Origin: Mizuhopecten yessoensis | Taxonomy: Eukaryota | Length of the DNA: 64,000 nt | Assembly: GCF_002113885.1 (NCBI RefSeq) | Contig: NW_018408920.1 | Location: 591,192 to 655,191, forward strand | Reading direction: 5' to 3' | In this document: positions 1 through 64,000 of the stretch, one piece after another | How positions within the stretch are numbered: the stretch's first letter is position 1 | Layout: the number at the start of each line of letters is the position of its first letter | Made by a program: the position numbers and the translations under genes | Notes under the pieces: generated by a model | Told to the model about the DNA's origin: nothing | The model's input: only the letters and a program-made list of their open reading frames with translations | Databases searched by the model: none

Positions 1-344
1 GTTGTTTGATTGACTGATTGACTAGATTCCCCTATAGCTATAGGACTGACCGATTATATTTGTTGTTGTTTGATTGACTGATTGTCTTTTCCTAGTGTTA
101 ACTTTCTTATTAGTGTTCGAATGTTTTCCCCACAAATCAGATTTAAATTAAGGCTCTAATAATGGACGATTTCATCGAAGAACTTATATTGACACTGAAA
201 CTCATTTTACGTCTAAAACCGATTGATAATCTTGAGGCTGGTTATGACTGGACCGTCAGATCACGATAGCTTTGCCTTTTTGTAGGTATTATGGCCAACA
301 CCAGCGGTAAAAATCCATGTTACAATTTATCTGCTAAGGCTGCT

Positions 345-500
345 TTTGGTTTGGTTTGTTTGTGTTTTACGTCCTATTAACATCTATGGTCACTTAGGGA
401 CGTGCCAGGTTTTGGTGGTGGAGGAAAGCAACAATTCTCGGAGAAAAACCACCGACCAACGGCCAGCACATAATGTACCTGCCAACTGCCCCACGTAGGC
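345..500 (-). mobile_element. 5'-truncated tRNA-derived SINE (V-domain-like), copy 1
   Basis: Matches the copies at 1586-1800 and 18038-18258: (TTTG)n tail, ttacgtcctattaac, ggttttggtggtggagg, ggagaaaaaccaccgacc, ctgccccacgtagg. The tRNA-like head is missing. Confidence 0.8.
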
Positions 501-1465
501 CCCACCATTTTGTATACTCATTTGGAAATATAACTTCACTTGAAATCTTGAAGTGTCATTTACAAACATTTGAGGTCCCTTGTGCATAGTTTTTATTCGA
601 AATAAGTAACGCATTTTTTATAATACAAACTAATCTGCTCTTAACTTCAAAAAAGATTTCCTGAGTTAAGTATACGTCGTATTTCACAGCAGAGTACGTA
701 TTTTGACATTCATCTGATTTATTTGTATTTACTGCTTAGAACTTATGCAGGGACAAGGCTTTTTGTCCCTAGGGTTCATCGCCCTCCTTAAATAAGATCC
801 ATGAAACTCTTTATAAGTTTCAGCCATTTGTAGAATATATTGGTGTTTTATAGCCATAAATTTAAAGACAAAAAATAATTCAATTCTTTTCATTTTGTTG
901 GCCAAAAAAGATCGACCTTGTATGACGGTACAGGTGATTGCCCAGCATCTCATGGATGGTCCAGGACTAAAATGTGGCTACCAAGCCGCCGAGGTAATAT
1001 CACTGGGTAAGGTTGCTAATGTTATTTTTTGCAGAAAATTATTAATCAATTATTGGAATAGAACAGACGTACATTTTGTACCTATACAGACAAAGTTCAA
1101 CTAGACTATAATGAATACTGATAACCTTTCATCAAGATTTCCACGAGTGGAATAGAAAGAATGGACGTACTTATACAGACAGGATTCAATGAGACCAAAC
1201 TGATAACCTTTCATCAAGGTTTCCTGACCCAGTGGTGGAGGGCTAGTGGTATAGAACCACTGCCACACCGCGGCCTCCTCATTGATTCATTTCACATGGA
1301 AATTACATTATCGAATAATGATGGATATCGATGATTGGGCTGTCATCCCTTGAGGGGACTATAAATACCAGCGGACAACTCTTGGCAATCGATCTGGTTC
1401 AAAATCTAGTCACCTTACTTCAAAAGTCAAAATTAATTATGCGTTTGTTTGTATGTTGTTCAATG

Positions 1466-1524
1466 TTAACATTGAGGAAGAGAGTACGGACTCATTGGTG
1501 GACAGGTCAGAGACATATACGTCT
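1466..1524 (-). CDS. Candidate terminal coding exon (K)TYMSLTCPPMSPYSLPQC* of an unannotated gene
   Basis: Acceptor tctttccag| and phase-compatible with the GTAAGT donor at 2902. Contains two Tyr motifs (YMSL, YSLP). No homology check possible. Confidence 0.35.
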
Positions 1525-1585
1525 CTGGAAAGATGTACACTGGTATTGACAAAGTGGTGTTACAATATACCAGTCCGATTGCCAT

Positions 1586-1800
1586 GGTTTGGTTTGTTTG
1601 TAATTTACGTCATATTAATAGTTGTGGTCATTCAAGGACGACACAGGTTTCTGTGGTGGAGACAACCGGAGTTAAAGAAAAACCCTCGACCTCCGACTTG
1701 TACCTGGCGGCTGCCCCACGTAGGCCTCGATCCCGCGACCCATTGGTGGAGGGTACATTGTAGTGATCGTAGATGGTCAGACACTCTATCTTCTCGGACA
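1586..1800 (-). mobile_element. tRNA-derived SINE (V-domain-like), copy 2, diverged
   Basis: Colinear with the 18038-18258 copy, including ctgccccacgtaggcctcga-cccgcgaccca-tggtggaggg. Confidence 0.8.
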
Positions 1801-1894
1801 CTTTTTATGATCTTACAAATCCTACACTTATTTTCCCTGTCACGACAAAATGTAATTGCAAATAAAAGATGCATGTATAATTCAAATAATCAAG

Positions 1895-2145
1895 GAGATA
1901 TCTAATAAACTGAGATATCTGTATTAGGTAATAAGATATCTAATAAACTTAGATATCTTTATTAGTTAATGAGATATCATGTAAACTGAGATATCTTTAT
2001 TAGTTAATGAGAGATCATATAAACTGAGATAGCTTTATTAGTTAATGAGATATCATATAAACTGAGATAGCTGTATTAGTTAATGAGAGATCATATAAAC
2101 TGAGAAATCTTTATCAGTTAATGAGAGATCATGTAAACTATACAG
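1895..2145. repeat. AT-rich tandem repeat, ~39-bp unit with GAGATATC sub-repeats
   Basis: Repeated taaactgagatatctttattagttaatgagatatca. Confidence 0.85.
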
Positions 2146-2241
2146 ATACATTCTTTTTAATATTATATATTATGACCTTTAGGTCGCCTAAGTGTATTTA
2201 TATGAGATATATTACATTTAGAAATATCACAATTCATTTAA

Positions 2242-2335
2242 GGAGGCTCCACAGTTTCGAAATTAACAAGCAAAATTTTGCGGAAGTACGTCACGAAAAT
2301 GGACACTGATGACTATATATATGTGTGGAGCCACC
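2242..2335. mobile_element. 94-bp miniature DNA transposon with TTAA target duplication (Kolobok-like ends)
   Basis: TTAA|GGAGGCTCCACA ... TGTGGAGCCACC|TTAA: 12-bp TIR with 1 mismatch and TTAA on both sides. Confidence 0.6.
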
Positions 2336-2902
2336 TTAAGATATATTTCATAAAGTTTATGATATTCATATAACATTTAAAGATATTTCTATATTATTCA
2401 AAGACATCTTTCGAAACTTATATCAAATCTCTTTAAATCTATCAGAGATATTTTAAGTTTTCAAATGTAGTGATGTGTTTCAATAGGTTAAAGATAAATC
2501 GAAAACTGTTTTAAAAAAGATATGTCTATTTCATGTAAAAATCTCTTCATTTTATTTAAAGATGCCTCTATTTCGAAAATAAATGAGGTAACCAAAATAT
2601 TCACGATTTACAGCAACAGTCATAAATGCATTCTTGGAAAAACTGTCTATATTAAAACTAGTACAGCTTTTAAGTTCAATAAATGTTTATTGATTAAATA
2701 TGTTAAATAAATATGTATACGACACTACAAAATTTAGAAAATCTTAGATGTAAACCATTCTCTGCTACACTTTGCTCAAAGCTTCATTCAAGTTCGGTTA
2801 ACAACTTCTGGACAAAAGAACAAAGACAGGCGTGTTACGGCACAATTTCTCACCCGGGTCGTGTTGGGGTGAGAAATCGTGCCGTAACACAAGCGTACTT
2901 AC

Positions 2903-3005
2903 TCACGCACGTCATCATGATCACATAATGGTCAATATCATCATCATCATCAACATACGGAAACTCATAGGCACCGTCCTCCACAAGGAGAGGTCCATTC
3001 TCACC
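2903..3005 (-). CDS. Candidate internal exon GENGPLLVEDGAYEFPYVDDDDDIDHYVIMMTCV, an acidic Tyr-motif cytoplasmic-tail-like peptide
   Basis: Acceptor tttaccag| at 3006; overlapping donors GTGAGT (2906) and GTAAGT (2902); open frame with YEFP, YVDD and YVIM motifs. Confidence 0.5.
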
Positions 3006-3568
3006 CTGGTAAACCCAGATAGAGAGGTCCATTCTCACCCCGGTACACCCAGACAGAGAGGCCCATTATCATCCCGGTACACCCAGACAGAGAGGTCCAT
3101 TATCATCCCGGTACACCCTGACAGAGAGGTCCATTCTCACCCCGGTACACCCAGAAAGAGAGGTCCATTATCATCCCGGTACACCCAGACAGAGAGGTCC
3201 ATTCTCATCCCGGTACACCCAGACAGAGAGGTCCATTCTCACCCCGGTACACCCTAACAGAGAGGTCCATTCTCACCCCGGTAAACCCAGATAGAGAGGT
3301 CCATTATCATCCCAGTACACCCAGACAGAGAGGTCCATTTTCACCCTGGTAAACCCAGATAGAGAGGTCCATTCTAACCCTGGTAAACCCAGATAGAGAG
3401 GTCCATTCTCACCCCGGTACACCCAGACAGAGAGGTCCATTCTCACCCCGGTACACCCAGACAGAGAGGTCCATTCTCACCCCGGTACACCCAGACAGAG
3501 AGGTCCATTATCATCCCGGTACACCCAGACAGAGAGGTCCATTATCATCCCGGTACACCCAGACAGAG
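2987..3568. repeat. 34-bp minisatellite, ~17 copies
   Basis: Unit agagaggtccattctcaccccggtacacccagac. Confidence 0.95.
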
Positions 3569-3731
3569 CTTATATACTTGTATTCGTGTACACGACTGAG
3601 CTGTAAAGCTCAATGAAATAAAATGGTTTGAATTTGATCCTGATTTGATATCTGGTTTATATTACAGTCAAACACAATAAGTCATGTAAACATTGATCCC
3701 AAAGGTTGCGAGAGATCCCTTTATTTGAAAA

Positions 3732-3796
3732 TCACACAGAGATAGTGGTCACACAGAGATAGTGATCACACAGAGATAGTGGTCACACAGAGATAG
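3732..3796. repeat. 17-bp tandem repeat, ~4 copies
   Basis: tcacacagagatagtgg repeated. Confidence 0.9.
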
Positions 3797-4066
3797 GTTT
3801 TTTTTAACGCCATACTTGTTGACCTAATGTGCAATTACTGATATTATTGATCGATTACGTGCACGTGCAATCCTTCACGTCATTAGTTACATGGTAAACA
3901 TGACGCACTAAAAACTGGAGGATCATAAGATAATCAATGATAATGTAATATATTTTGACGAGGTATATGTAGTCCAGAAACGTATTTACTAGGTAAATAC
4001 ACCGAGTGTCAAACGCCTCTGTCAACCAGTTGGCCCATTCATGTTACTATAACACATCAACGTGTA

Positions 4067-7000
4067 ATTTCTCTTAAATCCGAGTTTTACATAGTTATTT
4101 GGTTGGGGAAATAAAAACTAACACTAAATGTCGGACTTCTGTAGGAAAAAAAGGCGATCATTAAAGAATGGTTTGGACGTTGTTTGTTCTCTACATTGTA
4201 CAATAAGTTTCTTTTCTCAATCAACGCAAATCTTTAGATTTCCAATCTTCAACACTTTTGTAAAACAAAGATTTGATTTTATGTTTTAAGTGAGAAAAAA
4301 ACTATGACAGAAATCTCTATTTGATAAAGATGTAACTGTACTCCTATTTTTGATAAATAGGTCAATAAACAAATGGTTAAACAGATATTTGTGGTATACA
4401 GTTATACATTTATAACTATATAACTCGGTTAACCATTTACAGTTATGTGTTTATAACTATGTGTAACTCGATTAATTGTATACAGTTATGTGTGTATAAC
4501 TATATAACTCGGTTAACCGTTTACTGTTATGTGTTTATAACCATGTATAACTCGGTTAACCGTTTACAGTTATGTGTTAATAACCATGTATAATTCGGTT
4601 TATTGTTTATAATTATGTGATTATAACTACATAACTTGGTTAACTGTATACAGTTATGTGTTTAAAACTATATAGCTCGGTTAACTGTTTACAGTTATGT
4701 GATTATAACTTACATAAATCGGTTAACTCTATACAGTTATGCCTCTATAACTATATAAATCGGTTAACTGTATACAGTTCTGTGTCTATAACTATATAGC
4801 TCGGTTAACTGTTTACAGTTATGTGATAATAACTACATAACTCGGTTAACTGTTTACAGCTATTGGATTTAAACTAGTATATTACTCGGTAACGTATGCA
4901 TTCATATCTATATAGCACGGTTAACTGTTTACAGTTATGTGTTTATAACTACATAACTCGGTTAACTGTTTACAGTTATGTGTTTATATCTACATAACTC
5001 GGTTAGCTGTATACAGTTATTGGACTATAACTGTATAACTCGGTCAACTGTTTACAGTTATTGGATTATAACCGTATAACTCGGTTAACTGTTTACAGCT
5101 ATTGGATTATAACTAGTATATTACTCGGTAAACGTATGTGTGTATAACTATATAGCTCTGTTAACTGTTTACAGCTATTGGATTTAAACTAGTATATTAC
5201 TCGGTAAACGGATGTGTATATAACTATATAGCTCGGATAACTGTATACAGTTATGTGTCTATTACTATATTGCTCGGTTAACTGTTTACAGCTATTGGAT
5301 TATAATTAGTATATTACTCGGTAAACGGATGTGTATATAACTATATAGCTCGGTTAATTGTATACAGTTATGTGTTTATAACTACATACCTCGGTTAACT
5401 GTATACAGTTATGCCTCTATAACTATATAAATCGGTTAACTGTATACAGTTATGTGTCTATAACTATATAGCTCGGTTAACTGTTTACAGTTATGTGATT
5501 ATAACTTACATAAATCGGTTAACTGTTTACAGCTATTGGATTTAAACTAGTATATTACTCGGTAACGTATGCATTCATATCTATATAGCACGGTTAACTG
5601 TTTACAGTTATTGAATTATAACTGTATAACTCGGTTAACTGTTTACAGCTATTGGATTATAACTAGTATATTACTCGGTAAACGTATGTGTATATAACTA
5701 TAAAGCTCGGTTAACTGTATACAGTTATGTGTTTATAACTACATAACTCGGTTAACTGTATACAGTTATGTGTTTATATCTACATAACTCGGTTAGCTGT
5801 ATACAGTTATTGGACTATAACTGTATAACTCGGTCAACTGTTTACAGCTATTGGATTATAACTAGTATATTACTCGGTAAACGTATGTGTATATAACTAT
5901 AAAGCTCGGTTAACTGTATACAGTTATGGGATTAAAACTAGTATATTACTCGGTAAACGTATGCATATATATCTATATAGCTCGGTTAACTGTGTAGAGT
6001 TATGTGTTTATAACTACATAACTCGGTTAACTGTTTATAGTTATGTGTTTATAACTACATACCTCGGTTAACTGTATACAGTTATGTGTGTATAACTATA
6101 TAGCTCGGTTAACTGTTTAAAGCTATGGGATTATAACTAGTATGTTACTCGGTAAACGTATGCATATATATCTATATAGCTCGGTTAACTGTATACAGTT
6201 ATGTGTTTATAACTATATAGCTCGGTTAACTGTTTACAGCTATGGGATTAAAACTAGAATATTACTCGGTAAACGTATGCATATATATCTATATAGCTCT
6301 GTTAACTGTATACAGTTATGTGTTTATAACCATGTATAACTCGGTTAACTGTTTATAATTATGTGTCTATAACTATATAACTCGGTTAACTGTATACAGT
6401 GATGTGTGTATAACTATATAGCTCGGTTAACTGTTTAAAGCTATGGGATTATAACTAGTATGTTAATCGGTAAACGTATGCATATATATCTATATAGCTC
6501 TGTTAACTGTATACAGTTATGTGTTTATAACTACATAACTCGGTTAACTCTATACAGTTATGTGTGTATAACTATATAGCTCGGTTAACCGTTTACAGCT
6601 GTGGGATTATAACTAGTATATTACTCGGTAAAGGTATGCATATATATCTATATAGCTCGGTTAACTGTGTAGAGTTATGTGTTTATAACTACATAACTCG
6701 GTTAACTCTATACAGTGATGTGTGTATAACTATATAGCTCGGTTAACTGTTTAAAGCTATGGGATTATAACTAGTATGTTAATCGGTAAACGTATGCATA
6801 TATATCTATATAGCTCGGTTAACTGTGTATAGTTATGTGTTTATAACTACATAACTCGGTTAACTCTATACAGTTATGTGTGTATAACTATATAGCTCGG
6901 TTAACTGTTTAAAGCTATGGGATTATAACTAGTATGTTAATCGGTAAACGTATGCATATATATCTATATAGCTCGGTTAACTGTTTACAGTTATTGGATT

Positions 7001-10000
7001 ATAACTGGATAACTCGGTTAACTGTTTACAGCTATTGGATTATTACTAGTATATTACTCGGTAAACGTATGTGTATATAGCTATATAGTTCGGTTAACGG
7101 TATACAGTTATGTGTTTATAACCATGTATAACTCGGTTAACTGTTTATAATTATGTGTTTATAACTATATAACTCGGTTAACTGTATACAGTTATGTGTG
7201 TATAACTATATAGCTCGGTTAACTGTTTACAGCTATGGGATTATAACTAGTATACTACTCGGTAAACGTATGTGTGTATAACTATATAACTCGGTTAACT
7301 GTTTATAGTTATGTGTTTATAACTACATAACACGGTTACCTGTTTACAGTTATGTGTGTATAACTTCATAACTCGGTTAACTGTTTAGAGCTATGGGATT
7401 ATAGCTACATAACTCGGTTAACTGTATACAGTTATGTGTGTATAACTATATAGCTCGGTTAACTGTATACAGTTATTTGTTTATAACTACATAACTCTGT
7501 TAACTGTTTACAGCTATGGGATTATAGCTACATAACTCGGTTAACTGTATACAGTTATGTGTATATAACTATATAGCTCGGTTAACTGTTTACAGCTATG
7601 GGATTATAACTACATAGCTCGGTTAACTGTTTACAGCTATTGCATTATAACTAGTATATTACTCGGTAAACGTATGTGTATATAACTATATAGCTCGGTT
7701 AACTGTTTACAGTTATGGGATTATAATTAGTATAACTCGGTAAACTGAAGTACGGGTTACAATTTGTGTGCGGTGAAGTGTTCCATAAAACAGAAATACA
7801 GCTTCCTACCTTCTTTTGTTGCACTTCGAGAGTTTGGTCGATAATACGTGTTTATAGATTTATTCCCGTTAAACCCAACCATTTGTACCTTTTATCTGTT
7901 TCTAAACCGTCGACTACCCTTTAGTGAAAAATAATCGGCTTTAATATAAAGATTTCGACATGATTTCGACAAGGAATACAGCATTCTCATGTCTATTCTG
8001 AAAACCAACTAATACAATACATTAACAACTGAGACTTATGTTCAACATCACAGTGACATGGACAATCATGATAATAATCAAGGATATTACAAGGAAGCGT
8101 GCTACTGTTTTAATATATTCAAAAGAGTTTGACAAGGTAATTGATTCGAAAAAACTAGAATCACTACTTTTCATATATATATTTGGTAAATATGGTGTTG
8201 ACGAGTGATAATGAAGAATTTAATTCGAGTCATTTCAAATCGAATTTATGAAACTGAAAAATGTATTAACAGGTAAAACACCTCATTACAAATTATATTT
8301 AGAAACATGTTTTGAAATGCTACATCCAGACATCATAGATATAAACTAATACTTATGAGTAAAATACTGAATCGACCTCCATACCTCTATGGAGTTGTAA
8401 ACGCTATATATGGCACATTCTCCGTCCGAATGAACACAGTACATTTCTCTTAAATCCGAGTTTTACATAGTTATTTGGTTGGGGAAATAAAAACTAAAAC
8501 TAAATGTCGGACTTCTGTGGGAAGAAAAGGCGATCATTAAAGAATGGTTTGGACGTTGTTTTGTTCTCTACATTGTACAATAAGTTCTTTTTCCCAATCA
8601 ACGTAAATCTTTAGATATCCAATCATCAACACTTTTGTAAAACAAAGATTTTATTTTATGTCTTTAGTGAGAAAAAACTATGACAGAAATCTCCATTTGA
8701 TAAAGATGTAACTGTACTCCTATTTTTGATAAATAGGTCAATAAACAAATGGTTAAAACAGATATTTGTGGTATACAGTTATGTATTTATAACTATATAA
8801 CTCGGTTAACCGTTTACAGTTATGTGTTTATAACCATGTATAACTCGGTTAACTGTTTACAGTGATGTGTTTATAACTATGTATAACTCGGTTAATTGTA
8901 TACAGTTATGTGTGTATAACTATATAACTCGGTTAACCGTTTACAGTTATGTGTTTATAACCATGTATAACTCGGTTAACTGTTAACAGTGATGTGTTAA
9001 TAACTATGTATAACTCGGTTAACCGTTTACAGTTATGTGTTTATAACCATGTATAACTCGGTTAACGTATGTGTATATAACTATATAGCTCGGTTAACTG
9101 TTTACAGCTATGGGATTATAACTACATAACTCGGTTAACTGTATACAGTTATGTGTGTATAACTATATAGCTCGGTTAACTGTATACAGTTATTTGTTTA
9201 TAACTACATAACTCTGTTAACTGTTTACAGCTATGGGATTATAACTACATAGCTCGGTTAACTGTTTACAGCTATTGCATTATAACTAGTATATTACTCG
9301 GTAAACGTATGTGTATATAACTATATAGCTCGGTTAACTGTTTACAGTTATGGGATTATAATTAGTATAACTCGGTAAACTGAAGTACGGGTTACAATTT
9401 GTGTGCGGTGAAGTGTTCCATAAAACAGAAATACAGCTTCCTACCTTCTTTTGTTGCACTTCGAGAGTTTGGTCGATAATACGTGTTTATAGATTTATTC
9501 CCGTTAAACCCAACCATTTGTACCTTTTATCTGTTTCTAAACCGTCGACTACCCTTTAGTGAAAAATAATCGGCTTTAATATAAAGATTTCGACATGATT
9601 TCGACAAGGAATACAGCATTCTCATGTCTATTCTGAAAACCAACTAATACAATACATTAACAACTGAGACTTATGTTCAACATCACAGTGACATGGACAA
9701 TCATGATAATAATCAAGGATATTACAAGGAAGCGTGCTACTGTTTTAATATATTCAAAAGAGTTTGACAAGGTAATTGATTCGAAAAAACTAGAATCACT
9801 ACTTTTCATATATATATTTGGTAAATATGGTGTTGACGAGTGATAATGAAGAATTTAATTCGAGTCATTTCAAATCGAATTTATGAAACTGAAAAATGTA
9901 TTAACAGGTAAAACACCTCATTACAAATTATATTTAGAAACATGTTTTGAAATGCTACATCCAGACATCATAGATATAAACTAATACTTATGAGTAAAAT

Positions 10001-13000
10001 ACTGAATCGACCTCCATACCTCTATGGAGTTGTAAACGCTATATATGGCACATTCTCCGTCCGAATGAACACAGTACATTTCTCTTAAATCCGAGTTTTA
10101 CATAGTTATTTGGTTGGGGAAATAAAAACTAAAACTAAATGTCGGACTTCTGTGGGAAGAAAAGGCGATCATTAAAGAATGGTTTGGACGTTGTTTTGTT
10201 CTCTACATTGTACAATAAGTTCTTTTTCCCAATCAACGTAAATCTTTAGATATCCAATCATCAACACTTTTGTAAAACAAAGATTTTATTTTATGTCTTT
10301 AGTGAGAAAAAACTATGACAGAAATCTCCATTTGATAAAGATGTAACTGTACTCCTATTTTTGATAAATAGGTCAATAAACAAATGGTTAAAACAGATAT
10401 TTGTGGTATACAGTTATGTATTTATAACTATATAACTCGGTTAACCGTTTACAGTTATGTGTTTATAACCATGTATAACTCGGTTAACTGTTTACAGTGA
10501 TGTGTTTATAACTATGTATAACTCGGTTAATTGTATACAGTTATGTGTGTATAACTATATAACTCGGTTAACCGTTTACAGTTATGTGTTTATAACCATG
10601 TATAACTCGGTTAACTGTTAACAGTGATGTGTTAATAACTATGTATAACTCGGTTAACCGTTTACAGTTATGTGTTTATAACCATGTATAACTCGGTTAA
10701 CGTATGTGTATATAACTATATAGCTCGGTTAACTGTTTACAGCTATGGGATTATAACTACATAACTCGGTTAACTGTATACAGTTATGTGTGTATAACTA
10801 TATAGCTCGGTTAACTGTATACAGTTATTTGTTTATAACTACATAACTCTGTTAACTGTTTACAGCTATGGGATTATAACTACATAGCTCGGTTAACTGT
10901 TTACAGCTATTGCATTATAACTAGTATATTACTCGGTAAACGTATGTGTATATAACTATATAGCTCGGTTAACTGTTTACAGTTATGGGATTATAATTAG
11001 TATAACTCGGTAAACTGAAGTACGGGTTACAATTTGTGTGCGGTGAAGTGTTCCATAAAACAGAAATACAGCTTCCTACCTTCTTTTGTTGCACTTCGAG
11101 AGTTTGGTCGATAATACGTGTTTATAGATTTATTCCCGTTAAACCCAACCATTTGTACCTTTTATCTGTTTCTAAACCGTCGACTACCCTTTAGTGAAAA
11201 ATAATCGGCTTTAATATAAAGATTTCGACATGATTTCGACAAGGAATACAGCATTCTCATGTCTATTCTGAAAACCAACTAATACAATACATTAACAACT
11301 GAGACTTATGTTCAACATCACAGTGACATGGACAATCATGATAATAATCAAGGATATTACAAGGAAGCGTGCTACTGTTTTAATATATTCAAAAGAGTTT
11401 GACAAGGTAATTGATTCGAAAAAACTAGAATCACTACTTTTCATATATATATTTGGTAAATATGGTGTTGACGAGTGATAATGAAGAATTTAATTCGAGT
11501 CATTTCAAATCGAATTTATGAAACTGAAAAATGTATTAACAGGTAAAACACCTCATTACAAATTATATTTAGAAACATGTTTTGAAATGCTACATCCAGA
11601 CATCATAGATATAAACTAATACTTATGAGTAAAATACTGAATCGACCTCCATACCTCTATGGAGTTGTAAACGCTATATATGGCACATTCTCCGTCCGAA
11701 TGAACACAGTACATTTCTCTTAAATCCGAGTTTTACATAGTTATTTGGTTGGGGAAATAAAAACTAAAACTAAATGTCGGACTTCTGTGGGAAGAAAAGG
11801 CGATCATTAAAGAATGGTTTGGACGTTGTTTTGTTCTCTACATTGTACAATAAGTTCTTTTTCCCAATCAACGTAAATCTTTAGATATCCAATCATCAAC
11901 ACTTTTGTAAAACAAAGATTTTATTTTATGTCTTTAGTGAGAAAAAACTATGACAGAAATCTCCATTTGATAAAGATGTAACTGTACTCCTATTTTTGAT
12001 AAATAGGTCAATAAACAAATGGTTAAAACAGATATTTGTGGTATACAGTTATGTATTTATAACTATATAACTCGGTTAACCGTTTACAGTTATGTGTTTA
12101 TAACCATGTATAACTCGGTTAACTGTTTACAGTGATGTGTTTATAACTATGTATAACTCGGTCAATTGTATACAGTTATGTGTGTATAACTATATAACTC
12201 GGTTAACCGTTTACAGTTATGTGTTTATAACTATGTATAACTCGGTTAACCGTTTACAGTTATGTGTTTATAACTATGTATAACTCGGTTAATTGTTTAT
12301 AGTTATGTGATTATAACTACATAACTCGGTTAACTTATACAGTTATGTGTTTATAACTATATAGCTCGGTTAACTGTTTACAGTTATGTGATAAAAACTA
12401 CATAACTCGGTTAACTGTTTACAGTTATGTGATTATAACTAACATAAATCGGTTAACTCTATACAGTTATGTCTCTATAACTATATAAATCGGTTAACTG
12501 TATGCAGTTATGTGTCTATAACTATATAGCTCGGTTAACTGTTTACAGTGATGTGCTAATAACTACATAACTCGGTTAACTGTTTACAGCTATTGGATTA
12601 AAACTAGTATATTACTCGGTAAACGTATGCATATATATCTATATATCTCGGTTAGCTGTTTACAGTTATTGAATTATAACTGTATAACTTGGTTAACTGT
12701 TTACAGCTATTGGATCATAACTAGTATATTACTCGGTAAACGTATGTGTATATAACTATATAGCTCGGTTAACTGTATACCGTTATGTGTTTATAATTAC
12801 ATAGCTCGGTTAACTGTATACAGTAATGAGTTTATAACTACATAACTCGGTTAACTGTATACAGTTATGCGTGTATAACTATATAGCTCGGTTAACTGTA
12901 TACCGTTATGGGGTTATAATTACATAGCTCGGTTAACTGTATACAGTAATGAGTTTAACTACATAACTCGGTTAACTGTATACAGTTACGTGTGTATAAC

Positions 13001-15531
13001 TATATAGCTCGGTTAACTGTATACCGTTATGTGTTTATAATTACATAGATCGGTTAACTGTATACAGTAATGAGTTTAACTACATAACTCGGTTAACTGT
13101 ATACAGTTATGCGTGTATAACTATATAGCTCGGTTAACTGTATACCGTTATGTGTATATAATTACATAGCTCGGTTAACTGTATACAGTAATGAGTTTAT
13201 AACTACATAACTCGGTTAACTGTGTACAGTTATGTGTGTATAACTATATAGCTCGGTTGACTGTTTACAGCTATGGGATTATAACTAGTATATTACTCGG
13301 TAAACGTATGTGTATATAACTATATAGCTCGGTTAACTGTTTACAGTTATGTGATAAAAACTACATAACTCGGTTAACTGTTTACAGTTATTGGATTATA
13401 ACCGTATAACTCGGTTAACTGTATACAGCTATTGGATTATAACTAATATAATACTCGGTAAACGTATGTGTATATAACTATATAGCTCGGTTAACTGTAT
13501 ACCGTTATGTGTTTATAATTACATAGATCGGTTAACTGTATACAGTAATGAGTTTAACTACATAACTCGGTTAACTGTATACAGTTATGTGTGAATAACT
13601 ATATAGCTCGGTTAACTGTTTACTGCTATGGGATTAAAACTAGTATATTACTCGGTAAACGAATGCATATATATCTATATAGCTCGGTTAACTGTGTATA
13701 GTTATGTATTTATAACTACATAACTCGGTTAACTGTATACAGTTATGCGTGTATAACTATATAGCTCGGTTAACTGTATACAGTAATGAGCTTATAACTA
13801 CATAACTCGGTTAACTGTATACAGTTATGCGTGTATAACTATATAGCTCGGTTAACTGTATACCGTTATGTGTATATAATTACATAGCTCGGTTAACTGT
13901 ATACAGTAATGAGCTTATAACTACATAACTCGGTTAACTGTATACAGTTACGTGTGTATAACTATATAGCTCGGTTAACTGTATACCGTTATGTGTTTAT
14001 AATTACATAGATCGGTTAACTGTATACAGTAATGAGTTTAACTACATAACTCGGTTAACTGTATACAGTTATGGGTGTATAACTACATAACTCGGTTAAC
14101 TGTTTACAGTTATTGGATTATAACCGTATAACTCGGTTAACTGTATACAGCTATTGGATTATAACTAATATAATACTCGGTAAACGTATGTGTATATAAC
14201 TATATAGCTCGGTTAACTGTATACCGTTATGTGTTTATAATTACATAGCTCGGTTAACGGTATACAGTAATGAGTTTATGTGTTTATAACCATGTATAAC
14301 TCGGTTAACTGTTTATAGTTATGTGTTTATAACTATATAACTCGGTTAACTGTATACAGTTATGTGTGTATAACTATATAACTCGGTTAACTGTTTACAG
14401 CTTTGGGATTATAACTAGTATACTACTCGGTAAACGTATGCATATATATCTATATAACTCGGTTAACTGTTTATAGTTATGTGTTTATAACTACATAACT
14501 CGGTTAACTGTTTACAGTTATGTGTGTATAACTTCATAACTCGGTTAACTGTTTACAGCTATGGGATTATAACTACATAACTCGGTTAACTGTATACAGT
14601 TATGTGTGTATAACTATATAGCTCGGTTAACTGTATACAGTTATTTGTTTATAACTACATAACTCTGTTAACTGTTTACAGCTATGGGATTATAACTACA
14701 TAGCTCGGTTAACTGTTTACAGCTATTGCATTATAACTAGTATATTACTCGGTAAACGTATGTGTATATAACTATATAGCTCGGTTAACTGTTTACAGTT
14801 ATGGGATTATAATTAGTATAACTCGGTAAACTGAAGTACGGGTTACAATTTGTGTGCGGTGAAGTGTTCCATAAAACAGAAATACAGCTTCCTACCTTCT
14901 TTTGTTGCACTTCGAGAGTTTGGTCGATAATACGTGTTTATAGATTTATTCCCGTTAAACCCAACCATTTGTACCTTTTATCTGTTTCTAAACCGTCGAC
15001 TACCCTTTAGTGAAAAATAATCGGCTTTAATATAAAGATTTCGACATGATTTCGACAAGGAATACAGCATTCTCATGTCTATTCTGAAAACCAACTAATA
15101 CAATACATTAACAACTGAGACTTATGTTCAACATCACAGTGACATGGACAATCATGATAATAATCAAGGATATTACAAGGAAGCGTGCTACTGTTTTAAT
15201 ATATTCAAAAGAGTTTGACAAGGTAATTGATTCGAAAAAACTAGAATCACTACTTTTCATATATATATTTGGTAAATATGGTGTTGACGAGTGATAATGA
15301 AGAATTTAATTCGAGTCATTTCAAATCGAATTTATGAAACTGAAAAATGTATTAACAGGTAAAACACCTCATTACAAATTATATTTAGAAACATGTTTTG
15401 AAATGCTACATCCAGACATCATAGATATAAACTAATACTTATGAGTAAAATACTGAATCGACCTCCATACCTCTATGGAGTTGTAAACGCTATATATGGC
15501 ACATTCTCCGTCCGAATGAACACAGTACATT
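4067..15531. repeat. Higher-order tandem repeat: four head-to-tail units of [~325-bp B block + variable 41-bp array + ~700-bp A block]
   Basis: Units start at 4067, 8443, 10078 and 11713. The two middle units are 1635 bp each; the outer units are ~4.4 kb and ~3.8 kb because of longer arrays. Junctions share ATT microhomology. Confidence 0.95.
4396..7745. repeat. ~41-bp palindromic minisatellite array (further arrays at ~8770-9380, ~10405-11015, ~12040-14830)
   Basis: Unit ctcggttaactgtatacagttatgtgtgtataactatatag, interleaved with a ~32-bp variant ctcggtaaacgtatgtgtatataactatatag. Confidence 0.95.
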
Positions 15532-16047
15532 CTTCAATGCTTCAATAGATATGTAGGCCGCTGGCCACCACCAAGACTAGTACATTGTGTCGGTCTTATA
15601 CCTTTAGGTACCGTAATCAGATAAGGGTTTAACGTACAGCTTTATATAGAGCGGGACCATTCATGATGAGTCCCTTCGTTAAATGCTAGACTGTACAAAT
15701 TTACCCATTGTGTTTCATTGTTGAAATTTGTTTAAAGGCGCCTGGTTATCGACAGAGACGGATAAAATACAGTAGGTCTAGATCTCTGACTTCGACATCT
15801 AAGTATTTCCGCCGTTATTTACATGAACACTAAGAATAATATGCACCAACAAAACGCAAAACGTTGATTAAGATTCAAAGCAAGAGATAGAGAAGTACAC
15901 AAGCGTTCTGTTGGTATATATCTTAGTGTTTTAAAAATTAGAAAGTGTTTGTAATATTGAAACTTGATGATAGTTGGTAAGGTGATATAGCGAGAGGGTC
16001 TAGCTTGTCCTTCGGACAGGTAAGCCCTTATCTCCCTCTCTACTCAC

Positions 16048-16300
16048 CTGTCCACACGTGTCCGGACTGATAAACCACCGTGTCCGATATATACTGTCCC
16101 TGAGGTTAACTACCTGTCGTCCATGTACACTCTCTGTCAGCGGAGTACCCACGGGTATATATATATAGTAACAGAACGGTGTGCCGGGTAGCTCGCAAGT
16201 CATGTGACTATCGATCGGGAACGTGAACAAATCAACCCGGCCACGTGGACCTGGTAAAGGCACCTCATTGTAATATTTACTAGTCTTCCAACTTTGACCG
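16048..16300 (-). CDS. Candidate internal coding exon (84 aa, GQSWKTSKYYNEVPLPGPRGRVDLFTFP...RTRWFISPDTCGQ), family unknown
   Basis: GC-elevated stop-free segment bounded by acceptor tttgtatgtag| and donor cag|GTGAGT; phase 2 to phase 0. Confidence 0.55.
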
Positions 16301-16596
16301 CTACATACAAATAATCTAGTAAGTGACATCGAATCATTCTTATAGTACAATATAGACATGTAATGCATATCTTGCGATATAACTTAAACAAGATGACTAA
16401 GTTGTGGGTAAAATGTACCTACATACTGGGCCTACTATTTATATAGGAACCTGTACATGTGTTCACATGACCGCTAAACCCTGAACAAAACACGGTGGAA
16501 ACCTGCTACGGACGTCCCGCTCTAATGAACCTCATTTATTAATGTGATTTTTTAGTAATGTTTTCTTTTGGAATATGTAGCACATGTTGTTGTTTT

Positions 16597-17631
16597 TTTA
16601 GGTCACCCGAGCTTTGCTCAAGTGACCTATTCTAATTGCTTTCCGTCCGTCGTCGTCCGTCGTCCGTAAACTTTTTACATTTTCAACTTCTTCTCAAGAA
16701 CCAGTGGATGGATTTTTTTCAAACTTGGTCAGAATCCTTCTTGGTAGATGAGACTACAAAATTGTAAAATTGGGATTCCTAACCCCAACCCCTTGGGCCA
16801 GGGCGGGGCCCAAAAGAGAAAATTAACCAATATTTCAAAAAACTTCTTCTCCAGACTCAGAGGTACTACATTCATTTTCTCTGCATGGAAAGAAAGATCA
16901 TCAGGGGCTTTAGTTAAATTGTAAATTTCAGGACCCCTAGCTATCCGTTCTCCCTTGGGAAGGGGGTAAAGTTTATTATAGTTTATATAGGGAAATAACA
17001 CGTTTGGGTATATTTTGACAACTTTCTGTAGGAAATTATTTCTACTTGGTGAGAATTATCCTTAGAAGAAGATGGTTTCAAATTGTAAAATTGAGATTCC
17101 TACCCCAACCCCATGGGGCCAGGGCTGGGTCCCAAAGGGAAAATTCACAAATATTTCAAAAATCTTCTTCTCCAGACTCAAAGGTAGTGGTACTACAGTT
17201 ATTTTCTCTGCATGGAAAGAAAGATCATCAGAGGCTTTACTTAAATTGTAAATTTCAGGACCCCCGAGCTATCCGTTTTCCATTGGGGAGGGGGTAAAGT
17301 TTACAATAGTTTATAAAGGGAAATAACACTTTTGGGTATATTTTATCCATTTTCAGCAGAAAATTACTCAAACTTAGTCAGAGTCATCTTTGGTGAATGA
17401 GGGTATAACATTGTAAAATTGGGATTCCTGCCCCATCCCAAGGGGCTAGGGCGGGGCCCCAAAGGGAATATTTACCAATATTTTCAAATTCTTATCCTTT
17501 GATGACATGACAAGTATTGTAGTTCACTTAGTTTACATGCTGATTTCCACATCATATCTAAACAATAAAATAAAGCTACCAGTACCTTTGATATAATTCA
17601 GGTGACCGCTAAGGCTCTTGGGCCTCTTGTT
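16597..17631 (+). mobile_element. Non-autonomous Helentron-associated element (HINE / DINE-1 / pearl-like)
   Basis: T-run, then aggtcacccgag..caagtgacct sub-terminal IR; (gtcc/gtc) microsatellite; central ~160-bp repeats arranged as ~325-bp dimers; 3' tcaggtgacc, hairpin aggctcttgggcct, then cttgtt. Confidence 0.85.
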
Positions 17632-18037
17632 AATACCGGATTCGAAACGAAATTTTGAATATAAAATATGTCTTTATGTTTGGCAAACATTGACTTTCTT
17701 CTTTTTGTTTTTGTTTATATATGGAAATGTTAAGTCTTGAGTAGAATTAAAGTGAAATTTACTTAAAAAATCAGGTCTTTTCTAGGAATTACAGTTCCAG
17801 TTCTGTTTTCTGTTTGCGTGACTGATTTGAGATCAGCTTTATGAATGACAATTTTTGAGTCCTAATTTTCACTTGATCAACATTTTTCTGCCTACCTTAC
17901 GACAGGGTTTTGATGTCAGAAACAGCCGAAAGGTCAAGTACGGTGCAACAATCAATTGTTAATCAAGGTTATATCATTAGGAACAAAAATTAAACATATC
18001 AACGGAACTTCAAAGTTCATATTGACATTTAAAATAG

Positions 18038-18258
18038 TTTTGTTTGTGTTTTACGTCCTTTTAACAGCTATGGTAATTCAAGGACGTGCCAGGTTTTGGT
18101 GGTGGAGGAAAGCCGGAGTTCCCGGAGAAAAACTACCGACCTACGGCCAGTACCTGGCCACTGCCCCACGTAGACCTCGAACCCGCGACCCACTGGTGGA
18201 GGGCTATAAGTGGTAGCAGAATGTCAGACGCCTTAACCACTTGGCCACCGCGTCCCCC
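18038..18258 (-). mobile_element. Full-length tRNA-derived SINE (V-domain-like), copy 3
   Basis: Minus strand: A box GGTGGCCAAGTGG, B box GGTTCGAG, central ttctccgggaactccggctttcctccacc resembling the V-SINE domain, and an (AAAC)n tail. Confidence 0.85.
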
Positions 18259-18618
18259 GGACGAAATGGCAATATGATACAGTTAAATTGTATATGATTG
18301 TCTTCGTCGATTGTTGCTTTGATATTTAAATAGCTGTTTCCTTACTCTGTACCTCTGTTGAGTACACATGTATATATACCAAACAAATCTGTATCACAAG
18401 TTACTCTTATGTATAGCTGCATACAGATTTACTGTCACTTTCTACATAATATGAAAAGGCAAATCCTTAAAAGAGCGTAGCTTTTGTTGATCTATGATAT
18501 TAACCTATTCAGAATACTGCTTTCTGAATGAGATAAGAAAAACCTTTTTTAAAGTCGGCAAGTCGAGGAATAACAATAAAACACAAACTCTAATGAGATT
18601 AAGACCGACATAACAATA

Positions 18619-19215
18619 GGGGAGACCGTTTTTGAACATTCTTTAACTTTTCCTGTCGGAAGATCGGATGGCCGAACGAGCCCCGCCATGGAGTAAGTTC
18701 GGACAGGCATCTGGGTTAGTTCGGCCCCCATTAAGATCAGCTTAATTATGACGTCATAAAGCACGCAACGTCAGATTTTACCATTAATTTTACGACTTTT
18801 TATGTGTCACATGGGCCGAACTTGCCACGGTACATATATGTATCATTGGCCGAACTTGTTCGGGCTCAAATTGATATTTCAATAAATACGTATCGTACAG
18901 CAATATAGTAGTGAGTGGTTGGCTTGGCTTTTATGTATATCATTTGAAGCTGTTAGTGTGTAACACGTTTGACCAAAAAAAGTAGCAATTCCGTTTCAAA
19001 AAGTTCGCATAACTAGAAGCGAGAACATGATTTTTTTTCTACCCTCTCAAAAGTAATTTTCTCCTGTTTAATCATTTTACATAAGAGTTTTCCTCACCAT
19101 TTTTTCGTAGAATGCCCAGCCAACTAAACTGCTAAGACCCCTCATCAAAGTTGTAAATATTAATTAGCTCAAAAACAAAAATATCAGGGGTGGCCGAACT
19201 TGCCCCGGTCTCCCG
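18619..19215. mobile_element. MITE with TA flanks and internal GGCCGAACTTG repeats
   Basis: TA|GGGGAGACCG ... CGGTCTCCCG|TA. The motif ggccgaac(tt) recurs at ~18670, 18814, 18848 and 19192, and inverted near 18695 and 18717. Confidence 0.6.
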
Positions 19216-19334
19216 TATGTAGATTTTTTTGTATCATTAATGGTTGATAAAAATGTATTCACAATACAATTTTTGCATTAATGACGCAATTTTTTTTTCA
19301 GTCAAAGCTAAAGTGCGCTCGTCTTCACCAAGAT

Positions 19335-19445
19335 GGTCGGATTCAATTCCGGTCACTTGCCCGACCACGCGGGTTTTCTCCGGATACTCCAGCTTCCTCC
19401 CATATTAAGAATTAAACCCTCTGCGTGCTTCCGTCAGGGCACAAA
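19335..19445 (+). mobile_element. V-SINE-like fragment of a different subfamily
   Basis: ggattcaattcc B-box remnant followed by gggttttctccggatactccagcttcctccca. Confidence 0.55.
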
Positions 19446-20102
19446 AAGAGCGATTGAGATAAGCTGGGGAAAACTGTTTGGTTATTGCTATAGAAAAAAG
19501 TGCATATTACATATTTGACGGTTAGCCTAAGAAAATGTCTAGTGATGTAAGTTGCAAAAATAAAATTGAAAAAACAACAACATTGTAATACCTTGATGTA
19601 ACTGAGATTGTCGTTATATCAAATATGTAGTCTCAATTCCTGTTCCATCCCAAAACACCGGATTGAATTTTAAATTTTGTAACTGTCACCGAGGTTTGAC
19701 ACGTAATGATGCCAAATAAAATTAAACAGTTTCTGTCTGTAACTAGTTAGAAATCGGCACGCGTTGTGAAAAAGTAATACGTTGCTGAAAAAGGGCGTTG
19801 AACTTGGGTTTGTTGTCTGGAAAATGGTTGTTGATTTCGACATGAATGCATTTTCCATTGTTTCTTTTATGAGTGGTGATGCATAAATAAACAATGTAAA
19901 GACTATAACCAGACTTTCAAAAATGTTGATTATTTCGTTCATATTCTCAACAAATGGAAATCGAAAGCTGATGAAATTTTGGATGATGAAAACTAAATGT
20001 ACACGTTGACCTATTGGTTTAATGCCGACTCTTTTTGAAGATATCTCCTAGTAAAAATATTAACAGAAACAAAAAGAATCTTCACAAAATATTCGCATAT
20101 TC

Positions 20103-23100
20103 GGATATATAGGAGGTAACTACCGGGTAGGTGTTTACACAGAGACCAGGATATATAGGAGATCACTGCTGGGTACGTGTGTATACACAGAGACCAGGAT
20201 ATATAGGAGATCACTGCTGGGTACATGTGTATACACAGAGACCAGGATATATAGGAGATCACTGCTGGGTACGTGTGTATACACAGAGTCCAGGATATAT
20301 AGGATATCACTGCTGGGTACGTGTGTATACACAGAGTCCAGGATATATAGGATATCACTGCTGGGTACGTGTGTATACACAGATACCAGGATATATAGGA
20401 TATATAGGAGGTCACAGCTGGGTACGTGTGTATACACAGAGACCAGGATATATAGGTGGTCACTGCTGGGTACGTGTGTATACACAGACACCAGGATATA
20501 TAGGAGGTCACTACCGGGTAGCTGTATACACAGAGACCATGATATATAGGAGGTCACTACCTGGTAGGTGTATAGACAGAGACCAGGATATATAGGAGCT
20601 CACTGCTGGGTACGTGTGTATACAGAGACACCAGGATATATAGGAGGTCAATGCTGGGTACGTGTGTATACACAGATACCAGGATATATAGGCCAGGATA
20701 TATAGGAGGTCACAGCTGGGTACGTGTGTATACACAGAGTCCAGGATATATAGGATATCACTGCTGGGTACGTGTGTATTATATAGGAGTTCACTGCTGG
20801 GTACGTGTGTATAGACAGACACCAGGATATATAGGAGGTCCCTGCTGGGTTCGTGTGTATACGTACAGACCAGGATATATAGGAAGTTACTGCTGGGTAC
20901 GTATGTATACACAGCGACCAGGATATATAGGAGGTCACAACCGGGTAGGTTTATACACAGAGACCAGGATATATTGGAGGTCACTGCTGGGTACGTGTGG
21001 ATACACAGAGACCAGGATATATTGGAGGTCACTGCTGGGTACGTGTGTAGACCAGGATATATAGGAGGTCACAAACGGGTAGGTGTATACACAGAGACGA
21101 GGATATATAGGAGGTCACTACCGGGAAGGTGTATACACAGAGACAATGATATATAGGAGGTCACTACCGGGTAGGGGTATACACAGAGACCAGGATATAA
21201 AGGAGATCACTGCTGGGTACGTGTGTATACAAACAGACAAGGGTATATAGGATGTCACAGCTGGGTACGTGGGTATACACAGAGACCAGGATATATAGGT
21301 GGTCACTGCTGGGTACGTGTGTAAACACAGAGACCAGGATATATAGGTGGTCACTGCTGGGTACGTATGTATACACAGAGACCAGGATATGAGACCAGGA
21401 TATATAGGAGGTCAATGCTGGGTACGTGTGTATACAAAGATATCAGGATGTATAGGAGGTCACTGCTGGGTACGTGTGTCTACACAGACACCAGGATATA
21501 TAGGAGGTCAATGCTGGGTACGTGTGTATACAAAGATATCAGGATATATAGGAGGTCACTGCTGGATAGGTGTTTACACAGACACAAGGATATATAGGAG
21601 GTCACTACCGGGTAGGTGTATACACAGAGACCAGGATATATAGGAGATCACTGCTGGGTACGTGCGTATACACAGAGACCATGATATATAGGAGGTCACT
21701 ACCGGGTAGGTGTATACACAGAGACCAGGATATATGGGAGGTCACTGCTGGATAGGTGTTTACACAGACACAAGGATATATAGGAGGTCACTACCGGGTA
21801 CGTGTTTTCACAGAGACCAGGATATATAGGAGGTCTCAGCTGGGTACGTGTGTATACACAGAGACCAGGATATATAGGAGGTCAATGCTGGGTACGTGTG
21901 TATACACACAGACAAGGGTATATAGGATGTCACAGCTGGGTACGTGTGTATACACAGAGACCAGGATATATAGGAGATTACTGCTAGGTACGCGTGTATA
22001 CACACAGACCAGAATATAAAGGAGGTCACTATTGGGTACGTGTGTATACACAGAGACCAGGATATATAGGAGGTCACTGCTTGGTACGTGTGGATACACA
22101 GAGACGATATATAGGAGGTCACTACCGGGAAGGTGCATACACAGAGACCAAGAGATATAGGAGGTCACTGCCGGGTAGGTGTATACACAGAGACCCAGAT
22201 ATATAGGAGGTCACTACTTGGTACGTGTTTTCACAGAGACAAGGATATATAGGAGATTACCGCTAGGTACGCGTGTATACACAGAGACCATGATATATAG
22301 GAGGTCACGGCTGGGTACGTGGGTATACACAGAGACGAGAATATATAGAAGGTCACTGCTGGGTACGCGTGTATACACAGAGACCAGTGGGTACGTGTGT
22401 ATACACAGAGACCAGGATATATAGGAGGTCACGGCTGGGTACGTGTGTATACACAGAGACCAAGATATATAGGAGGTCACTGCTGGGTACGTGTGGATAC
22501 ACAGAGACCAGGATATATAGGAGGTCACTGCTGGGTACGTGCGTATACACAGAGACGAGAATATATAGAAGGTCACTGCTGGGTACGTGTGTATACACAG
22601 AGACCAGGATATATAGGAGGTCACTGCTGGGTACGTGCGTATACACAGAGACCAGGATATAAAGGATATCACTGCTGGGTACGTGTGTATACACAGATAC
22701 CAGGATATATAGGATATCACTGCTGGGTACGTGTGTATACACAAAGACCAGGATATATAGGAGGTCACTGCTGGGTACGTGTGTATACACAGAGACCAGG
22801 ATATATAGGTGGTCACTACCGCGTACGTGTTTTCACATACACCAGGATATATAGGAGGTCAATGCTGGGTACGTGTGTATACACAGAGACCAGGATATAT
22901 AGGTGGTCACTACCGCGTACGTGTTTTCACATAGACCAGGATATATAGGAGGTCAATGCTGGGTACGTGTGTATACACAGAGACCAGGATATAAAGGATA
23001 TCACTGGTGGGTACGTGTGTATACACAGAGACCAGGATATATAGGAAGTCACTGCTTGGTACGTGTGTATACACAGAGACCAGGATTTATAGGAGGTCAC

Positions 23101-24880
23101 TGCTGGGTACGTGTGTATACGCAGAGACCAGGATATGTAGGAGGTCACTGCTGGGTACCTTCGTGTAAACAGAGACCAGGATATATAGGAGGTTACGGCT
23201 TTGTACGTGTGTATACACAGAGACCAGGATATGTAGGAGGTCACTGCTGGGTACCTTCGTGTAAACAGAGACCAGGATATATAGGAGGTTACGGCTTGGT
23301 ACGTGTGTATACACAGAGACCAGGATATATAGGAAGTCACTGCTGGGTACCTGTGTATACACAGAGACCAGGATATATAGGAGGTCACTGCTGGGTACGT
23401 GTGTATACACAGAGACCAGGATATATAGGAAGTCACTGCTGGGGACGTATGTATACACAGAGACCAGGATATATAGGAGGTCCCTGCTGGGTTCGTGTGT
23501 ATACGTACAGACCAGGATATATAGGAAGTCACTGCTGGGTACGTATGTATACACAGAGACCAGGATATATAGGAGGTCACTGCTGGGTACGTGTGTATAC
23601 ACAGAGACCAGCATATATAGGATATCACTGCTGGATACGTGTGTATACACAGAGACCAGGATATATAGGAGGTCAGTGCTGGGTACGTGTGTATTCACAG
23701 AGACCAGGATATATAGGAGGTCACTGCTGGGTACGTGTGTATACACAGAGACCAGGATATAAAGGAGATCACTGCTGGGTACGTGTGTATACACAGGGAC
23801 CAGGATATATAGGTGGTCACTACCGGGTACGTGTTTTCACATAGACCAGGATATATAGGAGGTCAATGCTGGGTACGTGTGTATACTGAGATACCAGGAT
23901 ATAAAAGATATCAATGCTGGGTACGTGTGTATACACAGAGACCAGGATATATAGGAGATCACTGCTGGGTACGTGTGTATTCACAGAGACCAGGATATAT
24001 AGGAGGTCACTGCTGGGTACGTGTGTACGTGCGTATACACAGAGACCAGGATATATAGGAGGTCAATGATGGGTACGTGTGTATACACACAGACAAGGGT
24101 ATATAGGATGTCACAGCTGGGTACGTGTGTATACACAGAGACCAGGATCTGTAGGAGGTCACTGCTGGGTACGTGCGTATACACAGAGACCAGGATATAT
24201 AGGAGGTCACGGCTGGGTACGTGTGTATACACACAGACCAGGATATATAGGAAGTCACTGCTGGGTATGTTTGTATACACAGAGACCAGGATATATAGGA
24301 GGTCACTGCTGGGTACGTGTGTATACACAGAGACCAGGATATATAGGATATTACTGCTGGGTACGTGTGTATACACAGATACCAGGATATATAGGAGGTC
24401 AGTGCTGGGTACGTGTGTATTCACAGAGACCAGGATATATAGGAGATCACTGTTGGGTACGTGTCTATACACAGAGACCAGGATATATAGGAGATCACCG
24501 CTGGGTACGTGCGTATACACAGAGACCAGGATATATAGGAGGTCACTGCTGGGTACGTGTGTATACACAGAGACCAGGATATATAGGAGGTCGCTGCTGG
24601 GTACGTGCGTATCCACAGAGACCAGGATATATAGGAGGTCCCTGCTGGGTTCGTGTGTATACACACAGACCAGGATATATAGGAAGTCACTGCTGGGTAC
24701 GTATGTATACACAGAGACCAGCATATATAGGATGTCAGTGCTGGGTACGTGTGGATACACAGAGACCAGGATATATAGGAGGTCACTGCTGGGTACGTGT
24801 GTATACACAGAGACCAGCATATATAGGATATCACTGATGGGTACGTGTGTATACACAAAGACAAGGATATATAGGAGATC
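20103..24880. repeat. 48-bp minisatellite with 44-bp variants, ~100 copies
   Basis: Unit acagagaccaggatatataggaggtcactgctgggtacgtgtgtatac; the source of the many overlapping repetitive ORFs in the track. Confidence 0.97.
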
Positions 24881-25079
24881 CACTCCAGTTTGACCCGGAG
24901 CGGGGTCCCATCGTAATGTAGAGAGCTCTTAAAGCGTTCTGGTTTGTTTGCTGGGCGTGTCGTAAATGTGTCCGGGATGGTATACTCCTCTCCGTCAATA
25001 ACTGGTTGTATAGCAACGGTGAGATTTTGTAAGATGTGACAACAAGGTAAGCTAAACGACTGACCTATATACTTCTTGA
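24860..25079 (-). CDS. Candidate exon with fibronectin-III-like character (QSFSLPCCHILQNLTVAIQPVIDGEEYTIPDTFTTRPANKPERFKSSLHYDGTPLRVKLEW)
   Basis: GC-elevated stop-free frame; FTT-RP-xx-KP...V-x-L-x-W spacing resembles an FN3-FN3 junction. Candidate acceptors at 25080 and 25065. No strong donor; the frame runs into the 48-bp array. Confidence 0.4.
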
Positions 25080-25489
25080 CTATACAGAGTGGTCAAGTCT
25101 CTTTATTATTAAAAACGATCCATTCTATTGATTAATGCGTGTGTTCTCTGTATACTCATTATATGCATTGAATAATACAATAGTCAACTATAGTATAAAG
25201 TCACACATACGCATCATTCTACATGTAGGTGAGATCGAAATATGAAGTCGTTCACGGCTGTAGCCTCGAATGGTGGAGGCATATTGAAAATAGGGTTTTG
25301 TTTTGAACCTCTGGATTAGGGGGCTTCGGGGGTAAGCCTCCCAACAGGTGTAGAATGTTAGATAGTGTCTGAGCTAGAAAAAGGTCAGTCAGCCGACGAA
25401 CGAGATATATATATATATATAACAAATAGAGAAAATGGATCTTACCGTGGCACAACAAGATAAAAAAAACATGAAAAACTGAAAACATT

Positions 25490-25620
25490 TGATTGTTAAC
25501 AGAGTGCCTGGGGATCCACTATATAAGTCGTGTAATAACAATGCCTGATGCACTATAGATCCAATGGAGGAGAGCATAGGAAACTTTTGAATCGAACAAG
25601 ATAAGTTGAGTCTACAGTAC
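25490..25620 (-). mobile_element. Possible degenerate RNase H fragment of a retroelement
   Basis: Minus-strand frame reads ...IVITRLI*WIPRHSV, resembling the RNase H WIPxH motif; stops present. Confidence 0.25.
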
Positions 25621-26311
25621 TACAAAAGTTACTGTCCGTATATTCTGTACAAACCTTCGAAAAATACAGAAGACGAACGAAAGACATTCCAAACAAGAAC
25701 TATGAAAAAATAAACACCTGTGTCGAGTCGTTTAATGAATCATATTACCAATCTTCTGATGGTAACTCAAGCATACATGTACAAGTTAAGGAAAGAAGCA
25801 AATTGGCGAGAACACCGAGCTAAACCTTCGGGAAAGGTAGGAAGAAACGACAATCAGGTTTAAACAACTGATACAATTATCCAAGTCTATTCTTTACGTG
25901 ATAAGCTAAGTAGGAGCGATTGAAAACGTTTCCACAACTTTTTTTTATCGCTTTAAGGAAGCTGGTGCGCGAGATAAGTTGGGGTATGTATGCAATGCCT
26001 TGGTAATAACAGGACATCAGAAACTGTGGGGACAGATCCTACTATTGATACTTCAAAAGGAGGTCACACGTTATCTAGTAACCCAGATATAGCTTTATGG
26101 CAGCCCGTAAACGTGTAAACGTGTGTATGTCAGCATAACATACACACAATTTGATTGATTTATATTTTCAAGTATGCACATTACGTTGTTATTTCTAAGT
26201 GTGTTACAGCTGTTTACACAGATGCAAATGTAATAAAATAGGAAGCATACCATTGCCTTTTTAAAAGTTCTTTTAAAATTGATTTTTTGTTTTAAATTAT
26301 CATCCTCGACA

Positions 26312-26559
26312 CTCCAGGGATTACGCTCACTTTCGCTCTCTGCACCCTTGGTCAGAGCAAAATTGAAGGCTCAGTGCGCGCGCCAACTTGTGGATTAGAC
26401 AGGAAGACTATAGTTTGGTCATTTGATGTTCATCAAAAGAATCTCGCGGATGCGAAACGGTACAACTTACTGGAACTAATCAAATAGCTAGCCGTGTGTC
26501 TTCAATTTTGCTATGACATATTCCAAGGGTACAGAAAGTAAGTGAGCGTTACCCCTGGA
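26312..26559. mobile_element. Small MITE-like inverted-repeat element
   Basis: tccagggattacgctcact versus agtgagcgttacccctgga (inverted, 2 mismatches). No TSD seen. Confidence 0.5.
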
Positions 26560-27029
26560 TTATCGCGAATGGGACATAATAAATACGGAATAAAACATTT
26601 CAAATGATAATACGACTGTTTCAATCAGTTAAAATGTCAACATTGTCAGGACATGTTGAAGTCTTTAACGAAACGGGACATTTACACTGGTACACCATAC
26701 CGATATATCCATATATATATATATACGTGGTCCGAGATGTATTTCGGTGATTTGCGAACATTTTGACTACATTTTCGGTTTACTTGGAGAGCCATGGTAA
26801 CGGTCCACTTTCAACGTATGTATGAAAAACGATTGTTTTATTGAGAAAGACCACGTTACCTTAAAATACATAATGAATTAGGTTCGAACTAAAGTTCAAT
26901 TTCATCACAAAGATTTGATGAATAGTTCGACGTCAGTGTTCATTCTGTGATAAAACCTTTAGCAACAATATGGGGACTCCCAATAAACCATATGTTATAT
27001 TTCAATAAGTAAAAAACCATACTAGTCCT

Positions 27030-27700
27030 CATCGTCAACCATTGTACATGAATAATGAAGAAATAACAAATGTTGAAATCCACAAGCACCTTGGAGTACT
27101 TTGTTCGAATGACGGGAGTTGGGTCAAGCATGTAGATTTCATTAATAATAAAACCTCAGCCAGAATCAATATTCTATGTTCTTCAAATTCAAACTTGCCC
27201 GAAACACATTACAAACTATTTACTTTTCATTTATCCCATCTTTCATTGAACATGCTGACGCACTTGTATTGTAGTGTGAGAAAATATTACCGATGAATAT
27301 AGTGCTAAACTCTAACATATTAATACTGAGGCAGCTCAGATTGTATCTGGTGCAACCAAACTTACTTCACTAGCATAGCTAAACTGCATTTAGTAGTAGG
27401 CTGCACACAATTAGTCACTCGAATACATAGCCATTAATACTAGACATTCTGATGTTACAACTATCGCTCCCATTCATTGTCAGTATAAAGTGTATCAAAG
27501 ATCTTCCTTGCCCTCTGTTATCAATAGCTGAATCTTTATTCCAGTTAATGTCACATGGGAGAAACCCTTCCATTTATCAATTTAAATCACATATTAAACA
27601 CAACAGCAAAAACTCCACCAAAACTCGACCGATATGGCTCACGATTAGGGCAAATACACCATACTAGACTGCGCATGTCAAACAGCTCTTTTAATGTGGT
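27030..27700 (+). mobile_element. Degraded CR1-group LINE, ORF2 C-terminal fragment
   Basis: HKHLGVLCSNDGSWVKHVDFINNKTSARINIL, then EAAQIVSGATKLTS: typical post-RT motifs, with frameshifts. Confidence 0.7.
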
Positions 27701-28629
27701 AACATCGAAAACACTTGCATGAGCGTGCGTGTGTGTGCGTCGGAGTGCATGCTTTTATGTACGTGGGTGCGTATGTATGTACGCGTGCATTCATGCAAGC
27801 ATGTTCACATTCCATACGTTGTTACTGATCAACTGTTCGTATCATAACATTCATAACGTATACCGTAATAACATATCATATGTAGGTAGGTAGGTACGTT
27901 TGTATGTATGAATGATAGACTTATGCGTTTATGATATGTGTAGGTATATATATACATAAAAGTTTGTGTACGGTCACATGTTAAAAAAATAGCAGTGCTT
28001 TCAACATAGAAAGGACTTTTGTATTCATATACATATTGTAAAATAGAGTAAATCACGTGGTTGGTCTTTCCCGGTACAAACAGTCTAGCGGAAACGGATA
28101 TACCAGGAGGAAAAGAATAACGTACACAATAACGACGTATTGAGGCATGGGATGTGACGAACAAGTGATCAGTAATGACGTATGGAATGTGAACAGTCTA
28201 TCACAACGACTGTCTGTGTAGGGAAAGACCGACCACATGGTTATCATAAAATATATTTTATATCAGCATTTTAATGCAGCTTGTCTATGTACGGTTTTAT
28301 TTACACACATATATATACTTTCTAAAAATGGTCTGTAAATCAACGTTCAACCCTAAAGTGTACTTACGATGACGCAACAGAAGGATTTGTCTGGACCACA
28401 TGTACGGAGTTCCTAAACATGTACCATATTTTACACTGCATTTTCCCAACTGTCTTCTAACTTCCCCTGCAATTTATCCCTATTCACGTCACTATCCCTA
28501 AGCTATAGTTGTAATTGTTTGTTACGATGAAATGTAACACATATATATATATATATAGGATTTAATGGATTTTATTTTCATGTGCATTGCGGTAATGCAT
28601 AGTAGTAGCTGATTTACATATCCTGTTAA

Positions 28630-31600
28630 CGCTCCTCAGAAGATATGTAGATTCAATCCATTCAATTCATATATGTTACGGTGAACTTCACTAAAACGTT
28701 ACAACACTTTTTGTATTATTTTTATATCATCATCGGACAGAAAACCATAAAAGGGAACAGCCAGAACTCCAGCCTTCACACAAACTCCAAATGCTCAACT
28801 TCCGCCGATCAGCTAATTTTGTTGAAACGAAATATATATATCTAGAATCAAAAAATCATCAACACTTGACGGTCCTTTCAATTTTTTAAATTGATCAAAC
28901 ACCGCATGTTATATATTTTAATAAGTTTATATCCGCACTATTTCAAAGCATCTGTCACCACAGTAACCATAGAGCTCATTAGAAGATAAATGTAAAACAG
29001 CTGTTGAATGTGTTGTTTGTCAAAAAAAAAACTGCATATGTAAATCATAATAATTACAAAGTTCTCTGGGTTTAATGTCCAAGTTGATGTCACGGAGTTT
29101 ACCCAGCCGGACGTTTGGGTGTTAAAAAGTAAATGACCACGAAGAACCGATTGCGAGTCGGAAGTCAGTATTTAATATGTAATATGACAATGTTATAATT
29201 TTGTTTTTATTTCAAATAAAAATAAATAAAAAAATACATGCAGTTCAATGGTGCACCATTTATCTCGTTATCTCGGAGGAGGGGAGGTAACTCTTCTCAG
29301 GAACGGTACTAAGCGTAGTAATATGATTTGTTTTTGTGTGTGAAATCAGCTGACCGGTGGCGCGAGAATCGTTGTATTCGTAGTGTATTCATGGTCTAAT
29401 GGCAGTTGTTTTCAGTTGGTAGATTCATGTACAGAACAAACCTCAAAAATGTCAATATTAGTGTTTCATCTACACTTGTTCTGTCTCCGATTCATGGATG
29501 TTCAATCATGTTTGTATAAAACTAAGTTTTAACAAAGATGTTAGAATGTCCATTTGTTGTATGAATGCAGCTAAAAACAATGAACAAGGATACATATAAA
29601 TTTATATAAATGGCACCAAATAATAGGAAATGTATGGAGTAGTTATATTTATTTATGTTTGAAGTGTGTACTTGATTATACTTGTATCTGAATTTCAAGT
29701 CGTGCTATCATTTCAACCAGGATTTGAACCTGGGTCTCCCACCATAGAGTGGCAAGTGTGGTGATTTTCCCTAGCGCTAGGGAAGTCAAAGAAATTCTTG
29801 TCTTTTATATTTTTATATATTTTTTACATATTTAACCATAATGAGGACTTTGAACTGTTTCTTTCTGAAAAAGATATATATATATATATCACTAAGTAGG
29901 TTTTTCTTTCAGATGTGTTTCAATTTTTACAATGTTTTGCCGTTGCATTTATATTTTCATGCTCCCTCTGCTTTTCTTTGTGAAGCTACCTTTCTGCACT
30001 TTTCCATATTGGAAACTGATATATTCACCACGTTTATACCTGGCTAAACACTACAATTTGCCATGTGTAAAAAGTTATTGTGAATTTTTATACAAAGATA
30101 TACACTGGTGACTACAAAATTAAATAAATATTTAATTAAGTCTGATGAGGAGTGTTGACGGATGATGGCCCATCAAGTAAGTCAAATATCCGGATAAGTC
30201 AAATAAGCATCTGCTGTCCATTTCAGCTGCTGAGGAGAAAGTGATCTTATCTCATACACACACTTTCTCAGCTCAGACCTTATAACTTTGATAAAATATG
30301 CAGGCTCAGATCAGGGATTTTGTAAAAGTGACGCAGTTCTGGCCTTTAATTTCCTCTCTAGTTAAATCATTTACATGTTATACATATGTAGTTACATAAT
30401 TAAGGTGAGGGACCTCTTTTTTAAAACAAATGTATAGATTAATGTACATACATACTAAGAAATAATGATTATAATACTACATAATAAAGAATTTGGTAAC
30501 GAAAAATGTGGCTTTTTTACATTATTTGAACATTAACTATATCTTTATTAAGCTATATGTCTGCAAACTGTTCTATCAGTCTTAGCTTTGAAAAACCCAA
30601 TCAAATATATTTACAATACTCAAAATACATTGCTACAGGTGACGGTGAAAATAATCCCGCTAATTTTAAAAAGGAATGGAAAAATGGGGAAGATGACTGG
30701 TAATAGTCAATGTTCAAAAGTTGATACGAAATTAAAGAATAAACCCCTGACAAATCCTTCGAAACCTCTCCATCCTTCCTTTGTTTTGGCCCTCTCTATT
30801 TGCTGTTCTATTCTGTCCTTTCTTCTTCTAAAACAGTACACTGGTACATACCACTTGATATCCTGGTTTCAGCATGTAAAAATAGCCAAACTTTGTCTGG
30901 TTGTTTTTGTTTACTTTTGTTTTCTTTTGGTAGGTTCATCATCTTCAATGCATATAATATTAATCAATGTGTCTTGTTTCAAACTTATATATAGTTTGGA
31001 GGTATATAAAAATAATTATATTTCTGAATTGGTATCTCATTTGATCTAATATTTATGAGAATGTTCAAAAATGTCAAAGCGAACAAAAAACATTGTGTGA
31101 AAATTGAGAATGTGTGATTGAAATATAATGTGTTATGTATAATGTACTATTAACAAAATCTTAAAAAAAGCTAACAAAAATCAGATTTTTTTTCTACATG
31201 CAATGATAATTATGGAACACAAAAGAAAGTATGTCACAAAGAGGGAAGGGAAAGAAATCAAAGCTCGTAAGGGCAGACTACGTACGGCAAAAGAAATTTG
31301 CCCACATTTTATTTTGCAATCAGTTTTAGATCTGCACCAAATTTCATTAAGTATCAATCTTTCTCTGCAAATTTCCCTATATGAAAATGGTTACATTTTG
31401 GTGTAAGTTTGGCTGCATGTGCAGTATTGTCTTGCCATCGTGTGTTTCGCTTTACTTTAACTATCAATCTTTCTTTGTACAGATTTTATTCCAATGACCA
31501 TGCGTAGATGCCCTACCATAGCAACAAAAATGCCTTGCTATACAAATAATAGCCAAAATATGGTGGTTTGGGACAGTAAGCATGCAGAAATGAAAGCCTC

Positions 31601-33660
31601 CGACTGTGACAAACAAAAGTTCCTTTCTACAATTGAACAATGGTATGACATTGCTAGATATGTGTTAGGGTTAACCCTGGCTTTACTGTATTGTCCAGCT
31701 GTGAGAGGCAATCTGGTGTTAATTGTAATTTTACACAGACCCTGACAAAACATAAGTTTGATTGTCTCTAGAAAAGTCTACTTTTATCTTTATAGATCTT
31801 CATAGAAACATTGTGTACTGGTTTAGTAGTTCGGCGGTGCTTAGTTTTTAAACACTATTTAATCAAAATGTTATTAGCAGAAAGTGGCATGGGCTAGTCT
31901 GGAATCATATGAGGGTTGTAGGAGGCACCTATATAATTACCTTATTGGTAGTGGGTTTAAAACCAGATCTGGCTATCATTTTTATATTGAAACGCTGAAT
32001 GTTTGATGGGTGGTAGGTCTCCCAACCTTACCACACACTTATTTCTGCTAATGATATCGTTGTACTAGATCTTTCTAGCATACTCAATGATCCTAAAACC
32101 GTACACGCTTCTCAGTGAGTACCCATATGTTGTAGATACATTTATGGATTTTAAATCTCATAAATTAATCTAGAAATCACAAAACCTTCTTTGTGAGTTT
32201 TGGCGAAGTATAACTTGTATGTAATTGTGGGTGCAAATTAATTTTATGTGAATCATGGAAGTGCTTTATTTTTGCAAAATGCAGATTTGTTGAAAGCCTT
32301 TTGGTGTTTTGTAAATATACACCTGTCCCCAGTTCATATATAATAATGTGGAACCTCATGGATTTCGAAGATGATATGTTGCTCAAACCATGATTCATCA
32401 AAAGTCTACAAAATTTCAAATTTCACCATTTGCGTTCTCAATTAATCTAAAGATGAATATATTACCTGAGATATTTTCTAAAATTAGACCTGTATATAAC
32501 ATAATTCACACCTTCTTTTCAAAATGATCCGCTCTGATGTTCGAAAGTACGAATTTCCTCGTTGTGAGTAAAAATATTTTTATAAAATTTGAATTGAAAT
32601 CATTTTTATACGAAACCAAGGCTAGTGAATCGATCAGCAGTAAATACATATTTACATTCTTGATGTTTGTTTTGTACATTAATCTACCAACTAAAAACAA
32701 CTGCCATTAGACTATGAATACACTAAGAATACAACGTTTCTCGTGCAACATGCAGTCAGCTGATTTCACAAACAATGACCAGTTCATATTACTACGTATA
32801 GTACCGTTTCTTAGAAGAGCTATCTCTCCTTCTCCAAGATAACGTAGTTGCGAGAAATAATAATAAACATTACAAAAATCATAAATAGTGCACAATTGTA
32901 CTTTTATTATTATTTTTTCTAACTTAAAATTATAAAAAGAAAATACTTATAACATTGTCATATTAAATACTGACTTCCGACTCGCAATCGGTTCCTCGTG
33001 GTCACGATTTTTCTAACACCAAAACATCCGGCTGGGTAATCCCCGTCACATCAACTTGCACATTAAACTCAAAGAACCTTGTAATGACACAGGGCACTTC
33101 ATCCACCAACTTATCATCATAAACATCTGCAGGTTTCTTTTGGTAAACAGCACGTTCAACGGCTGTACATTCAACTTCAAATGATCTATATGCCTACTGC
33201 CGTCGGGTGCTCGACTGACGAGTGCCATGGATGGTTACTATGGTGACCGATGATTTGAAATAGTGCGGACATAAACTTTTTTAAATATGTAAAATGCGGT
33301 GTTTTATGCAAAAACAAAAACAAACAAAAAACATGAAATAAGATCAACTTTCAAAAATGAAAGGAATATAAAGTGTTGATTATTATTAGATTCTAGATAT
33401 ATATTTTCGTTTCAACAAAATCAGCTGATCGGAAGAAGTCGAACATTTGAAGTTTGTGTGTAGGCTAGAGTTCTGGCTGGTCCTATTTATGGTTTTCTGT
33501 CCGATACTTATATTAAAAATATGTCAAATTTACAAAAAGTGTGGTAACGTTTTTTCATTGTAGTTTATCGTAACGTAAAATATAAATTGAATGGATGTTT
33601 GTTCATGTACATTGCGGCAATGAATAGCAGTAGCTGATCTACATATCTTCTGAGGAGCCC
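28630..33660. mobile_element. ~5-kb DNA transposon relic with long diverged TIRs (28630-29198 and 32947-33660)
   Basis: Long inverted blocks, e.g. ccgattgcgagtcggaagtcagtatttaatatg versus catattaaatactgacttccgactcgcaatcgg. Termini TTAA|(c)GCTCCTCAGAAG ... CTTCTGAGGAGCCC|TTAC. No intact transposase ORF. Confidence 0.75.
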
Positions 33661-35223
33661 TTACACCATGAAGTCATTCTTCGAATTCGCCACAGTAGTG
33701 TTACCGGTCCATCAACACAATAAGGTCATGCAGGGCCACATGACCGTATCGACGGTGAATCAGTATAGCAATACAAGCATACACAGTAAAGCGATTTGCA
33801 GAGAATACATAATAAGCTTTTAATAAAAGATTGTGATTACTCGGATGCAGTTCAAACAGATACAGATAACACGTTGTCTGTGACTGACAAGATATTGTCA
33901 TCAAGATATAATCGCAGTAAATGTATTCCAGGATATGCCAAGACTGTCCATGAACATTTACTTGCACACTTTTTATCTGTATTTGGGTATTCAATGGTAT
34001 GTTCTGTCGGTTAAAATCATGTCGTCTATAATGACTGCAGCGTGCACTAATTTAATTTTCGGTCTACAGTCTATCAAAACATCGTTTTTGGTCTTGGTGT
34101 TAACGTTCGCCCGAGCGAGGAAGGTTATTGGTTCTGTTTCCTGACCGACACAAAGTCTTTAAAACTGGAATTTGCTGCTCAACTTTAAAAAGGAGATGTG
34201 GTCAGCCAGATGTCCGTGTAATGCGACTGTGTGTGTTTTCCCGCGTTACCGTGTCCTAATACAGGTTTACCAGGAAGGCCAGTGAACCAGGCGGTTCCCA
34301 TTGTTATGTCACCCAATGGGCATTATACCTACATTGTGAACTTTCCATTAAGACTAATTAATCTAAATCAGGAGTAATCGATTACCATGATAGAATTCAA
34401 CCTACATTAATAGGACTCTTGCATTGGTAACCATCAATATTATTAAACCTCAATTAATTGATAATCTCTTTACAATAAAAACTCGTGTTTCGCATTAGCG
34501 CTCAAGTTCACCCGGTCATGCAGACGACAGTGGCTTAATTGTTTTGTTATTGCGATATGAAATATTTATGTCTTTACGGAAACACAATTCTGTGTTCTGC
34601 TCGATTAATCATGTTTTACGGGAGTCATTAAGTATTATCCCGAGAAACAAATAACAATGTTTCCTAATTAACGGCACTGGTGCATGGATAGCAACACATT
34701 CACGCTTCATCTGTCCATCGTGGTAAAAATCATTAAAGTTCGTGAGTCGCCGTGATCCACACCAATAGGCTTGTGTGGAAACCGTACCTGTTGTTTGGAT
34801 CATACCATTACTATACAGACATAGTGGCACTAGGATGACATTTTCTGCTGAATCTCAATAGTTGAATTTTGAGTCAGTGTTAGATTTTACCTAAACGTGA
34901 ATTCTGAAGATCATTCGCGACGATAATATGTTGGTCGGTCTACTTCGTCCTCTGGTTGAGGCTACAACCCCTTACAGCACCATAGGAGGAACACGATTTG
35001 GTATACAATGTCGGCCTCGTCAGGATTTCATATGTTGGTCGAGAGAATCCAAGACAGACGAACCAGAATGATATCCTTTAACAGGAACCTCTTCCCCGAC
35101 TGTTTTAGAAGACGTTATACTTTAGCACCAGATCGATGCATTTGTATCTGGGAATGTTGAACAAAACGTCATCCCTATTTGCACCACTTACATTAGTTTT
35201 TTATTTTAATACGGGTTGGTGTG

Positions 35224-35435
35224 TTATGCATCCTGAATATGTAAAGCATTTTCCTGGGTGATAGTGCTTAACGCAGGTGTGGTACCCTTTGTATTGTCTT
35301 CCTTGTATTTCTGGTTAGTAGATGTCGGTGATACGCTCCTTTGCTTTGCAATAAGCAAGCACAAAAATTCTATCAGTTCTACAATAGACAGAATGCTAGC
35401 TCCCAGAAACATTCCCATCTGCCCGCCAACATTTC
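35224..35435 (-). CDS. DEG/ENaC (ASIC-like) channel, exon 8 (last): TM2 GNVGGQMGMFLGASILSIVELIEF and C-tail
   Basis: GGQMG..GAS filter motif; acceptor ttttgtag|; TAA at 35226-35224. Confidence 0.93.
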
Positions 35436-36071
35436 CTACAAAAGTAAGGTAATTATTTGATAAATATTAGAACGTTAGAACAGATAAGATATGGGAACGT
35501 CGAATGATAACAATTCTTCTAACATGTGGTATTGATACGTCCCTCTGTTAACATTATGTCTAGATTCCTTTGAAACATTGAATCACCAGAAATACAAATA
35601 AATGAATCACTTACTTGAAAAGCAGTTCGTAGACGCAGAAAGAGAACATGTTCGTGTATTAGATACATTGTTCCCATAACTATTCAGTTATTGTTCTTTC
35701 TGAATTCAAGCGTTACAAAACTGTGCGAATTAACAGTTACTGAGATTCCATAAAACTTCTGTAAATCTGATATAAAGGTTTACCAACACAATGTATCGTT
35801 TGTAGTCGTGTTTGTCCTACCAGGCGTATTGATACGTGACCATTTACGGAGTATTGCCTTTGTGTAACTCGAAACATTTAGTCCGCCATTGTCCACACAA
35901 TTTCTTAAAAACAATATAGGATGTGCCACTAGCTATTACCCAATTGAACAGAAAAAACCCAATGACAGACGTGTTAGCGGTATTTTGTGTCAGTGTGGTT
36001 CTATCAGGTTTGTATTATGATGATGCCCTACAATTGGTATTAATTCCCACTGCTTCATAGTTATACTTTAC

Positions 36072-36163
36072 CGACAATGTCGTTGAGCATCTTGGCAGGC
36101 ACCTCTTCCACGACTGTCTCAGACAGCGAGTTATAAAACAACGTCAGGTCTATGAAGTTGGAG
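36072..36163 (-). CDS. DEG/ENaC (ASIC-like) channel, exon 7 (SNFIDLTLFYNSLSETVVEEVPAKMLNDIV)
   Basis: tattcctag| ... |gtaaag; phases fit both neighbours; matches the pre-TM2 region. Confidence 0.92.
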
Positions 36164-36470
36164 CTAGGAATATACAACAAATTGTAATTAGACAGCAACA
36201 AACTCTGCTGTTGGTCAGCATCCATTTTTTTTTTTTTTTTTTTTTTTAAATTACGGTCAATCTTATCAAAATACTGTTCATATTTCATTAGATTGAAGAC
36301 AATTTAATCGTTGACATATTAGTATTGTAAAGGAAAAAGGCATGTCATGGAAATCAAGGTTCAAAGTTGTTCGAATTGTTGGGTTTCCATTTCCCTAGCT
36401 TTTCAAAACTTTTCCTGGTGTAAAGCGACCGGAAAAATAAGACATAAAAAGAGACTAGATTGGTAGAAAT

Positions 36471-37049
36471 AGGAGAGGCCCATGAACCTTAACGGTCACC
36501 TGAGTCCTACAGTATTTTTTTTTTGTTGTTGTTGTTGAAAATATGTACCAATTTGAGTAAAAAATAGTTAAGTATAACGTTAACTTAAGTTTGTCAGGAC
36601 CATGCGCTGATCATTCCTAGACCGAGTTTAAGTTAAATCGGCCTATTAGAACTTGTTTTTAGTTTGCAATAGTTATTTTCAAAATAGAGGCCGTGGCAGC
36701 CAAGTTGCATTTCTGATCGACCCGAAAAATAACAACACTTTGTCAGGACCATGAGTCGATCATTCCTACCAAGTTTCAGTTCAATCGGCCCAGCAGAACT
36801 TGACTTTAAGTTTGAAATAGTTTTTCAAAATGACGGTCGTTGCGGCCATATTGGATTTTGAATCGACCCGAAAAATAACAACACTTGGTCAGGGAGATGT
36901 CAGTAACCTTCCCATGAAATATCAATTAAATCCCTTTGCCAGTATTTCAGCTCAAGTTAAAAATGTAAAATGTTAACGGACGACGGACGACGATGGACGA
37001 AGACGGATAGAAATAGGTCACTTGAACTAAAGCTCAGGTGACCTAAAAA
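36471..37049 (-). mobile_element. HINE/Helentron non-autonomous element in intron 6 of the channel gene
   Basis: gaggcccatgaacctt-aacggtcacctga at one end; (ggac/gac) microsatellite and aggtcacttga..ctcaggtgacctaaaaa at the other; ~150-bp internal repeats. Confidence 0.85.
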
Positions 37050-37454
37050 TGACAATGGTAATTTGAAATAGGTTGTCATGTAACCATCGTTTCAGTGTAT
37101 ATCATTAAGCTGCATCATGCATCTGGAATACATCTGAAACACTATGTCATAAGCGCCACATGTAACATAAACTTGGCGATATGAAAAGACCATTCACGAA
37201 AACAAACATGTTTTCGGTCTATTTAGAAAACTGTGTATAAAATGTGCATATAGCGGATGTATACATGCATTGTACATTTAAAAATATTCAAAAGGTACCC
37301 GAAAATTTTACACATATATAAATCTGTTTCAATCTGGAAACTATTTTGTATGTACAATTCCGTCTTCTATAGGTAAACAAAACGAATAATATATACTGAC
37401 TAAAAATGTTGTCAAAAGTATCGGAAGTAATAAAATATCAAGGTCCAAGATACA

Positions 37455-37726
37455 GGGCCGGTATTCATGAAACCGTTCTCAAGCTCAACCGTTCTCAAGC
37501 TCAACCGTTCTCAAGCTCAAAATCAGATTCTGTGTCCAAGCATCATTTCTTTTTACCGTGAAAATTATTAAAAAATCAAATTTATTAATGTTGTAGAAAC
37601 ATTTTGAAGAACTGTATGTTGATTTTTTTTATCTACTCTTTACTTTTCAAGGTGTAACATGATTTACGCAAGTTACAAAAATATTGGCTAATTTATGCTT
37701 GAACATGAGAACGGTTTCGTGAATAT
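37455..37726. mobile_element. MITE with Harbinger-like ends
   Basis: tattcatgaaaccgttctca versus tgagaacggtttcgtgaata (inverted); the left arm has a triplicated aaccgttctcaagctc. Confidence 0.55.
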
Positions 37727-37759
37727 GAATCAGTTTATAATGAAATACAACAAGGATAC

Positions 37760-37937
37760 CTTATATAGGATTTGTTAGGGAAAAAGCTGGCATTAACAAG
37801 TCTTTCGTTGACGAATTGAGAGCCAAAAGCAGCGTAGGATAATGACCAATCGTATGTGTAAGTGGTGCAAACCTGGGGACACGTCTGACATCCATTTCTT
37901 GCGGTCACCAGCTCAGTGAGGTTGTCGACATGTAAAT
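37760..37937 (-). CDS. DEG/ENaC (ASIC-like) channel, exon 6 (DLHVDN...CQTCPQVCTTYTYDWSLSYAAF...)
   Basis: C-x-x-C-P-x-x-C...Y...LS thumb/palm motif; ggtttag| ... |gtatcc. Absent from the ORF track. Confidence 0.92.
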
Positions 37938-38978
37938 CTAAACCATCATCACATTAATTATGTACGTGCTTAATCCGCTTCAAATTCGTTAATTATGAAA
38001 ACGAGACATTTAACTCTGTCTAATCATAATGTTCGAAAAGATATTTAGTTTGGTTTATAAAATACTAATAATCAAGGTATGTAAGTGTGTTCTGGTGGAA
38101 TATATATCGAAGATGAGAAAATCGAGGAAAATAATTAACGAAGCCGCTTGGGGCATGAGTTGATAACTTTTCCAACATTTTCGAATCCGGAGTATATATA
38201 TTCCATCATAATTCACAAACATATGAAGAATGTAACTGAAGTCTTTTTCGTGGCCACCTCAATGTCCATACGCCTTTGACCATGGTGACCTAGATGATGT
38301 TATTATTTAATCTAGACTGTTCTTTTGCGCGAGCTAACGTTTGTCACGTGATGCCTTTATGTATTAATTTCAATCAATCGAATCAACTAATCTATCGACA
38401 TTGCTCGTCAACACATGAAATAAGCATTTAATAGATTTACAAAACCTCTTCCAAATCAACGCGGTAAGTAAAACGGAACGGAACATTCTGACCACGTGTT
38501 TAGCAAGTTTTAAGTTAACCTGGAGGTAAAATCGCTTTTTTGATTGTTCACTAGCAAATCTTCAAATTCAAACAAAATAAAATGCGGGTACCCTCATTTG
38601 ACAAATGAAAATAGACCCGTGACTCGCTTGTTTACCGGTACATTTGTGGGGGAGGTTTCTGGAAGTGTGTTGGTCTGAAAAAAAATTCACACACACACTC
38701 GCGCATGGTCTGTAGTCCAAAAATCCTTGGTTGTTAACCAATGAAAAGAGTCGTTACATCGCAGATCTGGTGTAAATTTGGCTATTAAATATTCTAGTTC
38801 ACAGTGGATTTTATGGTTTAAGATAGCGTAATGCCCTAAGTTATAAGTTATAAGTCATAAATGCCATCTTGATTGCACATTACTCGATTGTTTGGGCATA
38901 TGCTCTCTGTGCAAAGATTACAGAAAAAATATATTGACATTATATATGTTTATGTCTTTACGTTGCTGATAAACTTGC

Positions 38979-39035
38979 CTGTGATTGCCACGTAACAGTC
39001 GACCAGCTCGTCATGGTTACACAGTCTCTCGGAAC
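38979..39035 (-). CDS. DEG/ENaC (ASIC-like) channel, exon 5 (SERLCNHDELVDCYVAIT)
   Basis: tccacag| acceptor; ends at GC donor CAG|GCAAGT, the phase-compatible choice; conserved thumb cysteines. Confidence 0.85.
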
Positions 39036-39538
39036 CTGTGGAGGATGGATATTAAATACTACGACGAGATAAATCATTATAAGTCAAGTGAATTTCTAGA
39101 ACTCAAATTCATAGAAAGAGGATAGTACAAGGAATGCCTCTTGCACAAAAATGTGTATCAGAACAACACTGCCATTTAGTCACAGGAAAGATTCAGTCTA
39201 TAAAATCAAATGTCTGCTCACAGGCACTTACCGTTCTAAAAGTCTGACAAATAAATATAATTGCATGTGTCCATGAAATGTAAACAAGCACGAAAGGCAA
39301 AAGAAAGCAAACCGACAAATCGATAAAGATGTCGAAATGTTTGTTCTTCGGGACTAAAATCGGTAAGTTTTTGTGGTCTCTTCAAAGTTTGTAACGATTA
39401 ACGCGTTTCCCTGTCATTAACACCCGAGATATAAAATATACCCAAGAGCAAACGCTATGCACAAGATGGCATGAAATCTTAATATCGTGACGTATACACA
39501 ATTATTGCTCTTCTACCACTGAACATACGGGTTCTTAC

Positions 39539-39698
39539 CACTGATGTAGTAATGTCGGCACGAACAACGAGACAGGACTGCGTTCAGGAAACACTCTGTC
39601 CAGCATGCCACACTGGAATACGTGTGGAACCTCGTGAGACGGTTGGCGTCACTCACTTGATCCACACAATTACCGTGAGGAGGGGGAAGTAATATTTT
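39539..39698 (-). CDS. DEG/ENaC (ASIC-like) channel, exon 4 (KILLPPPHGNC...YSSVACWTECFLNAVLSRCSCRHYYIS)
   Basis: LPPPxGxC and YS..AC...C........C.C motifs; caccag| ... |gtaaga. Confidence 0.93.
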
Positions 39699-40339
39699 CT
39701 GGTGATAGGAAATGATAATCCAATAAACATAAAAAGTGTGATATGAGATTTTTTCACTTAATCTTACTTTATTTGTATACCAAAGTAGGCATCTCATCGT
39801 TGATGTGATATTGTACAAAGTTATATCAGCACTCGGGCCTCCGGCCCCTCGAGCTTGTATGGGAGTCTCGAGCTGATTTACGGAGTAGGAAACGGAAATG
39901 GTAATATGATAACCTCTAAGTATATTTCTGTTCAAATACAATTGGTAGCTACTGATTGATCAAATATGGATTAATTCTATGACTAATATTTTATTGCGTA
40001 AAACTGTTAAAGTAAATTTATTGTCTGTCTCGAATAAAAATATCAAGTTACTTGTATTGTTTTTAAAGATTCTAAAGGTAGAGAATGTTTGTTCACACTG
40101 ACTGTGTTATATAAGGGAATCATTATGGAGAAGGCAGCCTTAAAACGGTCGAGTTAGAACCGGAAGGGCCAATGAGGAGCCAACATTGGGTTTGGAAAAG
40201 TTAGCGAAAGCTCCTAGATCAGAATGTAATACCGTCTATTGGACCGTCAGTAAAGATTTCAACTTAGCCAATAATATAAAATAATACTATTTAAAGTAGT
40301 TCAAGTGTTTGAGCCTTACAATTTCCGTATTCTGCATAT

Positions 40340-41570
40340 TCTATTTGTGAATTAATCTTTCATTTATTCTAATTTGTCAACTACTTTGAGGATTAATCTT
40401 TCTCCTATTCTTCTCTGTGAATTAATCTTTCTCCTATTCTATTTTGTGAATTAGTCTTTCTCCTTTTCTAATTTGTTAATTAATCTTTCCCTTTCCAATT
40501 TTGTGAATTAATCTTTCTCCTATTCTAATTCTGTGAATTAATCTTTCTTCTATTCTACTCTTTCAATTAATCATTTTCTTATGCTACATTGTAGGTTAAT
40601 CTTTCTCCTATTCTATTTTGTGACTTTTCTATTTTGTGAATTAATCTTTTTCCTTTTCTATTTTGTGAGTTTATCTTTTTCCTTTTCTATTTTGTGACTT
40701 AATCTTTCTCCTTTTCTACTTTGTAGATTAATCTTTCTCCTATTCAATTTTGTGACTTAATCTTTCTCCTTTTCGATTTTGTGAATTAATCTTTTTCCTT
40801 TTCTATTTTGTGACTTAATCTTTCTCCTTTTCTACTTTGTGGATTAATCTTTTTCCTATTCTATTTTGTGACAATCTTACTCCTATTCTATTTTGTGAAT
40901 TAATCTTACTCCTATTCTATTTTGTGACTTTTCTATTTTGTGAATTAATCTTTTTCCTTTTCTACTTTGTGGATTAATCTTTTTCCTTTTCTACTTTGTG
41001 AATTAATCTTTTTCCTTTTCTATTTTGTGACTTACTCTTTCTCCTTTTCTACTTTGTGGAGTAATCTTTTTCCTTTTCTCCTTTGTGAATTAATCTTTCT
41101 CCTATTCTATTTTGTGACTTTTCTATTTTGCGAATTATTTTTTCTCCCATTCTTTTTTGTGAATTATTCTTTTCCTTTTCTATTTTTATGACTTAATCTT
41201 TCTCCTTTTTCTACTTTGTAGATTAATCTTTCTCCTATTCTACTTTTTGAATTGATCTTTCTCCTGTTATACTTCTTTTTGAATTAATCTTTGTCCTATT
41301 CTACATTGATCTTTCCTTTATTCTAATTAGTCGATGAATCTTTCTTCTATTTTACCTGGTGAATGAATTTTCTCCTATTCTACTTTGTGAATTGACCTTT
41401 CTCCTATTCTAATTTGTGAATTAATCTTTCTTATTTTCTTCTTTGATAAACAAGCCTTCTTTTTTCTATTATACTTTGTTGTTTAATAGAATATTCCCCT
41501 ACCTTGAGAATGAGGGAGACATTCGGTGAGGGGGAGCGGAATAATCTTTCTCCTATTCTACAATTTGAAT
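40340..41570. repeat. Degenerate ~30-bp pyrimidine-rich minisatellite in intron 3
   Basis: Unit ttgtgaattaatctttctcctattctattt. Confidence 0.9.
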
Positions 41571-41704
41571 TATTTTCTGCAGATTATTCGAGCCTTAATA
41601 TTTTCGTAATAGTTGCTTCTTATGCATGTACATTTAACTTTGTATGGATCGAGACCATCGAATCATGAACGGACTATAACCTTGTCTCTTATATATCGAT
41701 TTAC

Positions 41705-41803
41705 CTTGTTCCTGAAAAGTACGGCTTCTGCTGACAAACCAGGACCCACCAGGAAACTGCGCATTAGCGGGAGCGGTGTCTCCGTCGGCTCATGCAAAAT
41801 TAC
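41705..41803 (-). CDS. DEG/ENaC (ASIC-like) channel, exon 3 (VILHEPTETPLPLMRSFLVGPGLSAEAVLFRNK)
   Basis: GIK|V.LH....P......F.V.PG motif; taaacag| ... |gtaaat; 99 nt. Confidence 0.93.
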
Positions 41804-43002
41804 CTGTTTAAGTTAAAGCAGACAGAAATATTTAGTGTTAGGAATGTACATCACGATTCGTCGCTTTTAAAGTAAGGGAGACTAGTTCTTATATCGCCTT
41901 CAAACATTTAGATAAGTCAAGGCACAAATGTTCCGTTGTACGAGCATTAATCTTTGACTAAACGGTTGAGTTCCCGCTTGTCGCGCCGTTTCTTCGTGCG
42001 CTTGCGATGAAATCGTTTTATTGTAAGGTAGGTCGGATCACAGTTCACCAAAATAATGGACAGTCATTATAATTTTAAGAATTTATTTTTCAGTCATTAT
42101 TATAAAGAGCGTATTAAACTTCCATTCACGCTCTGAAAGAAGTAATTTTTGTAACAAACATGAAACCCATGGTACAGGTAAGGTAATGTGATATTTGCTT
42201 TTTACCGTTATACCTTTCTGAAAGCTGTATTCTTACTAATTTCGTAGTATTTTAGCAGTTAGCAGATAAAGGGAAAATTTAAATGAAGAATAGGGAATCA
42301 AAGGTAAAAAATATGCCATATTCATAAAGTTTGTTCGTGTGAGTGTAAGCAGTATGATTCTGTAGTACGATTGAGACCAGTGCTGAATGACAGACAAACA
42401 TTGTTAATTTCCGATTAAGGTTAATAGTGAGTAACTACGGACATTTCTTTCAACACATGCATAAAACGTGACAGGATGCCCCATACGATCAATCTGACCA
42501 AAATAATATCAACGGCTATCCATTTTGTGCATGTGAACTATCGCATGAAACGATTTTATTCCATTATTTTTTCTAAACCGCAATAAGGATGAACTCGACT
42601 TCCGTGCGCAGATTAGTGTAGAAACAACGGGTAATCCGTCCCATTACTTGTTACAGTCTTACTTGTTGTTTACCCTGGAGACCAGAAATAGCTCTAACAT
42701 ACCAACCTGAAACCCCCACCCCGCCCTCACGCAAACTGTGTGTGTATTAACTTCCTTGTGATATATACATTCCTACCCTTCCATTCCGAAGTAATTTTTC
42801 TGGTGGAAAAAAATTCACCCATCATAGATCATAGCATTGTTTTCCTATTACATAACGAGGCATTTGTTTGTGGCTTTTCCTTGATTTTTCAAGTGTCTTT
42901 TAAAAGTTTTTGGAAAACAACTTGCATAAGCTTGAAGCCTTTATGTTACAGATCAGCAAACAATATATACTTTTCATGTGGCCTTCGCTTTGTCTTACTG
43001 AC

Positions 43003-43543
43003 CTTAATACCTGATTGCAGTGTTTCTGGGAAGAAGTAAAGGTGCTGTTCAATGTCAATGACCACCCGTAGACCCCCTACAGAACCATACATCCGGGACT
43101 TCTGTTGGGGCAATACACCATTAAATGTGAAGCACATTCCCATGGGAGTTATGCTGGCGTCGAAAATATGGCTGCAATTCACTTGACGTCCCTCCCAGAA
43201 ACATGACCGGAATATTTCCAAATTATGTGAATGGGCGCGCATACATTTGTCGATGTCGTCACCGGAAATAGACGTGCCATTGTTCGGACGGTGGATCGGT
43301 AGTTGGGCGTAGTGACTTAACTCGCTTTCGTGAAACATCAGGAATTCCAAGTCTGCACAATCAACAACACTGCTTTTCACTTGGTTTATATTGCATATGG
43401 TGACAGCAGGAAACTCGACATGTTTTCTCTTAGAAACATGAGTGCTCGTACGCGTCTCATACCGGAAGTACATACTCAGTTCGAGATAAGTAAATATTGA
43501 TAGACTTGTAATCATCCCCATAAGCAGAATAATCCACACGCAT
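43003..43543 (-). CDS. DEG/ENaC (ASIC-like) channel, exon 2 (TM1, FPAVTICN, GMCFTFN, GLRVVIDIEQ)
   Basis: Diagnostic family motifs; attttcag| ... |gtcagt. Confidence 0.95.
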
Positions 43544-43708
43544 CTGAAAATTGATAAAGTTATAGACAGCTTTGATTTAAAACAATAAAAGTAAAAGACC
43601 ATAGTGTTACCATATTTCATTTTGTAATTTTGAAGATCTGCAACTGAGATTAATTTAGATATGTATAATTAGTATGGTAAAATGGAGACATGCCAACCAT
43701 ATTAATAC

Positions 43709-43854
43709 CTTCGAATAAGACTTTCGTTGGCGGCTGCTTTGTGTAACCCATGGATTGTTGCAGACGAAAGGAAGTCTTGGACAACCACACCTGTAGAGGG
43801 CTTCCTTGATGTCTTCTCGTCGCTATTAGAGTTACTATTATCGGTTTCTTCCAT
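43709..43854 (-). CDS. DEG/ENaC (ASIC-like) channel, exon 1 (MEETDNS...DFLSSATIHGLHKA...LIRR)
   Basis: ATG at 43854, conserved N-terminal T-x-HG motif, donor |gtatta. The eight exons sum to 1485 nt = 494 aa + stop. Confidence 0.9.
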
Positions 43855-45765
43855 GTTGGATATTAGACCTGTGGTCACTATGTAATGTACTGTAGTAATA
43901 CGTCTTCACTAATGGACGAACACAGAATATTACAGAGATATGAACCAAACACGCTTCGCACATCGCTTCAACGATATTGATTGCAATTACAAACCTCACT
44001 TTCCTTTTTTTAAATAATTGATGAACGTCAGCGTAATCGTATGAGGTTACTACTCATATATACATCTGTATGTCGGTCAATCTTACAGGTGTCACTCGAT
44101 TATCGCAATCATCAGTTCAAACCACTCAACTAATTGATTTAAGATTAATAAACTACTCGCATCATACATTAACCCATTCTCTAAAGACCCATTCACAATG
44201 ATTTCGATCTTTGTCTAACCGTGTGTTTTCAAAACAGACCTGTTTATCAGCAAATACAACTTATTCAACATGCTTTAATCAATATGATGTGTTCATATTT
44301 CATATGTATTTCATCATAGGTACAAAGAATTACTTGGGGATCAAATTGCGAGTTAATTTCCTAAACAAGAGGCCCAAACGATCTGTATCGATTACCTGTC
44401 CATGTGCAAATCCTTTAAGAGTGCATGATAAAAGTGGATGTCTACGTTACGGTATTGGTTTATCGGATCAATAGCATTGATGTAATGTGGCTTATAATTT
44501 GCCGAAACTGATCCAGCTCATTTTTTTTCAAACCGAAAGCGGCGCAAAACGCCGCGGGGGTTTGATCTGTAAACACTTTGTCACTTCCAGTGCTTCCTCA
44601 TGCGTGAAAGCCTTCTGGAAAATTAAGGCCGCATACTGTCTTCAAAAATATTATAGTAAACCCTACGATATCTGTAATTATTGCAGTTTTCTAGTGAAAT
44701 ATCATGAATTCTCCTTTTGATAAAAACATATCATAATGCAGTGAAGATATACGAAATATTTTATCTTCACATGTGAAGACGTCACTCTTAGAATGGTCCA
44801 GTCTGAACGGTACATTAGTTTCTCTGCGTAGATTTCCAGTTTCAAGTTTGGATAAAGTGACGGCAGAATAAGTGGTTGTGTTGTCACCTTTGCAGCATAC
44901 AATATTGTTTTTACAAAACTACACAATTGATATCATTTTTGTCTGGAAATCTTACCAGATAATAGGTACATTGTCATTAAAAATATTTGTAACAAATATT
45001 GAGTGACAATATTGAGTGACAATAGTGCTTAAAGCAAAATTAATGACATTGACAATTTATAAAATTATTATAATTTGATAAATTCAAGTCTGCAGGATCC
45101 ATTCCCTCGAGGTTCTTGAACTGTCAGTTAGTCATTTTCATTTGGAGTCCAGCAGCATTGCTGCATTTTCTTGTTACAGTTGCAAAATCTATTTATTTCC
45201 TATATAACATATTTGAGACTGAAAGTGTTTGGGTCTTCTGCCTTTACAGAAAGTAGTTCTCACACGAGGCATCTTGTTGCTTTTAATCTAACAAGCCGAA
45301 TTATGACTCTAGACCTCACATTTCTTTCGAAGAAGTTTTTGACGTCTTTCACCTCTCTGACCTCGACAGTAGCTCAAGTAATTGTTATGTTCTCAAAGTT
45401 TGTTCGGCTCTATCCAAGGAATCGACCAACCAAATGTAATGACTCCATCGGGATAAGGAGTCGGGGGTTGGGGGAGAAACTTTATCATAGAAAGCAGAAT
45501 AGAAAGCAATACGCTATTCTAATACCTAACTAAAAAGGTAAAACTATATTTTTTACTCTTTTTTTTTCTTCTAAAACTAAATGCTATCATTTCCCATAAC
45601 ATCTTTTGGATGCTTATCTGAATAAGTGTACCACCCCCTTTTGCTCAGTAGTTACAGCGTCCTTTATAAACAACATTTGGTTGGCAGCTGCATGCGCTGG
45701 GTTGCACAATATAACCATTATCCATACTTCTTATTGCATTTGTTGGAACCATTTAGTCTAGATTA

Positions 45766-46434
45766 CAATGGCACCTTCATCAGACAAATGACCAATGCAC
45801 ACAAAGTTGAAAAATGTGTACGAGTTGTCCATATAATCAATGTCGATTTCGGCTACGCTGGAAACGTATGTACAATAGTTGTTATATATGTACCGATATG
45901 ACTCAATTTAGCTACGCTTTGTTAACATTTGGTCATAGATTGCGAGAGTCTTTGAGCCACCTCGTCTCGATTTAGATGGCTTCCTTTATCTGCTGCTTGA
46001 ACAGATTGCTCTCTCTGTCCAAAACTTTGGAGTTATTCCAGTCAATCACATGTTTTTAGCTCACCTGGCCCGAAGGGCCATGTGAGCTTATGCCGTACTG
46101 CGTCGTACGTCGTCCGTCGTCCGTCCATCAACTTTTTCTTTTCAACGACTTCTTCTGAAGAACTGGAGGACCTAAATATACAACATTTGATATAGCGCCC
46201 TATCTAGCTAACATAAGCCACTCTAAAGCGCTTTACAGTACACATATACATCAATTAATTCGTGTATACAAAGCGTAGCTAAATTGAGTCATATCGGTAC
46301 ATATATAACAACTATTGTAAATACGTTTCCAGCGTAGCCGAAGTCGACATCGATTGTACGGACAACTCGTACAGATTTTACAACTTTTGTGTGCATACGC
46401 TTCATTGGTCATTTGTTTGATGAAGGTGACAGTG
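45766..46434. mobile_element. MITE with ~160-bp TIRs and TA flanks, containing a HINE 5' fragment (~46053-46190)
   Basis: 45766-45922 is the inverted copy of 46268-46434; TA|CAATGGCACC ... GGTGACAGTG|TA. Confidence 0.75.
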
Positions 46435-46982
46435 TACATATTGTACTAGTCATCGAAATGTCACATAGATAATGTTATTGGTTGTGTAAAAAGAACTTAT
46501 CAAAGCCCCCGTAATAATAAATCTTTAGAGTAGTAAACACCTTTATCTGGTGACTGCACTCTATAAAGTATCTAGTACTAGGCAAAGACTGATTGTGTCC
46601 AATCTATTTAAACTGATAACTGTAAGTAACTGATTATTTACCATGGATACTCCACAGAGAATCGTTATAAATCACGGTAGGATTTCACCTTCAATACTGA
46701 AGATCAACATCATCTTTTAAAAAGACATTTATTTCATACCGAAACCAGCACTTCGTGTCGAAGCGCATTTGCAGTGGATTCCGATTAATGCGTGAACCCT
46801 GTAAACTTTGAACCCCCATACAGTTTTATTCCATTCGATTCCATGACCTTTTTGACAATTTATTTAGCGTTAACCCAGTATATATGTACTTTTCTAACCG
46901 TATCATTGGATCTTGTGCGAAGAAAAAGCGTTCAACGAACAACTTCTTAAAACTAAGTATACATGAAAAAGTTGTCATCAAG

Positions 46983-48794
46983 ATGGAATATTTCATCGAA
47001 TTGAATAATAATACTTACATTGGAATTGTATTCTTTGTATTTGTGAGTTTCGTTTCATCTATGCCTTGTCCAACGGGTTGTATGTGCCCAAGCACCTTGG
47101 CGGTTGGTTGCAGTACAGGATTCACGGCGTTTCCGTCACCACTGACCAATACTATCAAATGACTCTCAATTAATGGAAACTACATGACACACAACAGTAC
47201 CCCTACCTTACATCGGAGTGACTTTCAATCCATGCCTGTACTAGTTTCGTTACAAATGGCTCATTGCGAAATTAACACAATCGCAGATGACACATTCTTA
47301 TCACGTGGTTCGTTGAACTATCTAGATCTGTCATATAACAACATTCCCCGTATAACTGACAAGACCTTTTTGGGGCTAACAAATCTGGTTTCCCTACAGA
47401 TCAGCGGGAATCCGCATTGTGAGCTGAGCGAGAAGACTTTTGATAGTCTTTCGAATCTGCAAGAACTCTATATTGCCGAAATGGACTTGGAACGCCTTCT
47501 TCCTGTTATGTTCACAAATTTGAAACATCTCAGACTTTTGGATGTCCATGGAAACAAAATATGGAAAATTGAATTTGATTTTGGGGCTGTATTCCCGAAC
47601 TTACAACACTTGGATTTATCGAGAAACCTTCTAAAGGGACTGCCCAAACGGTACAACGACACGTTTTCACATCTAACGACCGTCAAAATGTCGGGAAATC
47701 CTCTCCAATGTAATTGCGAAATACGATGGTTAAAGCATTCAACGAAAAAGGCTCTGGACCCTGAATATGCCAGTGACGCATTAGTTTGCTACGGCCCAGA
47801 ACGTCTGAAATATGCTCCGATTTTGCGCGTTCCTGATTTAGAGTTTAAGTGTGTTGCACCCCAAATAGTCAATTGTACAACTGAAACGTACGTTGTGATG
47901 GAAACGTCATCCCTTCGGATGTGGTGTGAATTGGGGGGATATCCATATCCGGATGTGACCTGGACAAGATATGATGGAAAGAATGTAGAATTCACTTACG
48001 AAAACACTTCAAACTACTATGTTTCTAGAACAGGATCCTTGGACATTTTCAACGTCTCAAAGGCCGATGACGGTACGTGGACACTCGGTGCCAGCAATTC
48101 AATCGGTCAGAAAAGTCATCAACTGAAAATAGTTGTTACCCCCAAAACAACCACCACCACAACAACGTCAACAATAACAACAACAACAACAACCACAACC
48201 ACAACCACAACCACGCCGACGACGACAACAACAACATCGACAACAACGCCTACACCAACCACATCGACAACAACGCCGACGACGACAACGACAACATCAA
48301 CAACAACGCCGACAACATCAACGCCGACAACAACCACATCAACAACGCCGCCACAGACTACACCAACTACAAGTACTTTGAAATCTACAACCGCAAATAC
48401 GATAGTAAGCAGCAGCGAGCATCAGTCAGCTAATGGGGGTACGGTAATCCATAAAGCCCCCGATCATGTAAACCCTAACCCGGCAAACATCACACCAGCT
48501 GACAATGACAAGACAGACGACGATAGCGATGAGGACAAACCAACTAATAGGACGAAAATGGAAGACGAAGACGGTGGTGGAATGAACATGATGATGATAG
48601 CAGGAGCTGGCGGAGGAGGTCTACTTGTAATCGTCCTCATCGCCGTCATCGTCTACTGCGTGAAGAGTAAGACTAACAGGTCGACAACAGGAATAATGAC
48701 AACGCTTGGAGGCAGGAAATCTAGAACAAGTGCATGGGATAGAACAATCCATGGGATAGAACAAGTGCATGGGATAGAAAAATCGATGGGATAG
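46983..48794 (+). CDS. LRR-Ig membrane receptor, copy 1 (signal peptide, LRRNT, LRRs, LRRCT, Ig, Thr-rich stalk, TM); in-frame TGA at codon 60, so possibly a pseudogene or null allele
   Basis: CPTGCMC LRRNT, LxxLDLSxN repeats, NPLQCNC LRRCT, C-x-x-x-G-x-P-x-P-x-V-x-W Ig motif, TM GLLVIVLIAVIVYC. The ORFs 46884-47162 and 47184-48794 are in the same frame, separated by TGA at 47160-47162. Confidence 0.85.
48147..48350 (+). repeat. Coding (ACN)n repeat forming a poly-Thr mucin-like stalk
   Basis: aca/acc/acg runs translating to TTTTTT-P-TTTT. Confidence 0.9.
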
Positions 48795-48878
48795 AACAAG
48801 TGCATGGGATAGTACAAGTGCACGGGATAGAACAAGTGCATGGGATAGAACAAGTGCATGGGATAGAACAATCCATGG
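48723..48878 (+). repeat. 18/17-bp VNTR at the 3' end of LRR-Ig copy 1
   Basis: agaacaagtgcatgggat (18 nt) and agaacaatccatgggat (17 nt) units in the order 18,17,18,17,18,18,18,18,partial. Confidence 0.9.
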
Positions 48879-49131
48879 CAACACAAATAGGGCTGGTGTT
48901 ACGACGGTTGACAAAGGTAAGAAAAACAACGCTGCCAACAATACAGATAAGAACGGGACAGTGACAGAAGATTCAATAGGAGACATATTAGCTATTGTAT
49001 CAGTTGTTGTTGTAGGAAGCTTGTTACTGATCACTGCCGTGATCTCTGTTATCGTCTGCTGTGTTAAATGGAAGAACATCCGCATCAATGTTCATTCGGA
49101 TCAAGCCAATCACTTTTCAGCGCGATTCTAA
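48865..49131 (+). pseudogene. Out-of-frame second stalk + TM + short tail of LRR-Ig copy 1
   Basis: RTIHGNTNRAGVTTVDKGKKNNAANNTDKNGTVTEDSIGDILAIVSVVVVGSLLLITAVISVIVCCVKWKNIRINVHSDQANHFSARF*. The first half is homologous to the end of copy 3 (KGKENNAVNNKIGTVTGD). Confidence 0.7.
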
Positions 49132-51293
49132 ATGAACCTTTCATTAACTATTCATGCAGAAATTCCAACGGTGGTTGTGGTAATATATTAGTTCATTTTA
49201 AATGTTACTTTAGTATATGTATAAACGGCATATTAAATTAAGATATAAGTGACAGTAGTCCTTTTATACAGAATTTGTGGAGAATTATAAACAATATTCG
49301 CAGACATTCATTTTTATAACGAGAATACGAACAGCAGCGAAAAACTGATAAACAGCTGAACAATCGAAAATATTATAATAATACCAGGTATTTCAAAGTG
49401 TCGATTCGCTTGGAATAACAAGATGAATAATTAAATCAAGACAAACATTATGAACCTCGACAAGAGATTGGAGTAGAAACAAAGTGCTAAGGAAGGCTTG
49501 TAGTCCCCTGTATCACTTGTAGCTCTCGTCAAATTGTTTCACATCTAACCAGGAAAGTGTAAAGTCATCAATAATGTATCATTTACATGTCTTAACTAAT
49601 TCCTTTACCGTAATAGAAACTGATATCTAAATATTGTAAATACCTGATACTTTTGTATGCAATTCATGCCAGTTAAATGCAAAAGTTATATATGTCAGAT
49701 GACTCTATTAATATTGTACTTTATAACGGTATAACCAACACATAGTGTCCGCGGCTGCTGCACCCTATGTGCGCACGACTAAGGGTGGTCCATCATTCAC
49801 GCAGAGTCGCTGACTGTGTGGTACTGCAGTGTGACCACTGCAGAATATTGTATGAACCCCGACTTCTGCTGTTAGAAGATTTTGTCCTTTTTTTTCAAAT
49901 TGTGTATTTTTTATCTATAGTGTACATATATTTACGTACATGTATCAATAAGTAAACAACTATGTATCATACATAAATCAGTCCGTTTTACTCATTGCAT
50001 TGGTCATCCAGTTTATGACGCATAATACTTTGTGTATTTTTTCCGTCTACTGCAAGCTCGTGCACGGGTATACTGGTTGTTAAAATACCATATAGTAGAC
50101 CGGAGTGCAAGCATTCCAATCAAATGTGTATCAATGTTGTATTACAATATTTAAAGATTAGTATGGTTACTACACCCTATCAATATTCTAATACATATGT
50201 GCAGCTACAAGACTGCACACATAAATGTGCTATAAAGATTACAAATGTTGTGGCTTTTACGCTATCCATACTGTGTAATACATATACCAGTATATACATG
50301 TAGCTATAAGGTTACAGTTAATAAAATGTATGCCATAATAATTTATATATACCTTACAAATTATCTTACTTGTAATAGTATACTCATCACCAGAGACATA
50401 TAGTATTTAATATAAAAGTTGCCACATCTAGTGTGCACACATACGTGCAGAAGGTAAAAATGTTATGGTACACATACAATAATTTGGGTAATAGGTATTG
50501 TTACAATATATATTTATACAGAAGGAGTCGTTATCATATGCATTGCATTAACATGTCAAGTGCCACAATTATATTCTCCCAAATCTCCATGTGTGTTACC
50601 CACCTGGCTCACCTGTGCTGGTGAAATCGAACGAAGTCAATATAAAATACCCAACATGCATCTATTCGTAGTAAGTAGAGAGTGTGCATGTAGACTCCAT
50701 GGCTGTTAAGTTTAAAGTGTACAGTCAACTGCTTGCAGATTTGTATATATTCTACAACAAAGCAAACTGTGTGTTACGTAGTTATTTTTATCATTACTAT
50801 TTAATTTACATGTATGATGCCAGCACTATCTGTATATACCGATTTATAACTGTATGAATGTCCAATAGTTTGTATATTTAAAAACGGTATGACTACCAAT
50901 CTTTATTCCTCATCAATGTGAATTGCATCTAAATATGGTTGCTGGTTTTGACTCAATGTCACCCACCTCCCTCGTTGGCATTCTAATTACAACTCATTGA
51001 GAAGTTCAATTTATTAATATCCAGTGATAACGTAACTTATTCATGTTTATTCTACGTACGTACCTCGGCTTGATATATCCATCATATCCACTCCAACGAA
51101 ATTAAAATGTAAAATTGATTCTATCCAAATCGTACAGTGTGTGACCCCGTGTTTAACTTTATCGAGTGGATACACGTGAAAAGTCTCGTGTTATTGCTAG
51201 CATTTATTGTACCTGACTAGCGCTTCTGAACCATAAATACTTAACTTTTCTTATACAGAACCATTATGGTCAGGTCTGTTTATATATCGGCGC

Positions 51294-51400
51294 GTCGATT
51301 TACCCAATACAACCCTATACTACCCAATACAAGTGTCGATTTACCCAATAAAACCCAATACTATCCACTAAAAGTATCGATTTACCCAATAAAACCCAAT
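51294..51400. repeat. ~40-bp tandem repeat, ~3 copies
   Basis: tcgatttacccaata-aaacccaatacta repeated. Confidence 0.75.
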
Positions 51401-51679
51401 ATAAAGTTAAAAGTACACAATACAAGTAACAATGTTGTTCGGACCCGGGTATTTTTGGCAAGATAGTCGTTATTTGGAATTACTTAATTTAATCTATTAC
51501 ATTTCAAAATATTTCATTGTTAATACAAAGATAAATACACTTATTATAGAAGTATTACATGTGTTAACAAAGGGACCAGACAACAGGCTTAGCCTATAAA
51601 CATGCAAGTTTTTTCCTATAGATACCGGTATCCTATTATTTTAATTTCATTAATATATTGACGTTTTGAGTGGAAGATA

Positions 51680-52140
51680 TGACAATAACGGGAAAAAAAT
51701 AATAACTATAATGAAAGAACACATATACTCACTCACTCTCATACTACCATTCGTAATTGGTATATTCTATATCGTTAGAACTTGCATGTAAAAAGATATT
51801 ACTTATAAATTGAGAATCGTTTTTTTTTTTTAAATATGAAATAGTATGATTAAGTATATTTCTATTAGTCTCGTTAGACATACCAACGATACCATGACAA
51901 CATGAAGATTTACAAATCCTAATAGATTATACACAGAGAAGATGTGATGCCTAAAATACCTATAAAGAGAAAGAACAGAAAAATGTGTTGTATTTTCTAT
52001 ATTTGCACCACATGAACAGGAACTCAAGCTATGTTGCATTCACGAATGGAACAGTAAACGAATATATATTAGTAAAGTGCTTTTCTTAACCTAGCCATAT
52101 TTGTTAATGTCTTAACAACAATTCATTGTATCTATTAACA
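51680..52140 (-). mobile_element. CR1-group LINE 3'-end fragment
   Basis: CSCGANIENTTHF resembles the C-terminal C-x-CG...E...HF motif. A similar 3' flank recurs at ~52195-52320. Confidence 0.5.
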
Positions 52141-53599
52141 AGTAAACGATGTCTGGAAAGATTGCTGGAATATTTCATTAGTGGTAAATAGTAGGACAAT
52201 AACGGGAAAAAATATACTCACTCACTCTCTTACATGTATACCGTATTACCATGTGTTGTATTGTTAGAACTTGCATATATATAAAGACATTACGTAAATG
52301 TGTTTTTTTTTTAAATAGGATCATATACTATATTTCTGTTTGTTTCTGGAATAATGTATTGGGATATAGGAGATCGCGAGCAGCAACTCATTAAGCATCA
52401 TACAATGTAGTAATACCGGTATGTTGAAAACTTATGAATACATGTATGTGTGTTAATATTTGTATACAAGTTACGTTGTTCTTGTGGGTTTTTTTAATTA
52501 GATAACATTTTGATGATTTTTTTACCTTTAATTATTTCCGGGTAATTGAGTGTTCCATGTATATAAAGTGTATGCTTATGTTTGTCTCAATATTGAATGG
52601 CTATTAATTCTATTAAGAACTACAACAAATATATAAACGAGGGTTATTTATCATCAAGAATATTATTTGAAGCTCAACATTGGCAGTTATCTAACTGTGT
52701 AATTTAATTTTTTTCCTGGCATGAAACAATTCGAACGAGTTTATATAATTATCAGTGGTTTCTTTTGTAAAGCCGATGGAAAGCATAAAGTTACACATCT
52801 GTATACACCTGTTTCATTTAGACAACAGTGTTGTGACCATGTATGATGGGAACGACTAGCTAAGCGGCGCGTGCACGTGCACGTGATTGACATGTATTTA
52901 AGTATGGCTTTCGCCACGTGTCATCTGACCCAGTTTTTACACATGACCATTGATTGACTACAAATAAAATAACTTCTGTATGTCTTTGATTTCTCTCCGA
53001 TTTGTAGTAAACCATTCCCGCGATCATTTACTTTATAGATAATGAAAATCATTGTTCTATGTTTTATCCGATATGATAACGATACATTATTGTATACTAT
53101 TCCCACGATAATTAATTTCGTAAATTAATGAAATTCATTTTTCTATATATTATCCAATAACACAAAGATTAATGACTGTATATCAGTCCCGTGAAATTAC
53201 TTCATAAATGATGAAATATATCTTGCAATATTTTTTCCATTAAAACAACGATAAATGGGGTGATTCAAACGCCTTCGCCCCAAGTTACAGACACATAGGG
53301 TTCCAACACCAAACATGTTTATGGCCATTATTGTACTTGACACGGGGAACATTTTAAACATCCTTGGCCTTGCATCAGAGACTGAATACATTATTATAGG
53401 TACTGAATTGGAACTCCAAATCATTATTTGCCGTATTATTACACTTATTTTACATGTTAGATCTACATCTTGCGGAACCCATAGTCTGGGCGTGTGTATA
53501 TCAATCCATGTTTCTCTTCATGTTCGATAATGAGTGATTTTAAACAGATGTATACATGTAAAGTAAGTACTAATATTAATACCCGGCCTAAAACAATTC

Positions 53600-54210
53600 T
53601 CTCGTCGTCAGAAAGCTACGTTATCTTAGCTAATGTACAGTGTCCAGCCTTTGGTGTCAGCATCAGATGTACCTATGTATATTTTACAATATAGGTGATC
53701 TCTTCCTGCCTCTAAACTCAGCAAATGTAAATATCAGCTTTCAATATACGGTTAAACAGTTATGTGTAGATGTGCATCCTAATCCAGGACCTAATACAAG
53801 TAGTGACCAATATATTTCTGACAACATTACACTCTGTCATATAGCTACTTGTTCACCAAGGAACATGGAGAATGTGATATTGTCTGTGTTAGCGAGACTC
53901 ATCTGAACACTTCAATTACAGATGATGATATTCTGACTGAAATTTGTTCTACTGTTATTCGAAATGATAGACAACACAGACGAGGAGGAGGTGTTCTTAT
54001 ATATGTAAAAGAAACAATATTATTGCAAAACGCAGAACAGATATTGAATCTGATGATGTTGAGGTTGTCTGGATAGAAATTAAACTACAAAACAAACTTA
54101 TACTTGTTGGGTGTTTATACAGGGCTCCAGATTCTATAGCAGATTACTGGAGCAAGTTAGATGAAGTCCTTGAAAAAGTCTGTGATCTGAATAAAAGTGT
54201 ATTTCTTCTC
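53600..54210 (+). mobile_element. Degraded CR1-group LINE, 5' ORF2 fragment (2A-like motif + APE endonuclease)
   Basis: DVHPNPGP, DIVCVSETHL, IRNDRQHRRGGGVLIYVK, EVVWIEI, VGCLYRAP, read across frameshifts. Confidence 0.8.
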
Positions 54211-54271
54211 TATGGCAAGCCAACTTAACATTTATTCAAGGAGCAATGTCGATCCTGTATTTCAAAAAAAA

Positions 54272-54985
54272 AAGATATCTTATATAGCATATGAGATATC
54301 TTATATACTATATAAGATATTTTATATCGTATACAAGATATCTCATATAGTATATGAGATATCTTATATAGTATATGACATATCTTATATAATATATAAT
54401 ATATAAGATATCTTATATACTATATGAGATATAGAAATTAAATGAGATGCTATATAAGATATCTTATATGATATAAAAGATATCTTATATCTTATAATAT
54501 CGTATATAAGATATCTTATATAATATATAAGATATCTCATATAGCTATATGAGATATCTTACATAATTAAAGTCTCGTTACGAAATAAGATATCTTAAAT
54601 AGGAACGAGATTTTAACAAAATGTCGAAAATGAAGTCTCCCCGTACGGAATATCTCGAGGATCTACGTAGGGACAGTAGGCTTGTTGTAACAACACGTGT
54701 TCCTGTCGCCGCCATTATGTCTGAGCCACTTCAAGAGTGCGGGAAATGGCAGCCTCTGCTTTGGCTGCTATAAGAGAGACAAGGCGAGCTTGGCCTAGGG
54801 AAAATACAGCATCCGTACCATCCCTCTCCGCCATTGCGCCCAATGCAATCCTGAATGTGCACCGAATGATTCTCGAGGGAGAAATTAGTTTCTAGTTTTT
54901 AATGCCACGAAATCTCATTCTATATCAGATATCTTATATAGCAACGATATTTCAATTATATAAGATATCTCATATAGCTATGCTA
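54272..54985. repeat. AT-rich AGATATCT-palindrome array around a GC-richer core; probable non-autonomous element
   Basis: tataagatatcttata units at 54272-54600 and again at 54920-54980. The core contains cgccgccatt and ccgccatt. Confidence 0.7.
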
Positions 54986-54988
54986 CAG

Positions 54989-55633
54989 CTATCAAATTGC
55001 TCTCAATTAATGGAAACTACCTGACACACAACAGTATCTCTACCTTACATCGGAGTGACTTTCAATCCATCCCCAGACTAGTTTCGTAACAAATGGCTCA
55101 TTGTGAAATTCAAACAATTGCAGATGACACATTTTTATCACGTGGTTCGTTGACATATCTAGATCTGTCATATAACAACATTCCCCGTATAACTGACCAG
55201 AGATTTTTGGGGCAAACAAATCTGGTTTCCCTACATATCAGCGGGAATCCGCATTGTGATCTGAGTGAGAAGACTTTTGGAAGTCTTTCGAATCTGCAAG
55301 AACTCTTTATTGCTGAAATGGACTTGGAACGCCTTATTCCTGTTATGTTCACAAATTTGAAACATCTCAGACTTTTGGATGACCATGGAAACAAAATACG
55401 GAAAATTGAATTTGATTTTGGCGCTGTATTCCTAAACTTACAACACTTGGATTTATCGAGAAACATTCTCAAGAGACTGCCCAAATGGTACAACGACACG
55501 TTCTCACATCTCACTACCGTCAAAATGTCGGGAAATGCTCTCCAATGTAATTGCAAATTACGATGGTTAAAACATTCAACGAAAAAAGCTCTAGACCCTG
55601 AATATGCCAGTGGCGCATTAGTTTGCTACGGCC
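54989..55633 (+). pseudogene. LRR-Ig copy 2, pseudogene truncated at both ends (LRR-LRRCT only)
   Basis: Colinear with copies 1 and 3 from IKLLSINGNY to LVCYG; TAA at 55087-55089 where the paralogs have TTA; no signal peptide, Ig or TM. Confidence 0.9.
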
Positions 55634-57108
55634 TAGGGTATCATATTCGATGTGCTAAACACTAGCTGTATCACTTTATTAATATTCACTGGGAAAATAT
55701 TCTTGCTACTAAGGGGGATGCAATATCGTATCGTTTAATATCAAAGTATGGAAAACATGGTATTGTATTCGATGCGCTAATATGATTCCACTTTCATCAA
55801 TACTTTGAATGACTTTAACATGACACATTTTAATCTGCATTCTGTGGAAGTGAAAATTAGAGGTGGCCAATTTTTTATAATTCAGTGTTGACGTCATTCC
55901 GCTTTCGGTTTACTTCCATTGCAAATATATGCACCATGATTTAGCAGGAATGTCATTTTTTGCTAAGGGTTCCAAATCCGAGATTGTGCCAAAATTGTTC
56001 CGTCATTTAAATTGCAGGGACACAATGCATTTAAATAATAAAACATAAAATTAACCGCGACAGTATATATTTTTATTTTTGTATTGTTTTAGGTTGTACT
56101 GAAATTAGTAAGGCCCTAAATTAATAATACTTAACAATAAGTATTATCGCAATATATACATTTTTCTGACCTGTACATTGACATTGATCCAACGTTCATG
56201 CAGATATATATGTAAATATTCCATAATTTGTTTCGATAGTATATATACAAAGAAAGTATGTGCTTCTGGTGGTGTCATAACCTTATCAATTGCTGAACTG
56301 AAATATAGTCTTCCCCGGTGAATCTCTAACAAGGTGAAAGTACCAGGGAAGTATTTAAAACTCTTATGTCGGTTTTTTTTTTATTATATCTAACCATTTC
56401 AAAGAATTTTTATAGGTTTTTTTCTCATTTCAATTTCATATATTTGTATATATAAAAAGTATTTATTCAAACTTTTGAATTTTTTGATCAAATTTCCTTC
56501 AAAACTCCTGACCCTCGTTCAAATGACGACATCATAGCCAGAATTATTTTATATACATTACTTTTTGTACAACACAAAATCTGCAGGCCAGAGACCAGAA
56601 TCTGGCATCATAAATAAGGAAGTATCATGAAATAGTGTATCCTTATTAATTTGATTTTAATAGGATCCATTACATGTATCATTTTTTGGTACATTTTATG
56701 AACATTTGTTAAGATTCGGGGTACGGATAAAAAGGAGTGTACGTATTTATCATATTCAACATACCTCCCATGTTGCACCAAATGTATGACATGTCACCCT
56801 GTACACAATGGCTGACATACAGAAATAGCGACGTTATCATTTTATTCCTGCTGTAGCCTGATTTAATGGGTCGAGGAGGTCTGCATACCTCGGACGCACG
56901 CGACTGAGTAATTTGTATGCGCCAATAAATGATCGTAGGCCCTGTGCAGCAGGGGGTTCGGTAGACGATAAGACAGCCACCTTGTGAGGGCTTAAATATA
57001 TTTTGGAATTTTGCTTCGCGTATATTGCGTGCTGTTTCTTTTTATCATTATCAACACCACAGAAAATATACAGATTCGAGAAATCAGAAGGATTTATAGC
57101 GAATAGAT

Positions 57109-58443
57109 ATGGAACAAAACAGGTATACTACCATGGAAATTACGTTTTTGATATTAGTGCTTTTTGTATTACCTGGGAATAGTCATACGCCTTTGTCTTG
57201 TCCAACGAGTTGTGTGTGCCAAAGCACCTTTGCGGTTCGTTGTAGTGCAGGATTCACGGCGTTTCCGTCACCACTGACCGATTCCATCAAATTGCTCTCA
57301 ATTAATGGAAACTACATGACACACAACAGTATCCCTACCATACATCGGAGTGACTTTCAATCCATGCCTGGACTAGTTTCGTTACAAATGGCTCATTGCG
57401 AAATTAACACAATCGCAGATGACACATTCTTATCACGTGGTTCGTTGAACTATCTAGATCTGTCATATAACAACATTCCCCGAATAACTGACAAGACATT
57501 TTTAGGGCTAACAAATCTGGTTTCCCTACAGATCAGCGGGAATCCGCATTGTGAGCTGAGCGAGAAGACTTTTGATAGTATTTCGAATCTGCAAGAACTC
57601 TATATTGCCGAAATGGACTTGGAACGCCTTCCTTCTGTTATGTTCACAAATTTGAACCATCTCAGACTTTTGGATGTCCATGGAAACAAAATATGGAAAA
57701 TTGAATTTGATTTTGGGGCTGTATTCCCGAACTTACAACACTTGGATTTATCGAGAAACCTTCTAAAGGGACTGCCCAAACGGTACAACGACACGTTTTC
57801 ACATCTCACTACAGTCAAAATGTCTGAAAATCCTCTCCAATGTAATTGCGAATTACGATGGTTAAAGCATTCAACGAAAAAGGCTCTGGACCCTGAATAT
57901 GCCAGTGACGCATTAGTTTGCTACGGCCCAGAACGTCTGAAATATGCTCCGATTTTGCGCGTTCCTGATTTAGAGTTTAAGTGTGTTGCACCCCAAATAG
58001 TCAATTGTACAACTGAAACGTACGTTGTGATGGAAACGTCATCCCTTCGGATGTGGTGTGAATTGGGGGGAGATCCATATCCGGATGTGACCTGGACAAG
58101 ATATGATGGAAAGAATGTAGAATTCACTTACGAAAACACTTCAAACTACTATGTTTCTAGAACAGGATCCTTGGACATTTTCAACGTCTCAAAGGCCGAT
58201 GACGGTACGTGGACACTCGGTGTCAGCAATACAGATGGCCAGAACAGTCACCAACTGATAGTTTTCGTTACTCCATACACTTCAACACCGACGGCACAAG
58301 GGCAAATGAAGACAGCAGAAACGTTGACGACTAACAGGTCGACAACAGGAATAATGACAACGCTTAGTGGTAAGAAAGGTAAGGAAAACAACGCTGTCAA
58401 CAATAAGATTGGGACAGTGACGGGAGATTATGAAACACCATAG
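57109..58443 (+). CDS. LRR-Ig protein copy 3, 444 aa: signal peptide + LRR + LRRCT + Ig, no TM (predicted secreted)
   Basis: Intact ORF; hydrophobic N-terminus ITFLILVLFVLPGNS; CPTSCVC LRRNT; core nearly identical to copy 1. Confidence 0.9.
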   Translation: MEQNRYTTMEITFLILVLFVLPGNSHTPLSCPTSCVCQSTFAVRCSAGFTAFPSPLTDSIKLLSINGNYMTHNSIPTIHRSDFQSMPGLVSLQMAHCEINTIADDTFLSRGSLNYLDLSYNNIPRITDKTFLGLTNLVSLQISGNPHCELSEKTFDSISNLQELYIAEMDLERLPSVMFTNLNHLRLLDVHGNKIWKIEFDFGAVFPNLQHLDLSRNLLKGLPKRYNDTFSHLTTVKMSENPLQCNCELRWLKHSTKKALDPEYASDALVCYGPERLKYAPILRVPDLEFKCVAPQIVNCTTETYVVMETSSLRMWCELGGDPYPDVTWTRYDGKNVEFTYENTSNYYVSRTGSLDIFNVSKADDGTWTLGVSNTDGQNSHQLIVFVTPYTSTPTAQGQMKTAETLTTNRSTTGIMTTLSGKKGKENNAVNNKIGTVTGDYETP

Positions 58444-58474
58444 CTGTCACATATGGCATAAAAATACTATGTGA

Positions 58475-59050
58475 ATTGATTTTTTCATTATATTATATGA
58501 TTTCATCAATATATTATTCGATTTTATCATTATTTTATTTGTTTTCATCATTATGTGATTTGATTTTATCATTATATTATATGATTTTACCATTTAATTT
58601 ATGTTATATGATTTCATCAATATATTATTTGATATCAGCAATATATGATTTTAATTTTTCATTATATGATTTGGTTTCCATTGTATTGTAAGTTTTCATC
58701 ATATATATTGTTTGATTTTATCATCATATGATTTGATGTTATCGTTATTTGATTTGGTTTCACCATTATATTATACGCTGTTGTCATTATATGATTTTGT
58801 TGTGTAGTTATATTATTCGATTTCATCAATATATGATTGAACTTAATGGTTATATCATTTAGTTTCAACATCATATTATATGCTTTCGTCATTATATGAT
58901 TTAGTGTAATCGTTATATTATTCGATATTTTATCAGTATACCATTCCGTAATCATATTATTAACAAACATCATGAATAAACATACCGTTATATGATTGCA
59001 CAATTTCATTATATAATTGTACAACTTCATTTTACGTTGGATACGATTCT
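58475..59050. repeat. Degenerate AT-rich short-period (7/21-bp) array
   Basis: Recurrent ttatatgatt / ttcatca / tatatta. Confidence 0.75.
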
Positions 59051-59299
59051 GACAAGCGTCTCCGCGAATCCTAAGTAAACGGAACTTTTCACCGGAGCCC
59101 CTTTCTGCCATGTTACTACCGCCATTTCTGAAAGAAAGTGCTACCAAAGCTGTGCATAGTCTTTTGTAAGTATAGCTATATCAATGATGAAGGTAACTGA
59201 TAGTGGCCGATTGAGACAACTGACCTACATTTTGCGACCGATCTCTTTAAAACCTGGTATGCATTACCAGGTTTCCATTCATCACTATCTTCGGACGTT

Positions 59300-62200
59300 G
59301 CTTTTAAGGATATAACAGACAACACGAGGTAAGAACACTACAATTCCAACACAAACAATAACAGCTACACTAATATCGCTATCACTTCTTCTCTTCTGGG
59401 TCACAAACAAGTCGAACATTTTCCACAATCATAGGACACAAATACACAACAACACATTCGGTTTCGACGAAAACAGACTCGCCCAACATGAAAAACACGA
59501 CACACCACTCACACTATTCCCCGCAATATCCACACGTCTCAAACACAAATACACAAAACCAAGCAACTCTTACATCTTTATCTTCATACTCGCAATATCA
59601 TCAGACACTGAACTTAACCCAGGGCCCAGAGCACTCAAATACCCATGCGGAACATGCAACAAAGCCGTCACATGGCAAACAAATACATCTCACAACAGCT
59701 TCCAGAATTAGAAACAGATAACGAATCCATTTGGGCCAACATCAAAATGTCAAACTCACACAACTTCATAGTAGGTGCATACTACAGACCACCATCAGAT
59801 AAAGGACATTCATTCACAGAACTCGAAATATCACTGAACAGAATAGGAACACAGAACAACACAATAACATTTATTAGCGGAGACTTCAACCTCCCACACA
59901 TAGATTGGTCAAACAACACCACAACACCAGGCAAACCAGACAAAACCCTGCACCAACGCCTTCTAGACATCATCGACGACAACTCCCTCACCCAAACCAT
60001 AGACAAACCCACAAGAGGAGAACACATCCTTTACCTAACATTCACAAATCGTACATCCCTCATCAATAAACAAGAAATAGTCCCACCGATAGGCAAGGCA
60101 GATCACGACATCATATATACAGAAGCAGACATTAGTCTACAAAAAACACGCAAACCACCTCGGAACATTAACCTATATAACAAAGCAAACAGGGACAACA
60201 TCAGAAAAGACCTCACTAATATAAATAACAACTTTCAGGACCTAGAACATCAAAACACAGAAAACCTCTGGGTAAGTTTCAAAACAACACTCTAAACATC
60301 TACAGAAAAAAACATTCCAATAAAATCACTAGCATACAAACACAGACTACCCTGGATGAACAACTCACTTCGCCGCCTCTCAAACAAGTCTAAACGCCTC
60401 CACCAAAAATCAAGGAAAACCACAAACTTATCCACACATACAAAACAGTAAAAGCTGATTGCAAAAACAAACCCGCAATGCATACCTACAATACATTGAG
60501 AAGATAATTACCTACCTACTTCTCGTCTATCAAAACCACAAAAAAAGAAAACACAGACATCATAGCATTACGTAAAAACGGCCACCTCACAGAAACAAAG
60601 GCAAACATACTAAATGAACAATTCCAAGAAGCCTTCACACTAGAACAAAACACAACAATACCTGACAAAGGAATATCAGCTCATCCACTCATGCCAGATA
60701 TACACATAACATGCCAAGTCGACAAACTACTATATAGCATTAACCCACACAATGCAACAGGCCCAGACCATATACACGGCAGAATACTGAAAGAACGCAA
60801 AGATATCACAGCACCAATACCAACAAAAATATTCTAAACATCATTCAACACAGGAACATTATCCAGTGACTGGAAACACGCCAACGTAAACCCTATACAA
60901 AGAAAGAGACAAATACAACCCAACAAACTACAGATCAATATCACTCACATGCATCGCATGCAAACTCCTAGAACACATCATCACAAGCGCAACCATGAAA
61001 CACTTAGAAGACAACAAAATACTGCATGACCTACGACATGGCTTTCATACATCAAGATCTTGCGAAACACAACTCATTACATTCATACAAGACCTCACAC
61101 AGAACCACAACAACAACAAACAAACAGACATGATCATAATGGACTTTGCCAAAGCCTTCGACAAAGTCCCACAAAAACACCTACAGTACAAACTAAATTA
61201 GTACGGCATCACCGGAACCATACTAACATGGATAACAGACTTCCTATCGCAACGCACCCCAACAGTAGTACTTGAGGGCAAACACTCCGACAAAATACCA
61301 GTAACATCTGGAGTGCCTCAGGGAACCTTTTTGGGACCAGTCCTCTTCCTCATATACATCAACGACTTCCCAGAATACATATCACACAGTACACTAAGAC
61401 TTTTTGCAGACGACAGTATACTATACAAAACAATTAACAACAAAGACGAAACGACAAAACTACAAACAGATTTAGATGCAGCTAGTAAATGGGAAGAGGA
61501 CTGGTTCCACCCAGACAAATGCACCATACTCACTATATCACCAAAACGCACAAACATTAAACACCAATACACACTCCATGACCACACACTAGTATATGTA
61601 ACTTCAAACAAATACCTAGGCATTACACTTCAAAACAACTAAAAAATGGGACAAACACATTAAAAACATCAAATCAAATGCAAATAAATCACTATGCTTT
61701 CTGAAACGCACGCAACCTAAAATTAAAATTCACCACACATACAAAACATGCATGCAAGACCATTGTAAGACCAAATCTCAAATACTGCTCTTCAGTTTGG
61801 GGCCCACATTATACAAATAACATAAATCAATGAGAACAAGTACAATGAAGAGCAGCAAGATATGTCCTAAAAAAATACCATACCACAAGCTCAGTCACAG
61901 ATATGATACACAACTTGCAATGGCCAACACTACACACACGCAGAACAAGAACACGCATTATTCTTCTCTACAAAATTATACACCAACAAGTTGCAATACA
62001 CACCAACAATCTCATCCCGTCAGACACCAGAACACGTCAAGGACACTACCTTAGTTACAGACATAATTATCCACACATCCAAAGACACATACAGACACTC
62101 ATTCTTTCCATACACCATCATACAGTGGAACCTCCTACCCAAAACAATAATCCTATCAGAAACACCAGCAGAATTCAGGACATGCACATAATCCAACATA

Positions 62201-62378
62201 TACAAAACTTACAACATAACAAACACTCACTCACTGCTTTTAACTTTTTTTTTTCATTTTGCAAATAACAAAAATCAAAAAAAAAATCACTACATAATAA
62301 TAAACGCACAACAGCACAAGACCGACTTAATCGTCGGTATCGACGGAGGAAGTAGAAAAGATGAAGAAGATGAAGATA
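59300..62378 (+). mobile_element. Near-full-length degenerate LINE (CR1/L2 group): 2A-like motif, truncated PHD-like finger, APE endonuclease, RT
   Basis: DTELNPGP; YPCGTCNKAVTW; YYRPP, GDFNLPHIDW, PTRGEHIL, ADHD; HGF..SRSCETQL, DFAKAFDKV, GVPQGTFLGPVLFLIYIND, FADDS; SFFPYTIIQWNLLP; (GAAGAT)n-like tail. Many stops and frameshifts. The 5' boundary is uncertain. Confidence 0.92.
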
Positions 62379-62394
62379 ATCATAATATCCAGCT

Positions 62395-62710
62395 ATGTGT
62401 CCCTGAATGGCATTTTGGATCAACTTTTTTTTGCAAAAGTTATTCCTCTTTGTTTTATTTCAGTATTTGTTTTTTTTGTCCGGAGATCTCCTACAATTTT
62501 CGACTGATCTCTTTGAAACTTGATAGGATATATCATTATATATAGTTGTGTTACGCTGAACGGCATTTTCATTCGACTATTTTTGCAAAACTTATTCCCC
62601 TTTGTTTATTTCAGTGTTTGATATATGTCCCGAGATCTCCTACAACATTTTTCGACCGATTTCTTTGAAACTTGGTAGGCTTTATAATCGTGATATCAAG
62701 TTGTGTTTAA
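62395..62710. repeat. Two diverged ~155-bp tandem units, probably HINE core repeats
   Basis: ctgaa-ggcattt...ttttgcaaaa-ttattcc-ctttgttt...gagatctcctacaa...tctttgaaacttg occurs twice. Confidence 0.65.
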
Positions 62711-62879
62711 TGAGTTGGGGACTAACCTCTGAATACTTGTATTCCTCAAACTGTTAGAAAATTAAACATTGACTTTGTAGTGAAAGGTGAGGGTTATATA
62801 TAGCATGCCACCTAAATATACCCACTGTACAAATCTTATTTCAATGCAAGATAGTGTATATAACACTATATGACATTCG

Positions 62880-63250
62880 ACGGGCGTTATTGTTCCGCCA
62901 CGCAGTACTCTTGTTGTCCATCGTCGTCCATCTGTCCGAAAACAATTGACATTTTCTGCTTCTGTCAGTTCTTAAAATTTTGCATTTAAACATTCCATGA
63001 CCAAAGGTCAACACAAATTGTAAACTATCGTCACTCCCCACCCCGAGGGGCGTGAGAGGCGGGGCCTAAAAGGGTCAAATTGACTGAAATTTCAAAAATC
63101 TTCTCAATTAAGACCAAGGTATGGTAGAATTAAATACTGTTCAGGAATAAAGGGTCTTAAGGCTCTTAACAAAAATTGTGATTTTTCTTTGACCCCGAAT
63201 CTGACATTTCCCCTTGGGGAGAGAGTAAAATTTACAATAGAGTAGGCCAA
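62880..63250 (+). mobile_element. HINE-like element fragment
   Basis: gtccatcgtcgtccatctgtcc microsatellite, then a core resembling 16757-17100 (aaattgtaaa...cccc...ggcggggcc...tttcaaaaatcttctc). Confidence 0.55.
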
Positions 63251-64000
63251 ATACAAAAATATTGTTTGTTGCTACTAACCCGGCCAACTGACCGAGTAAA
63301 AAATAAATGTCACAAAATACGGAGAAGCTATTGTTTTTAGGGTCCTTGAATAGTATCACCCAAAAACATGGTCAGTCGGATGTTTTATAGTGACTGTTGT
63401 ATCTTCTTTGAAGCATCATATTAAATATCAAGACTTGTGATCTCAAAATGGCCATGCATGAAACCCATGTCACCACCTCATGTGTTCCAGCTAAGCAGGC
63501 GTAGCAGGGCACCATGCCCTATCCTACTTTTCAAAATACCCTGTCTCTTGATGTAAATTCTATGTCCTGGCTGTTTTTGAGCCTTTTTGTGTGAAAAAAC
63601 TTGCTAAAAGGTTTGTAAATAACCAACAGAACCAAATAACTCCATCCCCCTGGCAGCGATGCTGAGTTTGCAAGTCACTATAGTCAGTCACTAATTCATT
63701 GTCCTAATTTTGTATTGTAATTAAATTAAATTAATACTGTTAGCCTCCAGATGTAGCGAGTCTAGCGACCAGTCGTCACGTCTAATATTATCACTGATAA
63801 TGTGAAATCAAATGATGGAATTATTTTTAAATCAGCAAATGTTTGTATTTTGCTTATATTGTCTAGGGTGTGTCTGACTTTGGTGGACCACGAAAAGAAT
63901 TTTGCCGTTTAGTATTGATGGCCATCAAAGAAAAATACTTTGATCATGATCTTAGGAGTTTGCTCTGTGAAGACTATGTCACCATGGCCATTACCAAGAT

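What the first reader, a model, noticed from the sequence alone, without database searches (positions are those of the whole stretch)
48590..49131. Two transmembrane tails in tandem, separated by a VNTR that sets the reading frame
Seen: after TM1 the frame enters 18-nt units (RTSAWD). Two 17-nt units shift it and create the TAG at 48792-48794. In the original RTSAWD frame the sequence continues into a stop-free second stalk with N-glycosylation sequons, a second TM (ILAIVSVVVVGSLLLITAVISVIVCC) and a basic tail ending at 49131. With zero or three 17-nt units the ORF would read through. Copy 3 joins Ig almost directly to the TNRSTTGIMTTL stalk, so the mucin+TM1 block looks like a swapped-in module. 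A GTAAGA donor-like site sits at that junction (~48667). Inference: repeat-number variation or splicing could toggle receptor topology or tail, a phase-variation-like diversification in an invertebrate LRR-Ig family. A passive relic of recombination is equally possible.
Basis: partly seen in the sequence, partly recalled or inferred. Interest (0 to 1): 0.7.

Follow-up and report, generated by a model that had tools for sequence, protein, structure and literature searches.

The report
Chimeric, broken scallop LRR-Ig receptor copy
The two membrane anchors in a row come from a fusion of two neighbouring scallop receptor genes in a copy that is already broken upstream, so the repeat that shifts the frame looks like decay, not a switch.

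Summary
TM1 (48591-48659) is followed by a 9-unit repeat at 48722-48881. Its two 17-nt units put TAG 48792 in frame. The other frame runs stop-free through a stalk and TM2 (48985-49062) to the stop at 49129-49131.

The genome is Mizuhopecten yessoensis. This copy is a chimera. Up to 48672 it matches a single-pass LRR-Ig-mucin-TM1 gene, which is intact 211 kb away and sits next to the same ASC channel gene in three other scallops. From 48671 it matches the stalk of copy 3. The "GTAAGA" is a G>T change beside that 2-nt breakpoint.

The copy also has an in-frame TGA at 47160, seen in a second individual, and a foreign 5' end. The frameshifting units are 35-nt duplications.

Other individuals carry the same TM1 joined to the normal tail, so the fusion is probably polymorphic. 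One contig of unknown kind shows a 2-unit, in-frame TM1-to-TM2 form, but all its 31-mers also occur in the long allele. No RNA evidence was obtained.

Verdict: a recent recombination relic in a birth-and-death gene cluster. A frame toggle is not supported and not fully excluded.

The parts
46983..47058 (+). Start codon and hydrophobic N-terminus of copy 1 (MEYFIELNNNTYIGIVFFVFVSFVSS). It is unrelated to the signal peptide and upstream DNA shared by copy 3, the intact paralog and the Ylistrum orthologue.
   Evidence: Homology to the paralogs starts at 47059. 46503-47058 is single-copy.
47059..48142 (+). LRRNT-LRR-LRRCT-Ig body of copy 1. It is 96.5% identical to the intact paralog L012 and 95.8% identical to copy 3.
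   Evidence: Pfam LRR_8, LRR_4, I-set and Ig_3. BLAST.
47160..47162 (+). In-frame TGA. Copy 2, copy 3 and L012 have TTG (Leu) here.
   Evidence: Run X11's contig 46866-47192 shows no difference at this codon.
48143..48590 (+). Thr/Pro-rich mucin stalk and acidic juxtamembrane segment, Y-type. It is 91% identical to L012 and absent from copy 3.
48591..48659 (+). TM1, the Y-type anchor. Orthologous anchors are followed by a CVKRK... tail in L012, Ylistrum and Pecten maximus.
   Evidence: best 19-residue Kyte-Doolittle mean 2.61.
48667..48673 (+). Chimeric breakpoint. The sequence is Y-type through 48672, with one G>T at 48668 that creates GTAAGA. It is X-type (copy-3 stalk) from 48671. There is a 2-nt GA overlap and the reading frame of both parents is kept.
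   Evidence: The junction is spanned without mismatch by an independent contig in run X18.
48671..48721 (+). X-type stalk, part 1 (TNRSTTGIMTTLGGRKS, sequon NRS at 48675). It is 92% identical to copy 3 at 58329-58377.
48722..48881 (+). Minisatellite arranged as (18+17)(18+17)(18)(18)(18)(18+17-like terminal). It is absent from copy 3 and from the rest of the genome.
48792..48794 (+). TAG that ends the annotated ORF after two -1 shifts.
   Evidence: The annotated model P0002 ends here.
48882..48984 (+). X-type stalk, part 2, in frame mod 1, with sequons NNT and NGT. 48913-48973 is 80% identical to copy 3 at 58375-58429.
48985..49062 (+). TM2, the X-type anchor.
   Evidence: Kyte-Doolittle mean 2.94. 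It resembles the TM of Argopecten P0006.
49063..49131 (+). Short tail VKWKNIRINVHSDQANHFSARF plus the TAA stop. The CVKWKN motif is shared with the tail of Argopecten P0006.
54989..55636 (+). Copy 2, an LRR-only fragment with an internal TAA.
57109..58443 (+). Copy 3: signal peptide, LRR, Ig, 20-residue linker, X-type stalk, then a stop. It has no TM. Homology to copy 1 ends just before TM2, and a 21-nt satellite follows.

Best explanation
Copy 1 (46983-49131) is a recently formed, decaying chimera in a tandem cluster of scallop LRR-Ig receptor genes.

A single-pass 'Y-type' gene (LRR, Ig, mucin stalk, TM1, short CVKRKK... tail) lost its cytoplasmic tail. At a non-homologous breakpoint with 2 nt of microhomology (48671-48673) it was joined to the 3' part of an 'X-type' paralog: an extracellular stalk with N-glycosylation sequons, TM2 and a CVKWKN... 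tail. The likeliest mechanism is a deletion or a replication template switch between neighbouring paralogs (inferred). The two anchors in tandem are a by-product of that join, not a designed topology.

In the reference haplotype the copy cannot make a receptor, for three reasons. It has a TGA at 47160. Its signal-peptide region is replaced. The stalk minisatellite has grown by two 35-nt (18+17) and three 18-nt duplications (124 nt in all), which throw the frame onto TAG 48792.

What is shown: the anatomy, the parentage of each block, the breakpoint, the stop codons, and the existence of the unfused form in other individuals.

What is inferred: the mechanism and direction of the rearrangement, its recency, and the lack of function.
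For: - Block parentage. 47059-48672 matches the intact paralog L012/P0001 (596-aa open frame, single TM, tail KRKKGSNRVEDIS...). 48671-48719 and 48913-48973 match the copy 3 stalk.
- Synteny. An ASC channel gene on the minus strand is followed by a Y-type single-TM LRR-Ig gene in Argopecten, Pecten maximus and Ylistrum. The window has the same layout. All orthologues have one TM.
- TM2 origin. TM2 and CVKWKN resemble the genuine TM and tail of Argopecten's second tandem copy P0006: 43% over 35 aa, pairwise E 5e-6. The sequons lie upstream of TM2, as expected for a former ectodomain stalk.
- Lesions. TGA 47160 is in the reference and in X11's contig. The 5' end is unrelated to the paralogs. The 17-nt units copy the terminal unit, so the expansion went in 35-nt steps that are not multiples of 3.
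- The junction is real. An X18 contig spans it with 0 mismatches. Runs from three studies hold 0.83-0.89 of the sampled words.
- An unfused form exists. X14 (1645-nt contig) and X18 carry copy-1-type TM1 sequence with 1 mismatch in 265 nt. Reference L012 differs there by 11 substitutions and a 9-nt indel. These contigs continue into the Y-type tail.
- Context. Copy 2, copy 3 and Argopecten's third copy are also broken.
- In a survey of LRR_Ig/FN3 proteins, 0 of 87 were multi-pass (PMC2235866).
Against: - The TM2 frame is still open over 82 codons (p about 0.003-0.007). It shows only one synonymous difference in two other individuals. It is therefore either very young as a relic or still constrained.
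- The breakpoint keeps both parental frames. That has a 1-in-3 chance, so it is weak evidence.
- One X18 contig gives a 2-unit repeat that reads TM1 through to TM2 in frame.
- Expression was not tested. The only raw RNA run laid no reads at all, on the conserved LRR part either, so it is no test.
- It is unknown whether TGA 47160 is on every haplotype.
Confidence: 0.72

Rival explanations
1. The fusion is a functional, segregating allele. Germline length variation of the minisatellite decides whether the product ends shortly after TM1 (a single-pass receptor with a novel short tail) or reads on through the stalk and TM2 (a two-pass or re-anchored form). This would add allelic diversity to an immune-type receptor family.
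For: - The X18 contig 48638-48721|48846-49084 skips 124 nt and is open from TM1 to TM2.
- No X18 contig covers any of the 121 loop-specific 31-mers.
- Word shares are bimodal across individuals: 0.83-0.89 versus 0.63-0.77. The difference matches the size of the junction and repeat part.
- The TM2 frame is conserved and open.
- The junction is in frame.
Against: - TGA 47160 lies upstream in the reference and in X11.
- The N-terminus is replaced.
- Every 31-mer of the short form also exists in the long allele. A low-depth (about 5x) de Bruijn contig can therefore produce it by collapse.
- In the read-through form the glycosylation-sequon stalk would lie in the cytoplasm and the tail outside.
- No multi-pass member is known in this class.
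- No RNA evidence was obtained.
Confidence: 0.12
2. Alternative splicing chooses the anchor. The GTAAGA at 48667, or the AAG|GTAAGA at 48916, acts as a donor, so transcripts use TM1 or TM2.
For: - Donor-like motifs are present at 48667 and 48916-48921.
- Several GT..AG pairs would join frame 0 to the TM2 frame.
Against: - The 48667 motif is a single G>T change from the parental GGAAGA at a recombination breakpoint.
- Of the 48 frame-compatible pairs, the best-ranked have purine-rich acceptor regions: at most 6 of 12 pyrimidines.
- The paralogs code LRR through tail in one uninterrupted ORF.
- The only joint seen has TA..GA ends and lies inside the repeat.
Confidence: 0.04
3. The tandem-TM arrangement is an assembly artefact that stitched two paralogs or haplotypes together.
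For: - The assembly is fragmented (82,659 contigs).
- The paralogs are 95-96% identical.
- Some individuals lack the junction words.
Against: - An independent 2019 run (X18) has a contig crossing 48638-48721 with no mismatch. It includes copy-1-specific TM1 variants, the T at 48668 and the X-type stalk.
- Runs of 2022 and 2025 from other studies hold as many words as the presumed source run.
Confidence: 0.03

Closest known systems
LRR_Ig/FN3 class of extracellular LRR type I receptors (LRFN/SALM, LRRC4/NGL, AMIGO, LINGO; Dolan et al. 2007, PMC2235866). NCBI names the scallop paralogs 'LRR and fibronectin type III domain-containing protein 1-like'.
   Same: LRRNT, LRR, LRRCT, one I-set Ig domain, a stalk, a single TM and a short tail, as seen in the intact paralog P0001 and the orthologues P0003 and P0005.
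   Different: - No FN3 domain was detected, so it is not an LRFN in the strict sense.
- It has a long Thr/Pro mucin stalk plus an acidic segment.
- Copy 1 carries a second anchor. The survey found 0 of 87 multi-pass members.
Hybrid or chimeric genes and pseudogenes made by recombination between tandem paralogs. Examples from general knowledge are CYP21A1P/CYP21A2 chimeras, glycophorin A/B hybrids and red/green opsin hybrids.
   Same: - Two neighbouring paralogs contribute the 5' and 3' parts of one copy.
- The parental unfused form still exists in the population.
- The cluster shows birth-and-death decay.
   Different: The join is not at homologous positions. It links the TM1 end to the stalk start with a 2-nt overlap. 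It therefore adds a second stalk and TM instead of swapping equivalent parts, which points to end-joining or template switching rather than unequal crossing-over (inference).
Contingency loci and phase variation by repeat-length change in an ORF (bacterial simple-sequence contingency genes), and coding minisatellites such as mucin VNTRs (general knowledge).
   Same: A tandem repeat inside a coding region whose copy composition decides the downstream frame. The repeat region varies between individuals.
   Different: - The main unit is 18 nt and frame-neutral. Only the 17/35-nt variant units shift the frame.
- The ORF is already interrupted upstream.
- No switching between states has been shown.
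- No somatic or high-rate mechanism is evident.

Membership tests
LRR_Ig/FN3 type I receptors | Extracellular LRR block with N- and C-terminal caps | tested here: met
   PF13855 LRR_8 at E 7e-24 to 8e-26, and LRR_4. CPTGC...C and NPLQCNC cap motifs are in the translation.
LRR_Ig/FN3 type I receptors | Ig domain after the LRRs | tested here: met
   PF07679 I-set at E 6.5e-10 and PF13927 Ig_3.
LRR_Ig/FN3 type I receptors | Single membrane anchor (type I or GPI) | tested here: not met
   Copy 1 has two hydrophobic anchors in series. The paralog P0001 and the orthologues P0003, P0005 and P0006 have one. The survey found 0 of 87 multi-TM members.
LRFN/SALM subfamily (the name given by NCBI) | Fibronectin type III domain between Ig and TM | tested here: not met
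   No PF00041 hit at E<=0.01 in copy 1 or copy 3. A mucin stalk occupies that position.
Pseudogene (non-functional gene copy) | Premature stop or frameshift relative to intact paralogs | tested here: met
   TGA 47160-47162 where the paralogs have TTG. Two -1 shifts lead to TAG 48792.
Pseudogene (non-functional gene copy) | The lesions are real and not private to the assembly | tested here: inconclusive
   TGA is unchanged in X11's contig 46866-47192. X14 gave no piece over the codon. The repeat is unresolved in the DNA contigs.
Pseudogene (non-functional gene copy) | No productive expression | tested here: inconclusive
   Raw RNA run X23 laid 0 reads on 3.3 kb, which is no test. X18 is only guessed to be RNA.
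Pseudogene (non-functional gene copy) | Relaxed selective constraint (dN/dS near 1) | not tested
   Only one variable site, synonymous, at 49011 in the TM2 segment. That is too few sites.
Chimeric (hybrid) gene from paralog recombination | The 5' and 3' parts each have a different closest paralog, with a definable breakpoint | tested here: met
   Y-type to 48672 and X-type from 48671.
Chimeric (hybrid) gene from paralog recombination | A parental (unfused) arrangement is demonstrable | tested here: met
   X14 and X18 contigs have copy-1-type TM1 continuing into the Y-type tail. The orthologues are single-TM.
Repeat-mediated phase or contingency switch | Repeat tract in the ORF whose length changes alter the frame | tested here: met
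   The 17-nt and 35-nt units are not multiples of 3.
Repeat-mediated phase or contingency switch | Alleles or cells with different repeat states, including in-frame ones | tested here: inconclusive
   The in-frame 2-unit contig in X18 could be a k=31 collapse, since it has 0 novel 31-mers. Word shares are bimodal.
Repeat-mediated phase or contingency switch | An otherwise intact gene, so that the switch has a phenotype | tested here: not met
   Upstream TGA and replaced N-terminus in the reference. TGA is also in X11.
Alternative-splice cassette | Consensus donor and acceptor pairs, and RNA joints | tested here: not met
   The best frame-compatible acceptors have at most 6 of 12 pyrimidines. 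No GT-AG joint was seen, but RNA coverage was absent.

The most novel reading that the evidence does not exclude
The Y-X fusion is a young, segregating structural allele of a scallop LRR-Ig receptor. On some haplotypes it has an intact 5' end and the short in-frame repeat. It then encodes a receptor with two membrane spans or a swapped anchor and tail. Minisatellite length polymorphism would decide between the truncated single-pass form and the read-through form. That would be germline, population-level diversification of receptor topology.
Probability: 0.08. Interest if true: 0.6.

Novelty: new member of a known kind. Interest (0 to 1): 0.25.

Why it matters
As read here, this is a tidy example of how tandem receptor clusters in bivalves turn over. 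It shows a non-homologous fusion of two paralogs, caught while the parental form still seems to segregate, followed by quick decay: a nonsense codon and a minisatellite expansion in steps that break the frame.

It also warns annotators. The database model for this copy starts at an internal Met, removes the mucin region with a modelled intron that has no support here, and ends at the repeat-induced stop.

It would matter more only if intact in-frame fusion alleles exist. Those would be an unusual two-anchor LRR-Ig protein and a case of repeat-length-dependent receptor architecture in an invertebrate.

Tried and rejected
- The global MAFFT alignment of copy 1 against copy 3 misplaced the blocks. 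I replaced it with local BLAST.
- The TM2 piece (48793-49128) gave nothing useful in any search:
  - no Pfam hit;
  - nothing in the word-index protein search;
  - nothing else in the own genome by DNA or protein;
  - only a spurious hit to an unrelated repeat protein, from 8 short stretches added up, among 1.84 billion representatives.
- A C-terminal region search with Argopecten P0006 found only itself.
- The weak DNA hits of the repeat on contig C532 are a different 15-nt satellite.
- No TM2 remnant lies downstream of copy 3. The score is no better than shuffles.
- No displaced Y-type tail or 3' flank lies anywhere in the window.
- The splice-toggle enumeration gave no credible acceptor.
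- Raw RNA run X23 laid no reads, so it tests nothing.
- Looking up the annotated model P0002 by exact sequence found no record.
- My 97% likeness cut-off may have hidden short divergent contigs. Zero depth over 48673-48848 in X11 and X14 is therefore weak evidence.
The two ORF pieces were searched apart. The X18 short form was rebuilt from reference coordinates only inside a local script, to test its 31-mers and its frame.
Full report
**1. The observation**

- The long ORF 47184-48794 ends with TM1, MMIAGAGGGGLLVIVLIAVIVYC (48591-48659), followed by VKSKTNRSTTGIMTTLGGRKS.
- It then enters a minisatellite (TRF period 18, 8.4 copies, score 244). The units start at 48722, 48740, 48757, 48775, 48792, 48810, 48828, 48846 and 48864.
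- The second and fourth units are 17 nt. Each shifts the frame by -1, from RTSAWD to EQVHGI to the TAG frame, so the ORF stops at 48792-48794.
- In the frame where units 5-8 read RTSAWD, the sequence runs on without a stop. It passes through RTIHGNTNRAGVTTVDKGKKNNAANNTDKNGTVTEDSIGD (sequons NNT at 48937 and NGT at 48952), then TM2 ILAIVSVVVVGSLLLITAVISVIVCC (48985-49062) and VKWKNIRINVHSDQANHFSARF, to TAA 49129-49131.
- The 82 codons after the repeat stay open in 0.3% of shuffles and in 0.7% of same-length frames in the adjacent intergenic DNA. TM2 is real coding sequence.

**2.

- The same copy starts at ATG 46983 and has an in-frame TGA at 47160-47162. Copy 2, copy 3 and the intact paralog all have TTG at that codon.
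- Upstream of 47059, copy 1 is unrelated to the signal peptide and promoter region that copy 3 and the distant paralog share. The Ylistrum orthologue shares the signal peptide too.
- The database model for this copy (P0002, 420 aa) starts at an internal Met downstream of the TGA. It skips the mucin region with a modelled intron that has no support here, and it ends at TAG 48792.

**3. Organism and family**

Protein names identify the genome as Mizuhopecten yessoensis. The window is contig C5593:591192-655191 of a 988-Mb assembly.

The proteins carry LRR_8/LRR_4 repeats and one I-set Ig domain, with no FN3 hit. Only four close copies exist in the genome:
- copy 1;
- copy 2, an LRR fragment at 54989-55636 with a TAA;
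- copy 3 at 57109-58443;
- L012/P0001, 211 kb downstream on the same contig.

L012/P0001 is intact: 593 aa in the database model, with signal peptide, LRR, Ig, mucin stalk, acidic segment, TM1 and the tail KRKKGSNRVEDISIRQDNDFDSVRSPRRHRVNDF.

**4. Block parentage and breakpoint**

- Copy 1 at 47059-48142 is 96.5% identical to L012 and 95.8% to copy 3. The LRR-Ig body is homogenised among copies.
- 48143-48672 (mucin, acidic segment, TM1) is 91% identical to L012 and has no counterpart in copy 3.
- 48671-48719 and 48913-48973 match the short stalk of copy 3, at 92% and 80%.
- Aligned base by base, copy 1 follows the Y-type sequence through 48672 with one substitution. Parental GGAAGA becomes GTAAGA at 48668.
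- It follows the X-type stalk from 48671. That leaves a 2-nt overlap and keeps both parental frames.
- The donor-like GTAAGA is therefore a point change beside a recombination breakpoint.

**5. Which arrangement is ancestral**

In Argopecten, Pecten maximus and Ylistrum, an ASC (DEG/ENaC) channel gene on the minus strand is followed by an LRR-Ig gene on the plus strand. The window has the same layout, with ASC exons at 39513-43620.

- The Pecten maximus and Ylistrum genes have one TM followed by a CVKRK... tail. The Argopecten gene P0007 also has a single anchor, but its model stops just after it.
- Argopecten's second tandem copy, P0006, has a short stalk and a TM followed by CVKWKNSTVSV.... 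This aligns with TM2 and its tail at 43% over 35 aa, pairwise E 5e-6.
- This similarity is not significant database-wide, so I call it suggestive.
- Together with the sequons upstream of TM2, it fits TM2 being the native anchor of an X-type paralog.
- Copy 3 keeps the X-type stalk but loses homology just before TM2. A 21-nt satellite follows, and no TM2 remnant lies downstream.
- TM2 and about 620 nt of its 3' flank are single-copy in the genome.

**6. Population evidence (one read-laying run; run list)**

- *The junction is real.* A 323-nt contig in X18 (2019, a different study) covers 48638-48721 without a mismatch. Runs from three studies hold 0.83-0.89 of the sampled words.
- *TGA 47160 recurs.* It is unchanged in X11's contig 46866-47192.
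- *An unfused form exists.* X14's 1645-nt contig matches 48408-48672 with one mismatch and no gap. Reference L012 differs from copy 1 there by 11 substitutions and a 9-nt indel. The contig then continues into the Y-type tail. X18 has the same join in a 52-nt contig. So a copy-1-type gene with the normal tail exists in other individuals, and the fusion is probably a structural polymorphism.
- *Word shares support this.* They fall into two groups, 0.83-0.89 and 0.63-0.77. The gap matches the size of the junction and repeat part.
- *The DNA contigs cannot count repeat units.* In X11 and X14 they break at 48849, the exit of the only repeated 33-nt node.
- *The short form.* The X18 contig jumps from 48721 to 48846, skipping 124 nt (units 1-7). 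This form reads in frame from TM1 through the stalk into TM2.
- *Why the short form is not proof.* All 293 of its 31-mers also occur in the long allele. A contig at depth about 5 can arise by graph collapse. Against collapse, X18 has no contig on any of the 121 loop-specific 31-mers. I leave this at about even odds.
- *Kind of run.* X18 is only guessed to be RNA.
- *No expression test.* The one raw RNA run (X23) laid no read on the whole 3.3 kb, so expression remains untested.

**7. The repeat itself**

The 17-nt units are copies of the terminal unit, which reads RTIHG in the TM2 frame. The array is (18+17)(18+17)(18)(18)(18)(18+17). That is a minimal 18+17 core expanded by two 35-nt and three 18-nt duplications, 124 nt in all.

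Growth in 35-nt steps breaks the frame and would be selected against in a working gene. The unit occurs nowhere else in the genome. The weak hits on contig C532 are a different 15-nt satellite.

**8. Splicing**

I enumerated all GT..AG pairs that would carry the TM1 frame into the TM2 frame without a stop. There are 48, and the best-ranked of them have at most 6 of 12 pyrimidines before the AG. The paralogs code everything in one exon. The only joint seen has TA..GA ends inside the repeat.

**9. Verdict**

The best reading is a chimeric copy made by a non-homologous join between a Y-type and an X-type paralog. The fusion probably still segregates against the unfused form, and the reference haplotype is already dead: TGA, a foreign 5' end and an out-of-frame repeat expansion.

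The two anchors are a by-product of the join. In a read-through protein the glycosylation stalk would be cytoplasmic. In the survey of Dolan et al. (PMC2235866), no LRR_Ig/FN3 protein was multi-pass (0 of 87).

The surrounding cluster shows the same birth-and-death pattern: copy 2, copy 3 and Argopecten's third copy are all broken.

I put 0.72 on this reading, 0.12 on a functional length-polymorphic fusion allele, 0.04 on a splice choice and 0.03 on an assembly artefact. The remainder is unassigned.

**10. Limits**

- Expression and repeat genotypes could not be measured. The run search and the read-laying run are capped at one each.
- My 97% likeness cut-off may have hidden short divergent contigs.
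- The ORF pieces were searched apart.

Noticed in passing
window 39513-43620 (-): Exons of an amiloride-sensitive sodium channel (ASC, DEG/ENaC) gene, PF00858 at E 3e-27. The pairing of ASC on the minus strand with an LRR-Ig gene on the plus strand is conserved in Argopecten, Pecten maximus and Ylistrum.
   Followed up: partly
window 54989-55636: Copy 2 is an LRR-only fragment, 92% identical to copy 1, with an internal TAA. It has TTG, not TGA, at the codon broken in copy 1. It is preceded by a 21-nt satellite at 54273-54565.
   Followed up: partly
window 58430-58940: Copy 3 loses homology to copy 1 just before the TM2 position and stops at 58441-58443. An AT-rich 21-nt satellite follows at 58476-58940. 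As it stands, copy 3 encodes an anchorless (secreted or dead) LRR-Ig protein.
   Followed up: partly
window 59645-60295 (+): ORF with an endonuclease-reverse transcriptase domain (PF14529, E 5e-12). It is a LINE-like retroelement fragment just downstream of copy 3.
   Followed up: partly
window 46300-46502: A dispersed repeat of about 200 nt. The first look found more than 2000 candidates in the genome, and the scored copies are 88-97% identical (most 91-94%). It is SINE- or MITE-like and ends about 480 nt upstream of copy 1's ATG.
   Followed up: partly
window 4397-14833 and 20103-24877: Large satellite arrays: a 41-nt unit with about 84+15+15+69 copies, and a 48-nt unit with about 100 copies. 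The 48-nt array produces many long spurious ORFs on both strands.
   Followed up: no
L041:14393-15980 (Argopecten, CM084270.1): A third tandem LRR-Ig copy downstream of P0006. It is frameshifted in several places and has extra sequence splitting its TM and CVKWKN tail. It is another decayed X-type copy. A Gypsy-like retrotransposon lies between P0007 and P0006.
   Followed up: partly
window 47232-48794 (database model P0002): The deposited protein model for copy 1 begins at an internal Met after the TGA. It removes the mucin-coding region with a modelled intron that has no support here, and it ends at the repeat-induced TAG. It is named LRFN4 although no FN3 domain is detectable.
   Followed up: partly
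window 49756-49800: A dispersed repeat begins here (10 genome matches). Run X14's contig departs from the reference at 49759, which may be an insertion polymorphism.
   Followed up: no
L002:1628-1636 (intact paralog tail): The Y-type tail also contains a TCG|GTAAGA donor-like motif inside its ORF. Such motifs recur in this purine-rich coding sequence without evidence of use.
   Followed up: no
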